Below, piece after piece: positions 1 to 64,000 of a stretch of DNA of 64,000 nt (position 1 is the stretch's first letter; every line of letters begins with the position of its first letter). The position numbers and the translations under genes are program-made. The stretch is taken from assembly GCA_965198125.1 (NCBI GenBank), contig CBDAOQ010000003.1, positions 2,447,953 to 2,511,952 on the forward strand, given 5' to 3'. A model generated the notes under the pieces. The model did not search any database and was not told where the DNA came from. It was given only the letters and a program-made list of their open reading frames with translations. This DNA comes from Candidatus Versatilivorator sp. GTDB taxonomy: Bacteria; Acidobacteriota; Terriglobia; Versatilivoradales; Versatilivoraceae.

Positions 1-2459
1 GCATCGAGGTGGCGGCGACGCTGCTGTTGCTGCCGTGGGCCTGGGGCGACTTCTCTCGCGCGCACGGTGAGCTGGCCGTCTTCATGACGACCAAGCTGGT
101 CGGGTTTGCCGCCAGCGCCGGCCTGTTGCTGTGGGCCGGGCGCGGGGACTGGCGGACCTGGCTGCTTGGGGTCTATTGCCTCCTCAAGGCCACCAACCAG
201 CCGCTGTACATGCTCCAGGCCTTTTTCCTGGAGCTGCCGCCGCCGCCGGAGTACGCGGCCTTTCTCCAGCAGCTGCCCGCTGCCAACCGGGTCTTCAGCG
301 CCCTCTACGTTCCCGCGTTCCTGTTCGCGCCGGCCTTCCTGTGGGCGTTTGCCCGCGAGTGCCCGCGGGTCCATCGCCGGACCTGGCTCGATGATCTGGC
401 GCGTCGCATGATCCCGGTCAGCGTGCTGATCGGTGGCGGCCTCTGGCTCGCCTGCGCCGTGACGCTGGAGCTGGCGCGGGCGGGCGCTGTGGGGGCGCCG
501 GTCGCCCTGGTGCTCGATGGCACGCTCGCCACCCTGGACCTGCTGGGGCTGGGGGCGGTCACCCTCGTCGCGCTGCGTGCGCACACGGCGTCGCCCGACG
601 AGGTGCGGCGCGTCGTGGTGTTCAGTGCCGGGTTCCTCCTCTTCATGGGAGTCGCGGCCGTCTACGACCTGGCCGAGGCGTTCGCGCCCGGGGACTGGGT
701 GTCCAATTACCGCTGGTCGCCGACGATTCTGCTGATCGAGGTGCTGCGCTTTCCCGGGTTGATCCTGCTCTGGTACGCGGTGCTGGCGGCGCGCATTCCC
801 CACCTGCGGGAGGCGGTGCGGGCGGTCTACCGCCGGTTGTTGATGCGCCCGGGCCTGCTCGGGGCGGCGGCCGCCGTGCCCGCCGGGGCGCTGCTGTGGC
901 TGATCGGGCGCAACCCGGAGCGCGAGGTGGGCGCGCTCATTGCGGATCCGCTGGCGCAGTCGCTGTTCGCAGCCGTCGGGATCCTGCTGCTGCTGATCGC
1001 CGCCCGGGAACGCATCCTGATCCGCCTGGACGCCTGGATCCTCCCCGAGACCGCAGACCAGCGGCAGGCCCTGGCCGATGCGGCAGGCACCTTGGCGCAG
1101 GCCGGGCGGATCACGACCGTCGGCGAGACCGTCACCCGGACGGTGCGGCGCGGTTGCGGCTCGCCCGCGACCCTGCTGGTTGCGGACGCCGCCGAGACCC
1201 ACGCGGGCGGTTTCAGCGCCCCGCAGGCCCGCATCGCGCCCCTGCCGCGCCAGGCGGCCATCGTCCACCTGCTGGAGACCGCCGGCGGGCCCGTGCGGGT
1301 CGACCCCAACGGCCAGCCGTCGGTCTTCCCCTTGCTGCCGCCCGATGAAGCGGCCTGGGTCACCGAGACGGGCGCCGACGTGATCGTGCCGGTTCCCGGT
1401 CCGGGGACGGACGTCCTCGGGGTTCTGGTGGTGAGCCGCCGCCTCGACGGCCGCCTGGTACGCTCGGTCGACCTGCCGTTCCTGGAGGCGCTCGGTGCGG
1501 CCGCCGGGTTGGCGCTGGCGCGCCTGCAACTGCTCGACGCGCCGGGCGCGGGGTCGGGGGAGGCGCCGCCGGCCGAGGAGTGTCCCGTCTGCCGATCGGT
1601 GACCGAGGCCGGCGAGCCGCCCGCGTGCGCCTGCGGGTCGGCCTACGTCGCCACGGAGGTCCCCAAGCTTCTCGCCGGCAAGTTCCGCCTGACGCGGCGC
1701 CTGGGGGCCGGGGGGATGGGAGCGGTCTACCTGGCGCGCGACCTGCGTCTGGAGCGCGACGTGGCGATCAAGATCCTGACGGCGCGGTCCCTCGGCCGCC
1801 TGATGGGGCTCAAACCGGAAGCCTGGGCCATGACGATGGTGACGCATCCGGGGGTGGCCCAGGTCCACGGCGTCGAGTCCTGGCGGGGCCGCCCGTTACT
1901 GGTCGTCGAGTTCCTGGCCGGCGGCACCCTCGAGGATCGGCTGCGGGACGGGCCGCTGGCGCCCTCGCAGGCGGTGTCTGTCGTCGCCCGGCTGGCCGGC
2001 GCCCTGGCGGCCCTGCACGAGAAGGGCTTCCTGCACGGGGACGTCAAGCCCAGCAACATCGGGTTCACCTCGGAGGGGTCGCCGAAGCTGCTGGATTTCG
2101 GGCTGGCGCACGCGGTGGACGACGCCGCCATGGTGGGCGGCACCCTGCCCTACCTCTCGCCCGAGGTGCTCGGCGGCCGCCCGGCCGAGGAAGCCGACGA
2201 TGTCTGGTCGTTGGCCGTGGTCCTCTACGAAATGGTGTCGGGCCGGCATCCCTTCGCCGGCGGCGCCCCCGACGCCGTGCGGCGCCGCATCCGCCGCCAG
2301 CGCCTCGCGGCCGGCGGGCCTGCCGCATCCGCCGCGCCGACATCGGCGACGGCCGTGGCCTCCTTCGCGGCGTCGATCCTGACGGCCCCCCGGTCGCGGC
2401 GGCCGGGGACCGCGCCCGCCTTCGCCGCGGCGCTGGCCGCCCTCTCCGGGGACGCGTAG
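1..2459 (+). CDS. Membrane-anchored sensor Ser/Thr protein kinase (Hanks-type); 5' end likely runs off the window start
   Basis: Open frame from base 1 (track start at 9 is GTG). N-terminal ~300 aa with multiple hydrophobic helices, a GAF-like soluble region, a CPVC..CAC zinc-ribbon motif, then kinase motifs GAGGMGAVYLA, VAIK, HGDVKPSNIG, DFGLA, SPE. Confidence 0.8.
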   Translation, partial: IEVAATLLLLPWAWGDFSRAHGELAVFMTTKLVGFAASAGLLLWAGRGDWRTWLLGVYCLLKATNQPLYMLQAFFLELPPPPEYAAFLQQLPAANRVFSALYVPAFLFAPAFLWAFARECPRVHRRTWLDDLARRMIPVSVLIGGGLWLACAVTLELARAGAVGAPVALVLDGTLATLDLLGLGAVTLVALRAHTASPDEVRRVVVFSAGFLLFMGVAAVYDLAEAFAPGDWVSNYRWSPTILLIEVLRFPGLILLWYAVLAARIPHLREAVRAVYRRLLMRPGLLGAAAAVPAGALLWLIGRNPEREVGALIADPLAQSLFAAVGILLLLIAARERILIRLDAWILPETADQRQALADAAGTLAQAGRITTVGETVTRTVRRGCGSPATLLVADAAETHAGGFSAPQARIAPLPRQAAIVHLLETAGGPVRVDPNGQPSVFPLLPPDEAAWVTETGADVIVPVPGPGTDVLGVLVVSRRLDGRLVRSVDLPFLEALGAAAGLALARLQLLDAPGAGSGEAPPAEECPVCRSVTEAGEPPACACGSAYVATEVPKLLAGKFRLTRRLGAGGMGAVYLARDLRLERDVAIKILTARSLGRLMGLKPEAWAMTMVTHPGVAQVHGVESWRGRPLLVVEFLAGGTLEDRLRDGPLAPSQAVSVVARLAGALAALHEKGFLHGDVKPSNIGFTSEGSPKLLDFGLAHAVDDAAMVGGTLPYLSPEVLGGRPAEEADDVWSLAVVLYEMVSGRHPFAGGAPDAVRRRIRRQRLAAGGPAASAAPTSATAVASFAASILTAPRSRRPGTAPAFAAALAALSGDA

Positions 2460-2638
2460 CCGAATTTTTCAGCCTCCCTGTCCGGTTCTCTCCTCCCAGA
2501 CGTCACTAGGGTCATAGCGAGGTTGAGGGGTTTTTAAAACTGACCCTGCGAACTTGTCGCGCCGGCCAGCACGCGTTTCAACCACCTCCCCGCCCTCCAT
2601 CGAGCGCCCGGCGGTTTCCTCACGCTCGTCACGGGACG

Positions 2639-5600
2639 GTGCATATGACCCACTACGCCCCCCGGATCACGTCACCCGCCAGGGCGGCGCGGCCCCGGAC
2701 GCGACGCATACACCCGCTCGCGGCGACCCTCGTCCTCGCCACCGCCGCACTGCTTGCCACGCCCGATCCCGCCCAGGCGCAGGCCTGCCCCGCCCCCACC
2801 CTCACCGGCCGCCAGCAGATCTGGACCGGCACGGTGACGGTGGGGACGCGGATAGCCGGTGGACGAACTTCGTATTACGGCTTCGAGGCTACTACTGATC
2901 CCACGACCGGGGCGCTTTCCGACACGATGTTCGACATCGGATCGAACAGCCATACGATCGTACGCATCTTTGTGGACGCGGACGGCGACGTCGGGGCACT
3001 AGAATTCGGCCTGTCTTCGAGCCTCACAACCATTGAGGTGGCAAGCCTCAGGCTGCACGTCTGCGGCGTCGACTACGACTTCGCCGATGCCACGACCTTT
3101 GGGACCCAACCCACCTACTACTGGGACTCCGCGGGCCTCGACTGGTCCTCGGTGACGAGTCGCACCCTATACCTGAGCGTGCCCGCGGCGGCCGCCAGCA
3201 CCCCCGCGGCGGGCGCGCCGACGATCACGGGCAGGGCGCAGGTGGGCCAGACGCTGACGGTGGTCACCACCGGCATCATGGACGCCGACGGGCTGGCCAG
3301 CCCCAGCTACACCTACCAGTGGATCCGGGTGGACACCGACAGCACCGAGACGGACATCTCCGGGGCGACGTCGGACCTCTACTACCCGGTCGCCGCCGAC
3401 GAGGGCACGACGATCAAGGTGAAGGTGAGCTTCACCGACGACGCCAGCAATGCCGAGACGCGCACCAGCGTGGCGACGGGGACGGTGGCGGAGGCGCAGG
3501 GCGACCCTGAAGAGCCGTGTCCAGGAGGCGGCTATAACCCGACGCCGGTGGCGGTGGCGGTGACGGCGGTGCCCATCGTGGTCGCATCCACGACTGCGGA
3601 CTACTTCGTGCTGTATGTGCGGCATACGGTCGGTGAGACCACCACGGTGGAGGTGCCGGTCTTGGTGACCTTGGGGAAAGCGGACACGACCACGCTGGCC
3701 GAGAACGTGGAGGCTCTGCCTGGGGAGCGCTACCGGGTGGAGAAGTATCTCATCACCGACCCTGCCGACGTCGATGGTGACTGCGTCGACGACATCACCG
3801 AACTCGGGGACCCGGTGGGCATGAACCCGGTGAACCCTGCCCCGGCCATCGCATTCAGCGACGGCGCCGTGGCCATTCCCGACCGGGAAACATTCGAAAC
3901 GCTCGCCTTCCATCAGGAGACTGTCAAGTTCGTTCTGATCGGCATGGACACGGACAGGCCGGGTGTCTACTTCTCGGCCACCGACACGCACCGGGGCCAT
4001 CCGTCCTTCCTGGATGCCGTAGGGATCGATCGGGACCAGTCCGGGCTGGTCACTGGTTGGATCGTTCATGACTCGAAACTCGTTGCCCCCGATGGCAGCC
4101 AAGGAGTCTACTATTACCAGCTTCTGCCGAGGAATACTGGTGCTGGCTTCAGCCTTTTGTCGCGCTCCTATACGCTGCTCGCGGCCAGTATGCCGCTGCT
4201 CGATGAAAACCTGGCCTTGCATATAAGTAACGACGAGCTTCGCTCTCTGCGGTCCAGCCTGTCGCTGTACAGGGAATCCCGCATTGCCCTCGTGTTCGAC
4301 GACGACGTCCTCCGTGGGGCCGACTTCCTGGCGTTGAATCCGGGAGAAGGATTCGGCTTACTGCGTTCACTGGACCCGGACGAGCGTCCTACCCCCCGTG
4401 ACGTGGTGATCTACGAGACTCTGCCCAACAACCTGCCCCGTGTCGCTGGCATCATCTCCACCGTGCCCCAAACCCCGCTGTCGCATGTCAACCTGCGCGC
4501 CGTGCAGGACGGCATTCCCAACGCCTTCATCCGCAACGCCCTGGAAGACACCGACATCGAGCCTCTCATCGGCAGCTACGTCCACTACACGGTGACCCAG
4601 CAGTTGCGGCCTTTGCTCGCCGGATCGCCGCCCGGCCCCCCGGACGGATGGGCCCTGCGCGCCGCCACTCTCGCCCAAGTCGAGGCCCACTACGCCGCTT
4701 CCCGGCCCTCCCAAGCACAGACGCCGGAATTCGATCTCTCGGTCACGGGGATCAAGCCCCTCAGCGAGATCGGTTTCGAGGACTGGAAGGCGTTCGGCGT
4801 CAAGGCGGCGAACGTGGCCGTGCTGGGTACGCTGGGGTTTCCGGCGGGGACCGTCCCCGCCGGGTTTGCGATCCCGTTCTATTTCTACGACGAGTTCATG
4901 AAGCACAACGACTTCTACACTCGCATTGACACGATGCTGGCCGACCCCGATTTCCAGTCGAAATTCGACACCCAGGATGACATGCTCGATGATCTGCGCG
5001 ACGACATCAAGGACGCGGAGACGCCGCCGTGGATCATCGCGGCGATCGTGGAGATGAATGAGGGGTTTTCCGAGGGGATCAATCGGCGCTACCGGTCCAG
5101 CACCAACAACGAGGACCTGCCGGGGTTCAACGGCGCCGGACTGTACGACTCCAAGAGCCAGAAGCCCAGTGAGGACGAGGATGACCTCGCCAAGTCCCTC
5201 AAGGAGGTGTACGCCAGCCTGTGGAACTTCCGCGCCTTCATCGAACGCGACTTCCATCGCATTGACCACAAGGCGGCCGCGATGGGGGTGCTGGTGCATC
5301 CCAGCTACCAGGACGAGCTGGCCAACGGTGTCGCCGTCAGCTTTGACCCTATCTACGGCGGGGACGAGCGCTACTACGTCAACACACAGCTTGGGGAAGA
5401 TCTGGTCACCAATCCCGACGCGCAATCGGTGCCGGAGGAAATCCTGTTGCATCGAAGCGGCGGTAATTACAGTGTCCTTGCGACCTCCAACCAGGTGCCG
5501 CCGGGGCAACTGCTCATGAGAAACTCCCAACTGAATCAGTTGGCCGATCGCCTCACTGTGATCCATGACCACTTCAAGGCGCTGTACAACCCCGCCCCCG

Positions 5601-8600
5601 ATGAACCGTTTGCCATGGAGATCGAGTTCAAGATCACCAGCGAAGACATCCTGGCGATCAAGCAGGCCCGCCCCTGGGTCTTCGATAACGCTCGCGACGC
5701 GCCATCCCCGCCACCACCTCCACCGGCCAACACCCCCGCGACGGGGGCGCCGACGATCACGGGGACGGCGCGGGTGGGCGAGACGCTGACGGCGGCCACC
5801 ACCGGCATCATGGACGCCGACGGGCTGACCAGCCCCAGCTACACCTACCAGTGGATCCGGGTGATCAGCAGCGTGGATGCCGACATCTCGGGCGCGACGT
5901 CGAGCACCTACACCCTGGTCGCCGCCGACCTGGGCACGACGATCAAGGTGAAGGTGAGCTTCACCGACGACGACGGCGATGCCGAGACGCGCACCAGCGC
6001 GGCGACGGCGACGGTGGTCGCGGCGATGGCGACCAACACCCCCGCGACGGGGGCGCCGACGATCACGGGGACGGCCCAGGTGGGTCAGACGCTGACGGCG
6101 GTCACCACCGGCATCATGGACGCGGACGGGCTGACCAGCCCCAGCTACACCTACCAGTGGATCCGGGTGATCAGCAGCACGGATGCCGACATCTCGGGCG
6201 CGACGTCGAGCACTTACACCCTGGTCGCCGCCGATGCGGACACGACGATCAAGGTGAAGGTGAGCTTCGAAGACGACAACAGCAATGCCGAGACGCGCAC
6301 CAGCGCGACCACGGCGACGGTGGTCGCGGCGATGGCGACCAACACCCCGGCGACGGGGGCGCCGACTATCACGGGGACGGCCCAGGTGGGCGAGACGCTG
6401 ACGGCGGTCACCACCGGCATCAGTGACGCCGACGGGCTGGCCAGCCCCACCTACACCTACCAGTGGATCCGGGTCGAGACCGACAGCACCGAGACGGACA
6501 TCTCCGGGGCGACGGCGAGCACCTACACCCTGGTCGCCGCCGACCTGGGCAAGACGCTCAAGGTCAAGGTGACCTTCACCGACGACGCCAGCAATTCCGA
6601 GACGCGCACCAGCGCGGCGACGGCGGTGGTGGCGTCGGCGGCGACGACGCCGACGATCTCGGCGGTGGCGGTCACCTCCACGCCGCAGCTTGAGACCGAC
6701 ACCTACGGCGAGGGCGAGGAGATCCAGTTCACGGTGACGTTCAGCGAGGCCGTCACGGTGACGGGCATGCCGCAGTTCGTGTTCTCGCTCGGCAATGCAG
6801 GCGACACGCGGCGGGTCAACGCCGGGTACGACCCGGCCGCCAGCACGGACACTGAGCTGGTGTTCGCCTACACGGTGGTGTCCACGGACGAGGACGACAA
6901 CGGCATTTTCATCCTCGACGATGCGACGGTGTCCGGGACGGCGGGCAGCGGCTCGATCGTGCTGGGCTTGGACGGGAGCATCGTCGGCAAGACGTCGGAG
7001 GTGCCGGCCTCGCTGGCGCACAGCGTGCGCGGCGCCCAGTCCGGTCACAAGGTGGACGGGGTCCGGCCGAGTTTCCTGAGCGCGGCGGTGGATGGAGCCT
7101 CTCTGACACTGACCTACGACGAGCCGCTGGACGGGAGCTCAACGCCTGATGCGGGAGACTTCACAGTGTCGGGGGGCGACTATACGCGGACGGTCACTCG
7201 TGTTTCGGTGAGCGGGAGCACGGTGGCTCTGACCTTGAATGTGGGGGCCGAGCACTTGGAGACGGGGATCCAGGTGAGCTACACGCCGGGGATGGAGCGG
7301 AAACGGCTGCGGGACGTGCCGGGCAATGAGGCCTTGGGGTTGAGCCGGGAGCCGGTGACCAACGATACCCCGGACACCACCTCACCGACGGTGAGCAGTC
7401 TGGTCATCACCTCGAACCCGGGCGGGGATCAGATCTACGCGGCGGGGGACGAGATCGAGTTGACGGTGACGTTCAGCGAGACGGTCGAGGTGGAGGGGAC
7501 GCCGCAGTTGAGGCTGCGAGTAGGGAGCAGGAACCGGACGGCCGGCTACCTGAGAGGCACGGACACGGCGGCGGTGGTGTTCGGCTACGAGGTGGCCGAG
7601 GGGGAAAGCGACACGGACGGGGTGGGCGTCGAGGCCGACAGCCTGACCGGGGGCACGATCCGGGACGGCGCGGACAATAACGCCCTGCTGTCCCACGACG
7701 GATTGGCAGCCGATGCGAGGCACAAGGTGGACGGGGTCCGGCCGAGTTTCCTGAGCGCGGCGGTGGATGGAGCCTCTCTGACGCTGACCTACGATGAGCC
7801 CCTGGACGGGAGCTCAACGCCTGATGCGGGAGACTTCACAGTGTCGGGGGGCGACTATACGCGGACGGTCACTCGTGTTTCGGTGAGCGGGAGCACGGTG
7901 GCTCTGACCTTGAATGTGGGGGCCGAGCACTTGGAGACGGGGATCCAGGTGAGCTACACGCCGGGGATGGAGCGGAAACGGCTGCGGGACGTGCCGGGCA
8001 ATGAGGCCTTGGGGTTGAGCCGGGAGCCGGTGACCAACGATACCCCGGACACCACCTCACCGACGGTGAGCAGTCTGGTCATCACCTCGAACCCCGGCGG
8101 GGATCAGATCTACGCGGCGGGGGAGGTAATCGAGTTGACGGTGCGGTTCAGCGAGACGGTGGTGGTGACCGGGACGCTGCGGTTGAGGCTGCGAGTAGGG
8201 AGCAGGAACCGGACGGCCGGCTACCTGAGAGGCACGGACACGGCGGCGGTGGTGTTCGGCTACGAGGTGGCCGAGGGGGAAAGCGACACGGACGGGGTGG
8301 GCGTCGAGGCCGACAGCCTGACCGGGGGCACGATCCGGGACGGCGCGGACAATAACGCCCTGCTGTCCCACGACGGATTGGCAGCCGATGCGAGGCACAA
8401 GGTGGACGGGGTCCGGCCGAGTTTCCTGAGCGCGGCGGTGGATGGAGCCTCTCTGACGCTGACCTATGGAGAGGGACTGGACGAAGGGTCGAGGCCGGCG
8501 CCGGGGGACTTCACGGTGGAGGTGGACGGGAGCGGGCGAAGCGTTTCGGGCGTCTCGGTCAGCGGGAGCGTGGTGACGCTGACCCTCGACCCGGCGGTCG

Positions 8601-11600
8601 AGCACGGGGATACGGGGATTCGGGTGAGCTACACGGTTCCGACAGGGGCGGGGGCGAACCCGATCCGGGATGCAGTCGGGAACAATGCTCGCGGACTGAG
8701 CAACCGGTCGGTGACCAACACCACGGGAGCGCCAAACACGGCGCCTGAGATCACGACCCGGGGACCGCTCAGCGTTGGGGAGAACCTGGCGGTGGTGAGA
8801 CGGCTGGCGGCACGGGACACCGACCCGGGGGACGAGGTGACGGGCTGGGAGATTGTGGGCGGGGCCGACCAATCTCAGTTCTCGATGGCTTCCGATACGG
8901 GGGAGCTGAGCTTCCAGACGCCGCCGGACTACGAGGACCCCACCGATGAGGCGAGCACCGATCCACCGAGCGGGGCTGGAGACAACGAGTACGTGGTGAG
9001 GGTGGAAGTGAGGAGCGGTGCGGGAGTCAGGGAACTGGAGGCGGAGCAGACGTTCACGATCAGGGTGACCGATGAGCGGGAACCGCCGGAAGTGCCGGAG
9101 GCGCCGGTCATTTCGGGGGAGACGGCCGACAGCCTGACGGTGAGTTGGAGCGAGCCGGAGAACACCGGACCGGCGATCACCGACTACGACGTCCAGTACC
9201 GGGAGAAGGGCACGGGGCGCTTCATTGACGGGGACCAGCAAGGACCAGGGCGTACCTTGACGCTTTCGGACCTGGAACCGGGGACGGTCTATGAGGTGCA
9301 AGTGCGGGCCACCAACGACGAGGGGACAAGCGACTGGTCGGAGTCGGGGGAGGGGATGACCATCACGCCGGTGACGCTTGAGATGATGGCGATGGAAGAG
9401 CCGCCGGTGTCGGGGCCATTCACGGTGCGGTTCAGCTTCTCGGAGCCGGTGACGGGGTTTGGCGGGAGCGATGTCGAGACGGGTCAGGACCCAGCCTGCG
9501 TGGACGACCAGAACAACACGGTTTTCTGCGATCCGGGGATTGGGGCCTTGCAGACGGCCGATGACCGGGTCTTCACCACCACGGTAACGCCCGGGACCGA
9601 CCGTGTGGCCCACAGCTACACGTTGACACTGACGGTTCCGGGAGGGGCTGTGAGGTCGTCGGTGGGCAGCAAGCCCAACGAGGAGCCCGAGGAGCCGCTC
9701 GAGGTTCGGGTGTCGCCGCCGGGAGTGGAGGAGCCGATTTCGTCTCTGGGTCTAAGGACCAGCGGTGGGAATGGAACAGTGAGGCTGAGCTGGAACCTGC
9801 CGTCGGATAACGGAGGCTCAGCCATCATCCGCTACGAGTATCGGTTTGCACCCGCAGGAGAGGCGTGGAGTGAGTGGGAGAATGTGGGAGCGGGGACGAG
9901 CGGGGTGATGGTGGGAAACCTGATCAACGGCCGGGAATACGTCTTTGAGGTGCGTGCGGTCAATGCGTTGGGCAAGGGCGGGGCGGAGACGGTGCAGGCA
10001 ACGCCGGAGCGGCGGATTACGCCGAGGTCCCCGCCCCCCGGGGGCGGCGGCGGCGGAGGTGGCGGTGGCGGAGGCCTGCTGTTTCCTCCGGGGGCGCCGG
10101 CGAGCCTGATGGCGATGGCCGGGGAGGGAGCGGTGCGGCTGGAGTGGAGTCCGCCCGAAAGCGACGGGGGCACCCCGATCCTGCGCTATGAGTACCGTCT
10201 GAAGGAGGGGAGAGGACAGTTTGGTGAGTGGACCCCGATCGCAGACAGCGCCCCCGATGAGGTCAACGCCGCAGGGTATACGGTCGAGGGACTTGGCAAC
10301 GGGACGGTCTATGTCTTTGAGCTGCGCGGGGTCAACCTGGTGGGCGAGGGGCCGGTATCGGAGGCGGTGGAGGTGGTGATGGGGCTGGATCGGGCCTATG
10401 GGTCGAACTTCCTGGCCGGAGATCTGCAGGGGGGTGAGGCCAGTCTGGAGCGGGGGCCGTTTGGGGGAGGACCGCAAAGTCTGAGGCTGCGGTTTGGAGC
10501 GGGGCTGCGGTTTGAGGAGAGTGAGCTGGACGGGGAAGGGGAGGTGACCGAGACCCGGTTGGGCAGCTACGGGTACCGCTACACGAGCCGGACGACGGGG
10601 GAGTTGAGTCTGGACTACGACGGAGGAGAGGCCTGCGAGGTGCGGCTGACCTTCAGTGGAGAGGGAGCGGGCAGCTACAGCTACCGCTGCGGGGGAGCCT
10701 TGCGGGGACAGGGGAGCTTCCGCTTGACGGGGCTGAACCGGGGGCCGGAGGTCACCAGCACAGGTCCTTTCGAGGTGGTTGAGAACCAGGCGATGGTGGG
10801 GCAGCTGGAGGCGGCGGACCCGGACGAGGGGGACGGGATCACGGGATACGGGATCGCGGGGGGAGCGGACGGGGCGCTGTTTGCGGTTGTTGGGGAGACG
10901 GGGGAGCTGATGTTCCGGGAGGCGCCGGACTATGAGACTCCGGGAGATGTAGCCAGTGAGGATCCCCAAAGCGGAGCAGCAGACAACGAATACATTGTAG
11001 TGGTAGAGGTCAGGAGCGGAGAAGGAGAGAGGGAGAGGAAGGGGAGCCGTGCGATCCGTGTACGGGTGAGTGACGAGGAGGAACCGCCGGAGATCACCAG
11101 CGTAGGTCCGTTCGAGGTCATGGAGAACACCACAACGGTAGTGCAGCTGGAGGCGGCGGACCCGGACGAGGGGGACGAGGTCACGGGATACGGGATCGCG
11201 GGGGGAGCCGACGGAGCGCTGTTTGCGGTGGTTGAGGAGACGGGGGAGTTGCTGTTCCGGGAGGCGCCGGACTACGAGGATCCGGGAGATGTGGAGAACG
11301 CGGAACCGGCAAGCGGAGCGGGAGACAACGAATACATTGTAGTGGTCGAGGTGAGGAGCGGTGAGGGGGAGAGGGAGCGGAAGGGGAGGCGGGCGATCCG
11401 GGTGCGGGTTGCTGACGAGGAGGAGCCGCCGGAGATTACCAGCCCGGGCCCGTTCGAGGTGGTGGAGAACCAGGCGAGGGTGGGGCAACTGGAGGCGGTA
11501 GACCAGGACAAGCAGGACGAGATTACAGAGTATGGGATAGCGGGGGGAGCGGACGGGGGGCTGTTCAGGGTGGTGGAGGAGACGGGGGAATTGATGTTCC

Positions 11601-14230
11601 GGGAGGCGCCGGACTACGAGACTCCGGGGGATGTGGAGAGCGAGGAACCTCAAAGCAGAGCAGCAGACAACGAATACATCGTGGTGGTAGAGGTCAGGAG
11701 CGGTGAGGGAGAGAGGGAGCGGAAGGGGAGCCGAGCGATCCGGGTGCGGGTCAGTGACGAGGAGGAGCCGCCGGAGATCACCAGTCTGGGCCCGTTCGAG
11801 GTCGTGGAGAACCAGACGAGGGTGGGGCAAGTGGAGGCGGTAGACCAGGACAAGCAGGACGAGATTACAGAGTACGGGATAGCGGGGGGAGCGGACGGGG
11901 GGCTGTTTGCGGTGGAAGCGGAGACGGGGGAGCTGCTGTTCCGGGAGGCGCCGGACTATGAGGCTCCGGGGGATGTAGCCAGTGACGATCCCCAGAGCGC
12001 AGCGGGGGACAACGAATACATCGTAGTGGTAGAGGTAAGGAGCGGTGAGGGAGAGAGGGAGCGGAAGGGGAGCCGAGCGATCCGGGTGCGGGTGAGTGAC
12101 GAGGAGGAGCCGCCGGGGGCACCGGCAGCGCCGGCGGTGACGGCGGAAGGCAGCGACAGTTTGAAGGTAAGCTGGAGAGAGCCGGAGAACCGAGGACCTG
12201 AGATCGTGGACTATGAGGTGCGCTACCGGGAGGCAGACGAGGCAGGTTACCGCGATGGGGGGCACGAGGGGAGGGGTCTGGAGGTGAGGCTGTCGGGGCT
12301 GAAGGAGGGGACGGTGTATGAGGTACAGGTGAGGGCGGTCAACCAGGAGGGGATGAGTGAGTGGTCGGAGCCGGGGGAAGGGCGGACGGACACGGAGGAG
12401 GCCGACCCGGAGGAACCGGACCCGGAGGATCCGTCGGACCTCACCGAGGGGGACCTGGAGGGGAGGCGTCTGACCCTGCGTCAAGCCGATGCAGACGGGA
12501 CCACACGAAGCCTTGAGCTGCGGTTTGGGGAGGACAACCGGTTCGAGCAGATCGAATCGGGGGGGCAGGAGGCCGCCACCCGGAGCGAGGACGCCTCCCG
12601 ATCGGGCACTTACACCTATGAGCAGATAGGCCCCCACATGGGAACGGTGAGCCTGGCCTACGATGACGGGGCCTCCTGCGAGCTCCGATTGAGCTTCACC
12701 GAGACGGGAGTGGGCGCGTTCGCCTTTGACTGCGGCGAGGGGGACCCGGCCGAGGGGAGCTTCCGGCTGACGACGGGGTCGTTGTTTGTTCCGGTGATTC
12801 TGTCGGCGGCGGGGCGCAGCAACTCCTTCTTCACTTCGGAACTGACGCTGACCAACCGGGGGGAGCGGGAGGTGAGGCTCGATTACGCCTACACGGCCCA
12901 CAGGGGAGGGGGCAGCGGGAAGACTTCTGATGTGCTTGCACCCGGCATGCAAAAGATCGAGACCGACGCCCTGACCTATCTGAGGGGTCTGGGGGTGCCG
13001 ATTCCGGAGACGGGCAACCGGATCGGGACGCTGAGGGTGGAGGCGCGGCTGGGGTCGGAGGTGGAGGCGGTGGTGCGGACGACCACGCTGGTGCCTGAGG
13101 GACGGGCGGGGCTGGCCTACCTGGGGGTAGCGGAGGAGGAGGGCTTTGACGAGGCGGTCTATCTGTGCGGGTTGCGGCAGAACAGCCGGGACCGCTCCAA
13201 CGTCGCCTTCCAGAACATGGGGGCAGAGGAAGAGGGTGCGATCACCGTGAGGACCACGGTGTATTCGGGGGAGGCGACAGACACCAATGCCCGGGTGCTG
13301 GAAGACATAGAGCTGGAGCCGGGAGGGTTTCACCAGTACTCGGGGCTGCTGGGCGTGCTGGGGGTTCCGGCCCAGGGCTACGTCAAGGTGGAGCGGGTGG
13401 AGGGGACCGCACCCTTCTACGCCTACGGGGTGATCAACGACCAGGCGAACTCGGACGGGTCGTTTGTCTTTCCGGTGACGGCGAGTTCTCTGGAGGGCAC
13501 GGCGGGGCAGACCCTGCCGGTGATTGTGGAGACGAGCGAGTTCACCAGCGAGCTGATGGTGACGAACTTCTCCGAGGAGCCCAGGAGGCTGGATTTCCAG
13601 TTTGTGGCCGAAGGGATCGAGGCGGACGACAAGACGGTGGGCTTCAGCATGGAGCTGGAAGCCGGCGAGCAGCAGATCATCCCTGAGCTGGTCGAAGAGC
13701 TGCGCCGCGAGGAGATGGCGGGACTGGGCACGACCCGGGGTTTCTATTTGGGACCGTTGTTGGTCACGGCCGAAGAGGGGGACCTGAGCGGGATCGTGAT
13801 CGGGGCCAGGACGGGCTCGGAGGGAGGCGGGGGACAATACAGCGTCTTCTACAACGCAGTGCCGGAGGGTGAGGCTTTCACGATGGAGGCTTGGGTGGAG
13901 GGACTGCAGCAGAATGAGGAGAACCGGAGCAACCTGGCGCTGGTCAACACCGGGGAGGTGGACGGGAGCGCCAGCGTCTTTCATCTGGAGATCTACGACG
14001 GAGAGACGGGGTTGCTGGCCGAGACGGTGGTGACCAAGCCGATCCCGGCCCGGGGCTGGCATCAGATCAACGGGATTTTGGGCAGCTACGCCCCGGAGAC
14101 CCGGCAGGGGTACATCCGGATCGAGAAGGTGTCGGGGCAGAACCCCTTCCTGGCCTACGGGGTGGTCAACGACGGCGGAGCCCCGGGAGAGCGGAGCGGA
14201 GACGGAGCTTATCTGCCGGCCCGGGAGTAG
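2639..14230 (+). CDS. Giant secreted multi-repeat surface protein (3863 aa): signal peptide, YTYQW-type Ig-like repeats, PEP-utilizing His domain + PPDK_N ATP-grasp-like module, SwmB/Big-like 225-aa repeats, cadherin-like repeats, four FN3 domains, triplicated C-terminal beta-rich domain
   Basis: Single 11.6-kb ORF with coherent domain content end to end. N-terminus MHMTHYAPRITSPARAARPRTRRIHPLAATLVLATAALLATPDPAQAQA looks like a Sec signal peptide. Motif AGIISTVPQTPLSHVNLRAVQDGIPNAFIRNA fits the PEP-utilizing mobile domain. FGVKAANVAVLGTLGFPAGTVPAGFAIPFYFY fits the PPDK-type PEP/pyruvate-binding ATP-grasp N-domain. Cadherin-like units carry DYE motifs; FN3 units end in VYEVQVRA. Confidence 0.85.
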   Translation: MHMTHYAPRITSPARAARPRTRRIHPLAATLVLATAALLATPDPAQAQACPAPTLTGRQQIWTGTVTVGTRIAGGRTSYYGFEATTDPTTGALSDTMFDIGSNSHTIVRIFVDADGDVGALEFGLSSSLTTIEVASLRLHVCGVDYDFADATTFGTQPTYYWDSAGLDWSSVTSRTLYLSVPAAAASTPAAGAPTITGRAQVGQTLTVVTTGIMDADGLASPSYTYQWIRVDTDSTETDISGATSDLYYPVAADEGTTIKVKVSFTDDASNAETRTSVATGTVAEAQGDPEEPCPGGGYNPTPVAVAVTAVPIVVASTTADYFVLYVRHTVGETTTVEVPVLVTLGKADTTTLAENVEALPGERYRVEKYLITDPADVDGDCVDDITELGDPVGMNPVNPAPAIAFSDGAVAIPDRETFETLAFHQETVKFVLIGMDTDRPGVYFSATDTHRGHPSFLDAVGIDRDQSGLVTGWIVHDSKLVAPDGSQGVYYYQLLPRNTGAGFSLLSRSYTLLAASMPLLDENLALHISNDELRSLRSSLSLYRESRIALVFDDDVLRGADFLALNPGEGFGLLRSLDPDERPTPRDVVIYETLPNNLPRVAGIISTVPQTPLSHVNLRAVQDGIPNAFIRNALEDTDIEPLIGSYVHYTVTQQLRPLLAGSPPGPPDGWALRAATLAQVEAHYAASRPSQAQTPEFDLSVTGIKPLSEIGFEDWKAFGVKAANVAVLGTLGFPAGTVPAGFAIPFYFYDEFMKHNDFYTRIDTMLADPDFQSKFDTQDDMLDDLRDDIKDAETPPWIIAAIVEMNEGFSEGINRRYRSSTNNEDLPGFNGAGLYDSKSQKPSEDEDDLAKSLKEVYASLWNFRAFIERDFHRIDHKAAAMGVLVHPSYQDELANGVAVSFDPIYGGDERYYVNTQLGEDLVTNPDAQSVPEEILLHRSGGNYSVLATSNQVPPGQLLMRNSQLNQLADRLTVIHDHFKALYNPAPDEPFAMEIEFKITSEDILAIKQARPWVFDNARDAPSPPPPPPANTPATGAPTITGTARVGETLTAATTGIMDADGLTSPSYTYQWIRVISSVDADISGATSSTYTLVAADLGTTIKVKVSFTDDDGDAETRTSAATATVVAAMATNTPATGAPTITGTAQVGQTLTAVTTGIMDADGLTSPSYTYQWIRVISSTDADISGATSSTYTLVAADADTTIKVKVSFEDDNSNAETRTSATTATVVAAMATNTPATGAPTITGTAQVGETLTAVTTGISDADGLASPTYTYQWIRVETDSTETDISGATASTYTLVAADLGKTLKVKVTFTDDASNSETRTSAATAVVASAATTPTISAVAVTSTPQLETDTYGEGEEIQFTVTFSEAVTVTGMPQFVFSLGNAGDTRRVNAGYDPAASTDTELVFAYTVVSTDEDDNGIFILDDATVSGTAGSGSIVLGLDGSIVGKTSEVPASLAHSVRGAQSGHKVDGVRPSFLSAAVDGASLTLTYDEPLDGSSTPDAGDFTVSGGDYTRTVTRVSVSGSTVALTLNVGAEHLETGIQVSYTPGMERKRLRDVPGNEALGLSREPVTNDTPDTTSPTVSSLVITSNPGGDQIYAAGDEIELTVTFSETVEVEGTPQLRLRVGSRNRTAGYLRGTDTAAVVFGYEVAEGESDTDGVGVEADSLTGGTIRDGADNNALLSHDGLAADARHKVDGVRPSFLSAAVDGASLTLTYDEPLDGSSTPDAGDFTVSGGDYTRTVTRVSVSGSTVALTLNVGAEHLETGIQVSYTPGMERKRLRDVPGNEALGLSREPVTNDTPDTTSPTVSSLVITSNPGGDQIYAAGEVIELTVRFSETVVVTGTLRLRLRVGSRNRTAGYLRGTDTAAVVFGYEVAEGESDTDGVGVEADSLTGGTIRDGADNNALLSHDGLAADARHKVDGVRPSFLSAAVDGASLTLTYGEGLDEGSRPAPGDFTVEVDGSGRSVSGVSVSGSVVTLTLDPAVEHGDTGIRVSYTVPTGAGANPIRDAVGNNARGLSNRSVTNTTGAPNTAPEITTRGPLSVGENLAVVRRLAARDTDPGDEVTGWEIVGGADQSQFSMASDTGELSFQTPPDYEDPTDEASTDPPSGAGDNEYVVRVEVRSGAGVRELEAEQTFTIRVTDEREPPEVPEAPVISGETADSLTVSWSEPENTGPAITDYDVQYREKGTGRFIDGDQQGPGRTLTLSDLEPGTVYEVQVRATNDEGTSDWSESGEGMTITPVTLEMMAMEEPPVSGPFTVRFSFSEPVTGFGGSDVETGQDPACVDDQNNTVFCDPGIGALQTADDRVFTTTVTPGTDRVAHSYTLTLTVPGGAVRSSVGSKPNEEPEEPLEVRVSPPGVEEPISSLGLRTSGGNGTVRLSWNLPSDNGGSAIIRYEYRFAPAGEAWSEWENVGAGTSGVMVGNLINGREYVFEVRAVNALGKGGAETVQATPERRITPRSPPPGGGGGGGGGGGGLLFPPGAPASLMAMAGEGAVRLEWSPPESDGGTPILRYEYRLKEGRGQFGEWTPIADSAPDEVNAAGYTVEGLGNGTVYVFELRGVNLVGEGPVSEAVEVVMGLDRAYGSNFLAGDLQGGEASLERGPFGGGPQSLRLRFGAGLRFEESELDGEGEVTETRLGSYGYRYTSRTTGELSLDYDGGEACEVRLTFSGEGAGSYSYRCGGALRGQGSFRLTGLNRGPEVTSTGPFEVVENQAMVGQLEAADPDEGDGITGYGIAGGADGALFAVVGETGELMFREAPDYETPGDVASEDPQSGAADNEYIVVVEVRSGEGERERKGSRAIRVRVSDEEEPPEITSVGPFEVMENTTTVVQLEAADPDEGDEVTGYGIAGGADGALFAVVEETGELLFREAPDYEDPGDVENAEPASGAGDNEYIVVVEVRSGEGERERKGRRAIRVRVADEEEPPEITSPGPFEVVENQARVGQLEAVDQDKQDEITEYGIAGGADGGLFRVVEETGELMFREAPDYETPGDVESEEPQSRAADNEYIVVVEVRSGEGERERKGSRAIRVRVSDEEEPPEITSLGPFEVVENQTRVGQVEAVDQDKQDEITEYGIAGGADGGLFAVEAETGELLFREAPDYEAPGDVASDDPQSAAGDNEYIVVVEVRSGEGERERKGSRAIRVRVSDEEEPPGAPAAPAVTAEGSDSLKVSWREPENRGPEIVDYEVRYREADEAGYRDGGHEGRGLEVRLSGLKEGTVYEVQVRAVNQEGMSEWSEPGEGRTDTEEADPEEPDPEDPSDLTEGDLEGRRLTLRQADADGTTRSLELRFGEDNRFEQIESGGQEAATRSEDASRSGTYTYEQIGPHMGTVSLAYDDGASCELRLSFTETGVGAFAFDCGEGDPAEGSFRLTTGSLFVPVILSAAGRSNSFFTSELTLTNRGEREVRLDYAYTAHRGGGSGKTSDVLAPGMQKIETDALTYLRGLGVPIPETGNRIGTLRVEARLGSEVEAVVRTTTLVPEGRAGLAYLGVAEEEGFDEAVYLCGLRQNSRDRSNVAFQNMGAEEEGAITVRTTVYSGEATDTNARVLEDIELEPGGFHQYSGLLGVLGVPAQGYVKVERVEGTAPFYAYGVINDQANSDGSFVFPVTASSLEGTAGQTLPVIVETSEFTSELMVTNFSEEPRRLDFQFVAEGIEADDKTVGFSMELEAGEQQIIPELVEELRREEMAGLGTTRGFYLGPLLVTAEEGDLSGIVIGARTGSEGGGGQYSVFYNAVPEGEAFTMEAWVEGLQQNEENRSNLALVNTGEVDGSASVFHLEIYDGETGLLAETVVTKPIPARGWHQINGILGSYAPETRQGYIRIEKVSGQNPFLAYGVVNDGGAPGERSGDGAYLPARE
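5729..6646 (+). repeat. Intragenic tandem repeat, 3 x 306 bp (102-aa YTYQW Ig-like units); a diverged fourth copy lies near 3187-3495
   Basis: Unit starts near 5731, 6037 and 6343 (PATGAPTITGTAQVG...SYTYQWIRV...TTIKVKVSF); DNA identity between units is about 90%. Confidence 0.7.
7046..8470 (+). repeat. Intragenic near-identical tandem repeat, 2 x 675 bp plus about 75 bp of a third unit
   Basis: CACAAGGTGGACGGGGTCCGGCC recurs at 7046, 7721 and 8396. Antisense track ORFs 7194..7385 and 7869..8060 encode identical peptides, so the units are close to 100% identical at DNA level. Confidence 0.85.
10039..10074 (+). repeat. Simple GGN repeat encoding a 12-residue poly-glycine linker
   Basis: ggg ggc ggc ggc ggc gga ggt ggc ggt ggc gga ggc, in frame within the giant ORF (PPPGGGGGGGGGGGGLL). 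Confidence 0.8.
10748..12115 (+). repeat. Intragenic tandem repeat, 4 x 342 bp (114-aa cadherin-like units); a diverged fifth unit lies near 8740-9080
   Basis: Unit boundaries at GAGGTCACC / GAGATCACC / GAGATTACC / GAGATCACC (10748, 11090, 11432, 11774). Each encodes ...GPFEVVEN...TGYGIAGGADG.LF.V..ETGEL.FREAPDYE...DNEYIVVVEV.... Confidence 0.75.
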
Positions 14231-14417
14231 TAACCTGCACTATCTTGCTGCTGCATTAGGTTTTACCCCTGATAACTACCTTTATCATGGTACGACATTC
14301 TTCGTCACTGCCTCTTTCTCCCTTTAAGCTGGAAGGAGGTGCCGATGATCTCTTTGCTCACTTGGTAGAGCTTGTCTTGAAAGACACTCTGGAGTGGATT
14401 ACAGCGTAGTGTTGTAC

Positions 14418-15650
14418 TCAACTGCCCTCTTGTCCATTGCACACGGAGATCTGGAAATTCCCAGGATCCTCCAGCCAGAAGCTACTTACGCGTATATAGT
14501 ACGTGCCCGTTGAGAGATCCTTAACCAAGGAAGAATAAAACAAAGCATTTTCACTGCCGTCGTCGTCATCGCCAAGAAGCCTCCACGGATTTTTGGCATA
14601 CAGATGGATGATTGTGTCCACACCGCTCCCAGATTTCGGCGGGGAGGTTTTGATCGTATATTTGTCGTTCTCCGTAACATCCAGCTTGAACCAGAGGGCT
14701 TCGTCTTTATCAAGAGGCTGACCTACCAACTTGCAGTCCGCTGATAGCTCTTGCACATCTTCGTCGCTGGGGCGCTCGTGCTCTTCAACGAAAACGGCAT
14801 CTTTTTGTGGCACCTCCGATCTCTTGTTAACCATTAGGGTGTACCCTCCACGTCTCCCCTCATAGCTGGACACGCGCAGATTATAGTTACCGGCATCCAG
14901 CTCCTTTTGCAGCACCGAGTAGGTATCATCACCACTGTCGTCGTCGACCCCTATCTGATTGTTGTTACTGTCGTAGAGCACGATCACGGTGTCGACACCA
15001 GTCGCCGCTGGCTCCGGCTCACTGGTTCTAATAATGTAGTCACTCGTCTCGTCGATTCTGAACTTGTACCAATTGTCGGCATATTCACTAAAGAGGCCGA
15101 CGACCTGGCTACCATCAGGCGTAAGTGGGACTACTCCCCGGCGGGGAAGCGTTTTCCTGTGCTGTAACCCAACCGTCGGACTATCCGGCAACTGCGTGAC
15201 TGTCTGTCTGTTCAAATAGTCGCGCACCATCTTTCCGTGTTCGGTGAGTTTGGCCTCCTGAACATTCGCTCCTTCGAAAGTCGCGAGTCCCAGTGTCCAG
15301 ATATCGCGCATGCTCAAGAGAAATGATATATTTTCATTTTCAGACGACCTGTCTACGTGTGCCTGCCAGTTCTGACCGAGAGCCAGTTCCTTGAAGTCCC
15401 TCTCAGCACCTGCGTTTCGCAACAACGTCAGCGAGTCGGCTACCGACGCGTCTCTGGACAAATCTCTGATGTTCGTTGCCACCTTAGTGACTGCGTTGCT
15501 CTGTTTGGCCTGACCGGCGTCTTCTGGCAGGTTCTGCAGGGTCTCGACGGTGTTCATGGCGAGTGCCTTGATCAGACCGCTCGCGTCTGTATCGCTGGCG
15601 GCTGTCGGTTGTTTTGCTTGAGAGTGGGACAGTAACCGGCCACCCAGCAC
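14418..15650 (-). CDS. Protein with two tandem PPC (bacterial pre-peptidase C-terminal) domains; low-GC gene
   Basis: Two units matching PPC consensus: DTVIVLYDSNNNQIGVDDDSGDDTYSVL..L.AGNYNLRVSSYEG..GGYTLMV and DTIIHLYAKNPWRLLGDDDDGSENALFYSS.VKDLSTGTYYIRVSSF. No signal peptide at either candidate start (GTG 15650 or ATG about 15557). Confidence 0.6.
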   Translation of the reverse strand: MLGGRLLSHSQAKQPTAASDTDASGLIKALAMNTVETLQNLPEDAGQAKQSNAVTKVATNIRDLSRDASVADSLTLLRNAGAERDFKELALGQNWQAHVDRSSENENISFLLSMRDIWTLGLATFEGANVQEAKLTEHGKMVRDYLNRQTVTQLPDSPTVGLQHRKTLPRRGVVPLTPDGSQVVGLFSEYADNWYKFRIDETSDYIIRTSEPEPAATGVDTVIVLYDSNNNQIGVDDDSGDDTYSVLQKELDAGNYNLRVSSYEGRRGGYTLMVNKRSEVPQKDAVFVEEHERPSDEDVQELSADCKLVGQPLDKDEALWFKLDVTENDKYTIKTSPPKSGSGVDTIIHLYAKNPWRLLGDDDDGSENALFYSSLVKDLSTGTYYIRVSSFWLEDPGNFQISVCNGQEGS

Positions 15651-15919
15651 TTGCCCGCCTCCGCCCGAAAAACTGCCCTACCCATCAACAGGGCCACGAT
15701 GAGAATGGCTGCACCGAGGAACATCGAGGCAATACCGGGCCCTCCGCCATTAATCGAAATGGTCACCAAATGGGTTCTCATTTCTGCCTGAGTTGAACTG
15801 GTGGTATCGACTGCGTGTTCGTACATCTGAAATCCAAGATAGATGGCAAAGATGGCTCCAAGTACGATAACAATGTCCTTGAAGCCCTGCCAGTCGATGG
15901 CCGACATGAAGCCTTCCAT
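15572..15919 (-). CDS. Small membrane protein (two predicted TM helices); possibly the frameshift-separated N-terminal anchor of the PPC-domain protein
   Basis: Hydrophobic stretches IVIVLGAIFAIYLGF and IASMFLGAAILIVALLMG. Its 3' end overlaps the start of 14418..15650 in a different frame. Confidence 0.4.
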   Translation of the reverse strand: MEGFMSAIDWQGFKDIVIVLGAIFAIYLGFQMYEHAVDTTSSTQAEMRTHLVTISINGGGPGIASMFLGAAILIVALLMGRAVFRAEAGKCWVAGYCPTLKQNNRQPPAIQTRAV

Positions 15920-16425
15920 GTGCTGTTCCCCTATCGTAGTTAGGCCACGAGTTGAGTCGACCAGCGACTATCGCTGATTAAAGTAGTGAACAGTCTCTGG
16001 AGCGAAATCATGATTGTGAAAAGCAATGAGGTGATGGCCTAAGGCTGGTTGACATAATGCCGCTTATCGGCAGTCCGACGGGCTTGAGACTCATTGCCCG
16101 AGGCCCGGCGGGCATTGGCAGTTGCCCTGGCCCAAGGCCGTCAGCCGGTCGCAGGCCGCCCGGATCTCCCGCCGCCGAGACTCGATCTGCTCCGGGGTCG
16201 AGGAGCTGCCGGTCGCGATCGCACACTCGGCTCCCGCCGCCTGCAGCGCAAAGGAACGGACCTGCAGGCCCACGCTTGCCGGACACCACGAAAATCCCAG
16301 GTTCGACACACCCCCGGGGGGATTCGGATAGCCCGGCACTTGGCACCCACCCCCGCCCGCCCTGCCGCTTCTGGGCTGGCTCTGTCTCCGGCTGGACCTT
16401 CGCACCTCCTCGCCATCCTCAAAGG

Positions 16426-16754
16426 TCACATCGACGAGACCTCGACGGTCCCGTCTGGGTAGCGCACGACCCACTGGCTGTGCTTCTTCCCCTCCACAAA
16501 CGGGCCTTCCTGGACACCGCCGTCCGCCAAGCGCAAGACCCACTGGCCGTGGGAAAGGTCAGGCCGTGCTCTTTCTGCAGGGCGACGATCTTACCCATCA
16601 GCTCCAGAGCCCCTTGGGGGTCTTTGGCTTCCATCAGCCGGTCCGCACGCAACAGATACCGGTCCACCTGGATCTCCGGCGGTAGTTGCGCCGCCGCCGT
16701 GACACATCCCAGCCAGACTGCCAAGACAATCCTTCCGATCACTTCCCTAGCCAT
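16426..16754 (-). pseudogene. Small secreted MORN/YwqK-type repeat protein with an apparent +/-1 frameshift near 16541
   Basis: MAREVIGRIVLAVWLGCVTAAA signal-like N-terminus (ATG at 16752-16754, AGAGGG 8 nt upstream). After ...KEHGLTFP the frame goes to junk, while the adjacent frame reads GQWVLRLADGGVQEGPFVEGKKHSQWVVRYPDGTVEVSSM*, a MORN-type repeat. The shift maps to the run tttccca. Confidence 0.4.
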
Positions 16755-17168
16755 TCTGATACCCTCTGAATCGTTGAACTCTACCGGCCAGGCTGTCGTT
16801 TCTCGATCTCTGGCATACCTGATACCATGATCCAATACGCGTCCGTTAGGTAGAGGCCGCCTTATTCGCTGACCGATACCGTCGCGCCATCCTCACCGGG
16901 AAGAGGTCCTCCGTCTATGCCTGAACGAGGGCTTTACCGTTTCAATATGGGTTTTGGGTACAGGCCGATCGGAACCCGGGATAGTGTCTTCGTCGTCTCC
17001 GTGCAAACACTAACGCTGTGATGAGGGTAACAGCGTTGGAGGCAGAATCAGTTGCGCTTACGCCCCAATCAACAATGGAAATGAGCGATCAACAAATTAT
17101 TCATCCGTTTTCTTAGCGGCCCTTCCTGGTTCTTCGTACCCCTTGGTGGATAACTCGTTTCATTAGCG

Positions 17169-18341
17169 ATGCTTCGACGCGAGCTGAAATTCTACTGGAT
17201 CGCCCTGTCGGCGGACTTCGCCTACATGTTGTTCGTCTTCACGGTGACCCGCCTGATGGCCGAAAATCAGGCCAGCCTGATGGCTCTGGGAATGCTGGGG
17301 GCGGTCTCCGCGCTTGGCTTCGGCCTGGGGGCTCCGATCGGAGGCTGGGCTTCTGACGTCTGGGGCGGGCGCCGCGTCATCGCCTTCGGCGCCACCGCCC
17401 AGGCATTGGTCCTGCTGGCATGCATCCAATGGCATTCCGACCATCAATGGTTCTACCTGTATGCGCCGATTTCAGGCGCCTCGGTCGGGGTGATGCTTCC
17501 CCCGGTCATCGCCTGGTTGACCCGGGGAGGGCTGGCGCAGCTTGGCGCCAGGCTGCAGGGCCGGCGGCTGTTCCGGTTCTGTCTGTCCTGGAACCTGGGA
17601 ATGATCGGGGGGCAGACCTTGGGGGGCTGGCTCTATCCCTTCGGCCCCACCCTGCCCCTGCTGGTGGGGGTGGTGCTGATGCTGGGCGTGCTGGTTCGGA
17701 CCGGTTTCCGGATCGCTGCTCCCACTCCCGCCGCCTTGCCACCGTCCGAGCGGGAGGCGGCCGTGGTTCCCAAGTCCGCCCGCACCTTCGTCTACCTGGG
17801 CTGGCTGGCCAACGTGGCCAGCGCCATGGGGGTGAGCGTCATCATCCACCTCTTTCCCCATCTGGCCACCGAGTTGGAGATCAGTGCTCCCATCCACGGC
17901 CTGATGGTGGCCACCAACCGGTCCGTGGTCATCATCATCTATTCGCTGATGTTTTGGTTGACCTTCTGGCGTTACCGTTTTTCCGCCGCCCTGCTGGCGC
18001 AACTGTGCGCCCTGGCCGGCCTGACGCTGCTCGCCTCCAGTCGAACCGTCCCGTTCTTGACCTTGGGCCTGATCCTGTTTGCGTTGCTGTCGGGCTACAA
18101 TTACTTTTCCAGCATTTTCTACAGCACCACCACCTTCGACCGCAGGCGGCAGGGACTGGCCAGCGGCATGCACGAAGCCAGCCTGGCGGTGGGCTTTGCC
18201 GCGGGCTCCCTGGGCGGGGGCCTGGTGAGCCTGTGGCTGGGGCCCCGGGCCCCTTACCAGACAGTGGCCCTGGTGGTGGTGTTGACGACAGCGGTCCAGT
18301 CCTGGGTCCACTGGAAGGGGAGGAGACACGACACTTCCTGA
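17169..18341 (+). CDS. MFS-family transporter (10-12 TM helices)
   Basis: 390 aa, almost entirely hydrophobic helices with short loops; G/A-rich MFS-like motifs such as GGWASDVWGGRRV. Confidence 0.75.
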   Translation: MLRRELKFYWIALSADFAYMLFVFTVTRLMAENQASLMALGMLGAVSALGFGLGAPIGGWASDVWGGRRVIAFGATAQALVLLACIQWHSDHQWFYLYAPISGASVGVMLPPVIAWLTRGGLAQLGARLQGRRLFRFCLSWNLGMIGGQTLGGWLYPFGPTLPLLVGVVLMLGVLVRTGFRIAAPTPAALPPSEREAAVVPKSARTFVYLGWLANVASAMGVSVIIHLFPHLATELEISAPIHGLMVATNRSVVIIIYSLMFWLTFWRYRFSAALLAQLCALAGLTLLASSRTVPFLTLGLILFALLSGYNYFSSIFYSTTTFDRRRQGLASGMHEASLAVGFAAGSLGGGLVSLWLGPRAPYQTVALVVVLTTAVQSWVHWKGRRHDTS

Positions 18342-18396
18342 CCCGGCGTCATTTTCTCCTTGAATATCGTAGCAACTAGTTGCTACCTTATGGTGT

Positions 18397-18690
18397 ATGA
18401 GATCAGTCGGAATCAAAGTGCTGAACAACCGCCTGAGCGAGTACGTGCGGCTGGCAGCTTCGGGAGAAACCGTTCTGGTGACAGACCGGGACCGGGTCGT
18501 CGCGGAGATCAGTCCTCCGAAATCAACCAGGAGCCCAGTTCTTGCTGACGCGCTGCTGGCCGAGGCGGTGCGCAAGGGTTGGTTGACGCCGCCCCTGCTG
18601 CCGGTTGTCGGGGAGCCTCAGACACCGGGGCCGGTGGCGCCACTCCGCGACCTTCTCTCCGAATTGGAGAGTGATCGAAGCGAACGGTGA
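18397..18690 (+). CDS. Type II antitoxin, Phd/YefM (prevent-host-death) family; partner of the downstream PIN toxin
   Basis: N-terminus IKVLNNRLSEYVRLAASGETVLVTDRDRVVAEI is typical of Phd/YefM; 97 aa; stop overlaps the vapC start (ATGA at 18687-18690). Confidence 0.7.
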   Translation: MRSVGIKVLNNRLSEYVRLAASGETVLVTDRDRVVAEISPPKSTRSPVLADALLAEAVRKGWLTPPLLPVVGEPQTPGPVAPLRDLLSELESDRSER

Positions 18691-19088
18691 TCTACCTCGA
18701 CACCTCTGTTGCACTCGCCCAGCTCCTGGCAGAAGATTGCCGTCCACCCGTCTCGCTTTGGAGCCAGACCCTGGTGGCCAGCCGGTTGATGGAGTACGAG
18801 GTCTGGACTCGGCTGCACGCGCGCCAGCTTGCCGATTCCCATGGCGAGGCGGCTCGCAGTCTCATCGGACGAGTCGCGTTTCTGGAGCTTGCTCCACCCG
18901 TGCTGGCGCGTGCGCGTGAGCCCTTTCCCGGGTCTGTTGCCGTACGCACACTCGATGCCTTGCATCTGGCGTCATGCGACTATTTGCGTAACCAAGGCCA
19001 GTCGATCGCACTGGCCAGCTACGACCGACGGATGATCGCTATCGCCCGCGCCATGAACATCTCTCTGTTCGACCTGGAAAACTCCTGA
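18687..19088 (+). CDS. vapC: PIN-domain toxin VapC
   Basis: 133 aa; IYLDTSV..., conserved acidic positions and LDALHLAS motif of the PIN domain; translationally coupled to the upstream antitoxin. Confidence 0.8.
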   Translation: MIYLDTSVALAQLLAEDCRPPVSLWSQTLVASRLMEYEVWTRLHARQLADSHGEAARSLIGRVAFLELAPPVLARAREPFPGSVAVRTLDALHLASCDYLRNQGQSIALASYDRRMIAIARAMNISLFDLENS

Positions 19089-19187
19089 ACCATGAATTCA
19101 CGATATCGTAAAGAGCAAGTCATTGATCTCAAATAATCTGGGGATTGCCGCCAATGCTCAATGCGCGGTTGGAGGATTGGCATCCTT

Positions 19188-19234
19188 GGGCGGGCAGACA
19201 AGCCACTGGTGTCTGTCCGCCCGCGATTTTACAT
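19188..19234 (+). terminator. Candidate rho-independent terminator after vapC
   Basis: Stem GGGCGGGCAGACA / TGTCTGTCCGCCC (13 bp) with a 9-nt loop, followed by GATTTTACATT. Confidence 0.4.
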
Positions 19235-19236
19235 TA

Positions 19237-19309
19237 GAGCCTTTTGCAAAATTCCGCAGATAGGGGAGGTGGAGAGTCCGGCGCTGCACGACGAATTTTG
19301 CAAAAGGCT
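19237..19309. mobile_element. Miniature (about 73 bp) derivative of the IS4/IS5-like IS found at 43325 and 51111: both terminal inverted repeats with only about 37 bp between them
   Basis: GAGCCTTTTGCAAAATTCCGCAG ... CGAATTTTGCAAAAGGCT matches the IR pair of the two full IS copies (GAGCCTTTTGCAAAATTCGCAG / CGAATTTTGCAAAAGGCTC). Confidence 0.5.
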
Positions 19310-19407
19310 AAATAGAGAGCTTCTTACCTCAGGGGGTGCGCTCCGTCCGAAAGGCAGCCGCCAACCGGTGGCTTCGGTCGGTCATACACGACCCGCATTG
19401 GAGAACC

Positions 19408-21468
19408 ATGTCCGTCCGAATCGGAGTCGACGTCGGGGGTACCTTTACCGACATCGTCTGCTTTGACGAGCACGGGGAGGACTTCAGGCTTCTGAAGGTC
19501 CCCAGCACCCCCGATCAGCCCAGCACGGCCGTCATCGAGGGGACCCGCCGGGTCTTGAGCCAATTCGGGATTCCCGCCGAGTCGGTGCGGTTCTTCATTC
19601 ATGGGACCACCGTGGCCACCAACACCATTCTGGAGCGCAAGGGAGCCGAGGTGGCCCTGCTGGTCACCGCCGGATTCCGGGACGTTCCCTACATCATGCG
19701 GCAGGACCGCCCCCGACTCTACGACTACTTCCAGCAGCGTCCCCAGCCCTTGATCCCCCGGGAGCGCCGCTTTGAAGTCCCGGAACGCATGCTGTACACG
19801 GGTCAGGTCAGCCTGCCGCTGCAGGAGGAGCCCACCCGCCAACTGCTGCGCCGGCTGAAGGAGCTGGAAGTCCGCGACATTGCCGTATGCCTGTTGCATT
19901 CCTACGTGAACCCCTCCCATGAGCGGTCGCTTCGGGACTGGATCGGTCAGGAGATCCCGGAGGCCCGGGTCTCCCTTTCTTCGGATATCCTGCCCGAGTT
20001 CAAGGAGTTCGAGAGATTGAGCACCACGGCCGTCAACGCCTACGTGCTGCCCTCGGTGGGCAGCTATCTCCGGCGACTGGAAGAGGGTCTGGCCTCTCTG
20101 AAAATTCCCTCGGGGCTCCATATCATGCAGTCCAACGGAGGCATCATGACCTCCGAGACCGCCCAGAGCCACTGTGTGCACATGGTGCTGTCGGGACCCG
20201 CCGCCGGAGCCCTGAGCGGACTGGTCCTGGGGCGGAAGGCGGGGCTGGACCACATCATTTCCATCGACGTGGGTGGCACCAGCGCCGACGTGGCCGTGGC
20301 CCGTGACGGCACCCTCCACTTTGCCGAAGAAAGCGAGATCGCCGGGCAGATCCTCAAGATCCCGGCCATTGATATCAATACGGTCGGCGCCGGCGGCGGC
20401 AGCATCGCCTGGGTCGATTCCGGGGGAGCCCTGCAGGTCGGTCCCCAGAGCGCCGGCGCCCATCCCGGACCCGCCTGCTACCGGCGGGGAGGCAGCCGGC
20501 CCACCGTTACCGATGCCAACGTGGTCCTGGGTCGATTGAATGCCTGCTACCTCCTGGGGGGCGAGATGGCCATCGATGGGGAGCTCTCCGCAAAAGCCAT
20601 CGGGGAGGGCGTTGCCACTCCCCTGGGTCTGGAGGTGGTGGAGGCGGCCGAAGGGATCATTCGGGTGATCAACGCCGTCATGGCCAAGGCCATTCGGAGG
20701 CTCTCGGTGGAGAAGGGCTACGACCCCAGGGAGTTCACCCTGGTCAGCTTTGGGGGCGGGGGGCCCCTGCATGCGGCCGAGCTGGCAGCCGATCTGCAGA
20801 TACCCCGGGTCCTGGTGCCGCCGGTCCCAGGAGTCAGTTCCGCCCTGGGTCTGATCACCGCCGACTTTCGCCACGACTATGTGCGCACCGTGCTGTGGAA
20901 GCAGCGGCAGGCCTCCCTGGGCCAATTCAAGGCCCTGTTGGGAGAAATGCAATCGGCGGCCCTGGCCCAGTTGCAAAAGGAAGGTGTCGCCTCGGACCTG
21001 GTGGCCTTTGTCACCGCCTCCGACCTCCGCTATGAAGGGCAGGGATTCTCCCTTCCCGCCTCGTTCGACCTGGAGGAACTCTCCGGTTGGACCGACCTGG
21101 GTCCCCTGATCCGACGATTCCACCAGCGGCACCAGGAAACCTACGGATACCACGACGATCGGGCCGCCATCGAAGTGGTCAACCTGCGGCTGGCAGCCAT
21201 CGGACGACTCTCGCCGGCAAACCTGAGCCGACTCCCCCGGAGGCAACCCGATCCGGGTCCGGCCCTGGCAGGACCCAGGAAGATCTACGTGGACGGCCGA
21301 TTCACCACCGCCAACGTCTACCGGCGCTCCGGACTGGGGTGGGGCTCGGTGGTGCGGGGGCCGGCCATCGTGGAGCAACTGGACTCGACCACCCTCATCC
21401 TGCCGGGCCAGCAGGCCGAAACCGATGAATTCGGCAATTTGATGATCACCTGGGAGAACCTCCAATGA
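19408..21468 (+). CDS. hyuA: Hydantoinase/oxoprolinase family subunit A (HyuA-type)
   Basis: MSVRIGVDVGGTFTDIV N-terminus of the hydantoinase A family; 687 aa; the track ORF begins 24 codons earlier at a non-conserved Met. Confidence 0.85.
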   Translation: MSVRIGVDVGGTFTDIVCFDEHGEDFRLLKVPSTPDQPSTAVIEGTRRVLSQFGIPAESVRFFIHGTTVATNTILERKGAEVALLVTAGFRDVPYIMRQDRPRLYDYFQQRPQPLIPRERRFEVPERMLYTGQVSLPLQEEPTRQLLRRLKELEVRDIAVCLLHSYVNPSHERSLRDWIGQEIPEARVSLSSDILPEFKEFERLSTTAVNAYVLPSVGSYLRRLEEGLASLKIPSGLHIMQSNGGIMTSETAQSHCVHMVLSGPAAGALSGLVLGRKAGLDHIISIDVGGTSADVAVARDGTLHFAEESEIAGQILKIPAIDINTVGAGGGSIAWVDSGGALQVGPQSAGAHPGPACYRRGGSRPTVTDANVVLGRLNACYLLGGEMAIDGELSAKAIGEGVATPLGLEVVEAAEGIIRVINAVMAKAIRRLSVEKGYDPREFTLVSFGGGGPLHAAELAADLQIPRVLVPPVPGVSSALGLITADFRHDYVRTVLWKQRQASLGQFKALLGEMQSAALAQLQKEGVASDLVAFVTASDLRYEGQGFSLPASFDLEELSGWTDLGPLIRRFHQRHQETYGYHDDRAAIEVVNLRLAAIGRLSPANLSRLPRRQPDPGPALAGPRKIYVDGRFTTANVYRRSGLGWGSVVRGPAIVEQLDSTTLILPGQQAETDEFGNLMITWENLQ

Positions 21469-23222
21469 GCGGCGCAAACCCGAGTTCCCAAGTCAAGACC
21501 GACCCCGTCACTCTGCAGGTCATGACCAATGCCATTTATTCGGTGGCCGATGAAATGGTGGCGGCTCTGATCCGGACCTCCTTCTCCACCAATATCAAGG
21601 ACCGCAGGGACTGCAGCGGCGCCGTCTTCACCCGGGACGGCCAACTGGTGGCCCAGGGCGAGGTGGGCACGCCGCTCCATCTGGGGGTGATGCTGCCGGC
21701 GGTTCAGACCGCCATTGCCGCCGTGCCCCCCGAGACCCTGGAGCCTGAGGACGACATCATCATCAACACTCCCTACCCCGAAGGCCCCGGCCACCTCAAC
21801 GATGTCACTCTGGTCTCGCCCGTCTTCGACGGCCCTCATCTGGTGGCCTACGTGGCCAACATGTCCCACCACGTGGATGTCGGCGGCTTCGCCCCCGGCA
21901 GCATGGCCTTCGGTGTCTGGGAGCACTTTCAGGAGGGTCTGCAGATCCCTCCCCTGAAGCTGGTCAAGCGGGGGCGCATCGACGAGGACCTGGTGAGACT
22001 CATCACCGCCAACCTGCGGACTCCGGTGGAGTTCCGGGGCGATCTGGCGGCCCAGATCGCAGCCAACAACGTGGGCGAAGAGCGGCTCCAGGGCCTCATG
22101 CGGAAGTACGGCCGTGAGGCGATGCTCCATTACATGAGCGAAATCATGGATTACTCGGAGCGGCGGCTTTCGGCAGCCATCCGGCAACTGCCCCGGGGAT
22201 CCTTTTCCTCGCAGGACTTCCTGGAAGGGGATGGACTCTCCACTGAAAAAATCGCCATTCGAGTGACGGTCACCGTTCAAGAGTCCGAGCTGGTGGCCGA
22301 CTTCCGGGAGAGCGATCCCCAGGCCCTGGGTCCCATCAACTGCCGTCCGCCCTCGGTGAAGGCCTGCGCCTACTATCTGGCCAAGGCGCTTCTGGATCCG
22401 GGCTTGCCCCCCAATTCAGGAGCCTTTCGCCCGATCCGGGTGCTGACCAAACCCGGCACGCTCATGGAGGTTCAATTTCCCGGAGCTCTCTGCAACGCCA
22501 ACATCGTGACCACCCAAAGAATCGTGGATGCCCTCATGGGAGCCTTTCTCCAGATCATTCCCGAGCGGGCCGCGGCCGCCTGCTCGGGGACCATGAACCT
22601 GCTGAACATCGGTGGCCGCAACCCCCGCAGCGGGGCCCTGTTCAATTACATCGAGACCTACGGCGGCGGCCAGGGAGCCCTGGTGGACCGTGACGGCACC
22701 TCGGCGGTGCAGATGCACATGACCAACACCCGCAACGCCCCGGTCGAGGTGATCGAATCGACCTATCCCTTCTTCATCCACGGCTACGGCCTGGTCCCCG
22801 ACAGCGCCGGGGCCGGTGAGTTCAGGGGAGGCTACGGCATGCGGCGGGAGTTTGAAATCGAAGCCGAGAGAGTGACGGTCACTCTCAGCTCGGATCGGTT
22901 CGAGCTGGCTCCCTGGGGAGTCTTCGGCGGCCTCAGCGCTTCCACCGGCGACTGCAAGGTGGTCCTGCCGGACGGGTCGGTGGAGCAGCTCCCTTCCAAG
23001 GTGACTCGGGTCCTGACCAAGGGGTCCCGATTGATCAGCACCACTCCGGGCGGCGGGGGATGGGGAAACCCCTGCCGGCGGCCTCCGGAAAAGGTCCGTC
23101 AGGACGTGGTTCAACAACTGGTGTCTCGGGAGTCGGCGCTGAAGAATTATGGAGTCGTGCTCAAGGAGGATCTGACCCTGGATCGGCAGGCCACCGCCCG
23201 GGAGAGGGACCGTCGTGGATGA
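21465..23222 (+). CDS. hyuB: Hydantoinase B/oxoprolinase family subunit (HyuB-type)
   Basis: DPVTLQVMTNAIYSVADEM...RDCSGAVF motifs of hydantoinase B; ATGA overlap with hyuA. Confidence 0.85.
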   Translation: MSGANPSSQVKTDPVTLQVMTNAIYSVADEMVAALIRTSFSTNIKDRRDCSGAVFTRDGQLVAQGEVGTPLHLGVMLPAVQTAIAAVPPETLEPEDDIIINTPYPEGPGHLNDVTLVSPVFDGPHLVAYVANMSHHVDVGGFAPGSMAFGVWEHFQEGLQIPPLKLVKRGRIDEDLVRLITANLRTPVEFRGDLAAQIAANNVGEERLQGLMRKYGREAMLHYMSEIMDYSERRLSAAIRQLPRGSFSSQDFLEGDGLSTEKIAIRVTVTVQESELVADFRESDPQALGPINCRPPSVKACAYYLAKALLDPGLPPNSGAFRPIRVLTKPGTLMEVQFPGALCNANIVTTQRIVDALMGAFLQIIPERAAAACSGTMNLLNIGGRNPRSGALFNYIETYGGGQGALVDRDGTSAVQMHMTNTRNAPVEVIESTYPFFIHGYGLVPDSAGAGEFRGGYGMRREFEIEAERVTVTLSSDRFELAPWGVFGGLSASTGDCKVVLPDGSVEQLPSKVTRVLTKGSRLISTTPGGGGWGNPCRRPPEKVRQDVVQQLVSRESALKNYGVVLKEDLTLDRQATARERDRRG

Positions 23223-23275
23223 GGGGACAACCGCGCCCGTCAAACAGCGCCGGCCCGGCCGGCCCGGGGGAGACC

Positions 23276-24043
23276 ATGAAAATCCTGGTTTTGAATCCTT
23301 TCGCAGGCGGCATGCAGGAGCTGGAGCGGTGCCGGCAGGTGGCGGGACCGGACACCGAAATCGTGTTCGAGGACATTTCCGATGTCTATCCCTTGAGCTA
23401 CGTCACCTACATCTACTATCGCCACCGCTGCGCCGACGCCGTGGCCGAGCGGGCCTGCCGGGCCCAGGAGGAAGGCTTCGACGCCCTGTTCATCTGTTGC
23501 TGCTACGATCCGGGCCTGTGGGAAGCCCGCGAGCTGGTGGACATCCCGGTGACGGCGGCCTTCGAGGCCGGATGCCACTACGCCAACGCCATCTCTCAGA
23601 GATACTCGGTCATTGCCACCGAATACAAGACGGTGCACTGCTACCGCGAGCTGGCTCAACTCTACGGGGCCGGCTCCAAGCTGGCCTCGGTGAGGCATAT
23701 CCACCTGTCGGCCAGGGAGTCCTATCCGGATCGCACCGATCCCAAGGAGGTGGTGGCGCGGACGCTGGAGGTGGCTCAGAAGTGCGTGGAGGAGGACGGG
23801 GCCGAAGCCATCCTCATGGGTTGCACCCTGCAGAGCTGCCCGCTGACGGTCACCGGCGTGGACGATTCACTGGGCGCCCCCATCATTGACCCCGTGCTGG
23901 TGGGCGTCAAATTCACCGAGTTCATGGTGGAGGCCAGGCGGGCGGGATTACCGGTATTGAGTCGTTTCGGTACCTGGCAGAAGCCGCCGCGGGACGAGGT
24001 GGAGATACTGCGGCAGGCAAGGGTGCGGGCCGGGAGCGGCTAA
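23276..24043 (+). CDS. Asp/Glu/hydantoin racemase superfamily protein (hydantoin racemase-like)
   Basis: MKILVLNPF...GFDALFICCCYDPGL...EAILMGCT pattern with two catalytic Cys regions, typical of PF01177; GGGGGA 6 nt upstream of the ATG. Confidence 0.7.
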   Translation: MKILVLNPFAGGMQELERCRQVAGPDTEIVFEDISDVYPLSYVTYIYYRHRCADAVAERACRAQEEGFDALFICCCYDPGLWEARELVDIPVTAAFEAGCHYANAISQRYSVIATEYKTVHCYRELAQLYGAGSKLASVRHIHLSARESYPDRTDPKEVVARTLEVAQKCVEEDGAEAILMGCTLQSCPLTVTGVDDSLGAPIIDPVLVGVKFTEFMVEARRAGLPVLSRFGTWQKPPRDEVEILRQARVRAGSG

Positions 24044-24084
24044 CCCGCGGGTCTGAAAAGGAGTCCACGACGAGCGGGAAGGGG

Positions 24085-24119
24085 AAAAGAGTTATCCACG
24101 AAGGGCCACGAAGAAAGCC
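24085..24119. repeat. Copy of an intergenic repeat family with CCACGAAGGGCCAC core
   Basis: AAAAGAGTTATCCACGAAGGGCCACGAAGAAAGCC. Close copies at 36380-36420 and 36550-36590, and in inverse orientation at 61727-61850. Confidence 0.45.
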
Positions 24120-24181
24120 TGGAAAAATGAATTTCTATGTCGCCAAGCGTCGGCGGCTAAATCCTACCGGTCGCCGAGTCT

Positions 24182-24517
24182 TTAGCCGACGGTATTTCCA
24201 ACTGCCTCTTTTACTGTCTCAGCAATCCAGGCGTTAAGGCTTTTGCCCTGGATCCTGGCGGCCGCGGCCGCGGCCCGATGGACCTCCGGCGGGAGTCGGA
24301 GGGGGATCTTGCCGGAAAACGGTTTGTCCGGCGTTCTTCCGCGTTCTTCGCAGGCCTTCAGGTAGTCATCGATCGAGAATATGAACTCCTTCTTGAGTTG
24401 AGCGACAGAGGTGCCCTCGAAAACAATGACGTCTCTGGTGTTCACCACTTCTCCATGGAAGACATCGGCCTCGTCTTCGAAAGTCACTACCGCCCGGTAT
24501 CCCTTGTATTCCATCAT
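24182..24517 (-). CDS. hicB: HicB-family antitoxin (HicB_lk_antitox with C-terminal RHH)
   Basis: MMEYKGYRAVVTFEDEADVFHGEV...SIDDYLKACEERG...KPFSGK...GKSLNAWIAE. Confidence 0.8.
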   Translation of the reverse strand: MMEYKGYRAVVTFEDEADVFHGEVVNTRDVIVFEGTSVAQLKKEFIFSIDDYLKACEERGRTPDKPFSGKIPLRLPPEVHRAAAAAARIQGKSLNAWIAETVKEAVGNTVG

Positions 24518-24699
24518 GGTTCTATCCCTGCCTCCTTCAGGAATCGCCTGACTGCGTCCACAACTCCCTTGCGCGCTTCTTTCCCGGGATGGGGTCTGTG
24601 GAAGTGACCCACCCTGTTATTCAATTCGACGTAGACCCTGGAGCCTGCCCGTTCCTCGATGTAGGCACCACAGGCCGAGAACAAAGACTCGATATCAGC
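24514..24699 (-). pseudogene. hicA: hicA toxin remnant, 5' truncated (no start codon); upstream region occupied by a MITE
   Basis: Frame reads ADIESLFSACGAYIEERAGSRVYVELNNRVGHFHRPHPGKEARKGVVDAVRRFLKEAGIEP* with the HicA GSH..V...HP.KE motif region; stop overlaps the hicB start; in-frame TGA at 24700-24702 and no Met. Confidence 0.6.
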
Positions 24700-24728
24700 T
24701 CAGTTGATACCTGATTGCTAGGAGAGTA

Positions 24729-24844
24729 GGGGACGTTGTTGAATTACTGGAATAACTACGATCAGCCGCTCCTGAATTGCTTTTATTCAATCACGTCACC
24801 TACGCGCTCTTTACAAGTTATTCCAGTAATTCAACAACGTCCCC
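24729..24844. mobile_element. 116-bp MITE with perfect 29-bp terminal inverted repeats GGGGACGTTGTTGAATTACTGGAATAACT
   Basis: TIR at 24729-24757 and its exact reverse complement at 24816-24844. Same termini as the 212-bp element at 47905-48116 and the element hosting an IS at 43309-45008. Confidence 0.7.
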
Positions 24845-24964
24845 AGCTCAAACTTTCAATCAGTGATTGAAATTGAAGGCATCCGCTGCTTGCATCGGTG
24901 ACAGCGTTGATCGTGATTCGGTTGACACTCTTGCCTTTGTAGCTATATTATTGTAGTTACAACG

Positions 24965-25254
24965 ATGGGACCATTGCGCTGGACATGGAACGAGAACAAG
25001 AACCGCATCAACCGGCGGAAGCATGGTCTCAGCTTCGAGACCGCTACGCTTGTGTTCGAGGACCCGTTGATGGCGCAACTGCCGGGTCCGGACGAAGACA
25101 GATGGCTGACTAAGCGATCGGTAATGTGGTAGTCATCGTGGCTCACACATTGCCACTACCGCAACCCGGAACAGACACCGTGGTGGGGCGTATCATCAGC
25201 GCCCGGAAAGCCACGGCGCATGAAAGGAGGGCCTATGAAGAAGGAGACTTCTAG
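24965..25254 (+). pseudogene. brnT: BrnT (DUF497) toxin gene with a frameshift near 25105-25115
   Basis: Frame 1: MGPLRWTWNENKNRINRRKHGLSFETATLVFEDPLMAQLPGPDEDRWLTKRSVMW*. Shifted frame continues IGNVVVIVAHTLPLPQPGTDTVVGRIISARKATAHERRAYEEGDF* (canonical BrnT C-terminus) and overlaps the brnA start. Confidence 0.55.
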
Positions 25255-25525
25255 AGAACTCACCAAGCAGCAGAAGGCGGAGATCGAAGCTCTTGCGGCC
25301 CTTCCCGACAAGAGAATCGATACGAGCGACATTCCTGAGATTCTGGATTGGTCCGGTGCCAGAGGAGGAACCCTGTATCGGCCGGTGAAACAACAGATTA
25401 CGCTAAGGCTGGATGCCGACGTGGTGGCGTGGTTCAAGACCAACGCCCCTGGTGGACGGGGGTACCAGACTGAAATCAACCGTGTGCTTCGCGAACACGC
25501 CAAAATGGCTTTGCACCGTACTTGA
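25220..25525 (+). CDS. brnA: BrnA antitoxin
   Basis: YRPVKQQITLRLDADVVAWFKTNAPGGRGYQTEINRVLREH matches the BrnA_antitoxin family. Confidence 0.7.
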   Translation: MKGGPMKKETSRELTKQQKAEIEALAALPDKRIDTSDIPEILDWSGARGGTLYRPVKQQITLRLDADVVAWFKTNAPGGRGYQTEINRVLREHAKMALHRT

Positions 25526-25535
25526 GTTCTGTGCT

Positions 25536-26882
25536 CTATCGCAGCCCGTTGCCCGGAATCCAGTCGGTTCCGGCTAGCGGAATCTTGGCCATGGCCGCCG
25601 CTTCCACCGTGAGTGCGACCAGGTCTTCCCGCTCCAGGTGGTGGACGTTGGACTTGCCGCAGGCCCTGGCCAGGGTGGTCAACTCCATGGTGAGGGTCTG
25701 CAGGTAGTTCTTCAGGCGGCGGGCCCCCCAATCCGGCTGCATTCGCTTTTCCAGCTCCGGGATCTGGGTGGTCACGCCCACCGGACACAGCCCCGTATGA
25801 CAGTGGTGGCAGTAGCCGGGCGCGGTGCCCAGCTTGCCGTACTCATCGCTGACGTCCACCGGCTCCCGGCCGTCGAAGTAAGAGCGGCTGTTGCAGCCCA
25901 GCGCCATCAGCACGGCCTGGCCCAGAGAGACGGCGTCCGCCCCCATGGCCAGAGCCTTGGCCACGTCGGCCCCGCTGCGAATCCCCCCGGAAACCACCAG
26001 TTGCACCTCTCCCAGGACATCCATTTCGTCCAGAGCCTCCACCGCCTGCCGCAATGCCGGCAGGGTGGGAATCCCCGCATGCTCGATAAACACCTGCTGG
26101 GTGGCTGCCGTCCCCCCCTGCATGCCGTCCACCACCACCACGTCGGCTCCGGCCTTGACCGCCAGCTTGACGTCGTCCCGCACCCGGGTGGCTCCCAGCT
26201 TGATGTAGATCGGGACCTGCCAATCGGTGATTTCCCGCAGCTCGTTGATCTTGATGGTCAGGTCGTCGGGCCCGGTCCAATCGGGATGGCGGCAGGCCGA
26301 GCGCTGATCGATGCCCTCGGGCAGGGTCCTCATTCGGGCCACCCGCGGGCTGACCTTGAGCCCCAGCAGCATGCCGCCCCCGCCGGGCTTGGCCCCCTGG
26401 CCGATCACGATCTCAATGGCGTCGGCCTGCCTCAGATCCTGGGGATTGAACCCGTAGCGAGAGGGCAGGCACTGGTAGACCAGCGTCTTGGATGAAGCTC
26501 GCTCCTCCGGGGTCATGCCCCCGTCGCCGGTGGTGGTGGAGGTGCCCACCTCGGAGGCTGCCCGGCCGATGGCTTCCTTGACGTTGGCCGAAAGCGAGCC
26601 GAAGCTCATGCCGGCGATGGTGATGGGGGTGTCCAGGGTGACGGGCTTGGCGGCCCGCCGGGTGCCGAGGACGGTCCGGGTGAGGCACTTCTCCCGGTAA
26701 CCTTCCAGGGGATAGCGGGAGGCCGAGGCCGTCAGGAACACGAGGTCGTCGAAATGGGGCACCTTTCTCTTGGCGCCTAACCCGCGGATATCGTAGAGGC
26801 CCTGCTCGGCCGCCCGTTGAATGTACCGCAGGACCTGCCGGTCGTAGAGAGAGCTCTCTTCCAGATCGAGGTGCTTGCTCAT
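25536..26882 (-). CDS. mgsC: Glutamate-synthase-like FMN-binding subunit (GltB central domain 2); N-methylglutamate synthase subunit C-like
   Basis: 448 aa; PF01645-type motifs (GMSFGSLS, VVVDGMQGGTAA, VSGGIRSGADVAKALAMGAD) plus a C-terminal Cys cluster CHHCHTGLCP; last gene of the cluster. Confidence 0.75.
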   Translation of the reverse strand: MSKHLDLEESSLYDRQVLRYIQRAAEQGLYDIRGLGAKRKVPHFDDLVFLTASASRYPLEGYREKCLTRTVLGTRRAAKPVTLDTPITIAGMSFGSLSANVKEAIGRAASEVGTSTTTGDGGMTPEERASSKTLVYQCLPSRYGFNPQDLRQADAIEIVIGQGAKPGGGGMLLGLKVSPRVARMRTLPEGIDQRSACRHPDWTGPDDLTIKINELREITDWQVPIYIKLGATRVRDDVKLAVKAGADVVVVDGMQGGTAATQQVFIEHAGIPTLPALRQAVEALDEMDVLGEVQLVVSGGIRSGADVAKALAMGADAVSLGQAVLMALGCNSRSYFDGREPVDVSDEYGKLGTAPGYCHHCHTGLCPVGVTTQIPELEKRMQPDWGARRLKNYLQTLTMELTTLARACGKSNVHHLEREDLVALTVEAAAMAKIPLAGTDWIPGNGLR

Positions 26883-26926
26883 GGCTTGGCGAACCCCGCC
26901 GGCCTCCGGGTCATCCCCTGTTTCGG

Positions 26927-27640
26927 TCAGTATTGTTGTTCGGCATCCACGTTCCAGTGATAGAGCGTCTTGGCGGAGGCCACCCGCTTGAATTCCCGGG
27001 GGGAACAGTCCAGGCCTGTTCGGCTCAGCAGTTGCCCGACCCTGCTGTAGTCGCTCTCGGCCATGGGCTCTTCCCGGGCATCGGCGCCCAGTGAGTGAAT
27101 CCTGCCCCGGACATAGATCACGGCTTCATAGAGGGAATCGCCCAGCCCGGCGCCGGCGTCTCCGCAAATGACCAGGTGACCGGCCTGGGCCATGAAGGCG
27201 GACATGTGGCCCACGTGGCCTCCCACCACGATGTCGCCGCCTTTCAGGGAGATGCCGCAGCGGGAGGAGGCGCTTCCCTCGATGAACAGCAGGCCCCCGT
27301 GGGCCGAGGCCCCGGCGCATTGGGAGGCGAATCCCTTGACCCGCACCTCTCCCGACATCATGTTTTCCCCGACGCTCCAGCCCACGTTTCCGTGGACCAC
27401 GATCCGGGCCTGCCGGTTCATGCCTCCCAGGAAATAGCCGGCGTGGCCCCGGACATCGACCTGAACCGGTGCATCCAGGCCCACGGCGATGTTGTGAAGC
27501 CCGTTGGGGTTGAGGATCTCGACCCTGGAGAGGGACTTGGCCCCGATTTCATGATGCAGGGTGTGGTTGAGCTGGCGGACCGACAGCTTCTCCAGGTCCA
27601 GAGACTCCAAGTCCAGAGATTCCAGGTCTAGAGGCTCCAC
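26927..27640 (-). CDS. mgsB: Glutamate-synthase-like GXGXG-domain subunit (GltB domain 3); N-methylglutamate synthase subunit B-like
   Basis: VVHGNVGWSVGENMMSGEVRVKGFASQCAGASAHGGLLFIEGSAS...GGDIVVGGHVG GXGXG repeats. GTG start with GGAGG 10 nt upstream, overlapping the mgsA stop; the track ORF extends further upstream through stop-free GC-rich sequence. Confidence 0.7.
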   Translation of the reverse strand: MEPLDLESLDLESLDLEKLSVRQLNHTLHHEIGAKSLSRVEILNPNGLHNIAVGLDAPVQVDVRGHAGYFLGGMNRQARIVVHGNVGWSVGENMMSGEVRVKGFASQCAGASAHGGLLFIEGSASSRCGISLKGGDIVVGGHVGHMSAFMAQAGHLVICGDAGAGLGDSLYEAVIYVRGRIHSLGADAREEPMAESDYSRVGQLLSRTGLDCSPREFKRVASAKTLYHWNVDAEQQY

Positions 27641-28524
27641 GAGTAGATTTCCTCCGGCACCGGCTCGAACAGCTCCGCCGACCGGATGCCCGGCAGGTGG
27701 GCCAGGGAGCGAAACTCGGAGCTCACGGCCACGTAGTCCTCCGTTTCGGCAACCACGGCCGGCTTGCAGGCAAAAGCGTCCCGGACCAGGACCAGCTTCT
27801 CGGCCGTGGCCATCAGGAGGGTGTAGAACCCGTCCAGCTCCACGAAGGCTGCGCCCAGGGCCTCCTCCAGGGTCTGTCCCTCTCTCATGCGCCACTCCAG
27901 AAAGCGGCAGGCGGCTTCGGTGTCGTTGTCGGTCTCGAACACGATGCCCCGTTTTTCCAGCCGCCGTTTCAGGCTCCAGGGATTGGAGAGGGACCCGTTG
28001 TGCACCAGGCAGAAGTCTTCGCCGGCGGTAAAGGGATGGGCGTGGGCGGGGGAGACCGCCGATTCGGTCGCCATCCTGGTGTGGCCGACGCAGTGGCTGG
28101 CCGCCAACCCGCCAAACCCGTAGCGCCGGGCGATCTCGGCGGGATGGCCCATATCCTTGTAGACCTCGATGGACCGGCCCGTCGAAAGCAGGTGCACGGC
28201 GGGGAACTCCCGGGACAGCCACTCCTCCAGGCTCTCGGGTGCGATCGAGGAAACCAGCCGTCCATGATTTTCGATCCAGCTCAGATTGCCCTCGCAAGCG
28301 GTGTCCCGCTCAAAGGCCTTCCCCATCTCCGGCCAGTCGAACCCGGGCTGGCCGCAGAACAGGCTGTAACGCCGCTGCCTGCCGTCCCCGAGGGGAGAGA
28401 AGACCGCCAGGCCTGCCGAGTCGGATCCCCGGTCCCCCATGCAAGTGACCATGGGGGTGACCCACTCCCCCAACTGGGCCCGCTTCGACTCAGGCTTGAT
28501 CAGCAAGCCGATGATTCCGCACAT
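27628..28524 (-). CDS. mgsA: Class-II glutamine amidotransferase subunit (GltB domain 1-like); N-methylglutamate synthase subunit A-like
   Basis: Starts MCGIIGLL (N-terminal nucleophile Cys) with GGAGGA upstream; HTRMATES, HNGSLSN motifs of class-II GATase. Confidence 0.75.
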   Translation of the reverse strand: MCGIIGLLIKPESKRAQLGEWVTPMVTCMGDRGSDSAGLAVFSPLGDGRQRRYSLFCGQPGFDWPEMGKAFERDTACEGNLSWIENHGRLVSSIAPESLEEWLSREFPAVHLLSTGRSIEVYKDMGHPAEIARRYGFGGLAASHCVGHTRMATESAVSPAHAHPFTAGEDFCLVHNGSLSNPWSLKRRLEKRGIVFETDNDTEAACRFLEWRMREGQTLEEALGAAFVELDGFYTLLMATAEKLVLVRDAFACKPAVVAETEDYVAVSSEFRSLAHLPGIRSAELFEPVPEEIYSWSL

Positions 28525-28594
28525 GCGGATCCTCCGGAAATCCGGCGGCCAGGGCGGCGAGGTTTCCGACACCCCTGGCCGGGCCGCGTCGGTG

Positions 28595-29928
28595 TCAATA
28601 AAACTCCAGATACCGCTGGACTTCCCAATCGGAGACGTGCCGCTGGTACTCGGTCCACTCCATCTCCTTGAGTTCGATGAACTCCCGCAGGAATGCTTCT
28701 CCCAGTTGCTCCGCAAACAGGGAGTCTTCCTGGAGGGCTCTCAAGGCTTCGATCAGGGTCTGGGGGAGTACTCCGATGTTCATCTCCCGCAGGGCTTCCG
28801 GGGTGTAACGGTAGTGGTTGATGTTGTGTGGCGGTCCGGGGTCCAGCTTGCGCTCGATGCCGTCCAGGCCGGCCGCGATCACGGCCGCCGTGGCCAGATA
28901 GGGGTTGCAACTGGAGTCGCACAGCCTCAACTCGAGCCGCCCGTAGGGGACCCGCACCATTGAGGTCCGGTTGTTGTCCCCATAGGAGATATAGGCCGGG
29001 GCCCAGGTGGCACCGGACAGCGAGCGGCCCACCACCAGCCGTTTGTAGGAGTTGACCGAGGGGGCCGCCAGGGCGGTCAGGGCCGGAGCGTGGGCCAGCA
29101 GCCCTCCCAGGAAGTGGTAGGCCAGTTCCGACAGCCCCAGTCGGTTCTTGTCGGAATCGTCCTGGAAGAGGTCATTGCCCTCGCGGTCCCAGATCGACAT
29201 GTGGATATGGCTGCCGGTCCCGGTGCGGTTGGACATGGGTTTGGGCATGAAGGAGCAGATCACCCCGAATTCACGGGCGATCTCTCCGGCGGCCATGCGG
29301 AACAGCACGTAGCGGTCCGCCGAGGTGATAGCCGGTGAGAAGGTGAAGTTGATCTCGAACTGCCCGTTGGCGTCCTCATGGTCTATCTGGTAGACGTCGA
29401 ATCCGATGGACTGCAGCGAACCCACCAGCTTTTCCAGGAAGGCCCGGCTGCGTGAGAGTCCCTTGTAGTCGTAACAGGGTTTCTCCAGGGTGTCGGTGTC
29501 GTCGGCGGGCCGGATGGAACCGTCCGGATTGCGGCTCAGCAGCATGAACTCGGGTTCCAGGCCGGTGTTCAGGATCCAGCCCCTTTGTTCCAGGCGCTTC
29601 ACCTGCTGCTGGAGAATGTGGCGGTGTCGAAAGGGTAGGGCTCTCCGTTCACCCGGCCGTTGCAGACGATACGGGCATATCCTGGCTGCCAGGGGACCAG
29701 CGTCAGGGTGTCCAGATCCCCCACGGCCATGAAGTCGGGATCATGTGGCTCTTGGCCCAGGCCCCACACGGCGAACCCGGCAAATCCGGCGCCGTCGGTC
29801 AGGATATCCTCAAAGTGGCTGACCGGGACCGACTTGGTCTTGGCCACGCCGTGGACGTCGACAAACTGGGCCAGCACGAACTTGACATCGTTTTCCTTCA
29901 AGAAGGTCTGGGCTTGGTTGAGGTTCAT
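28595..29928 (-). CDS. gmaS: Glutamine-synthetase-family enzyme (gamma-glutamylmethylamide synthetase-like) with an apparent -1 frameshift near 29615-29625
   Basis: N-terminal beta-grasp part ([27 protein letters not shown]...) ends ...[14 protein letters not shown]. The +2 frame reads ...[29 protein letters not shown]... into the catalytic domain ([12 protein letters not shown]). Continuity would need one extra C in the run gacacc(c)gccac. Confidence 0.65.
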
Positions 29929-29933
29929 GGACA

Positions 29934-30647
29934 CTATCCTTTCAGTGAACTCGCCGGAGAGAGACCGGGATAGAGGCAGCCCAGCCCCACCGCATCGCCG
30001 CCGTCTTCCCGGACGATGCCCAGCAGCGTTTCCCAAAGATACACACTATAGCTCGGGTCCAGCCAAATCCGAAGCGCGGCGATGCCGGACGCCTCCACCC
30101 GCAGCAGCCGGCAGGAGACTCCCGCCACCCGGCTCAGAACCACCTGTCCCGCCGATTCCCGAAAATGGTGGCCGCAGGTCTGGCTGAGAACCTCCCCGGT
30201 CCGAGGTCCGATCAGCAGAAACGAGGCCTCCTGCCGCTCCACCCGGTAGACCCCCGGGGGGTTGGCCGAGAGCCGGTCCTGGATGCGGGAGACCACTTGT
30301 CCTCGAAGCCCGTCTTCGAGGAACACTTCTTCCCGGTCGATACGGACCAGTATCCCATGGCCTTCAATGGGCCTGACCGCGTAAAGGGCCTCAGCCGTTT
30401 GCAGGCCGTTCTCCCGGAGCCAGGGCAGCACGCCCGCTCCCTTCAGGCCCAGGCGGGGCAGGCAGCTCAGGTCGGCCAGGGCGAGGTGTCCCTTGAGCCG
30501 GTCTTCCTGCTCCGGGCCGGCGAATCGGAGGACCGCGGCCATGCCCCGCACCTCGGTCCAGACGGGATGCATCGGTTCCATCAGGTCATGGACCGGACTT
30601 TGCCTCTGGAGGCTTGGGATCGAAGGATTCATGAGGCGAGCCCGCAT
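29934..30647 (-). CDS. mgdD: Sarcosine oxidase gamma-subunit family protein (N-methylglutamate dehydrogenase subunit D-like)
   Basis: 237 aa; [16 protein letters not shown] pattern of the SoxG family; directly follows the SoxA-like gene. Confidence 0.65.
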
Positions 30648-30884
30648 TTCTCACCGGGTCGCTGGTAGCATGGTGAAAAGCAGTTTATTTTCAGTACCTT
30701 GATTGGTGTCATTTAAAGGCCTCGTGGGTACAGACCGTGCTGGGCGCGCTCTGGCTTGTCCTTTTCCCCTCAGCACGCACATGCTCGCTCGACCGTAGTG
30801 ACCGCTACGCTCTTCGCTCGCGAGCACGCGCTGAGGGGAAAATTCCTACGCCATGATCACGCCCCCCGGTGAGAAATGCGGGCT
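30639..30884. repeat. About 245-bp nested palindromic element inside the mgdC-mgdD junction; outer 20-bp perfect inverted repeat AGCCCGCATTTCTCACCGGG
   Basis: Arm 30639-30658 contains the mgdD start codon; arm 30865-30884 (reverse complement) encodes the last codons of mgdC. Inner inverted repeat TTTTCCCCTCAGC(G/A)CG... at 30762-30841. A second copy of the inner about 170 bp lies at 38785-38950. Confidence 0.55.
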
Positions 30885-33793
30885 GGCGCCTGCTTCTGCC
30901 GCAGGTTCCCGGGATCGTAAAAGGGCAATTCCACCACCCGGGCCGCGAACAGCCAGCGGCCGCCGATTCGGATGCGGACGGCGGTGCCGGGTGCGGACAG
31001 TTCCGGGTGAACGTAGGCCAGGCCGATGACCTGCTTCAGGGTGGGGCTGAAAGCGGCGCTGGTGACCCGGCCGGCAATCTCTCCTCCATGGATCACCAGC
31101 TCGCATTCCCCGGGCACGGGCCCGCCATAGGCCTCCGGGAAAGCGAACCCCACCAAACGGCGTTTGAGGGGCCTGGCCCCCAGAATCGACAGGCTGCGCT
31201 GACCCAGAAAGAAGGGTTTGTCGGCCTTCACCGCCCACTCCAGTCCCGCCTCCCCGGGATAAGAAAGACCGTCGGAGTCCTGACCCATGATCAGGTGCCC
31301 CTTTTCCAGACGCAGCAGGCGTTGGGCCTCCACGCCGAAGGGACGAATGCCGCCGGCCCGCCCGGCCTCCAGCAGCCGGTCCCAGACCCCCACGGCGGCA
31401 TCGGCGGGAACGTGGATCTCGTAACCCCACTCGCCCACGAATCCGACTCGGAGGACGCGGGCCCGAGCGCCAGCCACCCGTCCCTGGCGAACTCCCAGGT
31501 AGGGGAAGGCCTCCGGATCCAGGTCGATGTCGGTCAGCGATTGCAAGATCTGCAGGGACCGGGGGCCGGCCAGATTCATGGCCCCGTACATGCCCGTCAG
31601 GTTGAGAACCATCACCTGCAGCGACCAGATCAGGGCCCAGCGGGTCATCTCCCGGGCCACGGCGTCGGAAGCCCCGCTGGTGGTGGTCACGTAGAAGCGG
31701 TCGGAGGCCAGGCGGGCCGCCACACCGTCATCCACCATCATTCCGCTCTCGTCGCACATCAGGACGTAGCGGCTTCTCCCTTCCCTCAACCTGGCAAACC
31801 GCCCCGTGTACATCCTTTCCATGAAGGCCACCGCGTCCCGGCCGCAGATTTCCAGCTTGCCCAGGGTGCCCACGTCGACCACGCCCACCCGGCGGCGAAC
31901 GGCCTCGGCTTCCGCCTGGATGGCTGCCCGCCGGCTGGCTCCCGGGACCGGGTAGTATTCCGGCCGCAGCCAGCTTCCCGCAACCATGAAACGCGCGCCC
32001 AGTTGCCGGTGGCGGGCGTGCAGGGGGGTTCGGCGCTGGGGGCTGAAGATGCGCCCGGCCAGATGACTCAAGGGCACCGGGCTGGTGAAGGGACGGGCCG
32101 TGGTCAGTCCGGTCGCCGCCAGCGATTTTCCTTTGAGCCGGGCCAGGATTCGAGCGCCATTGAGGTTGGAATGCTTGCCCTGGCTGGGTCCCATGCCCAG
32201 GGTCGAGTAGCGTTTCAGCAGCTCGGCGCTGTCGAATCCCTCCTGGACGCTGTTCCGGATGTCGTCCAGTTGAATGTCCTCGTCGAGGTCCACGAAATTC
32301 TTGCCCCGAGGGTGGGGGAAGACCGGGTAAGGGTGGCTGAAGGCAGGCCCCCGCCGTTGGGACGCTGCCGGTGTTTCGGGAGGGGCTTTTCCAAGGTGCG
32401 CCGCCGCCTGCCTGCCGGCGCGGCGACCGTCCTCGAGCTGGTCCCCCAGGGCATAGATACCGTTGACCCGTCCGGCGGCAAAGACTCCCGGCGGCAGCCG
32501 GTCCGGGACATACTGTTCCAGAGATTCCGCGTACCGCATGCAGGCTCCCGCCTGGCGGAGGATGCTGTCCGCGGGAGTCCATCCCACGCTCATGGCGATG
32601 CCGTCACAGGAGATGGGCTCGGACTGATCCGGCAGGGGATCTCCGCGTCCGTTCTGAGGGCAGAGCAGCGCCCCTCGGATGGCTCGCTTGCCGGGCGCCG
32701 GCAGGGCTTCATAGATGGCAGTGCCCGGACGTATGGGAATCCGGCGCCCCGCCACTTCCTCTTTCCAGGTTGACGTCTCCCCTTGCGGCCGCAGGTCGGA
32801 GACCAGCGCCACCTTCACCCCCGCCCGGTGGAGGTCGACTGCCGCCCGGTATCCGTCGGTGTTGGCCGTCACCACCACCGCTTGCCGGAAGGGCTTGACG
32901 GCATACTGGTGGATCAACCGCTGCGCCGCCGAGGCCAGCATGACTCCGGGGAGGTCGTTGTTGCGAAACACGGCCGGCTGGTCGTAACAGCCGGCGGCCA
33001 CCACCAGGCTGCGGGCCCGCAGCTTGGTCAGCCGCCGGGAATCGATCAGGGCCAGCCAGTGGTCCGCGTAGCAGCCGGCCGCCGTGGTTCCGGTGCGCAG
33101 TTCCAGGTTGGGCAGGGCGGCGGCCTTGCCCAGAAGCTGGTCCAACAGGGCCCTGGCTTCCGGCTCGCCCGGCAACTGGAACCCCAGGGTCCCGCCCGGC
33201 AGGCGATCCTCTTCCACCAGCAAGACCTTCAAACCCAGCTCGGCGGCGGCGACGGCCGCCGAGAGGCCGGCGGGGCCGGAGCCCACCACCAGCAGATCGC
33301 AGAAGTCATAGCGCTTGGGGGTCGGCTGCAGCGGCTCGTCCGGATGGACGTTGCCCAGCCCGGCGATCCGGCGCATGCAGCGCTCATAAAACGGAAACAG
33401 GGCGCGGGGACGATGGAAGGCCTTGTAGTAAAAGCCTACGGGAAGGAAGGCTGAGAAAAGCTCGGTGAAACGATAGAGGTCCGACTGCACGCCTCCCCAG
33501 GTGTTGACCGCTTTGACCTCCAGTCCCGGCTCGATAGGGGTGGTATCCATCCTGAGGTTGGTCGAGTCCCGATTTTCGGCCAGGGCATTGCAGTCCAGAC
33601 CGCACAGGCTGAAGATGCCGCGGGGACGATGGTACTTGAAGCTGCGTCCCAGCACCCGGATGCCCGAGGCCCACAGGGCCGTGCTGAGGGTGTCCCCCCG
33701 ATACCCTTGGTACTTTCGGCCTTCGAAGACGAAGCCAACCGGCTGCTCCCGATCGATCCGTTCTCCGGGCTGGGGGCCAAGGCGTTCACTCAT
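30857..33793 (-). CDS. mgdC: Sarcosine oxidase alpha-subunit family protein (N-methylglutamate dehydrogenase subunit C-like): 2Fe-2S-like N-domain, FAD/NAD domain, C-terminal GcvT-like folate-binding domain
   Basis: Start MSERLGPQPGERIDREQPVGFVFEGRKYQGYRGDTLSTALWASGIRVLGRSFKYHRPRG (SoxA N-terminus); LVVGSGPAG dinucleotide motif; C-terminal aminomethyltransferase-like region. Confidence 0.8.
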   Translation of the reverse strand: MSERLGPQPGERIDREQPVGFVFEGRKYQGYRGDTLSTALWASGIRVLGRSFKYHRPRGIFSLCGLDCNALAENRDSTNLRMDTTPIEPGLEVKAVNTWGGVQSDLYRFTELFSAFLPVGFYYKAFHRPRALFPFYERCMRRIAGLGNVHPDEPLQPTPKRYDFCDLLVVGSGPAGLSAAVAAAELGLKVLLVEEDRLPGGTLGFQLPGEPEARALLDQLLGKAAALPNLELRTGTTAAGCYADHWLALIDSRRLTKLRARSLVVAAGCYDQPAVFRNNDLPGVMLASAAQRLIHQYAVKPFRQAVVVTANTDGYRAAVDLHRAGVKVALVSDLRPQGETSTWKEEVAGRRIPIRPGTAIYEALPAPGKRAIRGALLCPQNGRGDPLPDQSEPISCDGIAMSVGWTPADSILRQAGACMRYAESLEQYVPDRLPPGVFAAGRVNGIYALGDQLEDGRRAGRQAAAHLGKAPPETPAASQRRGPAFSHPYPVFPHPRGKNFVDLDEDIQLDDIRNSVQEGFDSAELLKRYSTLGMGPSQGKHSNLNGARILARLKGKSLAATGLTTARPFTSPVPLSHLAGRIFSPQRRTPLHARHRQLGARFMVAGSWLRPEYYPVPGASRRAAIQAEAEAVRRRVGVVDVGTLGKLEICGRDAVAFMERMYTGRFARLREGRSRYVLMCDESGMMVDDGVAARLASDRFYVTTTSGASDAVAREMTRWALIWSLQVMVLNLTGMYGAMNLAGPRSLQILQSLTDIDLDPEAFPYLGVRQGRVAGARARVLRVGFVGEWGYEIHVPADAAVGVWDRLLEAGRAGGIRPFGVEAQRLLRLEKGHLIMGQDSDGLSYPGEAGLEWAVKADKPFFLGQRSLSILGARPLKRRLVGFAFPEAYGGPVPGECELVIHGGEIAGRVTSAAFSPTLKQVIGLAYVHPELSAPGTAVRIRIGGRWLFAARVVELPFYDPGNLRQKQAPARISHRGA

Positions 33794-34052
33794 GGTCGTG
33801 GTCTTCCCCATACAGATAGGTCCGCAGGATCTCGTCGGTAGAGGTGTTCCGTTCGGCGATGAACCAGACGCCGCTGGCCAGGTGGCACCACCACTCCTTT
33901 TTGACCGCGGCGGCCCCGGAGCGATGAAAGACATAGTCGGCCCACTGCCGGTCGGAACACTCTCCGGGTGGGGGCATCGGCCGGAAAGTGCCGCCGTAGG
34001 AAAATTCCTGGATGGGCCGCCAGCCGTTGACGGGACAACGCATCAGCTTCAT
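33786..34052 (-). CDS. mgdB: Sarcosine oxidase delta-subunit family protein (N-methylglutamate dehydrogenase subunit B-like)
   Basis: MKLMRCPVNGWRPIQEFSYGG... SoxD-type small subunit; GGAGGA 9 nt upstream; 8-nt overlap with the mgdC start. Confidence 0.65.
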   Translation of the reverse strand: MKLMRCPVNGWRPIQEFSYGGTFRPMPPPGECSDRQWADYVFHRSGAAAVKKEWWCHLASGVWFIAERNTSTDEILRTYLYGEDHDHE

Positions 34053-34083
34053 CTGCCGCAATCCTCCGGTCCCGGCGATCCTT

Positions 34084-35325
34084 TCAGTGTCCGACCGAGG
34101 CGGCTCCCTTTTCACCCACCAGTTCGAACTCCTCGAATCGGGAGAGGCGAAAGGGGACGATCAGGGGATGGGGCCGGTCGGTGGCCAGGGTGTGGGCCAT
34201 GGTCTTGCCGCACACCGGGGTCGCCTTGAATCCCCAGGTACCCCAGCCGGCATCCAGGTAGAATCCTTCCACCGGCGTTTTCCCCATGATGGGAGAAAAA
34301 TCGGGCGTCATGTCGGCCAGGCCGGCCCACTGGCGCAGCACCCGCACCTGGCCCAGGAAGGGAAACAGCTCCAGCATGTGTCCGGCCAGGCCCTCCACGA
34401 AATCCAGGGTCGAGCGGGTGGAGTGCAACTCGTAGGGGTCCAGCGCTGCCCCCATGACCAGCTCGCCTCGCGAGGACTGGCTGACGTAGAGATGCAGGTT
34501 GGCCGAAACGATGATGGTGTCCAGCCAGGGCTTCAGGGGCTCGGTGACGCAGGCCTGCAGGGGATGCACCTCCAGGGGCGTCCGAATGCCCACCATCCGC
34601 ATTACCGCCGGCGTGTATCCGGCCACCGCCGACAGGACCTTGCCGGTCCGGACAAAGCCCCGGTTGGTTTCCACCCCCGCCACCCGGCCACCCTGGACAC
34701 GGATCCCGGTGACCTCGGTCTGCTGGTGGATCTCGACGCCGCGCTGGCTGGCGGCGCGGCCATACCCCCAGGCCACCGCGTCGTGACGGGCGATGGCTCC
34801 GGGAGGGTGGTAGAGGGCCCCCAGCACCGGGGTGTGCCCCCCGCAGCTCAGGTCCAGGTGAGGGCATTCCCGGCGGATCACCTCCGGGCCCACCAGCTCG
34901 CTGTCCACCCCCAGGTGCTTGTTGACCTCGGCCCGCCAGCGCATGGTCCGCAGGGTGGCGTCGCTGTGGGCCAGGGTGAAATGCCCCCGGCGGGAGTAGA
35001 ACAGGTTCAGGTCCAGGTCGGCCGACAGGTCCTGAAACAGGCGCAGGCTCTCATCGTAAAAGCGGACGCCCTCGGCCGTCAGGTAGTTGGAACGAATGAT
35101 GGCGGTGTTGCGTCCGGTCCCGCCGGCGCCCAGGTAGCTCCTCTCCAGGACGGCCACCTCCCGGATCCCATGGTCGCGGGCGAGATAGTAGGCGGCCGCC
35201 AGGCCATGGCCTCCGGCCCCGATAATGACGGCGTCGTAGTGGGGCTTCAGCCGGTCGGGGCAACGGAACATGCGGGGTTCCGGATAGCGCCGGCTCATTC
35301 CGAATCGTAGCAATCGAAAAGGCAT
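34084..35325 (-). CDS. mgdA: Sarcosine oxidase beta-subunit family FAD oxidoreductase (N-methylglutamate dehydrogenase subunit A-like)
   Basis: YDAVIIGAGGHGLAAAYYLA FAD-binding motif, DAAO-type fold; start MPFRLLRF at 35325 (the track ORF starts 16 codons earlier). Confidence 0.8.
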   Translation of the reverse strand: MPFRLLRFGMSRRYPEPRMFRCPDRLKPHYDAVIIGAGGHGLAAAYYLARDHGIREVAVLERSYLGAGGTGRNTAIIRSNYLTAEGVRFYDESLRLFQDLSADLDLNLFYSRRGHFTLAHSDATLRTMRWRAEVNKHLGVDSELVGPEVIRRECPHLDLSCGGHTPVLGALYHPPGAIARHDAVAWGYGRAASQRGVEIHQQTEVTGIRVQGGRVAGVETNRGFVRTGKVLSAVAGYTPAVMRMVGIRTPLEVHPLQACVTEPLKPWLDTIIVSANLHLYVSQSSRGELVMGAALDPYELHSTRSTLDFVEGLAGHMLELFPFLGQVRVLRQWAGLADMTPDFSPIMGKTPVEGFYLDAGWGTWGFKATPVCGKTMAHTLATDRPHPLIVPFRLSRFEEFELVGEKGAASVGH

Positions 35326-36004
35326 GAAGGTTTCCGGGGTGCGATCCTTCGGGACGGGGGCACCACTAACCACTAGCCACTATTCACTTTTCACCTAGCC
35401 GCGCTGCCTTGCCATGCGATGGGGCTGATCATACAGGGAGAAACAGGGGTGTTTCAGGTAAGCCGGGCCCCCGCCCCCACGACGGTGCGCATCACTCAGA
35501 GGAAAAACAGCCGTTCGTCAATGAAGACGAACCACCAATGAACACGAATAGGCACCAGGACTGATGGACCTCCTTCAACGACAACTGGCGCCAAAATGCT
35601 TCTGCACTTTTGTCCCGTTGGTGTGACCCTGTCATGGGAGGAAGCCCCCCCGGGAGCGCGGGCGTCCCGCCCGCACAAATCCTCCCGCAGCTTCGGCCAT
35701 CTCCTCCACCGGAATCAACCGGCAGCGGCGCCCTGCCTCTGCTTCGGCCGGGCCCATGCGGTTCCCGCCGGCAGGGCGGTCGGCTGCAACATCGCAGGGA
35801 AACTGAGCGGCAACCGAAGGGACAGCATGCGGGCGGGACGCCCGCGCTCCCGGGGGTGTCGTCCCGATGGTGAGGTGGGGGGTATCCGGCGGGCGACTTC
35901 TCTGAAAGCCGGCCTGTCCCCTTTGGGAGACTCCCGTTTGCCTGCGAGCCGGGCGCCCGCCCCCCGCGACTGGGCAGATCCATCGAGAAGGACTATAAAT
36001 TGAA

Positions 36005-36164
36005 CATCGATGCACAGGATGCACAGGATGCACAGGATAATCAGGACGGGAGGCTGCTGCAGGAGACGCTGACTCAAGCAATGATCGCGTGCGGATTTGA
36101 GGATGTCCGGGAATACAAGCCAGCCGTCTCCGGAAAAAATCCTGTGCATCCTGTGCATCGATGT
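36005..36164. repeat. Long inverted repeat with GCACAGGAT tandem copies: 25-bp perfect arms separated by about 100 bp
   Basis: ACATCGATGCACAGGATGCACAGGATGCACAGGAT (36005-36038) vs ATCCTGTGCATCCTGTGCATCGATGT (36139-36164), about 680 bp upstream of mgdA. Confidence 0.5.
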
Positions 36165-36249
36165 GAATCAAAAATCTACCCATGCCTGACTATGAACCGG
36201 TTTCCAGCCAGGCCAGGCGGTTGCAGGCAAGTGGGGCCCCTTGTTTCAG

Positions 36250-36590
36250 TTGTTTCAGACAAGTCCGGCCCCCGCCCTGCCGTGCGGATCATACGAGAGT
36301 GAAACAATCGGAAATCGACAATCCTTTCGTGACCTTGGCATCCCGTCGCGGCTAACCTCAACGCCTTAGTGGCCCTTTGTCGTTCTTAGTGGCCCTTCGT
36401 GGATAGCTCTTTTTTCTTTTGTTTCAGGTAAGTCGGGCCCCCGCCCTGCTGGGCGGATCATACGAGAGTGAAACAATCGGAAATCGACAATCCTGTCGTG
36501 ACCTTGGTATCCCGTAGCGGTTAAACTCAACGCCTTAGTGGCCCTTTGTCGTTCTTAGTGGCCCTTCGTGGATAACTCTTTTTTCTTTTG
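36250..36590. repeat. Tandem direct repeat, 2 x about 170 bp, immediately 3' of the sulfite-oxidase-like gene
   Basis: Unit TGTTTCAG(A/G)(C/T)AAGTC(C/G)GGCCCCCGCCCTGC..GGCGGATCATACGAGAGTGAAACAATCGG...CCTTAGTGGCCCTTTGTCGTTCTTAGTGGCCCTTCGTGGATA(G/A)CTCTTTTTTCTTT. A partial extra 5' copy at 35452-35480 and partial 3' copy at 36590-36604. Confidence 0.6.
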
Positions 36591-36607
36591 TTTCAGGTAA
36601 GCTCAAC

Positions 36608-37771
36608 TCAGGAAATCATCACGGTCCGGACAAACTGGGCGTTGTTCTCCCAGCGGGTCTTCTTCAGCTCCAGATCCCCGGCTTCGGGCTGAACCCCGCC
36701 GTAGGCATCGATGGCCCTCGACACGATGGTGTGGGTTCCCGGAGTGATATCGTCCCAAGTGCAGGTAAAGAGCTTCCAGGAATGGGCCGTGGAACGCCGG
36801 TCGATGGCGGCCGGTCTCCAGGGGCCCCCGTCGATCTTGACCTCAACGGCCTTCAGGGGCGTGCCGTCGTTCAGCACGAACCCCAGGATCCTGCAGCGGG
36901 AGCCGTTGCGGGTGACCCGGGCGACCATGGACTTCAGGCGAATGCGGCTGACCGAGGTTTCGTTCCAGACGACGCCCTCCCCGGCGGGCACTCCTCGCAG
37001 GGTGACATACTCGCGGGCCATGTACTTTCCCATGAAGCGGCGGTCCTGCACGTGGATGTGGGTCAGCCACTTGACGTTGGCCACTCCGTACCAGCCGGGC
37101 ACGATCAGGCGGGCCGGCGCCCCCTGCTCCGGGGAGAGCGGCTCCCCGTTCATCTGGTAAGCCACCAGCACTTCCGATTTCATGGCGTCCGCCAAGGCCA
37201 GGCTCCTTCCGAAGGGCTGCTCCACGGTGGTCGTGTTCCCGCCGTGAGAGACTTCCTCGGTTCCCTTGTCCGCCCCCCAGAACACGACCTCGCGGGCGTA
37301 GGACTTGATCCCCGCCTCCTTGAGGAGGCTGCTCAGGCTGACCCCGGCCCAGCGGGCGTTGCCGACCAGCGGGTTGATTCTGCGGTTGCTGTTCCCGGAG
37401 CACTCGAACCCCGCCGTGTGGGTGGATCGCGGCCGCCGCCTCAACTCCTCCAGGGTCAGCTCCCGGGGGAAATCCACCAGTCCGCTGATATGGAGACGGT
37501 AGCTGGCCGGGTCCATTGCCGGGCGCCCGTAATGCTGGACGGTGAAGAACTGGTCGCTGGGTGTCAGGAAGCTTTGGATCTTGCGAGTGTCCAGGTAGCG
37601 GATTCCGGGCCGGGGATTGGGATTGAAATCGGCCGGGAAATCGGTGAAGGGGACCAGTGTTTCGTCCTCCTCCAAGGGAGGCAGCCCGAGTGCGGGAATT
37701 GCCGAGGCGGCCCATCCGGCCAGGGCGGCGCTCCCTTGCAACAAGTGTCTGCGGCTGATGCCTTTTCTCAT
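36608..37771 (-). CDS. Sulfite oxidase-family molybdopterin oxidoreductase with Tat signal peptide
   Basis: SRRHLLQGSAALAGWAASA twin-arginine signal; Mo-co binding region (HTAGFECSGNSN, LVAYQMNGEPL, RLIVPGWYGVANVKWLTHIHV) and C-terminal dimerization domain. Confidence 0.8.
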   Translation of the reverse strand: MRKGISRRHLLQGSAALAGWAASAIPALGLPPLEEDETLVPFTDFPADFNPNPRPGIRYLDTRKIQSFLTPSDQFFTVQHYGRPAMDPASYRLHISGLVDFPRELTLEELRRRPRSTHTAGFECSGNSNRRINPLVGNARWAGVSLSSLLKEAGIKSYAREVVFWGADKGTEEVSHGGNTTTVEQPFGRSLALADAMKSEVLVAYQMNGEPLSPEQGAPARLIVPGWYGVANVKWLTHIHVQDRRFMGKYMAREYVTLRGVPAGEGVVWNETSVSRIRLKSMVARVTRNGSRCRILGFVLNDGTPLKAVEVKIDGGPWRPAAIDRRSTAHSWKLFTCTWDDITPGTHTIVSRAIDAYGGVQPEAGDLELKKTRWENNAQFVRTVMIS

Positions 37772-37834
37772 TTCATACCTCCATGTTGGCGGGGGATACC
37801 GGCCTCCGGGTGCTGCCCGAGACCGCGGGTGGTC

Positions 37835-38746
37835 TCAGGGGCGTCTCAGTCTTTCGGCGTGGACTCGAGCCACGTCTCCCATGTAGTGGTTGACGGGATA
37901 GCGGTCGGCGGCCAGAACCAGGTTTCGGCGGGCCTCAGTCTCGTCTCCCATGGCCTCATGGTACAACCCCAGGTAGAGGTGGGCGTAAAAGAGCTGCCGC
38001 TGCTTCAGGGCAGCATCGCCCTCCCCGGCGCGGGCTGCCCGCATGACTTCCTCGATCGTTCCCTCTCCCTTGAACAGTCGATAGATCTCCATCATGGGCA
38101 CCCGCGGGTCCCCTTGGATGTTCAGGAGGGACTGGCGGGCCTGGTTCACCCCGTCCAGGCGGGCGCCGCAGAGAAAGTGCCACACGGCGTTCTCCACGTC
38201 GTTGGCGTTGACCCGCTGATGGGACTGGAACTGGTCGCGGCCCTTGCGGTAGAGGCCGGCGTAGTAGTAGGAGATGCCACGCTGCCAATGGTAGGGCTCC
38301 TGCTTGGGATCCAGTTCGATGGCCCGGTCGAAATCGGCGATGGAGGCCTCGATGTGGCCCAGCTTGAAATGCTCGCTGCCCCGACGGTTGTAGACCTCCA
38401 CCAGCTTGGGATCGAGCTTCACCACGGCGTCGTAGTCGGCAATGGCATGGCGGTGACTCCCCAGCATCTCGTGGAGCCAGCCGCGGGCCAGGAACCCCTG
38501 CGGATCCCGTGGGTTTCGCTGGATGGCCCGGCTCGCCAGCGTGAGGGCGCGGGTGAAGTCCCCGCGTTGATAGGCGGTCCGGGCCTGGGACAGCAGTTGG
38601 GCCAGGGTGGGCTCCTCCGCCCGCAGGCCGCCTGCCGCCCCCCCGAGCGCCAGGATCAGCCCCAGGGTCCCGGAAAAACGCCGGCACCCGCGCCTCCATT
38701 GGAAACAGAGGACATCCCGCCGTGGAACCGGCAACCCGCGTTTCAT
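37835..38746 (-). CDS. Secreted TPR-repeat protein
   Basis: Signal-like N-terminus (FSGTLGLILALGGAAGGLRAEEP) then TPR-like helices (TAYQRGDFTRALTLASRAIQRNPRDPQGFLARGWLHEMLG...). Confidence 0.65.
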   Translation of the reverse strand: MKRGLPVPRRDVLCFQWRRGCRRFSGTLGLILALGGAAGGLRAEEPTLAQLLSQARTAYQRGDFTRALTLASRAIQRNPRDPQGFLARGWLHEMLGSHRHAIADYDAVVKLDPKLVEVYNRRGSEHFKLGHIEASIADFDRAIELDPKQEPYHWQRGISYYYAGLYRKGRDQFQSHQRVNANDVENAVWHFLCGARLDGVNQARQSLLNIQGDPRVPMMEIYRLFKGEGTIEEVMRAARAGEGDAALKQRQLFYAHLYLGLYHEAMGDETEARRNLVLAADRYPVNHYMGDVARVHAERLRRP

Positions 38747-38784
38747 ACCATCCCTCCCTGGGGCTGAAGCCCACGCTAGTTTAA

Positions 38785-38950
38785 CCCGCATTTCTCACCG
38801 GGGGGGCGTGAAAATGGCGCAGGATATTTTCCTTCAGCGCGTGCTCGCGACCGAAAAGCGTAGCGGGCACTACGTGCGAGGGAGCATGGGCGCGCTGAAG
38901 GGAAAAAGACAAGCCAGGGTGCGCCCGGCGCAGTCCGTACTCCGAAGCCT
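38785..38950. repeat. Second copy (about 170 bp) of the palindromic element found inside the mgdC-mgdD junction, here intergenic
   Basis: CCCGCATTTCTCACCGGGGGGGCGTGAAAATGGCGCAGGATATTTTCCTTCAGCGCGTGCTCGCGA...GCGCTGAAGGGAAAAAGACAAGCCAGGGTGCGCCC aligns with the reverse complement of 30720-30884. Stem positions differ by paired changes (CCCCTCAGC/GCTGAGGGG vs CCTTCAGC/GCTGAAGGG). Confidence 0.5.
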
Positions 38951-39078
38951 CAAGAATCGGGCCAGTAGGCTATGAAATCCGAGGAATCCGCGCTATCGGT
39001 GGGGCTTGACAGTGCCCCCGCAGTTAAGGCAACGTTTTCCGGTCTGAAAGGGTCTGGGGTCGACAGCCGGACCCGATC

Positions 39079-39873
39079 ATGGATCAACCCAAAGGAGTTC
39101 TCATGAAACGCCTATCCATCTTGCTTCCTGCCCTGGCGATCGGACTTTGTCTGGTCTTCATTCTACTGTCACGGCTCGGTCCCGCTTCGGGAGCGGCCCC
39201 GCAGCCGCAGTCCGAAGGCCTTACCCAGGCTCAGATCATCGAGGCCCTCAAGAAGGCCAGCACCGGCAACCTGGCGGATGCCATCGAGACCGCTACCGGA
39301 AGGGCCGGATTCATGAGCCACGACATGAAGCCCATCTTCCGGGCCAAGGTGGTGGGTCCGGCGGCGACGGCGCTGTTGAGGCCGATCTTGACCACCGACA
39401 AACGCAAGTATCCCAACTACCACCTCCAGGTGCTGGACGAGGCCCCGGCGGGGAGCGTTCTGGTCTATGTCCTGGAAAACGGCCTGCACGTTTCCGGCAT
39501 CGGCAACCTCATGGCCACCACCGCCACGGTCCGGGGTCTGGCGGGGGCGGTGATTGACGGAGCCGCCAGGGACATCGAGGAAATCGAGCGGATCGGCTTT
39601 CCGGTCTACAGCCGAGCCGTCAGCCCGGCCACGGTGGTCGGGCGCTACGTGAGCGTTTCCATGCAGGAACCCGTGATCTGCGCCGGTGTCCCGGTGCGGC
39701 CGGGCGACTACATCGTGGGGGACAGCGATGGCGTGGTGGTGGTTCCCGCCGACCGGGCCGAAGATGTGCTGGCCCTGATCCGGGAGTACGATGAGAAAGA
39801 GAGCGCCATGATCCCCTTGATCAAGGAGACCAAGTCCATGCTCAAGGCCCTGGCCAAGTACGGCCGGTACTGA
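39079..39873 (+). CDS. RraA-family (RraA/MenG/4-hydroxy-4-methyl-2-oxoglutarate aldolase fold) protein with an N-terminal signal/anchor sequence
   Basis: MKRLSILLPALAIGLCLVFILLS hydrophobic N-terminus, then RraA-like core (LADAIE...GFMSHDMKPIF...VVGPAATALLRP...GSVLVY..ENGLH.SGIG.LMAT.A..RGLAGAVIDGAARDIEEI...GFPVYSR). Confidence 0.6.
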   Translation: MDQPKGVLMKRLSILLPALAIGLCLVFILLSRLGPASGAAPQPQSEGLTQAQIIEALKKASTGNLADAIETATGRAGFMSHDMKPIFRAKVVGPAATALLRPILTTDKRKYPNYHLQVLDEAPAGSVLVYVLENGLHVSGIGNLMATTATVRGLAGAVIDGAARDIEEIERIGFPVYSRAVSPATVVGRYVSVSMQEPVICAGVPVRPGDYIVGDSDGVVVVPADRAEDVLALIREYDEKESAMIPLIKETKSMLKALAKYGRY

Positions 39874-39886
39874 GGTCGTTGGCGTT

Positions 39887-41164
39887 CTAATGCTTCGGTT
39901 CCGGCAGCCGCCAGCGGACGATCTCCAAGTGAGTCTTCTCGTCCGGGGTGCGGTAGGAGTAGCTGGTGACCAGCGTTCCATCCTCCAGTTGCACCGTAGG
40001 CCCGAACCCGCCACCGCTGAGCATCCCAATGGGGTTCTTGGAGTCCAGAATGATACGGTCATCGCGGAAGTCCAATTGGAAGCCCTCCGGAACTTCCCGG
40101 CCCAGCACCGCCCGAACGCCCGGGGGCGGGGTGTTCGGAGGCACGGCTGCCCTCAGGGTAAAGGTGAACAGCAGGCGGCCATCCCGCAAGCGCATCAGGG
40201 CGGGGTACATCTCTCCGTAGTAGCTGCCGAACTCCTCCAGCGACCAATGGTGCCCGCCGTCTCGAGAGCGGTAGAGGACCATCCTCTCGTAATGGTCGAT
40301 CTTCTCGGCGGGAATTTCCGTTCCCGGCAGGGGCGGAAAGTACTTGGGAGTGATCCGGCAGACGGCCAGCAGGTCGCCGGCGGGCGCCTGCCAGAGAAAG
40401 GCCTCTCCCAGGATGGGGAAGGGCAGGGTGCTTTGCTCCACACCCCCAAAGCGGCAAGCCAGGGACTTGTCCCAGGTCTCGCCGCCGTCGTTTGATCTCC
40501 AGAGGAATTCGTGGCCGCCCTTGCCGGCGACAGCGAAGACCAGCGCTCCACCCTCCAGTTCCAGAACATTGCGGCCGGTTACCACCGTATCCGGGCCCTC
40601 CATCCCCTTCAGGGCCTGGAAGCCGATTCGCTGCCCCTCCCAATGGTCTCCCCCGTCGGTGGACCGGTAGAGAAAGCTTTGGGTGTAGCCTTCCCGGTTT
40701 CCCCTGGCCCTGGGGAGGAGATGGGTGCTGACGAAAATGGTGCCGTCGGAGGTGACCGACAAATAGGGTTCCCGGCCCAGCACATCCAGTTTCCGGCGCC
40801 GGGACCAGGTTCGACCTCCGTCTCCGGAGCGGTAGAGGAAGGCGTACTCTTCGGGAACTCCCCCCTGCCGGGGTGCGTGGAACGCCACCAGCAGCAGCTC
40901 CCCGCCGGGCAGCCGGGCGATGCAGGGCTTGTAGTCCTCCGGGATGCCGATGGGAATCCGCTCCCCAACCAGTTGGGTCTTCCCGATGGTTCTGGGATTA
41001 GTCACCCGGACCGGGTCGTCAGGCTGGAGAGCCCCGGAAGCACAGCCTCCCGCGGCCAGGCCGGATGCCGCAACAGCCGACAGGACCAGGGACCGGAATG
41101 GAGAGTGGGCCGGCCGGCAGGAGCCCGGACAGCCCGCGGGCAGGCGGGAAGGAGTGGTTGACAT
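39887..41164 (-). CDS. BNR/Asp-box repeat (sialidase-like) lipoprotein
   Basis: Lipobox-like LAAGGC after a signal peptide; four SxDxGxTW-type boxes (SGDGGRTW, STDGGDHW, SNDGGETW, SRDGGHHW). Start MSTTPSRL chosen (the track ORF extends 105 codons further through GC-rich sequence). Confidence 0.7.
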   Translation of the reverse strand: MSTTPSRLPAGCPGSCRPAHSPFRSLVLSAVAASGLAAGGCASGALQPDDPVRVTNPRTIGKTQLVGERIPIGIPEDYKPCIARLPGGELLLVAFHAPRQGGVPEEYAFLYRSGDGGRTWSRRRKLDVLGREPYLSVTSDGTIFVSTHLLPRARGNREGYTQSFLYRSTDGGDHWEGQRIGFQALKGMEGPDTVVTGRNVLELEGGALVFAVAGKGGHEFLWRSNDGGETWDKSLACRFGGVEQSTLPFPILGEAFLWQAPAGDLLAVCRITPKYFPPLPGTEIPAEKIDHYERMVLYRSRDGGHHWSLEEFGSYYGEMYPALMRLRDGRLLFTFTLRAAVPPNTPPPGVRAVLGREVPEGFQLDFRDDRIILDSKNPIGMLSGGGFGPTVQLEDGTLVTSYSYRTPDEKTHLEIVRWRLPEPKH

Positions 41165-41375
41165 GGAAGCCCCCATTTTCTTGGTCGAGCGGCCCGTCAA
41201 GCGGCCGGGTTCCCGGCAACAGCGCCCGACGGGCTGCCTGCAGATGTTATCTCCGGAGGGGTTGGGGTGGAAGGGGAATCCACAAATTAACCCTTGGAAA
41301 CGCCTCCTGATCTCTCTAGGATGGAACCGGAGACCGGCTCTGTAGCCAGGGACCGGCTCGGAAAGGATTCCAGCC

Positions 41376-42482
41376 ATGCCGCCCATCCGGATGGTGGATC
41401 TGCGACGCCAGCACCGGAGCCTCAAGCAGCCCATCGAGGCTGCCGTGCGGGAGGTTCTGGAAGATTGCGACTTCGTCATGGGCCGGGCCGTGGCCGAGTT
41501 CGAGGCCGAGCTGAGCCGCTATCTGGGGGTCGGCTTTGCCGTGGGATGCGCCTCGGGCACCGACGCCCTGCGGATTGCTCTGATGGCCCTGGAGATCGGA
41601 CCGGGCGACGAGGTCGTCACCACTCCCTTTAGCTTCGCCGCCACGGTCGAGACCATCGTGCTGCAAGGGGCCCGTCCCGTCTTTGCGGACATCGATCCCA
41701 GGACCTACAACCTGGATCCCGGCCGGATCGGGGAGCGGATCACTTCCAGGACCAAGGCCATCCTGCCGGTCCACCTCTTTGGCCATCCCGCCGATATGGC
41801 TCCCATCCTGGCCCTCGCCCGGGAGAGAAAACTGCGGGTCATCGAAGACGCCGCCCAGGCCGTGGGAGCCCGCTATCGGGGACAATGCGCCGGGACCCTG
41901 GGCGATATCGGTTGTCTCAGCTTCTATCCGGCCAAGCATCTGGGCGCCTGCGGAGACGGGGGAGCGCTGCTGACCAACGATCCCGAACTGGCCCGAAAAT
42001 GCCGCATGATCGGCCTGCATGGCTCGGAGCAGCGATACCGGCATGAGTTCCCCGGCCTCAACAGCCGTCTGGATTCCCTGCAGGCAGCCATCCTCAAGGT
42101 CAAGCTTCCCCACCTGGAGTCCTGGATCGAGAGGCGCATCCGGATCGCCGAGGCTTACGATCGGGCCCTGCAGCCTCTACCACCCACCCCGCCCTACCGC
42201 GCTCCAGGGGTCCGGCACGTCTACAACCAGTACTCCATCCGCTCCCCCCGCCGCGACCGGCTGGCCGAATTCCTCCGGGCCAGAGGCGTGGATTGCGCCA
42301 TTCACTACCCCCTCCCGCTCCATCTCCAGCCGGCTTACCGGACCTGGGCACAGGGCGCCGGGTCGTTGCCCCACGCCGAGGCCCTCGCCGGAGAGATCCT
42401 TTCCCTGCCTGTTTTTCCGGAATTGACGCCGGACGAGATGGACAGGGTGGCCAACGCGGTCCGCGATTTCTGGAAGGGGTAA
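41376..42482 (+). CDS. DegT/DnrJ/EryC1/StrS-family PLP-dependent aminotransferase
   Basis: 368 aa; DFVMGRAV.EFE...ASGTDALRIAL...DEVVTTPFSFAATVE...KAILPVHLFGHPADM..I...A....L.VIEDAAQA.GA.Y.G...G..GD.GC.SF...K.L motifs of the family. Confidence 0.85.
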   Translation: MPPIRMVDLRRQHRSLKQPIEAAVREVLEDCDFVMGRAVAEFEAELSRYLGVGFAVGCASGTDALRIALMALEIGPGDEVVTTPFSFAATVETIVLQGARPVFADIDPRTYNLDPGRIGERITSRTKAILPVHLFGHPADMAPILALARERKLRVIEDAAQAVGARYRGQCAGTLGDIGCLSFYPAKHLGACGDGGALLTNDPELARKCRMIGLHGSEQRYRHEFPGLNSRLDSLQAAILKVKLPHLESWIERRIRIAEAYDRALQPLPPTPPYRAPGVRHVYNQYSIRSPRRDRLAEFLRARGVDCAIHYPLPLHLQPAYRTWAQGAGSLPHAEALAGEILSLPVFPELTPDEMDRVANAVRDFWKG

Positions 42483-42519
42483 CGCATTTCTCAACGGGGG
42501 GCGGTCACCGGGGAGGGAG

Positions 42520-42857
42520 CTACGAGGCTGCGCGGGCATGGGTGATGGCCTCGCGGAGGCCTTCCAGGAGTCCTTCCAGCCTGGCCTGGCCATGCTCGAG
42601 GCGGGCGACCCGCTGTTCGAGCTGTTTCAGATCGTCGCGGAGGCCGGATAACTCCCGGCGCAGGCGGGCTTCGGATTGTTTAATCTCATCCCGCAGGCGG
42701 GCTTCGAATTGTTTGATCTCATCCCGCAGGCGGGTTTCCAGAGAGGCCATGTCCAGCCTCTGGGCACGGTTGTTGGCAACCATCAATCCGGCCAGCGCAA
42801 TACCAACGCTCAACAGGATTGCACCGACGTGAGGATGCCAATCAACTCAGGGCTCAT
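42520..42857 (-). pseudogene. Small N-terminally anchored hendecad-repeat coiled-coil protein, paralog 1; apparent frameshift near the N-terminus
   Basis: ATG at 42855-42857 gives MSPELIGILTSVQSC* (same N-terminus as the paralog at 46999: MSPEVISIV...). The main frame continues SVGIALAGLMVANN...RLRDEIKQFEARLRDEIKQSEARLRRELSGLRDDL with 11-residue repeats. Confidence 0.45.
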
Positions 42858-43103
42858 GGTGGACATGGTGAAGCCACTATTGCACGGCCCCGGGGAGAAC
42901 CCGACAACAGCCCGGAGATCCTCAGGGGCCGGCCGGGAAGCTGGAGCCACAGGTAACGGGGGAAAGCCGGAGGCTGGTTGCCAGCCTCGGGGATGCGGTC
43001 GAAGTCGGCGCTGGCGGAACCCGAGCCGCTTCATTGACCTTCGGCGGCTATCTGCACGGTTGCCGCACCACTGCCGGCAACAGGTTTCATCTCGGTCAGC
43101 AGC

Positions 43104-43308
43104 TCAGCGGTTCGGAGAGGAGGGAGTCTTTTGGCCCTTGGGGCCGGCGTCGGACGACTTCCGACCATTGCCGGATTCGGTGCTGGAGCCGGAGGATTCA
43201 GCGCCGGTCTTGGATTCAGCGCCAGTTTTGGATTCGGCAGCAGTCTTGGATTCGGCCTCGGACTTGGCCTCGGACTTGGGCGTGGATTCCGGCTTGCGGG
43301 GGAAAACA
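43104..43308 (-). pseudogene. Fragment of a paralog of the FmdB-family gene (C-terminal S/K/E-rich tail only), interrupted by the MITE/IS insertion at 43309
   Basis: 43055-43308 is about 95% identical to 55022-55290 (tail region of the fmdB-like gene at 55082..55450). Homology stops exactly at the MITE terminus. Confidence 0.45.
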
Positions 43309-43324
43309 GGGGACGTTGTTGAAT

Positions 43325-44808
43325 GAGCCTTTTGCAAAATTCGCAGTGGAGCATGACATTTTGCTGGCTAACGTGATGTTCCGCTTGTGATTACCCGACA
43401 GCAAGGACACTTTCAAGCGGAAATGCCCGGATCTGAGGGCCGGATCGCAGGCGGTCGCCGTGCGCGGGCACAGCTTGCCCTCTCCCTGCCCTACGGCGGG
43501 CAAACCTGCTGTCCTGTTCGGGGTGGCGGCCAAGTCTTCAGAGCGTCAGGCGCATCAACTGTTCCACCGTCAGCGCGAGGATGCCGAACATCAGGTGGCA
43601 CCACACCTTGCCCGGGCCGCGAACCCTCAGGTACCGCCCGCCAAACTCGTCCTTGAGCCGTCCGTTCACCCGCTCCACAGTCGAGCGCTCCCGGTAGCGC
43701 CTCACCTCGGGAGGCACTTGGCCGATGCGGCGCTGAGCCAGCGCCTCCCGCTTCCGCTCGGCTTTCAACTGCGGCCGCCTGCGGGGATTGAGGTCGATGA
43801 TCGGCACATGGCCCAGCTGCTCACTGAAGGCCCGGATCTCAGGCGCGTCATAGGCGCTGTCCATCAGGTCGTAGAGGCTGTCGACCCGACTCGCGGTCAG
43901 CCTCGCCAGCGGGATCGCCGCCTGACTGTCATGCACCGAGGCTGACGTCAGCAGGCAACTGACCGGAATGCCGCCGTCGATGGCGTCGATGTGCAGCTTG
44001 TAGCCGGTCCAACTCTCCTGATGCCCTTTGGCGTTGCGCTTGACGCCGATGTCGCAGACCTTCGGCAGGTCCTCCAGCATCTCCTCCAGCGTCATCGACG
44101 CCTGCCGCTGCAGGCGGCGCGGCTCCTTCGCCCGTAGCTCGTCCTTGCGCGGCCGACCCCGTCGGCGCTTCGGCCTGGCCGTCGCTGCGGGCTTGGGCGC
44201 CGGCGATTCTCGTCCCGGGATGGCGGTCGAGTCCCTCGAGACGTGGCCCGCCAAGTGGCCCTTCAGCGTTCTGTCGAGCAGCGCCTCATGCAGGCGCCCC
44301 GGCAGGTCGCTGGCGGCGAATTCCGCAAACGCGCGAGAGAAGGTTGCCTCGCTCGGCACCCCACCCGCCGCCTCCCAGCCGCACAGGCGGCGCAGGGTAG
44401 GTTCCGTCCTCAGCCGCTCCACCAGCCCCCGGGTGGTGGGCACGTCCAGCACCGCCTTCGCCAGAAAGGCCCGCGCCAGCGCGGCACGATCCTTCAGCGG
44501 CCGGCCCCGCCAGCCCCTGTTGTAGGGCAGCCACTCCTCCACTCGCACCAGTTCCAGCACCCGGACGAGCCGCTCGTAGCGCTCGCCCAGGGGACCCAGG
44601 GTCTCCTCCAGCCACGGAAACAGCTCCCGTTGAAACCTGAACCAGTGTCGTGATAGGGTTTGTTTAAGGGACAAGTTCCACCTCCGTTCATCATGTCGAT
44701 TGCTCATCTCCATGATACAATAGAGATCGGACTTGTCCCGCGACTGACCTGTCCCCTTACCTTTCCTGGTAAAAAATCCCGCTACCTGACGAATTTTGCA
44801 AAAGGCTC
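43325..44808. mobile_element. IS element, copy 1 (about 1.48 kb), IS4/IS5-superfamily DDE transposase, 19-bp IRs GAGCCTTTTGCAAAATTCG
   Basis: Perfect terminal IRs; single transposase ORF; second copy at 51111-52550; miniature derivative at 19237-19309. Confidence 0.65.
43538..44713 (-). CDS. DDE transposase (DDE_Tnp_1-like, IS4/IS5 superfamily), copy 1
   Basis: 391 aa from MEMSNRHDERRWNL...; C-terminal RYRERSTVERVNGRLKDEFGGRYLRVRGPGKVWCHLMFGILALTVEQLMRL typical of IS4/IS5-type transposases. The track ORF is longer only because the stop-free frame reads through the MITE. Confidence 0.75.
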   Translation of the reverse strand: MEMSNRHDERRWNLSLKQTLSRHWFRFQRELFPWLEETLGPLGERYERLVRVLELVRVEEWLPYNRGWRGRPLKDRAALARAFLAKAVLDVPTTRGLVERLRTEPTLRRLCGWEAAGGVPSEATFSRAFAEFAASDLPGRLHEALLDRTLKGHLAGHVSRDSTAIPGRESPAPKPAATARPKRRRGRPRKDELRAKEPRRLQRQASMTLEEMLEDLPKVCDIGVKRNAKGHQESWTGYKLHIDAIDGGIPVSCLLTSASVHDSQAAIPLARLTASRVDSLYDLMDSAYDAPEIRAFSEQLGHVPIIDLNPRRRPQLKAERKREALAQRRIGQVPPEVRRYRERSTVERVNGRLKDEFGGRYLRVRGPGKVWCHLMFGILALTVEQLMRLTL

Positions 44809-45312
44809 GAATAACTGGAAATACGGGGCGGGGCGATTCTGAAATGCCTTGGGTATGGCCGGAAGGGCTCGATACCGCGTAGTGTAACAGGGTATGCTGC
44901 GAACCAAGGCCGTTCAGCCGGGCTTGACGGAACGCCGGCTGCTCGTTTCCTGCCAGCAACGGCTCAGAAGCCGGAACAAAGTTATTCCGGTAAGTCAACA
45001 ACGTCCCCTTACTTTTAGCTGGCGTATGCACCGGAAGCGTGCCAGAAAGTACAGAGGCTGGCTGATGGCTCGGATGAACTCCCAAAGAGGGGACGAGCTC
45101 GGCGACAGGCTGGAAATCCTATGGGGGCCTGACTATCGGGGGCGCCACGATCTACTTCGTTTCAAAGGGAAAGCCACACAATTATGCTTCGCAGAGCTTC
45201 CGGAAAACTTCTCCTTGCCCCTGGTGGACAAACGGCAGGAAATTGAGTCTTTCGATGTCGATGAGGGAATGCGGAGTATCGGCGTTACCCGCATCTCTCC
45301 TCCGTTTGACGA

Positions 45313-45442
45313 TTAGACTTGGTTTCGGCCAGGTAGCTTCAAGTGCTTGGGACTCATCTTGCGAAGGGTACCTATGCAGGTGCGCTTGAGCATGGCCCAA
45401 AACGACTCCATGCCGTTGGTGTGGGCGTGGCCCTGGACGCAG
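45313..45442 (-). pseudogene. C-terminal fragment of an IS1595/ISXO2-like transposase
   Basis: Frame reads CVQGHAHTNGMESFWAMLKRTCIGTLRKMSPKHLKLPGRNQV*, matching the conserved HTN..E.FW..LKR...G..H..S.KHL C-terminal motif of ISXO2-like transposases; no upstream part. Confidence 0.4.
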
Positions 45443-45552
45443 AAAACTCTGGAAGGGGTTTGGACAGTCTAAGCCCTGCGGGACGACCCGAAAAGCCCGC
45501 CGTGGAGAATCCTGTTCGGACATCGAGGAGTTCTGAGGCCGTCGAGGGGACG

Positions 45553-46662
45553 CTAGTGTACTGCCTGATAAATAGATTTATTTAATATAACCTCTTTCTC
45601 AAGTGCCTCTCGAGCCCTCCGGATCTTGGCCAGCGTCTTGGCGCCATCCGCCTTCCACTTGTAGGGTTTCGGAGTCTCGTTCCGATCGGCCAGATATGTC
45701 GTGATCGCCTTGACCAGTTCCGTGACGCTCGTGAAACTTCCTGCACGCACGCAATCCTGTGTCAGGTCGGCGAAGAATCGCTCGACCATATTCATCCAGG
45801 AGCTTGAAGTCGGAATGAAGTGCATGTGGAAGCGGGGGCGCTTCTTCAACCAACTCACCACCTTTTCGTGCTTGTGGGTGCAGTAGTTGTCGGCAATCAG
45901 GTGGAGATCGACGTCTTTGGGAGTCTCGCGGTCGATCTGCTTGAGGAAACGCAACCACTCCACATGGGTGTGTTTCTGTTCAGTGCGATAGATCAGCTTG
46001 CCCTCCAGATAGCTCAGGGCCGCGAACAACGTGACAGTTCCATGTCGGATATAGTCATGGGTTTGCGTCCTGATGTGTCCTCGGCCTAGTGGCAGGCAAG
46101 GCTGCGTGCGCTCCAGGGCTTGGCATTGCGTCTTCTCGTCACAGCACAGCACCAGCGACTTCTCAGGTGGGTCCAGATACAGACCCACTACGTCCCAGAA
46201 CTTCTCCTCGAACTTCTTGTCCTTGGAGACTTTGAAGGTGCGCAGACGGTGGGGCTTGAGCCCTTGGCTCTGCCAGATACGCGCCACGCTGTGGGCCGAG
46301 ATGCCCACCTCCCGCGCCAGCGAACGGGTGCTCCAGCGCCCTCGGCCGGCCGGCGACTTGCCCGCCTCCTCGATCACTCGTTGCACGGTTGCCAGCGGAA
46401 TCGACGACTTTGCTCCTCGGCCAGACTTGTCCTTGAGGCCGCCCAATCCTTCTCGGTCAAAGCGTTGCGACCACTTGTTCACGCTCGGGACGCTCACGCC
46501 CAAGCGCGAGGCGACCTCCTGCTGCCTGACGCCTTCGCTACGCATCAGGACGATGCGCGCCCGGATACTGTCGCGCCCGGAAGTCGTCGAGGCTCGCACC
46601 CGACGCTCCAGTTCCTGTGTCTCCTCGGGAGTCACTTCAAGGACCGAGATCGGACGTGCCAT
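45553..46662 (-). CDS. IS630-family (Tc1/mariner-like, DDE_3) transposase
   Basis: 369 aa; N-terminal HTH (RLGVSVPSVNKWSQRF), DDE_3 core (LVLCCDEKT..., HLIADNYCTHKHEKV, IPTSSSWMNMVERFF). The stop codon TAG is formed by the target TA plus one flanking base. Confidence 0.85.
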   Translation of the reverse strand: MARPISVLEVTPEETQELERRVRASTTSGRDSIRARIVLMRSEGVRQQEVASRLGVSVPSVNKWSQRFDREGLGGLKDKSGRGAKSSIPLATVQRVIEEAGKSPAGRGRWSTRSLAREVGISAHSVARIWQSQGLKPHRLRTFKVSKDKKFEEKFWDVVGLYLDPPEKSLVLCCDEKTQCQALERTQPCLPLGRGHIRTQTHDYIRHGTVTLFAALSYLEGKLIYRTEQKHTHVEWLRFLKQIDRETPKDVDLHLIADNYCTHKHEKVVSWLKKRPRFHMHFIPTSSSWMNMVERFFADLTQDCVRAGSFTSVTELVKAITTYLADRNETPKPYKWKADGAKTLAKIRRAREALEKEVILNKSIYQAVH

Positions 46663-46735
46663 TGCCTTCCCTCCCCACGGGGAAGGATAACATGGCTCAA
46701 TAATTATTTTAACTCATTTTTCAGTCAGGACACTA
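45554..46735. mobile_element. IS630-family insertion sequence flanked by a TA target duplication
   Basis: Imperfect TIRs GTGTACTGCCTGATAAATAGAT / GTGTCCTGACTGAAAAATGAGT; TA at 45554-45555 and 46734-46735; single IS630/Tc1-type transposase ORF. Confidence 0.7.
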
Positions 46736-46999
46736 GGCTGCGCTGCCCGGGCAGACGAGCAGAGCGTCAATGCGGGCGTTGAGGCGGTTCTCCATCTCCC
46801 GCATCTCCCGGCGCACATCCCGGATCTCCTGACCCACGTCCTGGCGTAGGGTGCTCATCTCCTGGCCCACGTCTTTGCGAAGGATGACCATCTCCTGCCG
46901 TAGGTCGCGGATATCCTGGCGAATCCACCGGAAAAACACGATCAGGGTTCCAATAATGGCCACGCCGACGCTGACGATGCTGATGACTTCGGGGCTCAT
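46733..46999 (-). CDS. Small N-terminally anchored hendecad-repeat coiled-coil protein, paralog 2; 3' end at the IS630 junction
   Basis: MSPEVISIVSVGVAIIGTLIVFF (TM) then LRKDVGQEMST / LRQDVGQEIRD / VRREMREMENR 11-residue repeats. Its TAG stop is built from the terminal base of IS630 plus the TA target duplication, so the C-terminus was probably altered by the insertion. Confidence 0.5.
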   Translation of the reverse strand: MSPEVISIVSVGVAIIGTLIVFFRWIRQDIRDLRQEMVILRKDVGQEMSTLRQDVGQEIRDVRREMREMENRLNARIDALLVCPGSAA

Positions 47000-47232
47000 G
47001 CCTTGGACTCTAGCACAATTCCGGAGTGCTACGGGTCGCGGGGCTTCGAGAAACGTGCCTATCGGGGAGCCCTGGCCCGCCGCCTACGGCAGCTGGGGCC
47101 GTGATGCTCGATAACCGCTCCAACGACGGAACCCTGACCTGGCGAGCATCGCCGAACTCCGAGCGGTGAAGCCTCCGGGCAGGCTCGGCCTGCCCCTTCC
47201 GAGAAGAAAACCCCATGCCTGCTCTCAAGACA

Positions 47233-47565
47233 CTAGTCGAAGACAATACGACCGTTCATGGACGCGCGTTCGACTTGGCTGTCCACACTATAGCCATGTA
47301 CACACACAACCACACTGCCGATCTTCTTGTTTCCAAGAAAGGCGTCACCAAAAACCCTCTCGTCAGGTTTCGTAACCAGAACGCTATAGGGCATTTCATC
47401 GTCTTCTACGGTCGCCAAGTAGTGCGACATATATGCGTTCATGTCCACAAAGTAATATCCGCGGCGGTGTAGGCTGATGCGCGTCTTTCGGTCAATATGA
47501 CGCGAGAGCTTCTCCCTGTTACGGTTGGTCGCGAAGTAACGGATGGTCATCGTGTGTTCTCGCAA
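47233..47565 (-). pseudogene. N-terminal fragment of a DUF900-type alpha/beta-hydrolase-like protein (low-GC)
   Basis: TIRYFATNRN... N-terminal signature, only 110 aa before a stop; family identification tentative. Confidence 0.35.
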
Positions 47566-47777
47566 CTGACTTCACAATGCAGAAATCGGTCGGATGGTTT
47601 CATGTCCGAGGTAAAGACTCAAGGGGCAAGCGTCCGGGCCACACGGAAACCGAGGAAGATGTACCGTCTTCTGCCCGGGGTGCTCCTGTTGCGGTTGGCG
47701 GCGCGAAGGGTTACGGGGTAGGAGCGCGAGGAGCCGCCGCGCAACACGCGCCTCTTACAGTTGCCGCTCGTCCAGGC

Positions 47778-47885
47778 CTAGCCGTCCCTCGGCGCTCCCT
47801 CATAATTGTCGTTCCTGCAGTCCTGCACCCACTCCCACGCATTGCCGTGCATGTCGTGAAGTCCCCAGGCGTTGGCTCTGAACGA
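47778..47885 (-). pseudogene. Fragment of a formylglycine-generating-enzyme (FGE-sulfatase/SUMF1) domain gene, cut by a MITE
   Basis: [34 protein letters not shown] matches the NAWGLYDMHGNVWEW core of PF03781. The upstream part of the track ORF is MITE sequence ([12 protein letters not shown] is encoded by the MITE terminus). Confidence 0.45.
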
Positions 47886-47904
47886 ACCCACCAGAGGGAA
47901 AACA

Positions 47905-48116
47905 GGGGACGTTGTTGAATTACGGGAATTACCGAGCGGGACGATTCTGAAATGCCTAGGAAATGGCCGGAAGGGTTCGATACCAGTTAGTGTGACAGGG
48001 TGCGCTGTGAACCAAGTCCGTTCAGCCGGACTTGACGGAGCGTCGGCTTCTGGTTTTCTGCCAGCCAAGGCTCAGGCGCCAGAACATAGTTATTCCAGTA
48101 AGTCAACAACGTCCCC
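47905..48116. mobile_element. 212-bp MITE, GGGGACGTTGTTGA family
   Basis: GGGGACGTTGTTGAATTAC ... GTAAGTCAACAACGTCCCC termini; internal sequence about 85% identical to the MITE halves flanking the IS at 43309-45008; same flank GGGAAAACAG / TTACTTT as that copy. Confidence 0.65.
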
Positions 48117-48212
48117 TTACTTTACGCGTTTATCACCTACGGGGTGATCAATGACGGCGGCCGACCCGGCCAGCGCAGTGGGGACGGCGCTTTCCTGCTG
48201 AGCCAGGAGTAG
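48117..48212 (+). pseudogene. Orphan 3' fragment of a paralog of the giant protein's C-terminal domain
   Basis: ...LLYAFITYGVINDGGRPGQRSGDGAFLLSQE* vs the giant protein C-terminus ...NPFLAYGVVNDGGAPGERSGDGAYLPARE*; begins at the MITE boundary. Confidence 0.5.
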
Positions 48213-48286
48213 CCGTTCCTTGCTGGCTTTAAAAGCTGATCTTCCTCCAGTGCCAAGGTGGCTGACTCCCGGTGTGTGTGCTGCGG

Positions 48287-48429
48287 CAAACAGAGTAACA
48301 TAAAGGGCTTAGTGGTTCAGTCCAAACCATTTTTTGATCACCGGCGCGGAGCGATACTTTCCTGCTCACCCCGAGCTCGTCGCCCGCGCCGCTGACCAAA
48401 AAATGCTCTTTCTTATGTTACTCTGTTGG
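48287..48429. repeat. Nested palindrome (about 143 bp) upstream of the integrase pseudogene
   Basis: Outer IR ACAGAGTAACATAA; inner IR TTTTTTGATCACCGGCGCGG / CCGCGCCGCTGACCAAAAAA. Confidence 0.45.
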
Positions 48430-49479
48430 CAGGAGGCTGCAGCCATGCCTGATCCAGGGCTCAATGAGCAAGAATTACAGCTTGCGGAGGCCACGCCGGC
48501 GGTCAACTCCTCCCCTGCCCCGCCGGCGCTGCTGGTCCCCGGCGGCTGGAGGATCGAGGGGCTGCCCGGGCCTGTCCGCGAGGCCGGGCCCTCAGCCCAA
48601 AGGCGCCTGGTCGAGTTCTTCACCGCCGAGTTCTGAAATCCCAATACCCGCCTGACCTTCGCCTCGGCGGCTGGCCGCTTTTTCCGCTAGTGTGAGACCC
48701 ACAACCTTTCCCTTCGAGGAATCACGTCCGTCGCCGTCTCGGCCTAAGTCGACCAGATACAGAACCGCTACGCCCTCCCCACCGTCAAGCAGCACCTCTC
48801 AGCCATCCAGGCCCTGCTCGACCACCAGGTCGTGGGTCACGTCCTGCCCGCCAACCCGGCCGCCCCCGTCTGCGGTCCCAAGCACGTCGTCAAGCAGGGC
48901 AAGACACCCGTGCTCTCCGCCAGCGAGGCCCGCACCCTGCTTGACTCAATCGACCTCGGAAAGTCCTCGGGGCTCAGGGACCGGGCCCTCCTCGCCACCA
49001 TGGTCTACTCCTTCGCCCGCGTCGGCGCCGTTGTCGGCATGAATGTCGAGGATTACTACCAGCAAGGCAAGCGCTGGTGGCTGCGCCTCCACGAAAAGGG
49101 CGGCAGGTTCCACCAGGTCCCCGCTCACCACAATGCCGAGGAGTATCTGGATGCCTACCTCGAGGCCGCCGGGATCGGCAGTGAGAAGGGGACACCGCTG
49201 TGGCGCTCGATGACGACGGTCGGCACCTTCAGCCGGAACCGCATGAGCCACGTTGACGTGTTCCGCATGGTCAAGCGGCGGGTGCGCCGGGCTGAGCTAG
49301 GCGTGGCGGCCAACTGCCACACCTTTCGGGCCACCGGCATCACCGCCTATCCGCTCAACGGCGGCAGCGTCGAGAACGCCCAGGTCATCGCCGCCCACGA
49401 GTCCCCCCGCACCACCAAGCTCTACGACCGCACCGCCGATGAGATCTCCCTCGATGAAATCGAGCGAGTTGTGATTTAA
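48334..49479 (+). pseudogene. Tyrosine recombinase (phage-integrase family) gene with three in-frame nonsense codons in the N-terminal SAM-like domain
   Basis: Catalytic domain intact in frame 48832..49479 (RDRALLATMVYSFARVGAVVGMNVEDY...HTFRATGITAYPLNGG...AHESPRTTKLYD). The same frame upstream reads ...RRLVEFFTAEF*NPNTRLTFASAAGRFFR*CETHNLSLRGITSVAVSA*VDQIQNRYALPTVKQHLSAIQALLDHQVV... (TGA, TAG, TAA at positions where W/Y are expected). The first about 35 codons of the track ORF are palindrome sequence, so the true N-terminus is uncertain. Confidence 0.6.
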
Positions 49480-50299
49480 GGGGGGATGGAACGAAAAGGC
49501 CCGGGCACTATGGGTCATCGAACCCCGAGAAGATGCAGCACAGGGCAAATACGGGCCTCGTTTTTGATTGCATCCACCCCGAATACCCGGTTCGGGGCCA
49601 ACCACAACATCCAGGGTTGCGGCCCAAGGTCACAGACGTGAATGTCGATGCGTGGACATCGGGCCAGTTCGCCGGCAACCTCTGGCCTCGATGTGATATC
49701 GCTTACTGCATGAGATGGACGATTCTCGCTTCGGAAGTTTGCAGCGATGACCTTTGCGATTATGCGGCGACCGGCTTTGTCCTGGATCCGTCCGGTGATG
49801 CCGGCCCCACCGGCCCATACTGCGATCGGTGCGGCCGCAAAATCGTGAAAGAATACTGCCGCGTGGTCTCCCCTGGCTGGACCTTCCGCCCTGGCCGGAT
49901 CCATGGCGACCTCAGCAGTCGGCCGCCAGCCGCTCCACTTCCTCCAAGGCCGCTCCCGCGCGAGAAGGCGGCGGCACAAGACGACGACTCCTTTGTCTCC
50001 TACGTCTACGAACGGCTGACTTCTTAACGCTGGCCTTCGATTTCCCAGGTGCTACGGGTCGCCGGACGCCGAGAAACGCAATTGTAGGGCCTCCTACGGA
50101 CCTGTTTTTTCCGGGGATCTGTCCCACAATTCTGGGTTCCCCACAAGGGAATCGGACTCTGTCATTTTAAGCGTGCAACCGGCAACACTGTAAAACGGGA
50201 TCGTCATAACACCATGTCTCTCTTGTCTGCGGGTCGCCTTCACCGTCCTGCATTTGACAACTCCTCTCAGGGGATTATAATGATTAACATCAATCAAAG

Positions 50300-50617
50300 A
50301 TGATTGGCATGCTAAGGGGCATTTTGAGCAATAAAAAGAAAGATACCATCACGATCCAGCGCATCCCCATCACCAAAGCCCGCATTAACCTTGGCCAGAT
50401 TGTGCGCCGCGTGCACGTCAACAAGGAGTACTTCGTCCTTGAAAAGGATGGAATTCCGGTCGCCGGCATTATCGACGTCGACGAGCTTGAAGATTATCTG
50501 GAGTTACGCGACCCGACCGTGAAACGTCAGATCCGCGAGAGCGGACAAGAGTACCGTCGCGGCGAGGCTCGTGACGCCGATGAACTCGTCGCCTCGCTGA
50601 AACACTCGAAACGATAA
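50300..50617 (+). CDS. Phd/YefM-family antitoxin
   Basis: ...ITKARINLGQIVRRVHVNKEYFVLEKDGIPVAGIIDVDELEDYLEL... Phd/YefM fold pattern; 12 bp upstream of a RelE/ParE toxin gene. Confidence 0.65.
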   Translation: MIGMLRGILSNKKKDTITIQRIPITKARINLGQIVRRVHVNKEYFVLEKDGIPVAGIIDVDELEDYLELRDPTVKRQIRESGQEYRRGEARDADELVASLKHSKR

Positions 50618-50628
50618 CGTTACTCCGC

Positions 50629-50916
50629 ATGGCCGGCAAGTTCCACGTTCTAACGACTCCGGCATTCGACCGTCAGGCACGAAAGGCTGTGCGCAATAAA
50701 CAGGAACTCACCGGAGTGCTCGAAGAGATCCTCATTGCACTCCGTTCCGATCCACACAATGTTACGGGAAGGCACAAGATCAAGAAACTGTCCGGCGTCG
50801 CGCCCGGAGAAGGGCAATGGCGCATCCGGTTCGGCGACTACCGCGCACGGTACGACATCGCGGGTCGCGAAGTCGTTCTTCATTCATTCCGTGACCGAAA
50901 AGACGCCTACCGATGA
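50629..50916 (+). CDS. relE: RelE/ParE-family toxin
   Basis: 95 aa; ...GEGQWRIRFGDYRARYDIAGREVVLHSFRDRKDAY matches the RelE/ParE C-terminal signature. Confidence 0.75.
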   Translation: MAGKFHVLTTPAFDRQARKAVRNKQELTGVLEEILIALRSDPHNVTGRHKIKKLSGVAPGEGQWRIRFGDYRARYDIAGREVVLHSFRDRKDAYR

Positions 50917-51110
50917 CGACAAGGACAATTGAAGGGGTTCCGGTGCAGATAGGATCGGCGGAGCGATAAGACCAGGAGTGCGCCGTGGCGATGCGGACTA
51001 TGCTGCCATGACGTGACGCCAGATCACCGCGGAAAGCGTGGTCGCGGTGGGGGACTGCCGGCCCGCTGCCCGGCAGTAAAGTCCTCAATTTGGCAGGCGA
51101 ACTATCAGGT

Positions 51111-52550
51111 GAGCCTTTTGCAAAATTCGCAGTGGAGCATGACATTTTGGTGGCAAACGTGATGTTCTGCTCATGACTACCCGACAGCAAGGACACTTTT
51201 AAGCGGAAATGTCCGGATCTGAAGGCCGGATCGCAGGCGGTCGCCGGACGCAGGCACAGCTTGCCCTCTCCCTGCCCTACGGCGGGCAAACCTGCTGTCC
51301 TGTTCGGGGTGGCGGCCAAGTCTTCAGAGCGTCAGGCGCATCAACTGTTCCACCGTCAGCGCGAGGATGCCGAACATCAGGTGGCACCACACCTTGCCAG
51401 GGCCGCGAACCCTCAGGTACCGCCCGCCAAACTCGTCCTTGAGCCGTCCGTTCACCCGCTCCACGGTCGAGCGCTCCCGGGTGTGCCTTGCCTCGGGAGA
51501 CACGTGGCCGATGCGGCGCTGCGCCAGAGCCTCCCGCTTCCGCTCGGCTTTCAACTGCGGCCGCCTGCGGGGATTGAGGTCGATGATCGGCACATGCCCC
51601 AGCTTTTGGCTGAAGGCTCGGATCTCGGGCGCGTCATAGGCGCTGTCCATCAGGTCGTAGAGGCTGTCGACCCGACTCGCGGTCAGCCTCGCCAGCGGGA
51701 TCGCCGCCTGACTGTCGTGCACCGAGGCTGACGTCAGCAGGCAACTGACCGGAATGCCGCCGTCGATGGCGTCGATGTGCAGCTTGTAGCCGGTCCAGCT
51801 CTCCTGATGCCCCTTGGCGTTGCGCTTGACGCCGATGTCGCAGACCTTCGGCAGGTCCTCCAGCATCTGCTCCAGCGTCATCGACGCCTGCCGCTCCCGC
51901 CGGCGCTTCGGCCTCGCCGTCGGGGCGGGCTTGGGCGCCGGCAATTCTCGTCCCCCGATGGCCGTCGAGTCCCTCGACACCTGGCCCGCCAAGTGGCCCT
52001 CCAGCGTTCGGTCGAGCAACGCCTCATGCAGGCGCCCCGGCAGGTCGCTCGCGGCGAATTCCGCAAAGGCGCGCGAGAAGGTCGCCTCGCTCGGCACCCC
52101 ACCCGCCGCCTCCCAGCCGCACAGGCGGCGCAGGGTAGGTTCCGTCCTCAGCCGCTCCACCAGCCCCCGGGTGGTGGGCACGTCCAGCACCGCCTTCGCC
52201 AGAAAGGCCCGCGCCAGCGCGGCACGATCCTTCAGCGGCCGGCCCCGCCAGCCCCGGCTGTAGGGCAGCCACTCCTCCACCCGCACCAGTTCCACCACCC
52301 GCACGAGCCGTTCGTAGCGCTCGTCCAGCGGACCCAGTGCCTCCTCCAGCCAGGGGAACAGCTCCCGTTGAAACCTGAACCAGTGTCGTGATAGGGTTTG
52401 TTTGAGGGGCAAGTTCGATCTCCGTTCATCATGAGGATGGGGCATCTCCATGATACAACAGAGGGCGGACTTGTCCCGCTGGCTCACCTACCCCCTCTTA
52501 CCTCTCACCATAAAAAATTCCCGCTTCCTGCGGAATATTGCAAAAGGCTC
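51111..52550. mobile_element. IS element, copy 2 (about 1.44 kb) of the IS at 43325-44808
   Basis: Same IRs GAGCCTTTTGCAAAATTCGCAG / CGGAATATTGCAAAAGGCTC; about 98% identical over shared sequence; differs by an in-frame 45-bp deletion in the transposase. Confidence 0.65.
51324..52451 (-). CDS. DDE transposase (IS4/IS5 superfamily), copy 2 with a 15-aa internal deletion relative to copy 1
   Basis: MEMPHPHDERRSNLPLKQTLSRHWF...; lacks GRPRKDELRAKEPRRL present in copy 1; otherwise near-identical. Confidence 0.75.
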   Translation of the reverse strand: MEMPHPHDERRSNLPLKQTLSRHWFRFQRELFPWLEEALGPLDERYERLVRVVELVRVEEWLPYSRGWRGRPLKDRAALARAFLAKAVLDVPTTRGLVERLRTEPTLRRLCGWEAAGGVPSEATFSRAFAEFAASDLPGRLHEALLDRTLEGHLAGQVSRDSTAIGGRELPAPKPAPTARPKRRRERQASMTLEQMLEDLPKVCDIGVKRNAKGHQESWTGYKLHIDAIDGGIPVSCLLTSASVHDSQAAIPLARLTASRVDSLYDLMDSAYDAPEIRAFSQKLGHVPIIDLNPRRRPQLKAERKREALAQRRIGHVSPEARHTRERSTVERVNGRLKDEFGGRYLRVRGPGKVWCHLMFGILALTVEQLMRLTL

Positions 52551-52801
52551 GAGTTGCAGTAATCGGTGCAGGAAGCGCAAACTGACGAGTGGGAGAAACG
52601 GTGGACCAAGGATGCAGTCACCATGGCCGAGATGTCCCGGAGGAAGGATGTATCGCAGCTCCGGCTCGATCTGAAGGAAGGCAAGAAAGGCTGGGATTTG
52701 GGTTCGGTCAAGACAGGAATAGCTTTTCAGGAGAACTATTTTCAAGGTTAGATTAACAAGGCTAAAGAGAAGCTGCAGAAGGCTCAAGGCCAGGAGGGGA
52801 A

Positions 52802-53416
52802 ATGAACGGAACTCAAGGTCTCCAAACGGGCTGGACAAGAACACTGCTGGTGTTCGTCGGTTTCCTGTGGTGCTTGCAGTCGGCAACAGCCGGCAGTAAT
52901 CAGGTCCGGTACGAGTACAAGGTCCTCGCAACTAACAAGACTTCCACTATGGAGAAGGAGTTAAACGAGTCCGGCGACCGAGGCTTCCGTTTTGCCGCGG
53001 TCATGGGTGGAGAGACGACCTTTGGAGGTTCTGAAGTCGTGGTCATCATGCAGAAGGAAAAGGGCAGGGAAGTGGGACGCTTCCAGTACAAGTTGTTGGC
53101 GACGTCCAGGACGTCCACCATGCAGAAGGAGATCCAGGAGGCCTCCGATCAAGGGTTCCGTTACCGGGGGCAGACGGTCTTTGAAACTGCCTTCGGAGGC
53201 AAGGAGACGGTGGTGATCATGGAGCGGGATGGATCTGCTGGTAGTGATCAGGTCAAGTATGAGTACAAGCTGCTGGCTACCAACAAGACCTCCACTATGC
53301 AAGAAGAGTTGAGCCTGGAAGGCGAGAACGGTTTCGAACTGGTGGGAATGACGGTGGGCAATACCCGGTTTGGAGCGAAGGAGATGGTGTCCATCCTGAA
53401 GCGGCGAGTCAGGTAG
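52802..53416 (+). CDS. Secreted protein with three tandem about 57-aa repeats (possibly DUF4177-like)
   Basis: Signal peptide LLVFVGFLWCLQSATAGS; repeats YEYKVLATNKTSTMEKELNESGDRGFRFAAVMGGETTFGGSEVVVIMQKE x3; GGAGGGG RBS; lower GC than neighbours. The DUF4177 assignment is by pattern recall only. Confidence 0.55.
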   Translation: MNGTQGLQTGWTRTLLVFVGFLWCLQSATAGSNQVRYEYKVLATNKTSTMEKELNESGDRGFRFAAVMGGETTFGGSEVVVIMQKEKGREVGRFQYKLLATSRTSTMQKEIQEASDQGFRYRGQTVFETAFGGKETVVIMERDGSAGSDQVKYEYKLLATNKTSTMQEELSLEGENGFELVGMTVGNTRFGAKEMVSILKRRVR

Positions 53417-53481
53417 GTCGGGTTGCCGAAGAGTCCAAAGGAGGGACCTGGAAGGCCTGGGCGGGCTTCAGAGTTCGAGTT

Positions 53482-54054
53482 TCAGGGTGAATCGCCCCAC
53501 CTCTTGCCGTAGGCGTTGATTATCACCGTGAGCGCTCGGTCGAGTTCCTCGCTTCGAAACACACCCCAGTGTTCTTCGTGGATATACCTCCAGTATGTGT
53601 GTGCATTCCTGTGCGAATACAAAAGCTCAGGCAGTGATCCGTGTTTGTAGGGAGTCTCTCGAATCCCAGGCCACCCTGGCATCTCGGCCCGGAGCAGTTT
53701 TTGAGTGTCCGGGGCCAATTTTTTGAACAATTTCAACACGTCGTGAGTGCGGGGAGGAGCTTTCTTTCGTTCCAGGCACAGCCATGCCTTCAGTGCCTTC
53801 AGTGCGATCTGTATCGCCAGCGTCAACAAGATTGGACCCGCCAAGAACTTTCCCTCGAAAAGAAGCGTGTTCAGCTGCGGAGACTCGAGCCCGTTCCGGT
53901 CCAACTCCTTCACAACGTGCTGCAGTGACTTGGCATTCCAAATCATCCAATCCGGATCCCAGCATGCATCCTCAAGGGCCGCGGGCCCATCCTGTGGGGC
54001 AGGGTTGTTCTTCTCGGGCATCACAATTCCTGTTGAAATCTCCTCACCCCACAA
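53482..54054 (-). CDS. Hypothetical protein (190 aa), no confident family assignment
   Basis: Uninterrupted ORF in a lower-GC segment with protein-like composition; possible start at Met12. Confidence 0.35.
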   Translation of the reverse strand: MWGEEISTGIVMPEKNNPAPQDGPAALEDACWDPDWMIWNAKSLQHVVKELDRNGLESPQLNTLLFEGKFLAGPILLTLAIQIALKALKAWLCLERKKAPPRTHDVLKLFKKLAPDTQKLLRAEMPGWPGIRETPYKHGSLPELLYSHRNAHTYWRYIHEEHWGVFRSEELDRALTVIINAYGKRWGDSP

Positions 54055-54207
54055 CGGGGGGAGAGAATCCGGGTTAGGTCTGCTCGCAAAGCGTTATGGA
54101 GGTTTGGGGTTTTCGGGCTACGTGTGAATTTTGTGAAGGTGGTTCACACTGGCTAAATCCGAGAAACTGATAGGAGCGAAACCCAATCAGTTCAAGGAGG
54201 AAGAGGA

Positions 54208-54498
54208 TTAGGGCAGGAAACGTATCAAGGCAATCGTCATGGTGGTGTTGGCCAGGATGACGGCCATAGCCACTCCCATGGCGACCTTGAGCATGTCGGC
54301 CTTGAGATCGGTGATATCGGCCTTGGTGGCCATGGACTTTAGCTCAGCCTTGACTTCGGAGATGTCAGCTTTGGTGGCAACGGCATCGTCGAAGGCCTCT
54401 GCCATGGTGGTAACGATGGCTTCGGCCTGGGCGTCGGCGCCCCCGGCGGCCTTGAGGTTGCGGCTGGCTTTCAGCGTGTCGAAAACGGCGGTGGTCAT
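54208..54498 (-). CDS. Small coiled-coil protein with C-terminal TM helix (DUF1640-like, hendecad KADI..LKA.. repeats)
   Basis: ...ATKADISEVKAELKSMATKADITDLKADMLKVAMGVAMAVILANTTMTIALIRF; GGATTGTGCTAG leader motif shared with the paralog at 46999. Confidence 0.5.
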   Translation of the reverse strand: MTTAVFDTLKASRNLKAAGGADAQAEAIVTTMAEAFDDAVATKADISEVKAELKSMATKADITDLKADMLKVAMGVAMAVILANTTMTIALIRFLP

Positions 54499-54712
54499 GT
54501 TGTGCTCTCTTTCCTAGAGCCTAGCACAATCCAGGCGGCCTCACCGAGGCCTCAACATGAAGGGGAAAACACCCGCTCAGGCCTCTTCCGGGAGGGACTA
54601 CCCCAAGACTCCAAAGGAGGGACCAAGAAGGCCGCTTAACCGACCATCCCTGGCAGGGGAACTGTCGGGTGATTACTGTCACTGTACACACCAGGAAACC
54701 AGGGGCATTACA

Positions 54713-54934
54713 GCTGCGATCGGCCACCAGCCTCTTCAGCTTGGCGTTCTCCTCCCGCAATTGCTTCAACTCCCGCACCTCGGCAGGCTCCAGGCCCCCG
54801 TACTGCTTCTTCCAACGGTGAAAGGTCTGCTCCTCTATCCCCAACTTGCGGGCAGTATCGGCCGCCGAATCCCCCATCTCGTGCTGCTTCACTGCCGTCA
54901 CGATCTGCTCAACCGAGGATCGCTTGCGCTTCAT
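54713..54934 (-). pseudogene. IS3-family transposase OrfA (HTH) remnant without OrfB
   Basis: MKRKRSSVEQIVTAVKQHEMGDSAADTARKLGIEEQTFHRWKKQYGGLEPAEVRELKQLREENAKLKRLVADRS matches IS3/IS911 OrfA; the frame then leaves homology and no DDE OrfB follows. Confidence 0.5.
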
Positions 54935-55081
54935 CTGACATCCTCCTTCCTCTCTGGGGAGTTTGTCAGAAATCACTTCCTCGGTGGATCTGTTTTTGGG
55001 GAGACCCTCAAATTTGGGGGAAGGCCGCTATCGGTTGCCGTACCACTGCCGGCAACAGGTTTCATCTCGGTCAGCAGCAGC

Positions 55082-55450
55082 TCAGCGGTTCGGAGAGGAG
55101 GGAGTCTTTTGGCCCTTGGGGCCGGTGTCGGACGACTTCCCGCCATTGCCGGATTCGGTGCTGGAGCCGGAGGATTCCGCTCCGGGCTTGGATTCAGCGC
55201 CAGTTTTGGATTCGGCAGCAGTCTTGGATTCGGCCTCGGGCTTGGCCTCGGACTTGGGCGTGGATTCCGGCTTGCGGGCGTAGTCGGTGACATACCAACC
55301 GGTGCCTTTGAACTGAAAGGAAGTCCTGGAGATCAACTTGGTCAAATGACCGCTGCATTCGGGGCAGGTCTTGAGGGGTTCGTCGGAGAATTTCTGCATG
55401 ACTTCAAGAACCTTGCCGCACGCATCGCAGCCATATTCATAAATCGGCAT
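55082..55450 (-). CDS. FmdB-family zinc-ribbon protein with a long S/K/E-rich C-terminal tail
   Basis: [17 protein letters not shown]...CPECSG (CxxC...CxxC zinc ribbon of the FmdB family), followed by a low-complexity [12 protein letters not shown]... tail. Confidence 0.65.
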
Positions 55451-55835
55451 GGGCGCCTACCTTCCGGGAGACCGCCAGGGTCCTGGCGAAGCCGGCAGGA
55501 ACTCTAGCGAGGCTGTGCCTCAGACCAACAAGCATGGAGAGCGATGGATATCCTCTTTGTGGCCAAACTTGATCCATCCGCAAAACTTGACTCATCTGTC
55601 AAGGTTGTCGCGACTCAGGAGATCTAACCACTATCCTGTATTGCTCACCGGGTCGCTGGATAGGTCATGAGAGACCGTTTACCTGCAGCCTTTTGTCGGC
55701 CATGTCTTGAAGGCCCTCCAGCGAGCAATGCAGGCTAGCAACTATCAGGGGATAATTCAAGCCCAGGAGCGGGCAGAGACCACGGGGCCGGCTCATTGTA
55801 ACCAAGGGACTGGAACAATCGCCCCGGACGGAAAG

Positions 55836-56747
55836 TCACCTGGCAAGACTCATTCCCGCCAGCTTCGGCAGTGTGATTCGAGCCTGGTTGGAGATGTACC
55901 TCAGGGGGTTGACCGGCATCTTTCCGATCCGAACCTCGTAGTGGAGATGGGGACCGGTGGAACGCCCCGTGTTACCCACGAAGCCGATCACCTGGCCTCG
56001 CTGGACCGGTTCACCCGGTTTCACGTTGTAAGCGGAGAGATGGGCATAAACGGTCGAGAGGCCGAAGCGGTGTTTCAGGATGATCGTTTTGCCATAGGTG
56101 GAGCGACGCCTGGCGGACAGCACCTTCCCATCGGCCGAGGCCAGCACCAGGTTGCCGGCGTTGGTGGCAATGTCGATGCCTCGATGAAACTGTGACAGTC
56201 CTGGGCCGAACCGGTCCAGGATGAAACCGAAGCGGTCCCTCAGTATTCCGTCCACCGGCCAGGTGCTGGGAGTGTAGGTCAGCTTGAAGTAGCCCCGCCG
56301 GTAGAGTTGGGCGAGGTCGTCGATTTGCCGGTCGACGTTCTGGAACAGGCTGCGGAACGCCTTCGATCGTGCGGGCAACGGGCCGTCGGCAGCCTCGGAG
56401 AAGGTGAGCTGGCTGAAATAGACTTGGGAGGGGACCCGGCTCTGCCCCCGCCTTGCGGTAATTCGGGAGAGCACCTGCACTTCTTCGGCCAGCAATTCCA
56501 GCGCGGAGACGCTGCCTCCGACCCGCTGCAGCGTCTGTCTCAGAGCCTGATTTTCCTGATTGGAATGACGGAGTTCGCTGCGAAGCCGTTCCAGGTCTAA
56601 CCACTGGTCGGTGTTGCGGCCGACGTCCACCGCCCGGGTCAGCAGTGCCACCAGTCCGAACGAGCTGAGCAGCACCGTTACGGCTACCAATCCGGGGGAA
56701 CGGGTCGACCGGCGACCTTCGTATGGGCGGTAGGGGTGTGGCTTCAC
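55836..56747 (-). CDS. M23-family peptidase (LytM/peptidoglycan DD-metalloendopeptidase-like) with N-terminal TM/coiled-coil
   Basis: HRGIDIA...G..V.A.ADGKV......YGKTIILKHRFGLSTVYAHLS...V..G..V.RGQVIGFVGNTGRSTGPHLHYEV. Confidence 0.8.
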   Translation of the reverse strand: MKPHPYRPYEGRRSTRSPGLVAVTVLLSSFGLVALLTRAVDVGRNTDQWLDLERLRSELRHSNQENQALRQTLQRVGGSVSALELLAEEVQVLSRITARRGQSRVPSQVYFSQLTFSEAADGPLPARSKAFRSLFQNVDRQIDDLAQLYRRGYFKLTYTPSTWPVDGILRDRFGFILDRFGPGLSQFHRGIDIATNAGNLVLASADGKVLSARRRSTYGKTIILKHRFGLSTVYAHLSAYNVKPGEPVQRGQVIGFVGNTGRSTGPHLHYEVRIGKMPVNPLRYISNQARITLPKLAGMSLAR

Positions 56748-57294
56748 GCGATTCTCGAATTATGAGGGAGGAAGCGGCAATCCCAGGGGCCGGTTTCCTG
56801 CTGGCGAACCGCAATCGGCGCCAATATAACAAACCCGGCCGACCCGGTCAACATAACAAATTGTGCATAACATATTGTGTGTTCGCGAGATAGCAGGGCA
56901 ATTTGTTGTTGCGGGTTCGCCATCTCATCCAATCGGCAGATTGGGGTCCAAGTGAGATTGTTTTGGCCTTCCCCAAAATTCAGGTGCGGTTCGAAAGTGA
57001 GGCATCGATCAGACAATCTCTGTCGTCGAGGTTGTGGGAAAGTGGTCCGAATGTACAGTCACAGTCATTCCCTGACGGCATATCTGCCAGGGAAGATCCG
57101 TTACCAGGTCTCCTTGACACCTCCCTTGGAGTGGTTTGGCGATCGGTTACCCGAAACCTTCTCAAGGGGCTCTCCACCAGGGTTCTCTTCATCCGTCGTT
57201 CATTGCATTTGACAGGCTCCGGTGGCTTTCCATAGGATAGTGCGGTTTCAGGAATCGATCCCGACCGGCAAGGAATTGAGGCGAGGAACCGAGC

Positions 57295-58500
57295 ATGCCC
57301 GCAACCCTCTCCCCACGGCTCCGTGTGGATTTTCCCGCGGTTCAAACCCGGCTCAACGCCGAGGAGGAGGCCGTGGTCATGGAGACGATTCGCAACAGCC
57401 CTACCTGGAGCCAGGGCGAGCAGCAGCAGGCCTTCGAGCAGGAATTCACCCGGTACGTCGACTGTGCCGACAGTCTGGCGGTGAGCAGTTGCACCTCGGC
57501 CCTGGAGATGGCCGCGGCCCTTTGCGGCCTGACCCCGGAGGACGAGGTCATTCTCCCGGCCCACACCTTTGTGTCCAGCGCCGTTCCCTTTGCCCGCACC
57601 GGAGCCCGGCTGGTGTTCGCCGATATCGATCCGGCCACCCGGCTGCTGTCGGCCGAGTTCGTCAAGCCCTGCCTCACGGAGCGGACCAAGGCGATCGTGG
57701 CGGTCCACCTCTACGGTTTGCCCGTCGACATGGACCCGATTCTCCGCTTGGCCCGGGAGCATGGCCTCAAGGTGGTGGAAGACGTGGCCCAGGCCCCGGG
57801 CGCGGTCTACAAGGGGCGCAGGACAGGATCCATGGGGGACTTTGCCGCCTTCAGCTTCCACAACCAGAAGAATATCTCCACTCTGGGAGAGGGAGGCATG
57901 CTGACCATCAGGGATGCGGCGGACGGGGAGCGGGCTAGAAAGCTCCGCTGGATGGGCAACTGGCCCTTTGCCGGAGAGCGGGAGCGTTACTGGCTGCCGG
58001 CAATGGGGAACCTGGTGAGCGGCATGAAGGGAGTCTGGCCCTTCAACTTCTGCCTCAGCGAGGTGCAGTGTGCGGTGGGACGGCGGTTGCTCCGGCGTCT
58101 GGATGCCATCAATGCCCGCAGGCGGGTCCAGGCCGACGTGATCCGTTCGGCCCTGACCGATGTTCCCGAGCTTTCCTTCCAGAGGGTGCCGGAGGGCTAC
58201 CTGCACGCCTACCACCTGCTGGTGGCCCACTTCGACAGCTCCCGAACACGGGGGACGCGGGATGATCTGATCCAATTGCTGCATCGGGACTACGGGATCA
58301 AGTGCATCGTCCAATACTGGCCTCTTTATCGCTCCGAGCTCTTCCGGTCCTTCGGCTACGGAAACATTCGCCTGTCCAACAGCGACGCCTTTTTCGACAA
58401 CATGATCAGCCTTCCCTTCTGGTCGGATATGCCGGAGGAAACCTTGCGCTATATGGCCGACAGCATTCGCTCGGCGGTTCAGGGGTTGCGGGCCGCGTAG
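57295..58500 (+). CDS. DegT/DnrJ/EryC1/StrS-family PLP-dependent aminotransferase (second copy in the window)
   Basis: 401 aa with the family's N-terminal and PLP-lysine region motifs (..SSCTSALEMA...DEVILPAHTFVSSA...KAIVAVHLYGLPVDM...). Confidence 0.85.
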   Translation: MPATLSPRLRVDFPAVQTRLNAEEEAVVMETIRNSPTWSQGEQQQAFEQEFTRYVDCADSLAVSSCTSALEMAAALCGLTPEDEVILPAHTFVSSAVPFARTGARLVFADIDPATRLLSAEFVKPCLTERTKAIVAVHLYGLPVDMDPILRLAREHGLKVVEDVAQAPGAVYKGRRTGSMGDFAAFSFHNQKNISTLGEGGMLTIRDAADGERARKLRWMGNWPFAGERERYWLPAMGNLVSGMKGVWPFNFCLSEVQCAVGRRLLRRLDAINARRRVQADVIRSALTDVPELSFQRVPEGYLHAYHLLVAHFDSSRTRGTRDDLIQLLHRDYGIKCIVQYWPLYRSELFRSFGYGNIRLSNSDAFFDNMISLPFWSDMPEETLRYMADSIRSAVQGLRAA

Positions 58501-58614
58501 CCCGGGAGGGCCGCCATGCCTGCCACCTCGGCGGTCCTTGAATTGCCGCCGAAGGGAGCAGGTTTTCTGCCCAAAAGCCCCAAGGAAGGGCCGGCGGGAT
58601 TCGGGGGAATCGAC

Positions 58615-59559
58615 ATGACTTGCAGAACGGTCTACTTCAACGGAGAGTTTGTCAGCGAACAGGAGGCCCGGGTCTCCATTTTCGATTCGGCCCTCATGTT
58701 CGGGGACATGGTTTTCGACATGACCCGAACCTATGGCCAAAAGCCCTTCAGGCTCAAGGAGCATCTGGAACGCATTTACGCCGGGCTCAAGTACCTGGAG
58801 ATCGATTGCGGTCTGACTCTGGAAGAGATGGAGCGAGCCACCCTGGAGACCCTGGACAGGAACCTGCCGGTTGTGGACGGTGCCGACGTCCAGATCATGC
58901 ACGACGTCTCCCGAGGAATCCTGCCCGTGTACAAGAGCGTGTTCGGAGGAGCCGTTCAACCCACCGTTTCCATCAACTGCTGGCCTCTGTGGTGGCACCT
59001 GGCCGGCAACGGCCCCCTGTACCGCTCGGGGATCCACTCGGTGATCGTTCCCCAGAGATCGGTGCCGGCTTATCTGATCGAGCCCAAGGTCAAGAACAGG
59101 AGCCGCGTCTACTACCAGATGGCCAACCTGCAGGCCCACAGGGTGGACCCCCACGCCTTCCCCCTGCTGACGGACGATCGAGGCTTCATCACCGAAGGCA
59201 GCGGCTCCAACTTCTTCATCGTGCGCCAGGGACGGGTGCTCACCGCCAAGAGCCACAATATTCTGGTGGGCGTGTCGCGGAACGCCGTGCTGGACCTGCT
59301 GACCGCCATGTCGGTGCCCTGGGCCGAGGAAGACTTCGGGGCCTACGAAGTCGTTAATGCCGACGAGGCTTTCCACACCGCCACCACCTTCGCCGTCATG
59401 CCCTGCACCCGCATCAACGGAATGCCCGTGGGTGAGGGAAAGCCCGGCCGGCTGACCCAAAAACTCATCGCGGCCTTTAGCGAAACCGTCGGCGTCGATA
59501 TCGTGGCTCAAGCCGACCAATATGCCGCAAAAGTCAAGGAGATGGACGGTTCCGGCTGA
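58615..59559 (+). CDS. Class IV aminotransferase (branched-chain amino acid / D-amino acid aminotransferase fold)
   Basis: Start MTCRTVYFNGEFV with GGGGGA upstream; ...VSIFDSALMFGDMVFD..R......F.L..HL.R.......L....P..... typical class IV pattern; the track ORF starts 33 codons earlier. Confidence 0.75.
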   Translation: MTCRTVYFNGEFVSEQEARVSIFDSALMFGDMVFDMTRTYGQKPFRLKEHLERIYAGLKYLEIDCGLTLEEMERATLETLDRNLPVVDGADVQIMHDVSRGILPVYKSVFGGAVQPTVSINCWPLWWHLAGNGPLYRSGIHSVIVPQRSVPAYLIEPKVKNRSRVYYQMANLQAHRVDPHAFPLLTDDRGFITEGSGSNFFIVRQGRVLTAKSHNILVGVSRNAVLDLLTAMSVPWAEEDFGAYEVVNADEAFHTATTFAVMPCTRINGMPVGEGKPGRLTQKLIAAFSETVGVDIVAQADQYAAKVKEMDGSG

Positions 59560-59610
59560 CCCGGAGCCGTTTGCGTCCTGCTCCGAGGGCGGCATCCCTC
59601 TGCCAAGGAG

Positions 59611-60957
59611 GTGGATCCCATGGCAATGAGCGTTTCGGATCTGACGCCTGTGGCCGCCCGCCCGGTGAAGACCCGATTCCGCCGTATCGCCACCCCCATC
59701 CCTGTTCCCCAATCCATCGATCTGATCCGGCGCTTGCGGGAAGTGGAGCCGCAGTCCATGGCGGGCATGGTGCCCATTGTCTGGCATAGCGCCCAGGGGT
59801 TTCAGGTGCGCGACCCCTACGGCAACCAGTGGATCGACTTGAGCAGCGGCATCGTGATGGCCAACAGCGGCCACGCCCATCCCCGCATCCTGGAGGCCAT
59901 CCGCAGGCAGACGGACTCGCCGCTGCTGTTCACCTATGCCTATCCGGGCGAAGTCCGGCAGCGGCTGCTGGAGCGCCTGGTCAAGCTGGCCCCTCCCGGG
60001 CTGGACAAGGCCATCCTGTTTTCATCGGGGACCGAGGCCAACGAGTGCGCCATCACGCTGATGCGGCGGCACGGCCAGCGGATCTCGCCCGGAAAGACGG
60101 CCATTCTGTCTCTCCAGGGGAACTACCACGGGCGGACGCTGGCGGCCAAGGCGGCCAGTGGAGGGGAAGACCGGGTGGACGGCATCCCTCGGGACCAGCT
60201 GCGCCATTTTCTGCTCCCCCCTCCCGGCGAAAACGGATTCGCCGCCGATCTTCAGTCCCGCGGCCTGGACCCCGGGGATATCGCCGGCATCATCCTGGAA
60301 TCCATTCCCGGCGTCACCACCGCCTGCCATCCTCTGGAATACGTCCGGGAGTTGAGAGCCTGGGCGACCCGCCATCGGGCGCTGATGGCCGTGGACGAGA
60401 TCCAGTGCGGGATGGGGCGGACCGGAAAGATGTTCGCCATTGAACATTACGGCGTAGCGCCCGACCTGATTACCTGCGGCAAGGGGCTGAGCTCCAGCTT
60501 GCCGGTCTCGGCCGTGATCGGGGCCAGGGAGGTGATGGACCTGGCTCCTCCCGGGGAGATGTCCAGCACTTTCGGCGGCAACCCGCTCTGCGCCGCCGCC
60601 GCCGAGGCCAACCTGGAGTTGATGGAAGACGAAGGGCTGGTGGAGCGGGCGGCGGAGCTGGGAGAGCAGCTCGAACGGTGGTTGGCCCCGGTGGTGCGGC
60701 GGCATCCTCGAGCCATTGGCCAAATCAACGGTAAGGGATTGTTTTATTCCATCCACCTGAGGAATCCGGACACGGGACAGCCCTGGGTGGGGATGGCGGA
60801 TCGGGTGGCCCTGGAGTGTGTTCGCCGGGGTGTCCTGCTGTTTGTGACGGGGAGGGGCTTCCTCAAGATCGTGCCTCCCCTGACGATCGAACGGGAGGCA
60901 TTGGAAGAAGCGGTGGGAGTGATTGCGGCTGTCCTGGATGAGGAGTTGGCTTCATGA
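59611..60957 (+). CDS. Class III (omega/acetylornithine-GABA type) aminotransferase
   Basis: ...DLSSGIVMANSGHAHPRI...FSSGTEANE.AI...AVDEIQCGMGRTGKMFA...CGKGLSS.LP motifs of PLP-fold class III enzymes. Confidence 0.8.
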   Translation: MDPMAMSVSDLTPVAARPVKTRFRRIATPIPVPQSIDLIRRLREVEPQSMAGMVPIVWHSAQGFQVRDPYGNQWIDLSSGIVMANSGHAHPRILEAIRRQTDSPLLFTYAYPGEVRQRLLERLVKLAPPGLDKAILFSSGTEANECAITLMRRHGQRISPGKTAILSLQGNYHGRTLAAKAASGGEDRVDGIPRDQLRHFLLPPPGENGFAADLQSRGLDPGDIAGIILESIPGVTTACHPLEYVRELRAWATRHRALMAVDEIQCGMGRTGKMFAIEHYGVAPDLITCGKGLSSSLPVSAVIGAREVMDLAPPGEMSSTFGGNPLCAAAAEANLELMEDEGLVERAAELGEQLERWLAPVVRRHPRAIGQINGKGLFYSIHLRNPDTGQPWVGMADRVALECVRRGVLLFVTGRGFLKIVPPLTIEREALEEAVGVIAAVLDEELAS

Positions 60958-61724
60958 CACGGCGATTGACGGTGGACCTGGAGGGATATTGCGCCCTGGT
61001 GACCGGAGGCGGCACGGGGATCGGCCGGGCCATTTCCCTGGGATTGGCCCGCTGCGGCGCCCGGGTGGTGGTGAACTATTCCCGCAGCGCGACGGAGGCG
61101 GAGGCCACCGTGGCCGAAATTACCGCCCAGGGAGGGCAGGTCCTGGCTCTTCGCGCCGACGTCACCGATGAGGATCAGGTCAGGCTGGCCGTTGCAACGA
61201 CGGTCCGGACCTACGGCGGGCTGGACATCCTGATGGCAAACGCCGGGGGCCCTACCGAGCGCTGCTCCACCGCCGACCTGTCCAGCCAGGACTGGGATGC
61301 GGGATTGAACCTGAATTGCAAGTCGGTCTTCCTGTGCGTCAAGCACGCCGTGCCCCACCTGCCGGAGGGCCGGGGACGGATCCTCATTACCTCTTCCATC
61401 AGCGCACGCAACGGCGGCGGTCCTGGCACCATCACCTACACGGCCGCCAAGGGAGCCCTGAACAACCTGGTGCGGGGGTGGGCCAAGGAGTTCGCTCCGC
61501 GCGGCATTACCGTCAATGCCATCTCCCCGGGCCTGATCTGGACCCGCATCCACCAGCAGCGGACGCCTCCGGAGGTCTACCGGGGCCTGATCGAGCGCAT
61601 CCCCCTGGGCCGCGACGGTCAGCCGGAGGATTGCGTGGGCGCGGCCCTCTTCCTGGCCAGCGAGGACGCCTCCTACATCACCGGACAGATTCTGGAAGTC
61701 AACGGCGGGATGCTGATGCCGTAG
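60954..61724 (+). CDS. Short-chain dehydrogenase/reductase (SDR, FabG-like)
   Basis: TGGGTGIGRA Rossmann motif, NAG, S...Y...K catalytic tetrad pattern (TSSISARNGGGPGTITYTAAKGAL); ATGA overlap with the upstream gene. Confidence 0.85.
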   Translation: MTRRLTVDLEGYCALVTGGGTGIGRAISLGLARCGARVVVNYSRSATEAEATVAEITAQGGQVLALRADVTDEDQVRLAVATTVRTYGGLDILMANAGGPTERCSTADLSSQDWDAGLNLNCKSVFLCVKHAVPHLPEGRGRILITSSISARNGGGPGTITYTAAKGALNNLVRGWAKEFAPRGITVNAISPGLIWTRIHQQRTPPEVYRGLIERIPLGRDGQPEDCVGAALFLASEDASYITGQILEVNGGMLMP

Positions 61725-61726
61725 AG

Positions 61727-61850
61727 GGGATCCACGAAGAGGCGCCAAGGGACAAAAAAAGAAATCCACGAAGGGCACGAAGGACCACGAAAAGGCAAAA
61801 AGATTTCCACGAAGGGCCACGAAGAACGGCGAAGGGCCACTAAGGGGTTG
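61727..61850. repeat. Cluster of CCACGAAGGGCCAC-family repeats (inverse orientation relative to 36380-36590)
   Basis: ATCCACGAAG...ATCCACGAAGGGCACGAAGGACCACGAAAAGG...TTTCCACGAAGGGCCACGAAGAACGGCGAAGGGCCACTAAGG. Confidence 0.45.
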
Positions 61851-62040
61851 GAGAAGGCTCAAAGGGATCCGCCAAAGGTTGGGAACGGACTGACAAGAAA
61901 CCCGCAAACGAGAGAGTGGTGGTGACTTGAGGCTCGTTGATTTCGTGCAATAAATTCTAGATAGCCGATGGGACAAAGTCGGCAGAGTAGGCAGGTGCCT
62001 CCGAACCAGACGAACAGTGCACGGCGTAAGGAGAATTGAA

Positions 62041-62286
62041 ATGGGTAGGGGTAATGAAAAGCTTGAAACACTGGCCAAAAAAATAAAACAGGATATCGAA
62101 AAAGGTGCGGCACCCAGCCCAGTAGAGTTGACAGTCCGTGAATTTATCGGCTGGTACGGAAAGCGCAGACGAGGATCACTGCTTGTTAGCCCATCTTTAA
62201 CAAAGGAACGGGCGATTGGGGGGATTTTACCCCCATTTTGGCCTAAAATCACCCGTAAGTTGTTGATTCTTGGTCGGAGATCCTGA
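62041..62286 (+). CDS. Small hypothetical protein (81 aa) in a low-GC patch
   Basis: AAGGAG 8 nt upstream of ATG; no family recognised. Confidence 0.3.
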   Translation: MGRGNEKLETLAKKIKQDIEKGAAPSPVELTVREFIGWYGKRRRGSLLVSPSLTKERAIGGILPPFWPKITRKLLILGRRS

Positions 62287-62350
62287 AGTAGTGCCATAAT
62301 CGTATGGGAGGGGCTTGACCCCCTCGGCCCCCTCTGTTAGGGTCCCTCCC

Positions 62351-64000
62351 ATGTTCATCCGCCGCACCCAGACCCGCTCCACTCCCTCCGGTCAGACCTA
62401 CTTCACCCACCGCCTCGTCCGCTCCCATCGCCTCTCAGGCAAGGTCCGCCAGCAGACCCTGCTCAACCTCGGTCGCCACTTCTCCATCCCCCGCCATGAC
62501 TGGCCCCTGCTGTGCCGCCGTCTGGACGAGATCCTCAGCGGTCAGTTGCCCTTGATCCAGGAGGGTTCGACCCCGTTGGAGGAGGAAGCCCAACGCATGG
62601 CCGAGCGCTTGCTCGAGGGGGAAGCCGACGTGACCGGCACCGCTGGGGAGGCCTCTTCAGAGGACCTGCAGACGGTAGCGGTGGATTCGGTGGAGTTGAC
62701 CCGTCCGCGCAGCGTCGGGGTGGAGCAGGTGGGCCGGTGGGCGCTGGAGCAGTTGGGGTTGGTGGAGTTGCTGGGTGAGTTGGGGCTGAATGGACCGATG
62801 CGGGCGGCGGCGGTGGGGGCGATTGTGGGCCGTCTGGCCCGTCCCGGCTCGGAACGGGCCACCTGGGGCTGGCTCGGCCGGCGCAGCGGTTTGGGCGAGT
62901 TGCTGGACTTCGACTTCCAGACCCTGAGTCTGATGCAGATGTATCGGGCTTCAGACGCTTTGATGAGACACCGCCAGGCCATCGAGGCCCACCTGTTCAC
63001 CCGGGCCATGGGTCTGTTCGATCTGCAGCCGACCGTCACTCTGTTCGATCTGACCAACACCTTCTTCGAAGGGGCGGCCCGCCGTCAACCCAAGGCCCAG
63101 CGGGGGCACTCGAAGGAGAAGCGCAGCGACTGTCCCCTGCTGACCCTGGGGTTGGTGCTGGACGGGGCCGGGTTTGTGCGCCGCTCGCAGGTCTTTGCCG
63201 GCCGGGTGGATGAGCCCCGCACCCTGGCGGGGATGCTGGGGGCGCTCGAGGCGCCCCGGGGGGCCCTGGTGGTGATGGATCGGGGGGTGGCGACCGAGGA
63301 TCGCATCCAGTGGTTGAGGGAGGAAGGGTACCGCTATGTGGTGGCCAGCCGCCAAGGCCACCGGCAGTTCGACCCCGAACTGGCCCTGACCTTGGAGACC
63401 GCTTCCAAGGCCAGGTTACAGCTCCACAAGGAGGTCTCAGAGGACGGGGGGGAAGTGCGTCTCTACTGCCGTTCCGAGGAGCGGGCTCACAAGGAACGGG
63501 GTATTGTCGAGCGTTTCAGCCGGCGCTTCGAGCAGGGGCTCGCCCGAATCTCCGAGGGGCTCTCACGGCCGCGGGCTCACAAGGGCATCGAGAAGGTCCG
63601 GGAACGGATCGGGCGGTTGAAGGAGCAGAGTCGCGGGGTGGCTCAACACTACACCATCGAGGTCCTCACCAACGAGAGCGGCCGCAAGGCAACGGCCCTG
63701 ACCTGGAAGCGTCAGCCCCGCCAGGGCTCGATGGTCACTCATCCGGGGGTCTACTGCCTGCGCAGCAACCAGACCGACTGGGATGAGGAAAGCCTGTGGC
63801 GCACCTACACCACTCTGACCGACGTGGAAGCGGTGTTTCGCTCCCTGAAGTCCGAGCTGGGCCTGCGCCCCATCTATCATCACAAGCCGGTGCGGTCGGA
63901 AGGCCACCTGTTCCTGACCGTCATCGCCTATCAACTGGTGCAGGTCATCCGCAAACGCCTCAAGCAGCGGGGCGACTCCTCCAGTTGGACCACGCTGCGG
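62351..64000 (+). CDS. IS1634-family transposase, 3' end beyond the window
   Basis: MFIRRTQTRSTPSGQTYFTHRLVRSHRLSGKVRQQTLLNLG N-terminus characteristic of IS1634; ...EKRSDCPLLTLGLVLDGAGF...VVMDRGVATED...YTTLTDVEAVFRSLKSELGLRPIYHHK...; stop-free frame of exactly 550 codons to the window end (not in the ORF track because it has no stop). Confidence 0.75.
   Translation, partial: MFIRRTQTRSTPSGQTYFTHRLVRSHRLSGKVRQQTLLNLGRHFSIPRHDWPLLCRRLDEILSGQLPLIQEGSTPLEEEAQRMAERLLEGEADVTGTAGEASSEDLQTVAVDSVELTRPRSVGVEQVGRWALEQLGLVELLGELGLNGPMRAAAVGAIVGRLARPGSERATWGWLGRRSGLGELLDFDFQTLSLMQMYRASDALMRHRQAIEAHLFTRAMGLFDLQPTVTLFDLTNTFFEGAARRQPKAQRGHSKEKRSDCPLLTLGLVLDGAGFVRRSQVFAGRVDEPRTLAGMLGALEAPRGALVVMDRGVATEDRIQWLREEGYRYVVASRQGHRQFDPELALTLETASKARLQLHKEVSEDGGEVRLYCRSEERAHKERGIVERFSRRFEQGLARISEGLSRPRAHKGIEKVRERIGRLKEQSRGVAQHYTIEVLTNESGRKATALTWKRQPRQGSMVTHPGVYCLRSNQTDWDEESLWRTYTTLTDVEAVFRSLKSELGLRPIYHHKPVRSEGHLFLTVIAYQLVQVIRKRLKQRGDSSSWTTLR

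Follow-up and report, generated by a model that had tools for sequence, protein, structure and literature searches.

A conserved dikinase-type module in a giant, predicted exported repeat protein of Candidatus Versatilivorator sp.

Plant glucan,water dikinase (GWD) carries a phosphohistidine (His) domain directly N-terminal to its ATP-binding domain (PMC13553574), and GWD-type chemistry converts ATP, an acceptor hydroxyl and water into AMP, the phosphorylated acceptor and Pi (PMC13553574, PMC12892837). GWD1 and PWD of plants and algae, together with their bacterial homologues, consist of a substrate-binding region, a phosphohistidine domain and a C-terminal PPDK_N ATP-grasp domain; the substrate of the plant enzyme is starch. 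PEP synthase and PPDK, on the other hand, run from the ATP-grasp through the His domain to a PEP/pyruvate TIM barrel, and rifampin phosphotransferase (RPH) runs from the ATP-grasp through a rifampin-binding domain to the His domain, with Lys22, Arg117 and Thr136 shown to matter by mutagenesis (PMC4844700); in the HpeI/AcvAB phenol kinases, HpeI is a separate subunit. These characterised relatives (PEP synthase, PPDK, RPH, GWD and HpeI) are intracellular, with GWD being plastidial or cytoplasmic and RPH and the phenol kinases cytoplasmic, whereas the family that we describe here is predicted to be exported.

The window, by which we mean the whole 64,000-nucleotide stretch of Candidatus Versatilivorator sp. 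DNA that was analysed, encodes a giant open reading frame whose parts are as follows.

2639..14230, + strand: giant ORF of 3,863 aa comprising, from N to C, a signal peptide, an N-terminal domain, an Ig-like repeat, the dikinase module, an Ig/SWM/cadherin/FN3 stalk and a C-terminal region
2639..2785, + strand: predicted Sec-type signal peptide, aa 1-49, assigned by eye from the translation
3506..5698, + strand: dikinase module, aa 290-1020, about 730 aa, the unit common to the whole family
3518..3838, + strand: sub-region 1 of the module, aa 294-400, beta-rich, with C294, C382 and an acidic DVDGDCVDDITE loop
3839..4315, + strand: sub-region 2, aa ~401-559, alpha/beta, candidate acceptor-binding domain
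4316..4708, + strand: phosphohistidine swivel domain, aa ~560-690, with the predicted phospho-carrier His616 at nt 4484-4486
4793..5686, + strand: PPDK/PEP-synthase-type ATP-grasp domain, aa 719-1016, with K722, R819, S838, E994/E996, Q1009 and R1011
5699..5728, + strand: poly-proline linker between head and stalk, aa 1021-1030
5729..14227, + strand: stalk of three Ig-like (SCAB-Ig/AIR9-type) repeats, SWM-type repeats, cadherin and fn3

The initial annotation described 2639..14230 as a single ORF in which phosphotransfer domains lie within a signal-bearing, adhesin-like giant protein, and our findings agree on both points. The frame is unbroken in the sequence given, and its translation begins with an Arg-rich N-region, a hydrophobic LAATLVLATAALLA segment and an AQA-QA cleavage motif, the features of a predicted signal peptide. 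The stalk matches the Pfam families fn3 (E 1e-50), SWM_repeat (7e-39), Cadherin (7e-33) and Ig-like (SCAB-Ig/AIR9), while its last ~480 aa are C-terminal repeats without a domain assignment. Judged by these signal features and extracellular repeat domains, the product is a predicted exported, adhesin-like giant repeat protein.

The proposed PPDK-type ATP-grasp domain was confirmed by several matches. PPDK_N (PF01326) was found with an E value of 7.9e-25 when the whole protein was searched and of 2e-26 for a sub-segment (88.2-93.5 bits against a curated cutoff of 27 bits), with aa 719-1016 spanning profile positions 4-312 of 328, and both the NCBIfam models and the PDB chains of PEP synthase and RPH match the same stretch, which identifies a fold of the PEP synthase/RPH type. 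When we compared 221 modules of 45-99% identity from many phyla, we found that the catalytic residues are nearly invariant: R819 is present in all 221, K722, S838 and Q1009 in 220 each, and H616, E994, E996 and R1011 in 219 each. R819 and S838 align with Arg117 and Thr136 of RPH, while K722 was assigned to RPH Lys22, short of which the RPH alignment stops, via a common G-x-K-x-x-N motif aligned with PEP synthase 9dae; the Glu equivalents (RPH Glu297) were placed by motif only.

The accompanying claim of a PEP-utilizers swivel domain stands by fold and by profile-profile evidence but not by the family's own HMM, as PF00391 matched neither the window segment nor any of 27 family members at E<=10, and searching the PDB by sequence profile with the His region yielded nothing. 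An AF2 model of the whole module (741 aa, 50 close homologues) was poor, with a pLDDT of 51, whereas a better model was obtained for aa 551-1030 with 118 more diverse sequences. In the latter, His616 (model residue 66) starts helix 66-74, which is followed by strand 78-81, in keeping with a swivelling beta/beta/alpha fold; its motif reads L-S-H instead of T-S-H. Among Pfam families, GWD1_pHisD (PF22973) alone recurs in the His region; real GWDs carry it, and it matched five of the 27 family members weakly (best E 0.0098) and the window sequence not at all. Profile comparison with the His domain alone was weak (E 0.003-0.006), while hhalign of the family against real GWD sequences gave a collinear alignment over 316 columns (probability 97%, E 1.2e-10; family columns 12-375 against GWD columns 211-545) that places LSH on LSH. 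Because the fold and the profile-profile evidence both point to a swivel domain, we let them override the PF00391 result, which in the terms of the initial annotation formally speaks against it.

The order of the two domains is indeed reversed relative to PEP synthase, PPDK and RPH, but it is not without precedent as had been supposed, since a His domain followed by an ATP-binding domain is the order of GWD (PMC13553574), and the catalytic LSH-V of GWD aligns with the LSH-V of the family. On the other hand, neither of the starch-binding modules CBM45 and CBM20 was detected by Pfam in the window protein, unlike in GWD and PWD, the CFATC redox motif of GWD is absent, and the RSS..EDLPGFNGAGLYDS motif occupies a PEP-synthase-like position in the module but lies later in the domain in GWD and is hence non-collinear. 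Comparison of the N-terminal region with a GWD alignment, in which the central domain was represented by its C-terminal part, gave an hhalign E of 0.27, and pairwise identity is low. We therefore rejected plain GWD membership on the missing CBMs, the undetected central domain and the non-collinear nucleotide-loop motif. Membership of PEP synthase/PPDK, which share the PPDK_N domain and the swivel phosphohistidine fold, was rejected on the missing TIM barrel (no PEP-utilizers_C barrel was detected by Pfam in the window protein) and on an NF005057 score of 72.7 bits against a cutoff of 598; RPH membership was rejected on the reversed order and on NF041857, which reached 47.5 bits against a cutoff of 999 over the ATP-grasp only, and the module lacks a rifampin-binding domain. 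Cytoplasmic Streptomyces proteins likewise have the order His domain, then ATP-grasp, together with the TPLSH motif; among them, a collinear His domain and ATP-grasp occur in WP_331760287.1 (670 aa, NZ_CP109451.1), an uncharacterised "PEP/pyruvate-binding domain-containing protein" that is 27% identical to the module over 545 aligned positions (BLASTP E 2e-30) and shares with it LP..PRVAG..T.P.TPLSH.N..A..GIPNA. It differs in its N-terminal ~170 aa, lacks a signal peptide and repeats, and is cytoplasmic by context, adjoining an ATP-grasp protein and an MFS transporter.

The span originally flagged, aa ~575-1010, captured the right domains but not their start, as the conserved unit begins ~285 residues upstream, at aa 290 (nt 3506), and consists of a new N-terminal region, then the His domain, then the ATP-grasp. 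The best 120 database matches show 65-74% identity across about 98% of this module, and it was matched as one unit in 78 genome loci and, at identities as low as 45%, in the best 150 representatives. The entire 730-aa unit, N-terminal region included, is kept in lineages ranging from sponge-symbiont MAGs to Bacteroidota (42% identity, module residues 22-725), and this joint conservation argues that the N-terminal region would be functionally coupled to the phosphotransfer domains. No binding fold was recognised in the N-terminal region (aa ~294-559), and the alpha/beta sub-region 2 matches no assigned fold; sub-region 1 (aa 294-400) gave no Pfam match and was modelled by AF2 with low confidence. 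Sub-region 1 holds the family's only conserved cysteines, C294 and C382 (frequencies 0.84 and 0.91 among the 221 modules); 171 of the 221 modules have exactly two, and the catalytic domains have no conserved cysteine. If the module is active, this ~270-aa candidate acceptor region would be new ground for enzyme discovery.

A one-off fusion is not borne out by our sequence comparisons: the window protein is one member of a very large exported family, with more than 2,000 matches in the database search and over 1,100 clusters when grouped at 50% identity. Homologues occur in many other MAGs, often within giant repeat proteins. Modules 57-74% identical to that of the window are found in MAGs from seven or more phyla, one of them a Cenarchaeum archaeon, a spread that points to inter-phylum transfer. 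Modules from different phyla are 85-92% identical to one another, with 69% between the archaeon and bacteria, which marks the module as a trait that these MAGs share horizontally. Several of the module-carrying lineages are known sponge symbionts, and Cenarchaeum is a sponge-symbiont genus.

Export is, as far as sequence features can tell, a trait of the whole family. By a crude Kyte-Doolittle proxy, 174 of the 206 family proteins whose module is preceded by at least 25 aa have a hydrophobic signal region; the module shares its polypeptide with extracellular repeats such as fn3 and cadherin, among which it may be N-terminal, internal or C-terminal; and, independently, the Bacteroidota branch (42-45% identical; members recovered from Aureispira, Saprospiraceae and a groundwater Bacteroidetes MAG) combines it with a Por_Secre_tail type IX secretion domain. 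The cysteine pattern fits this picture. Genes conserved beside the module were looked for in 78 loci and three Bacteroidota genomes; other giant repeat proteins or type IX cargo were the sole finding, and the module therefore probably works on its own. A search for the full module on phages or plasmids found none. In the literature, we found no description of a secreted or sponge-associated dikinase, and comparative-genomics papers on sponge symbionts make no mention of the module; this exported dikinase-type family is undescribed and unnamed.

A giant ORF of this kind could be an assembly chimera in which a dikinase gene was joined to the stalk of another giant gene, a concern raised at the outset. 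In a sister contig of 97-99% identity, the head gene ends after about 1,160 aa, the window stalk (7103-14230) shares 84-88% identity with that of a different, Reprolysin-headed giant protein in that contig, and the stalk contains long exact repeats. However, the sister-contig gene runs on through three Ig repeats into an SWM-type repeat before being cut by an AT-rich, Mu-like prophage end with three GAAAGCGGGAACC repeats. We read this stop as an insertion into a longer gene. ORFs of 2,000-5,177 aa that combine the module with these repeat types, moreover, occur in many long-read MAG chromosomes, and Pfam domains are in frame along the entire 3,863-aa ORF. On the strength of the long-read ORFs and the prophage insertion we rejected a chimera as the main explanation and consider it extremely unlikely.

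Since the catalytic residues are nearly invariant, we favour the surface-displayed, kinase-like enzyme that had been offered as one of two possibilities, and we lean, with modest confidence, towards aa 290-1020 acting as the catalytic head of an "acceptor,water dikinase" that is exported and either displayed on the surface or released, with the rest of the protein serving as an adhesin-like stalk. By analogy with GWD, RPH and PPDK, the C-terminal ATP-grasp domain would bind Mg-ATP, and His616 of the swivel domain would attack the beta-phosphate, with AMP leaving and the gamma-phosphate passing to water as Pi. The phospho-His domain would then swing to the N-terminal region (aa ~294-559), the putative acceptor site, and phosphorylate a hydroxyl of an extracellular acceptor, while the stalk (Ig, SWM, cadherin, fn3) would keep the head off the cell, or against host matrix or a particle. 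Our guess, again by analogy with GWD, is that this acceptor may be a polymer, insoluble or part of a matrix, for instance a glycan.

Extracellular ATP is scarce, and ATP-dependent enzymes are not expected outside the cell. This scarcity, and the variable placement of the module in repeat proteins, as with a binding domain, would suit a pseudo-enzyme that serves as a rigid binding or structural head for a nucleotide-like or phosphorylated host ligand, the other possibility originally offered. We hold such a non-catalytic role to be distinctly improbable, as pseudo-enzymes usually lose the ATP-phosphate- and Mg-binding residues and the phospho-carrier His that are kept in at least 219 of the 221 modules across many phyla. 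A catalytic head might instead be mainly an ATP pyrophosphohydrolase (ATP + 2 H2O -> AMP + 2 Pi) with water as final acceptor, which would clear danger or purinergic signals of the host, or serve to scavenge phosphate, with no specific target phosphorylated. RPH variants incapable of modifying the drug retain ATP turnover (PMC4844700), sponge canal responses are triggered by ATP and ADP but not AMP (PMC11883242), a dikinase takes ATP straight to AMP, and the family is widespread in MAGs, some of their lineages being known sponge symbionts, all of which would agree with such a consumer, as would the failure to recognise an acceptor-binding fold in the N-terminal region. We nonetheless find it unlikely: the co-conservation of the ~270-aa region across phyla (42% in Bacteroidota) is hard to explain without a bound acceptor, simpler secreted nucleotidases exist, and Aureispira, Saprospiraceae and the groundwater Bacteroidetes MAG give no hint of a host whose purinergic system would need silencing. 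It is rather improbable, in our estimate, that the enzyme is an extracellular small-molecule kinase that inactivates or marks, for example, a holobiont secondary metabolite in the manner of RPH or HpeI/AcvAB.

Extracellular ATP is present and signalling in sponge tissue (PMC11883242), which is circumstantial for the module. An exported dikinase might use ATP from host matrix or lysis to phosphorylate a host or matrix polymer, or turn signalling ATP into inert AMP, and might have moved among unrelated symbionts (seven or more bacterial phyla plus the Cenarchaeum archaeon) as a shared host-interaction tool on interchangeable adhesin stalks; we put this forward tentatively, as a possible but doubtful extension. 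If true, the His-swivel dikinase superfamily would have its first exported member, and this member would represent a new class of symbiosis factor. An active module would make ATP-driven phosphorylation outside cells a common microbial strategy and provide a new enzymatic handle on symbiont modification of host matrix or purinergic signalling. The question of activity is directly testable in the homologue of the cultured Aureispira anguillae, P0494, an uncharacterised protein that automatic annotation names "PEP/pyruvate-binding domain-containing protein". At about 835 aa, P0494 lacks the adhesin stalk and the conserved Cys pair and ends in a Por_Secre_tail C-terminal sorting domain, and it carries all catalytic motifs within a module that is present in full (730 aa; 42% identity over module residues 22-725).

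The giant ORF (2639..14230, + strand; 3,863 codons) is uninterrupted, and the N-terminus of its product, read from the translation, resembles a Sec signal: it is rich in Arg at its beginning and continues with a hydrophobic stretch and AQA-QA. The initial annotation had described a Sec signal and an array of Ig-like, cadherin-like and FN3 repeats, and this is borne out by the translation and by Pfam, which finds four fn3, three SWM_repeat, five cadherin and several Ig-like (SCAB-Ig/AIR9-type) repeats. A PPDK/PEP-synthase-type nucleotide-binding domain, proposed at the same time, was recovered as a PPDK_N (PF01326) match at residues 719-1016 (Pfam; E 7.9e-25 with the whole protein, 2e-26 with a sub-segment). 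A database search with residues 290-1030 (741 residues) returned more than 2,000 matches, and the best 120 all share 65-99% identity with the query along about 98% of its length. When 1.84 billion cluster representatives were searched exhaustively, 1,168 clusters matched at E<1e-30, with the best 150 representatives matching across the module, whole or fragmentary, down to 45% identity. Since both sets of matches extend across this region, the real unit is a module of about 730 residues in four parts, and in short homologues the conserved block opens at 'CPGGG...', immediately behind the signal peptide. Two complete modules can occur in one ORF, as in a 2,670-aa ORF of an Aldehydirespirator MAG (L037 4350-12359) and the 3,227-aa protein P0143.

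Parts of the dikinase module (residues of the giant protein)
~294-400: part 1, beta-rich segment with an acidic DVDGDCVDDITE loop
~401-559: part 2, alpha/beta domain
~560-690: part 3, His domain
719-1016: part 4, ATP-grasp

The proposal of a PEP-utilizers swivel domain, for which a motif at residues 603-634 containing His616 (nt 4484-4486) had been quoted, held at the level of fold but not in the profile check, where PF00391 gave no match to the His region even at E<=10. A PDB search with a sequence profile of the His region from 27 family members found nothing, and PF22973 (GWD1_pHisD) was the sole recurring Pfam family there (5 of the 27 members, best E 0.0098). AlphaFold2 reached a pLDDT of 51 on the whole module, being confident only at module residues 110-270, and a pLDDT of 89.3 with a pTM of 0.88 on residues 551-1030 with 118 more diverse sequences. 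In the latter model, His616 opens a short helix and a strand comes next, which is the arrangement in glucan,water dikinase (GWD), rifampin phosphotransferase (RPH) and pyruvate,phosphate dikinase (PPDK) (PMC13553574). Since the placement of His616 matches theirs, the predicted structure indicates that the swivel domain is genuine at the fold level though the Pfam HMM misses it.

As first noted for PEP synthase and RPH, and likewise for PPDK, the domain order is reversed relative to these enzymes; the architecture is not undescribed, however, since the module shares its His domain to ATP-grasp order with GWD, which consists of two CBM45, a central domain, a His domain and an ATP-binding domain (PMC13553574). 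GWD sequences, retrieved with a potato GWD sequence as bait only and named GWD by their sources, carry PF01326 and PF22973. When the family profile for His domain plus ATP-grasp (221 sequences) was compared with a profile of 33 aligned GWD sequences, the probability was 97%, with E 1.2e-10 and 316 collinear columns, and family TPLSHVNLRA fell on GWD D.LSHV.VRA; the His region alone scored weakly against GWD (E 0.003-0.006). NCBIfam PEP-synthase and RPH models match the ATP-grasp part only, far under their equivalog cutoffs, and PDB sequence matches are to PEP synthase and RPH chains, restricted to ATP-grasp. On the other hand, the module differs from GWD in several respects: Pfam found neither CBM45 nor CBM20 in the window protein, the N-terminal region of the module lacks similarity to the GWD segment tested, and the family RYRSSTNNEDLPGFNGAGLYDS loop occupies the PEP synthase/RPH position, whereas the GWD look-alike motif comes later in the domain. 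GWD FRSDSNGEDL(E/P)G(Y/F)AGAGLYDS lies behind the WASKWNERA helix (protein P0288, residues 472-506 and 583-603), whereas family RSS..EDLPGFNGAGLYDS (residues 817-887 of the giant protein) lies ahead of the equivalent helix, as in PEP synthase and RPH, so that the two ATP-grasp domains carry a near-identical motif at places that are not collinear. A nearer relative than GWD is a cytoplasmic, uncharacterised 670-aa Streptomyces 'PEP/pyruvate-binding domain-containing protein', which aligns from the His-domain start to the ATP-grasp end at 27% identity (E 2e-30) and has LP..PRVAG..TPLSH..GIPNA in common with the family. On a linear plasmid of Streptomyces sp. NBC_01471 (L084 5073-9753), this relative is flanked by genes for an MFS transporter and a protein with an ATP-grasp domain. 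A NUDIX gene and one of the aminoglycoside phosphotransferase family are nearby, and the cluster may serve resistance or the modification of small molecules.

Across 221 modules (45-99% identity), R819 is present in all, K722, S838 and Q1009 in 220, and His616, E994, E996 and R1011 in 219. R819 and S838 correspond to Arg117 and Thr136 of RPH in the RPH alignment, and K722 was matched to RPH Lys22 through the G-x-K-x-x-N motif common to PEP synthase 9dae, as the RPH alignment stops short of Lys22. Mutants of RPH Lys22, Arg117 and Thr136 lose resistance or activity (PMC4844700). Judged from sequence, these residues behave as in a functional active site kept by purifying selection and not as in a pseudo-enzyme.

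Four lines of evidence speak for export of the family proteins. A hydrophobic signal region (by a crude Kyte-Doolittle proxy) occurs in 174 of the 206 proteins with at least 25 residues before the module, and in most of the others the start seems to have been mis-called. Fusion partners of the module include fn3, cadherin, Calx-beta-type and further extracellular repeats, and the module lies N-terminally, internally or C-terminally in ORFs whose lengths run from about 550 to beyond 5,177 aa. Exactly two cysteines are conserved in the 221 modules (C294 and C382), with none in the catalytic domains, a pattern that would be typical of folding in an oxidising compartment. Independent support comes from Bacteroidota, whose numerous ~835-aa proteins form the farthest branch recovered (about 45% identity) and pair the module with Por_Secre_tail, a C-terminal sorting domain for type IX secretion (T9SS signal logic, PMC12618676). 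One of them is from the cultured Aureispira anguillae (AP026867.1, 2.51 Mb region).

The continuity of head and stalk was examined in a sister-strain contig (L079; ena:ERZ25067264:ctg825872_13x_l), whose head is 97-99% identical to that of the window but whose gene stops after about 1,160 aa. The L079 gene passes three Ig repeats and enters the first SWM-type repeat (TPDTTAPTVSRVEITSLPG) before AT-rich DNA, which holds three GAAAGCGGGAACC repeats, followed by an S24 repressor, HTH genes, a DDE Mu transposase, MuB and DUF3164.

Insertion in the sister strain
L079 13300-23399: prophage insertion, at about window 6324-6700, read at the junction

A Mu-like prophage has thus inserted into what was a longer gene in L079, and this supports the continuity of head and stalk. 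Window 7103-14230, including stalk and C-terminal region, shares 84-88% DNA identity with L079 1-7676, the stalk of another giant protein headed by a Reprolysin-type metalloprotease with Calx-beta, and different enzymatic heads appear to have been exchanged on near-identical stalks. Since the L079 junction and the many long module-bearing ORFs in long-read MAGs speak against the chimeric assembly considered in the initial annotation, we regard an assembly artefact as highly improbable.

The distribution set comprised 566 confirmed stretches, one genome per GTDB species, from which 78 loci were kept, with modules 57-74% identical to that of the window. These belong to Acidobacteriota/Terriglobia, Latescibacterota, Binatia, Dehalococcoidia, Acidimicrobiia (Ca. 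Poriferisodalis and Ca. Aldehydirespirator), Thermodesulfobacteriota and one archaeon of Cenarchaeum, a sponge-symbiont genus. Poriferisodalaceae and Aldehydirespiratoraceae include sponge-symbiont lineages, a link at the family level (PMC11706023). Module identity reaches 92% between Thermodesulfobacteriota and Acidobacteriota, 90% between Binatia and Latescibacterota, 86% between Acidimicrobiia and Dehalococcoidia and 69% between the Cenarchaeum archaeon and Latescibacterota, and the best match of 34 of 86 modules lies in another phylum-level group. Since module similarity is independent of taxonomy, the comparisons indicate repeated horizontal transfer. Tandem paralogues are common, with two or three genes in tandem in several genomes (L015, L018, L036, L042, L046 and L070). 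The 78 loci have no conserved neighbour gene except other giant repeat proteins (37 of 78), Bacteroidota gene contexts are unrelated to one another, and no phage or plasmid carrier of the full module was found.

The domain identities, their order, the conservation and the export are shown, and the module is best explained as an exported acceptor,water dikinase, a reading to which we give somewhat better than an even chance and in which catalytic activity, phosphate donor and acceptor site are inferred. Mg-ATP would bind the ATP-grasp domain, His616 would take the beta-phosphate, leaving AMP, with the gamma-phosphate passing to water, and the swivel domain would carry the phosphate to the N-terminal region, which would phosphorylate an extracellular acceptor while the stalk positions the head. 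By analogy with GWD and from the stalk, our guess is that the acceptor may be a matrix or particle polymer. A non-catalytic binding head is improbable, as the active-site pattern stands against it.

The main difficulty for the dikinase reading is the ATP supply outside the cell, which lysed prey or host cells could provide. In a sponge, extracellular ATP acts as a signal, with ADP active and AMP not (PMC11883242), and an enzyme that simply consumes ATP to AMP, blunting purinergic signalling or scavenging phosphate, is unlikely, though the most plausible of the alternatives. That the head is a kinase acting on small molecules outside the cell, comparable to RPH or HpeI, is a slim prospect.

For the exported dikinase that we favour, the superfamily, the chemistry and the His to ATP-grasp order (from GWD) were already known. 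We found no description in the literature of this dikinase family, its systematic export or its cross-phylum spread among MAGs, sponge-symbiont lineages included, and pipelines label its members only 'PEP/pyruvate-binding domain-containing protein' or 'hypothetical protein'.

Several further features of the giant protein and the window were observed.

Residues 50-185 (window 2786-3193, + strand): ~135-aa domain directly behind the signal peptide and ahead of the first Ig-like repeat, outside the conserved module, without Pfam match
Residues 1470-1603 and 1695-1828 (window 7046-7447 and 7721-8122, + strand): exact 134-aa protein repeat in the SWM-repeat region
Residues 2468-2479 (window 10040-10075, + strand): 12 consecutive glycines in mixed GGN codons, between two fn3-containing stalk blocks
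Residues 3381-3863 (window 12779-14227, + strand): C-terminal ~480 aa, two related ~240-aa units (SLFVPVILSAAG... and TLPVIVETSEF...)
Window 9-2459 (+ strand): upstream ORF (816 aa) whose C-terminal domain is a Ser/Thr protein kinase (Pkinase E 2e-39)
Window 19336-24043: hydantoinase/oxoprolinase A and B subunits, then Asp/Glu/hydantoin racemase
Window 44378-44808 and 52116-52550: ~430-bp element, present twice, 87-92% identical to L079 7714-8147

The C-terminal region, common to the window protein and the other giant protein of the sister strain, matches nothing in Pfam, shows neither an evident membrane anchor nor a sorting motif, and is a candidate domain for secretion or for attachment to the cell surface. 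The copies of the 134-aa repeat are identical in DNA only over 62 bases from the repeat start, and assembly could have influenced their number, while the glycine run may be a flexible hinge or a slippage-prone site. In the sister strain, too, the dikinase gene is preceded by this kinase gene, and the ordinary metabolic genes at 19336-24043 show that the window is chromosomal. A small ORF that weakly matches DUF772 (transposase) overlaps L079 7714-8147, and the ~430-bp element is probably an IS remnant repeated in the genome.

Follow-up and report, generated by a model that had tools for sequence, protein, structure and literature searches.

A predicted N-methylglutamate pathway operon, mgdABCD-gmaS-mgsABC, with an interrupted gmaS in an uncultured Acidobacteriota bacterium

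The window analysed here is a 64-kb stretch of DNA (64,000 nucleotides) from Candidatus Versatilivorator sp., most closely related to Acidobacteriota MAGs that carry the label Candidatus Versatilivorator or Terriglobia. ORF reading and domain profile searches located eight contiguous and co-oriented genes on the minus strand between positions 25536 and 35325 (Table 1). They encode, in this order, sarcosine-oxidase-like beta, delta, alpha and gamma subunits, a glutamine synthetase (GS)-like protein and three proteins with the GATase-II, GXGXG and FMN glutamate-synthase domains. A preliminary description of this DNA had claimed a complete minus-strand set of eight genes with this domain content; all eight were found, contiguous and inside the interval, and their domains were matched by the profile searches. 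The word complete holds for gene content but not for gmaS, which is interrupted in this sequence. Recurrence of this order in dozens of genomes excludes chance as the source of the gene content.

Table 1. Features of the gene cluster and of its upstream spacer (positions in the window)
Feature	Position	Strand	Details
mgdA, sarcosine-oxidase-beta-like FAD subunit, putative N-methylglutamate dehydrogenase	34084-35325	-	413 aa; PF01266 DAO 2.6e-65
mgdB, SoxD-like delta subunit	33786-34052	-	88 aa; PF04267 SoxD 3.1e-26
mgdC, SoxA-like alpha subunit	30857-33811	-	984 aa; Fer2_4, FAD/Pyr_redox, SO_alpha_A3, GCV_T (1.9e-72), GCV_T_C
mgdD, SoxG-like gamma subunit	29934-30542	-	about 198-237 aa; weak GCV_T match (31.8 bits)
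gmaS 5' fragment, beta-grasp domain	29599-29928	-	PF03951 Gln-synt_N; TIGR03105 positions 2-97
gmaS frameshift site	29623-29624	-	CC versus CCC in relatives; 1-nt deletion, short homopolymer
gmaS 3' part, other frame, catalytic domain	28595-29622	-	PF00120 Gln-synt_C 2.3e-99; TIGR03105
mgsA, class-II (Ntn) glutamine-amidotransferase-like subunit, N-methylglutamate synthase	27628-28524	-	298 aa; GATase_6 and GATase_7
mgsB, GXGXG-domain subunit	26927-27640	-	237 aa; PF01493 GXGXG 8.6e-13
mgsC, FMN-binding glutamate-synthase-domain subunit	25536-26882	-	448 aa; PF01645 Glu_synthase 2.5e-96
Repeat-rich non-coding spacer upstream of mgdA	35357-36602		1.25 kb; lineage-specific insertion

A protein identical to the mgdA product occurs on 20 public contigs and one identical to the mgsC product on 7, and in relatives an 88-aa gene is called at the place of mgdB. 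The start codon of mgdD is uncertain, its ORF reaching 30647; position and length agree with those of the gene that relatives have at the gamma position (198-205 aa), and the product is 33-90% identical to that of the same-position gene of other clusters. The mgsA product (297-298 aa in relatives) starts with MCGIIG, so that the N-terminal Met-Cys, with the Cys nucleophile of an Ntn amidotransferase subunit, can be read directly. The 13-nt overlap of mgsB with the end of mgsA is found in relatives as well, and the mgsC product matches GltB positions 863-1106. What is one large subunit in glutamate synthase is here divided over three adjacent ORFs, one each for the amidotransferase, GXGXG and FMN domains, as in MgsABC.

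The identity of the GS-like protein is central to the interpretation of the cluster. After repair of the frameshift, the 444-aa protein aligns over its full length and free of gaps with the gamma-glutamylmethylamide synthetases (GMAS, EC 6.3.4.12) of Methylovorus mays No. 9 (PDB 9QUR; 694 bits, 65% identity over 443 columns) and Rhodovulum sp. 12E13 (RhGmaS, 7CQL; 355 bits, 42% identity), sharing the families of the two-domain GS fold with both, while all glutamine synthetases in the PDB score at most 264 bits. The C-terminal fragment alone exceeds the TIGR03105 cut-off (507.7 versus 469.6 bits); the GlnA model TIGR00653 (cut-off 429.15 bits) gives 284.9 bits for this fragment and 45.4 bits for the N-terminal one. 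Mapping of the signature residues from the RhGmaS paper showed that every one reported for the Rhodovulum enzyme is present in the repaired protein. Ala50 replaces the Asp50' of GS and Trp309 the Glu of the Glu-flap, aligned with Ala48' and Trp300 of RhGmaS; the catalytic Asp183, Glu192 and Arg321 correspond to Asp177, Glu186 and Arg312, and the residues of the proposed methylamine pocket are kept as Tyr153, Gln181, Glu185, Asn194 and Lys32 (Tyr147, Gln175, Glu179, Asn188 and Lys30' in RhGmaS). These features are common to the M. mays and Rhodovulum enzymes. The protein differs from RhGmaS in its ATP-adenine contacts, Trp189 and Tyr191, both Phe here. It differs from both enzymes in having a frame that is interrupted after residue 102 and in coming from an uncultured member of the Acidobacteriota instead of a proteobacterial methylotroph. 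Comparison of GmaS with GlnA, proposed earlier as a check, hence places the protein nearer to characterised GMAS than to any GS. The contrast between GmaS and GlnT that was part of the same proposal is not a true dichotomy, since curated NCBI naming treats them as one family ('GlnT', type III GS, TIGR03105), and the Rhodovulum GmaS structure itself was deposited as 'type III glutamate--ammonia ligase'.

The sarcosine-oxidase-like subunits were compared with the crystallised heterotetrameric sarcosine oxidases (TSOX) of Corynebacterium sp. (1VRQ/3AD7) and Stenotrophomonas maltophilia (2GAG), with which they have their beta/delta/alpha/gamma organisation and their domains in common, among them the folate-binding GCV_T aminomethyltransferase domain at the C-terminus of alpha. 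Homology is clear (374-387 bits; 374 for alpha against 1VRQ_A/2GAG_A), but identity of the beta subunit with 1VRQ_B is 45% and the first ~190 residues of alpha remain unaligned to TSOX alpha. The mgdA, mgdB and mgdC products stay below the curated NCBIfam cut-offs for soxB (TIGR01373, 489.6 versus 529.45 bits), soxD (TIGR01374, 61 versus 116.5 bits) and soxA (TIGR01372, 808.9 versus 1164 bits), and the gamma subunit had no NCBIfam match in the profile search. Cluster-linked orthologues in other phyla are closer (54-81% identity; 54-73% in a comparison that included Azoarcus and Parazoarcus). The linkage partners of such genes are in every case gmaS and mgsABC, not glycine-betaine or sarcosine genes. 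Four subunits of this kind, with GCV_T in alpha and the gamma subunit weakly recognised, in linkage with gmaS and mgsABC, are what MgdABCD is expected to look like.

Both the joint presence of the eight genes and their order are conserved across genomes. Among 80 genome loci, the identical order was found in 25; 10 further loci have the same order with a delta or gamma too divergent for detection, and another 11 hold all components in permuted order. The carriers belong to Acidobacteriota, Verrucomicrobiota, Planctomycetota, Cyanobacteria and Proteobacteria, and include the cultured Azoarcus sp. L1K30 and Parazoarcus communis (Rhodocyclales), in which mgdABCD-gmaS-mgsABC is co-linear as in the window. 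The N-methylglutamate clusters of methylotrophs such as Methylobacterium extorquens DM4 (mgsABC-gmaS / mgdABCD) comprise the same eight gene families for three enzymes; in DM4 transcription of the two halves is divergent, whereas all eight genes of the present cluster are co-oriented and a MITE-like element lies between mgdC and mgdD. An XRE/cupin regulator adjoins the cluster in 24 loci of the proteobacterial type, but none adjoins it in the window. Such clusters also occur in Methylocella silvestris BL2 and Methyloversatilis universalis FAM5. The present one is a new member of an ordinary, well-conserved and known type.

Taken together, gene content and order, domain architecture, the GmaS signature residues, the closest characterised homologues and the conservation of the cluster indicate that the region is very probably an N-methylglutamate (NMG) pathway operon, mgdABCD-gmaS-mgsABC; methylamine as substrate, the flux and the use as carbon or nitrogen source are predictions drawn from this. 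The preliminary description had arrived at the same pathway, and its reading is sustained by a GS-like protein set apart from GlnA, by sox-like proteins under the sarcosine oxidase cut-offs and by the recurrent gene order. By analogy with the characterised pathway, described in the literature as gmaS, mgsABC and mgdABCD, GmaS would join methylamine to the gamma-carboxyl of glutamate at the expense of ATP, yielding gamma-glutamylmethylamide. MgsABC, a split glutamate synthase large subunit, would transfer the methylamino group to C2 to form N-methylglutamate, and MgdABCD would return glutamate by oxidative demethylation, the folate-binding GCV_T domain of alpha probably handing on the C1 unit as 5,10-methylene-H4F or formaldehyde. 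Methylamine nitrogen would thereby enter the glutamate pool and the methyl carbon C1 metabolism. The scheme resembles GS/GOGAT (GlnA and GltB; glnT-glxBCD in rhizobial naming) in the ATP-dependent gamma-amidation of glutamate followed by amido-group transfer through amidotransferase, GXGXG and FMN modules. It differs in that the GltB modules are three separate proteins, that the GS-like enzyme does not have the ammonium-binding residues and that neither of its fragments reaches the GlnA cut-off.

Methylamine is the most likely, not the proven, substrate of this GmaS, because GMAS enzymes also accept other small amines. The M. mays enzyme (MmGMAS) forms gamma-glutamyl amides from methylamine and ethylamine and has been described as promiscuous, up to bulky amines, and RhGmaS accepts ethylamine, propylamine and hydroxylamine; the same enzymology might thus serve ethylamine or another small primary amine of the habitat. 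This is improbable, however, since the lowest Km of RhGmaS is that for methylamine, all proposed methylamine-pocket residues are conserved here and the one-carbon (folate/GCV_T) domain of the downstream dehydrogenase suits a methyl group. In addition, dimethylamine monooxygenase genes adjoin homologous clusters, as on a Cupriavidus plasmid. Amt-family transporters adjoin such clusters in 7 loci; in the 64-kb window no methylamine/amine transporter, H4F C1-oxidation, C1-assimilation or serine-cycle genes were found.

Automatic annotation would read the same genes as a heterotetrameric sarcosine oxidase, a type III glutamine synthetase (GlnT) and a GlxBCD-type glutamate synthase assimilating ammonium, the oxidase being perhaps fed via creatinine or N-methylhydantoin by hydantoinase-type genes. 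Besides the clear TSOX homology, the neighbourhood lends some weight to this: genes for hydantoinase A/B and one of the hydantoin-racemase family are present 1.5 kb downstream, as they are in Acidobacteriota relatives, where they are kept. However, they are convergent to the cluster, with toxin-antitoxin genes in between, and they match caprolactamase best, at a score below the cut-off. Of the 80 loci, 13 combine them with the cluster: two labelled delta proteobacterium (L033, L044) and 11 from among the 16 relatives of the Acidobacteriota type (L001-L016). As the GS-like protein also misses the ammonium-handling Asp50' and Glu-flap Glu and resembles biochemically characterised GMAS far more closely than it does any GS, the type III label is shared by the Rhodovulum GmaS and the soxA, soxB and soxD cut-offs are not reached, this reading is very unlikely.

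On its other side the NMG cluster is bordered by the spacer upstream of mgdA, which contains a 169-bp tandem repeat (36250-36601) and is absent from a relative (L001) in which the flanking genes abut. Upstream of the cluster there is a single sigma-70-like site, a match to the consensus alone, and it lies within this spacer (35457-35428).

The frameshift that had been claimed for the GS-like gene is confirmed: in the sequence as given one C is missing, and its insertion restores a 444-aa ORF that shows no gap at the site when aligned to characterised GMAS. The window reads GACACCG where 27 relatives have GACACCCG; the minus-strand context is TTCGACACCGCC, with CC at 29624-29623, and TTCGACACCCGCC is present in all relatives compared (13 GTDB relatives, 7 ENA contigs and 7 further ENA contigs). 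Owing to this deletion, no uninterrupted reading frame covers both domains of gmaS. The 5' fragment consists of 102 native residues followed by 7 out-of-frame residues and TGA, and the break falls at the boundary of the beta-grasp and catalytic domains. The 3' ORF as listed starts with a GTG at 29602 that overlaps this TGA as GTGA (29602-29599).

Whether the deletion is a real, strain-specific pseudogenisation, other members of the population keeping the gene and the pathway being in decay, non-functional or partly functional, or an assembly error is about evenly balanced. On the one hand, comparison of sixteen genes (the seven other cluster genes and nine flanking genes) with eight same- or near-species contigs revealed no other net frame-breaking indel. 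A nearby brnT is broken by a 4-nt loss, which is not typical of read error and suggests real gene decay in the same genome, and the window contains IS elements and a truncated IS copy. On the other hand, the deletion is a singleton against 27 relatives from at least 8 samples, all intact, and sits in a homopolymer, the commonest kind of site for long-read consensus errors. Such errors are documented in this assembly family by a related 2x-coverage contig, and the other seven cluster genes are free of decay.

Previous work with Methylobacterium genes indicates what the loss of GmaS could entail: mgsABC without gmaS yielded N-methylglutamate, 2.5-fold less than when gmaS was present, and in M. 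extorquens DM4 GMAS is dispensable for the use of methylamine as nitrogen source and essential for its use as carbon source. A genuine deletion would deprive the strain of the ATP-dependent first step and leave it at best the less efficient direct MgsABC route; if it is an assembly error, the pathway would be intact, as in all sampled relatives. Termination-reinitiation is conceivable because the stop of the first fragment overlaps the in-frame GTG of the second. That a genuine deletion is accommodated in this manner, with GmaS made as two polypeptides that still assemble, or that the strain has switched to the GmaS-independent MgsABC route, nevertheless appears a distant prospect.

Eight contiguous, co-oriented open reading frames occupy the minus strand between 25536 and 35325, and their reading as an N-methylglutamate (NMG) pathway cluster, mgdABCD-gmaS-mgsABC, is supported by the residues of GmaS, by characterised homologues and by a gene order shared across phyla. 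The eight-gene content proposed in the preliminary description was borne out by Pfam and NCBIfam domains, and the adopted boundaries agree with the gene calls on close public contigs (413, 88, 984, 198-205, 444, 297-298, 208-239 and 448 aa). In this pathway, gamma-glutamylmethylamide is formed from glutamate, methylamine and ATP by GmaS and converted into N-methylglutamate by N-methylglutamate synthase (MgsABC), after which N-methylglutamate dehydrogenase (MgdABCD) regenerates glutamate and frees the C1 unit (PMC6237917; PMC5023228). By homology, GmaS, MgsABC and MgdABCD would carry out the same three steps in the organism studied here.

Coordinates and domains of the cluster genes and of the mobile-element genes found in the same window
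Feature	Position	Strand	Domains or remarks
mgdA, soxB-like FAD subunit	34084-35325	-	DAO domain
mgdB, SoxD-like subunit	33786-34052	-	PF04267
mgdC, soxA-like subunit	30857-33811	-	Fer2_4, FAD/pyridine-nucleotide, SO_alpha_A3, GCV_T, GCV_T_C
mgdD, gamma-position gene	29934-30542	-	GCV_T match, weak
gmaS, GS-like gene in two frames	29599-29928 + 28595-29602	-	Gln-synt_N, Gln-synt_C, TIGR03105
mgsA, class-II amidotransferase	27628-28524	-	Met-Cys start
mgsB, GXGXG protein	26927-27640	-	PF01493
mgsC, FMN glutamate-synthase-domain protein	25536-26882	-	PF01645
DDE_Tnp_1 transposase	43538-45085		515 aa
DDE_3 transposase	45553-46662		
Short phage-integrase-family ORF	48832-49479		
Second, shorter copy of DDE_Tnp_1 transposase	51324-52487		387 aa vs 515 aa

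Whether the glutamine synthetase (GS)-like gene encodes GmaS or GlnA was decided on the 444-aa protein obtained by adding one C to the split gene. This repaired protein scores far higher against gamma-glutamylmethylamide synthetases, namely that of the methylotroph Methylovorus mays No. 9 (PDB 9QUR; 694 bits, 65% identity over 443 aligned columns; PMC12588301) and that of Rhodovulum sp. 12E13 (7CQL; 355 bits, 42% identity; PMC7948447), than against any glutamine synthetase chain (at most 264 bits). In the Rhodovulum enzyme, Asp50', which binds and deprotonates ammonium in GS, is replaced by Ala48', and Trp300 stands in place of the Glu-flap glutamate; Asp177, Glu186 and Arg312 act in catalysis, and Tyr147, Gln175, Asp177, Glu179, Glu186, Asn188 and Lys30' form the proposed methylamine pocket (PMC7948447). 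All of these residues are identical in the repaired protein when mapped through a HMMER alignment; among the residues mapped, only two contacts to the ATP adenine are changed, each conservatively to Phe (one from Trp, one from Tyr). The NCBIfam cut-off of TIGR03105 ('type III glutamate--ammonia ligase') is exceeded even by the C-terminal fragment alone, and the protein falls below that of GlnA. Since the Rhodovulum structure was deposited under a TIGR03105-style name and plasmid homologues are labelled 'glnT' by PGAP, 'GlnT' and 'GmaS' are two names for one family. The practical lesson is that the automatic labels 'type III glutamine synthetase', 'sarcosine oxidase' and 'glxC' conceal an NMG pathway.

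Judged by their sequences, the sox-like subunits are homologous to the crystallised heterotetrameric sarcosine oxidase (TSOX), with 387 bits and 45% identity for beta and 374 bits for alpha, of which the first ~190 residues are unaligned. The orthologues from other phyla that are encoded beside gmaS and mgsABC resemble these subunits more closely than TSOX does (66-84% identity for beta, 45-66% for alpha). The soxA, soxB and soxD matches in NCBIfam all lie under the curated cut-offs, and the gamma subunit has no NCBIfam match. An alternative role, in which creatinine or N-methylhydantoin would be converted into sarcosine by the neighbouring hydantoinase genes, was rejected: the best NCBIfam match of the hydantoinase pair is caprolactamase alpha/beta, under cut-off; its genes are convergent to the cluster with toxin-antitoxin genes between them; and they adjoin the cluster in no more than 13 of the 80 loci surveyed, 11 of which are Acidobacteriota-type relatives.

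These 80 loci were retained after scanning the repaired protein against one genome per GTDB species, and they span Acidobacteriota, Verrucomicrobiota, Planctomycetota, Lentisphaerota, Cyanobacteria and Proteobacteria, including the cultured hosts Azoarcus sp. L1K30 and Parazoarcus communis. The order soxB-soxD-soxA-soxG-GS-GAT-GXGXG-FMN is identical and on one strand in 25 of them; 10 others share this order, their delta or gamma gene being too divergent for tblastn, another 11 contain all components in permuted order, and the rest are mostly truncated contigs. An XRE/cupin regulator is enriched beside the homologous clusters (24 loci), as is an Amt-family transporter (7 loci), and on a Cupriavidus metallidurans plasmid dimethylamine monooxygenase genes lie beside the gmaS-mgsABC homologues. 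This conservation and these neighbours fit methylated-amine catabolism.

The frameshift noted in gmaS in the preliminary description is present, one C being missing in comparison with relatives: the coding strand reads TTCGACACCGCC, with CC at 29624-29623, and TTCGACACCCGCC is found in 13 species-representative genomes, 7 ENA contigs and 7 further distinct ENA contigs. With the C inserted, the protein aligns without a gap at this site to the characterised enzymes (PYPFDTRHILQQQ vs PYEFDTRVVLKQQ). The deletion is a singleton within a short homopolymer. When the window was compared with eight contigs of 95-99% identity, gmaS carried the sole net frame-breaking indel alongside the 16 genes tabulated (the 7 other cluster genes and 9 flanking ones); the brnT toxin gene, outside that table, is also broken, by the loss of 4 nt. 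From these comparisons, a consensus error and a recent strain-specific mutation appear about equally probable. Recurrent decay of gmaS in the lineage was rejected: a 93% identical homologue (P0082) does carry two gmaS frameshifts, which are attributed to read error rather than biology because the contig that carries it, at 2x coverage, bears several further split genes (soxA, hydantoinase B and a Mo-oxidoreductase). Programmed frameshifting was likewise rejected, because all relatives encode GmaS in a single frame. If the frameshift is genuine, the pathway would be weakened, not necessarily abolished. At 29599-29602 (GTGA), the TGA closing the 5' fragment shares bases with a GTG that is in frame with the 3' part, a layout as in translationally coupled genes that is probably coincidental.

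At the DNA level, MAGs labelled Candidatus Versatilivorator sp. or 'Acidimicrobiia bacterium' (L011 and L003) share 95-97% identity with the window, and several long-read metagenome contigs share 98-99%. Exact-match look-ups of both gmaS fragments and of MgdC had no result, and those of MgsC and MgdA led only to other strains, 98-99% identical at most. The organism may belong to a sponge-associated Acidobacteriota lineage, as MAG naming and a giant fn3/cadherin-repeat protein encoded upstream suggest. Methylamine arises when TMAO, choline, betaine and carnitine are broken down, and the gene content suggests that this lineage may scavenge it as a nitrogen source and possibly use it for energy. 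The cluster adds the NMG pathway to an uncultured, Candidatus Versatilivorator-like lineage of Acidobacteriota, and in the full-text literature no paper was found that ties the pathway to this lineage, to Acidobacteria or to sponge symbionts of the phylum. It is a further example of a well-known methylamine pathway, and it will not surprise a specialist, since the wide occurrence of that pathway in non-methylotrophs has been established before (PMC5023228). As the pathway, its enzymes and its spread outside methylotrophs are well established, the insight is one of annotation rather than mechanism.

Upstream, the cluster is flanked by sulfite-oxidase-like molybdoenzyme, TPR, RraA-like, BNR and DegT genes, and downstream by BrnTA and HicB antitoxin genes, the hydantoinase/caprolactamase-like pair with a racemase, and an MFS transporter; neither a C1-metabolism gene nor an amine transporter was found among the flanking genes of the window. 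The scans yielded no Rfam match at gathering thresholds and no tRNA in the window, no more than one weak sigma-70-like match upstream of mgdA, and terminator-like matches not above shuffled expectation. The brnT gene (24965-25254, +) lies upstream of the antitoxin gene brnA (25220-25525); relative to L011 its deletion follows 25112 and places residues 1-49 and 62-97 in different frames, and brnT is absent altogether from several related strains. The hydantoinase A/B pair and the following Asp/Glu/hydantoin-racemase-family gene (19336-24043, +) are kept beside the NMG cluster in Acidobacteriota relatives.

Repeats also lie within the cluster. The mgdC-mgdD spacer is filled by a MITE-like element (30636-30887) whose 23-nt inverted-repeat arms (30636-30658 and 30865-30887; GCCCGCATTTCTCACCGGG), 96% complementary, enclose 206 nt; an inner hairpin of 16 nt is found at 30762-30842. 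The 3' end of mgdC runs into the outer arm, and the ATG farthest upstream in the mgdD ORF falls within the inner arm. The motif of this element recurs as a solo copy at 38784-38801 and is confined to the closest strains (L003, L011, L081-L086). Exactly at the mgsA/mgsB junction, four related contigs (L082, L083, L085 and L011) carry an insert of ~125-140 bp with the same terminal inverted repeat, and a switch in identity to several strains from ~99% to ~96% at this point suggests recombination. There, the N-terminus of MgsB has LDLES repeats, which are encoded by a 15-bp tandem repeat (27590-27639, 3.3 copies) whose copy number varies among strains.

Upstream of mgdA lies a repeat-rich non-coding segment of 1.25 kb (35357-36602). 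Besides 9-bp repeats and a 169-bp tandem repeat (36250-36601), it includes two perfect inverted repeats, one of 29 nt (35647-35675 / 35828-35856) and one of 26 nt (36004-36029 / 36139-36164); the relative L001 lacks the segment, and there the molybdoenzyme gene abuts mgdA. A short intergenic CCACGAAGGGCCACTAAGAACGACAAAGGGCCACTAAGG-like repeat (36359-36420, 36528-36589, 61791-61850, 24085-24115 and 17112-17160) resembles a REP-type dispersed element, and the stretch 43538-52487 is rich in mobile elements. At the other end of the window, an ORF that encodes a Ser/Thr protein kinase domain at its C-terminus enters from the edge, within a stretch of 74% G+C (9-2459, +). It is followed by the giant 3863-aa ORF (2639-14230, +), with fn3, cadherin, SWM_repeat, Ig-like and PPDK_N domains, and internal tandem repeats of 306 and 342 bp, which coincides with a strong positive GC skew (up to 0.36) and is similar to eukaryote-like repeat proteins found in host-associated bacteria.

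Follow-up and report, generated by a model that had tools for sequence, protein, structure and literature searches.

The palindrome between mgdC and mgdD in a Candidatus Versatilivorator operon is very probably an inserted MITE with IS1380-like ends that altered the 3' end of mgdC

We analyzed a 64,000-nt stretch of Candidatus Versatilivorator sp. DNA (contig CBDAOQ010000003.1; hereafter the window) in which a long palindrome separates mgdC from mgdD, two adjacent genes of an operon read from the minus strand. The palindrome is very probably a 242-bp MITE whose ends are IS1380-like and which landed within the final codons of mgdC, and not a device that evolved to couple the translation of the two genes. 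The insertion point lies 8 nt upstream of an ancestral ATGA overlap between mgdC and mgdD. The insertion swapped the ancestral C-terminus of the mgdC protein for one that uses a stop codon within the element, put the mgdD start 224 nt from the mgdC stop, and is older than the split from a relative (L112) whose gamma subunit is 91% identical. The operon has stayed intact across about 7% nucleotide divergence despite a MITE that splits an overlapped gene pair. A MITE insertion of this kind is an ordinary event, here cleanly documented, and the biological weight of the case is modest.

On the minus strand, the gene order is soxB-like (35373-34084), soxD-like (34115-33786), soxA-like (33934-30857), and soxG-like (30647/30632-29934, according to the start codon chosen), followed by a glutamine-synthetase-like gene and then by the gene of a GXGXG protein. 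The clusters of relatives run on into GATase, GXGXG, and Glu_synthase genes. We take this layout, with soxBDAG-like genes, a glutamine-synthetase-like gene, and GATase, GXGXG, and Glu_synthase genes, to be that of the N-methylglutamate pathway, and because of it the names mgdC and mgdD, which the earlier note had given to the soxA-like and soxG-like genes, are reasonable. The mgdC ORF (30857-33934, minus strand) contains the Pfam domains Fer2_4, SO_alpha_A3, GCV_T, and GCV_T_C; position 33934 marks its longest frame, and the real start probably lies further downstream, near the soxD-like stop. The mgdD gene (29934-30632, minus strand) encodes 232 aa from its conserved ATG, has the Pfam domain GCV_T, and has homologues that carry the name sarcosine oxidase gamma subunit.

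The note had described a perfect 20-bp inverted repeat between the two genes, and our search of the window bore this out at 20/20 positions: AGCCCGCATTTCTCACCGGG is present with 0 mismatches on the plus strand at 30639-30658 and on the minus strand at 30865-30884, and a third match with 1 mismatch lies at 38783-38802. These occurrences are far above chance, as 0.01 matches were expected and 0 of 100 shuffles gave three. In an inverted-repeat search, the arms could be extended to 23 nt with 96% complementarity and 206 nt in between, and an inner inverted repeat of 16 nt was found at 30762-30777 / 30827-30842. When the minus-strand RNA of 30620-30900 was folded, a stable long-range pairing of the arms was predicted (-139.9 kcal/mol vs. 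-97.5 ± 5.6 kcal/mol for shuffles; z = -7.6), with the two arms forming the outer stem in both the MFE and the centroid structures. The plus strand of the same interval folds about equally well, which is to be expected of a DNA palindrome.

It had also been claimed that the arms contain the mgdC stop and the mgdD start, and neither placement held. The 5' arm on the mRNA (30865-30884, minus strand), which consists of the terminal inverted repeat and 2 nt of flanking sequence, is translated into new C-terminal codons of the mgdC protein (...P-A-R-I-S-H-R...); these precede the present-day TGA stop (30859-30857, minus strand), which the element supplies 5 nt further inside. The 3' arm (30639-30658, minus strand) holds an in-frame ATG at 30647-30645 that is merely the first ATG of the frame. 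The conserved start is the ATG at 30632-30630 (minus strand), 7 nt outside this arm, as identified from orthologue N-termini, junctions, and an empty-site reconstruction. All full-length soxG-like orthologues start at the equivalent ATG, with the pattern M-x-P/T-x-x-P...L-x-R-R/Q-SPV, and the gene caller also picked this ATG in L112, which has the same insertion. The ATG sits in a TCATGA that represents the ancestral stop/start overlap. Three gene calls need correction: the 3' end of mgdC, whose final nine codons and stop are transposon sequence, the mgdD start (ATG 30632), and the "intergenic" region.

We examined the DNA around twelve close gamma-subunit relatives and found that the element is absent from six of them and present in L112, as it is in the window. 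Among the six, the soxA-like stop and the soxG-like start overlap as ATGA in five (L113, L114, L116, L118, and L124) and as GTGA in one (L117). The junction of L115 is uninterrupted too, and its soxA-like gene has been called shorter. L112 carries the same insertion in the same place, on a contig that begins inside the element. L111, L122, and L123 have another kind of junction, in which unrelated spacers of 124 to about 415 nt separate the two genes. Pairing of the arms is thus not conserved among the orthologous operons, six junctions being without arms and three having unrelated spacers.

Deletion of 30637-30882 in silico (the element and one of its 4-bp flanks, together 246 bp or 82 codons) yielded ...GCGCCAGCCTCATGAATCC, and the resulting junction, ...CAGAAGCAGGCGCCAGCCTCATGAATCC, has the same length as the empty sites of L124 (GCGCCTGCATCATGAAACC) and L114 (CAGAAGCAGGCGCCTGTGTCATGACACC). 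After the deletion, the TGA again overlaps ATG 30632, and the reconstructed ancestral mgdC protein ends in QKQAPAS before the stop, identical to L124, whereas the present protein ends in ...QKQAPARISHRGA. This 242 + 4 bp model restores both the orthologous junction length and the reading frame. A boundary model with a 246-bp element and a GGCG duplication was rejected; it makes the junction 4 nt shorter than in every orthologue and shifts the mgdC frame.

The inserted element, copy 1 of the window, occupies 30641-30882 in the orientation of the operon mRNA (minus strand) and ends in CCCGCATTTCTCACCGGG and its reverse complement; the terminus can also be given as CCCGCATTTCTCACC. Its boundaries follow the family pattern YTAR-CCCGC...GCGGG-YTAR. 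The target-site duplication reads CTGG on the mgdC side (30883-30886, plus strand; CCAG on the mRNA), decayed from the usual CTAG, and CGAG on the mgdD side (30637-30640, plus strand; CTCG on the mRNA). These two copies agree at 2/4 positions only, and the flanks of copy 1, taken by themselves, do not demonstrate a clean duplication; CCAG and CTGG variants of CTAG are seen again at other family copies. The structured core (30740-30855, minus strand) is a long imperfect hairpin that has the 16-nt inner repeat as its main stem and GCGTAGCGGTCACTACG at its tip. The 242 bp have no coding capacity: the frames that cross them are host gene ends only, and a potential internal ATG GCG is directly followed by TAG. 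Promoter and terminator scans predicted no sigma-70-like promoter and no sense-strand terminator within the element; in view of the latter result, read-through transcription is expected. An Rfam 15 scan of both strands of 28000-41000 gave no match at E <= 1.

A second copy, which the note had placed at 38785-38950, proved to be real (84% identical) and extends over about 239 bp (38785-39023, plus strand), upstream of a TPR gene and inverted relative to copy 1. Its left terminus and core are intact, its right terminus is decayed, and it is flanked on both sides by TTAA (38781-38784 and 39024-39027).

When the 18-mer CCCGCATTTCTCACCGGG was scanned against a collection with one genome per species, at least 110 loci were obtained in many MAGs. 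About 17 chance matches to the 18-mer were calculated for the same collection, and single unpaired matches could be due to chance. We gathered inverted pairs, allowing up to three mismatches to the 18-mer, and found 73 among the matches listed, 117-568 bp long except for a few pairings of >1 kb that join separate elements. Among the matches listed, the flanks are overwhelmingly CTAG-CCCGC...GCGGG-CTAG or TTAA on both sides. Since flanks that are not palindromic are also identical on both sides (CTAA/CTAA in L013 and L077, TTAG/TTAG in L103), a 4-bp YTAR target is duplicated. The hosts among the matches listed include Acidobacteriota (Ca. Versatilivorator and Versatilivoraceae, complete-chromosome MAGs) as well as Gammaproteobacteria and Alphaproteobacteria (long contigs). 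Less secure are MAGs labeled Nitrospira, Deltaproteobacteria, Thermoanaerobaculales, Actinomycetota, and Planctomycetota, and some of the cross-phylum matches could be binning errors. About 30 of the matches listed lie on the single chromosome OZ253547.1 (Ca. Versatilivorator), which has full-length copies 86-89% identical to copy 1 of the window. Several matches lie some 30-40 nt from the end of a contig, where a repeat that breaks assemblies would be expected.

By structure, the element is a MITE: it is small, non-coding, and without a transposase gene, has terminal inverted repeats and 4-bp target duplications, and exists in many dispersed copies with filled and empty sites. The note's own alternative, a mobile palindromic unit inserted into the operon, is therefore borne out by the terminal repeats, the duplications, the number of copies, and the empty orthologous sites. 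The family is widespread and apparently absent from the literature searched, the full text of which yielded no paper with the terminus sequence. Searches of the plasmid collection with the whole element and with the terminus returned chance matches only (H1 was dismissed), and matches in viral contigs were a coincidence within an HNH-like phage gene. Two metagenome scans, one with the filled-site junction and one with a Planctomycetota variant, were both empty. We also considered whether the terminus serves as a "portable start codon" and rejected the idea, as outward in-terminus ATGs were in frame 0 at 32 ends vs. frame 1 at 42; across the family, in-terminus ATGs show no excess in frame with long ORFs downstream.

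An alignment of 13 full-length copies showed that the left two-thirds of the element are conserved and the right third is variable. The conserved part consists of the terminus, the motif ATGGCGCAGG, a long hairpin with the tip GCGTAG-loop-CTACG, and then GGACAAGCCAGGGCGCGCCC. In these 13 copies, RNAalifold found seven pairs changed on both sides. A covariance model built on the 116-nt core scored the core of copy 1 at 135.8 bits and that of copy 2 (38813-38928) at 120.8 bits, and subfamilies from Gamma- and Alphaproteobacteria also gave matches to the core module, at 25-34 bits. In the covariance-model alignment, which is itself fitted to the model, both-side changes were seen in 28/37 pairs; paired cells amounted to 91%, compared to 35-49% with the partners slid, and 0 of 500 shuffles reached the observed value. 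The inner stems of the two window copies differ by at least one compensatory change (CCCCTCAG/CTGAGGGG vs. TCCTTCAG/CTGAAGGG). The note had read such paired changes as selection on structure; the changes are real, but the covariation of the inner hairpin extends across the element family in several phyla and is not specific to the operon. Judging from the aligned copies, the hairpin structure is under selection as a property of the mobile element family, and the hairpin would be a requirement of the element itself, whether as DNA or as RNA, rather than of the host operon. At position 16 of the terminus, a change from G-C to A-T (CACCGGG to CACCAGG) is matched in the opposite end, a co-variation of the two ends that is expected for sites of one transposase.

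The ends of IS1380-family elements start with CC, and their duplications measure 4-5 bp (ISfinder list); the family is a prokaryotic relative of piggyBac, whose target site is TTAA. We took comparison ends from annotated plasmid-borne IS1380-family elements, namely ISEcp1 (L125; left CCTAGATTC..., right read inward CCTAAATTCC...), an IS1247-like element (L126; left CCCACATTTCCCAAGT, right read inward CCTGCATTCCCCAAGT), and a Microvirga element (L128; left CCCGCATTCGCCGGATGA, right end not used). The MITE terminus, CCCGCATTTCTCA, could be aligned with CCCACATTTCCCA of the IS1247-like element, CCCGCATTC of the Microvirga element, and CCTAGATTC of ISEcp1. Of its first 13 nt, 11 agree with the left end of the IS1247-like element, and against the Microvirga element the count is 8 of 9; the odds of 11/13 identity at an anchored position were calculated to be about 1e-5. 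As in the IS1380 members compared (CCYRNATTYC), including ISEcp1 and IS1247, the ends begin 5'-CC(C/T)(A/G)NATT(T/C)C, and the 4-bp TA-centered duplication (CTAG/TTAA) fits the IS1380 duplications and the TTAA target. By end similarity alone, then, the MITE ends are of the IS1380 type. Unlike IS1380-family insertion sequences, the element codes for no transposase. Without any coding capacity it does not count as an IS1380 member, and most likely it either derives from that family or hitch-hikes on it. It would be mobilized in trans by an IS1380-like (piggyBac-related) DDE transposase that recognizes its termini. IS1380 transposases serve as an outgroup for piggyBac (PMC10813416).

Our search for a transposase partner covered the ORFs inward of 55 unpaired termini, the long-range terminus pairs L015, L035, and L040, an all-against-all clustering of 1348 locus ORFs, and Pfam/NCBIfam searches with 21 candidate ORFs. 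No autonomous element with matching termini was found among the 110 loci listed, in the plasmid collection, or in the two metagenome scans, and no cognate transposase adjoined any copy among the matches listed. Two candidates were rejected as partners and one family as a parent. The IS1634-like transposase of L089 is fused to half a MITE and has no terminus at its right end, the ISL3 element of L025 is nested and not bounded by MITE termini, and IS701 as a parent does not fit, its published end consensus being ---YACT-Y--YR (PMC2266710). The MITE family could serve as a lead to piggyBac-like transposition that is active in environmental bacteria.

Translational coupling through long-range mRNA pairing occurs between the coat and replicase genes of RNA phage MS2. 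As in that system, a segment of the upstream frame here pairs with the downstream initiation region, in our case in predicted folds only; the MS2-type pairing is conserved and genetically shown, whereas the present one is a product of the inverted ends of a recently inserted element, and orthologues lack it. Correia elements (CREE; Neisseria), whose target duplication is TA, and the ERIC sequences of enterobacteria are, like the present element, co-transcribed palindromic MITEs. Their terminal stems form on mRNAs and alter the expression or stability of neighboring genes. RNase III binds and cuts Correia elements (PMC2649163, PMC10969869). Both differ from the present element in sequence and host. 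Rickettsia palindromic elements are likewise palindromic, mobile, and inserted in coding sequence, to which they add residues (PMC10969869). In the present case, the soxA-like protein owes its last 8-9 residues, and its stop codon, to the element; Rickettsia elements are internal, in frame, and specify a conserved peptide, whereas translation of the present element is limited to its terminus, the remainder being intergenic. Chunjie, a MITE of Geobacter uraniireducens (Chen et al. 2008), is similar in several respects according to the summaries in PMC3184786 and PMC10969869: it is small (178-235 bp) and non-coding, has terminal inverted repeats of ~20 bp, target duplications, and very stable RNA folds, and exists in many copies of varying length, one of them inside an operon whose genes it leaves intact. 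As summarized there, Chunjie is A+T-rich, makes 9-bp duplications, and has been reported from one species, while the present element is G+C-rich, has a 4-bp YTAR target, and occurs in several phyla. The Chunjie termini reported in these summaries differ from ours, and no sequence relationship to them was seen.

On the operon mRNA, the predicted outer stem is nearly perfect over ~25 bp and runs to 1-2 nt before AUG 30632. The mgdD ribosome-binding site is predicted to lie buried in this terminal stem, and independent initiation at mgdD should be poor: opening the region from -18 to +12 around this AUG was computed to require 28 kcal/mol in free mRNA and 16 kcal/mol with a ribosome footprint on the mgdC stop, the latter cost remaining because the outer half of the stem can re-form behind the ribosome. 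Translation of mgdD would probably rely on ribosomes that finish mgdC and open the stem, on RNase III-type cleavage, or on both. Ribosome-dependent opening would then be an accidental consequence that makes the insertion tolerable rather than a selected device, and such unmasking of mgdD as a by-product of the insertion appears physically plausible in the model. The note's main proposal, an evolved translational-coupling device, fails on the orthologous junctions, which keep a 4-nt overlap and have neither arm, the very observation by which the note had offered to reject it. Such a device is disfavored because of the empty sites, the unrelated spacers, the perfection of the arms throughout the family, and the lack of enrichment of the in-terminus ATG. 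One might still argue that the stem, once inserted, was exapted and is now under selection, with the ribosomes that complete mgdC melting it and restoring the 1:1 coupling of the ATGA overlap. The geometry suits this idea, as the 5' arm is translated, the mgdC stop follows 5 nt beyond it, and the stem ends just before ATG 30632; the computed drop in opening cost would point the same way, as would the retention of the insertion over about 7% nucleotide divergence, with the element more conserved than third codon positions. However, orthologues without the element use the ATGA overlap, tight coupling is dispensable in the three relatives with unrelated spacers of 124 to ~415 nt, perfect arms are usual in the family and call for no local selection, in-arm ATGs across the family show no excess in frame with the genes that follow, and the residual 16 kcal/mol, with the stem half nearest the mgdD start able to re-form, would be prohibitive. 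We therefore consider exaptation unlikely.

A somewhat better, if still tentative, case can be made for RNA processing, in which RNase III would cleave the terminal stem, separate the mgdABC message from the mgdD-gmaS-mgs message, and free the mgdD start. The length and near-perfection of the outer stem and the expected read-through would suit such cleavage, and Correia elements are reported to be bound and cut by RNase III with effects on neighboring genes (PMC2649163, PMC10969869); the same evidence fits simple structural occlusion equally well. Such processing would itself be a consequence of the MITE insertion and is compatible with it. That the host instead encodes a cis-regulatory RNA here (a riboswitch, attenuator, or small RNA) that is palindromic by accident is very improbable. 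The strong fold and the covariation of the inner hairpin would be in keeping with an RNA of this sort, but the Rfam scan was negative, the sense strand is without a terminator, the empty orthologous sites contradict it, and the module stands in unrelated contexts of many genomes, always between the same termini and duplications. A more far-reaching proposal is that the element belongs to an apparently undescribed MITE superfamily with a functional structured core, which would act either in cis for an IS1380/piggyBac-like transposase or as an RNA in its own right, and that the terminal stem may here have been co-opted to loop the insertion out of the mRNA and make mgdD translation depend on that of mgdC. 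The 18-bp termini are identical across Acidobacteriota, Alphaproteobacteria, Gammaproteobacteria, and probably other phyla among the matches listed; taken as a whole, we regard this proposal as doubtful.

The element region is 96.1% identical (123/128) between the window and L112, compared to 90.3% and 84.5% for the third codon positions in the genes on either side and 94.3% in another intergenic stretch. The excess over third codon positions would allow for a degree of local constraint on this copy of the MITE.

The spacers of L122 and L123 include other repeat families, which the window shares. One of these families ends in ACATGGATGSACAGGAT, as at 36004-36164 of the window, and the other contains the motif AAAAGAGTTATCCACGAAG, as at 24085, 36383, and 36552. 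OZ253547.1 and the window have further repeats in common.

The junction between the soxA-like gene (mgdC) and the soxG-like gene (mgdD), into which copy 1 of the MITE (30641-30882) has been inserted, is a recurrent landing place. In three relatives, this junction is occupied by unrelated spacers of 124 to ~415 nt (L111:3877-4000, L122:1029-1440 and L123:997-1410). The L122 and L123 spacers hold other repeat families that are also present in the window, one with the ends ACATGGATGSACAGGAT... and the other with the motif AAAAGAGTTATCCACGAAG....

Examination of the flanks across the family revealed that the YTAR target of the MITE contains TAA or TAG. At L015:6053-6056, the TAA within the duplication forms the end of a 374-aa open reading frame, immediately next to the element. 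If stop-codon-like targets were preferred in G+C-rich genomes, this could account for the presence of MITE copies at gene ends. In the start region (window 38744-38791) of the TPR gene that adjoins copy 2, the start chosen by the ORF finder is an ATG within the MITE terminus (38791). An alternative in-frame start, ATGAAACGC, lies 45 nt downstream at 38746 and is preceded by GGGAGGG; we consider it the better of the two.

Both termini are kept in a 163-bp MITE copy (L011:4936-5098) from which the inner hairpin has been precisely deleted (ATGGCGCAGGAA|AAGGACAAGCCAG), and this copy shows how shorter MITE subfamilies originate. In the interior of another copy (L088:7605-7887), a ~19-nt segment of the hairpin 3' arm (GAGGGAGCATGTGCGCGCT) is triplicated. 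At L089:3431-5030, a MITE left end, comprising the terminus and ~90 nt, is joined directly to an IS1634-family transposase gene whose first ~50 codons are missing, and there is no right terminus to match this left end. The 18-mer terminus also occurs in two phage contigs (L120:4317-4334 and L121:7239-7256), where it lies inside an HNH-like gene and encodes ...PGEKCGLS...; we rejected these matches as MITE copies and regard them as coincidence.

The window holds other repeats as well. Directly upstream of the soxB-like gene of the same operon is a repeat nest (35400-36600) with perfect inverted repeats of 29 nt (35647-35675/35828-35856) and 26 nt (36004-36029/36139-36164) and a 169-bp tandem duplication (36240-36577); positions 35550-36481 are 90% identical to a Ca. 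Versatilivorator locus (L041). Two ~1.5-kb repeats (43324-44808 and 51110-52550), which are 94-96% identical and have the inverted ends GAGCCTTTTGCAAAATTC, are probably an insertion sequence from a different family, and related end fragments are found at 19233-19312. Arms of the inverted-repeat family AGGGGACGTTGTTGAATTACTGGAATAAC are paired, 58-156 nt apart, at 24724-24849 and 47904-48117, with a lone arm at 44980-45009. Finally, long tandem arrays with units of ~300 nt and periods of 306, 342 and 675 nt (3000-14200) resemble repeats belonging to a very large, repetitive protein.
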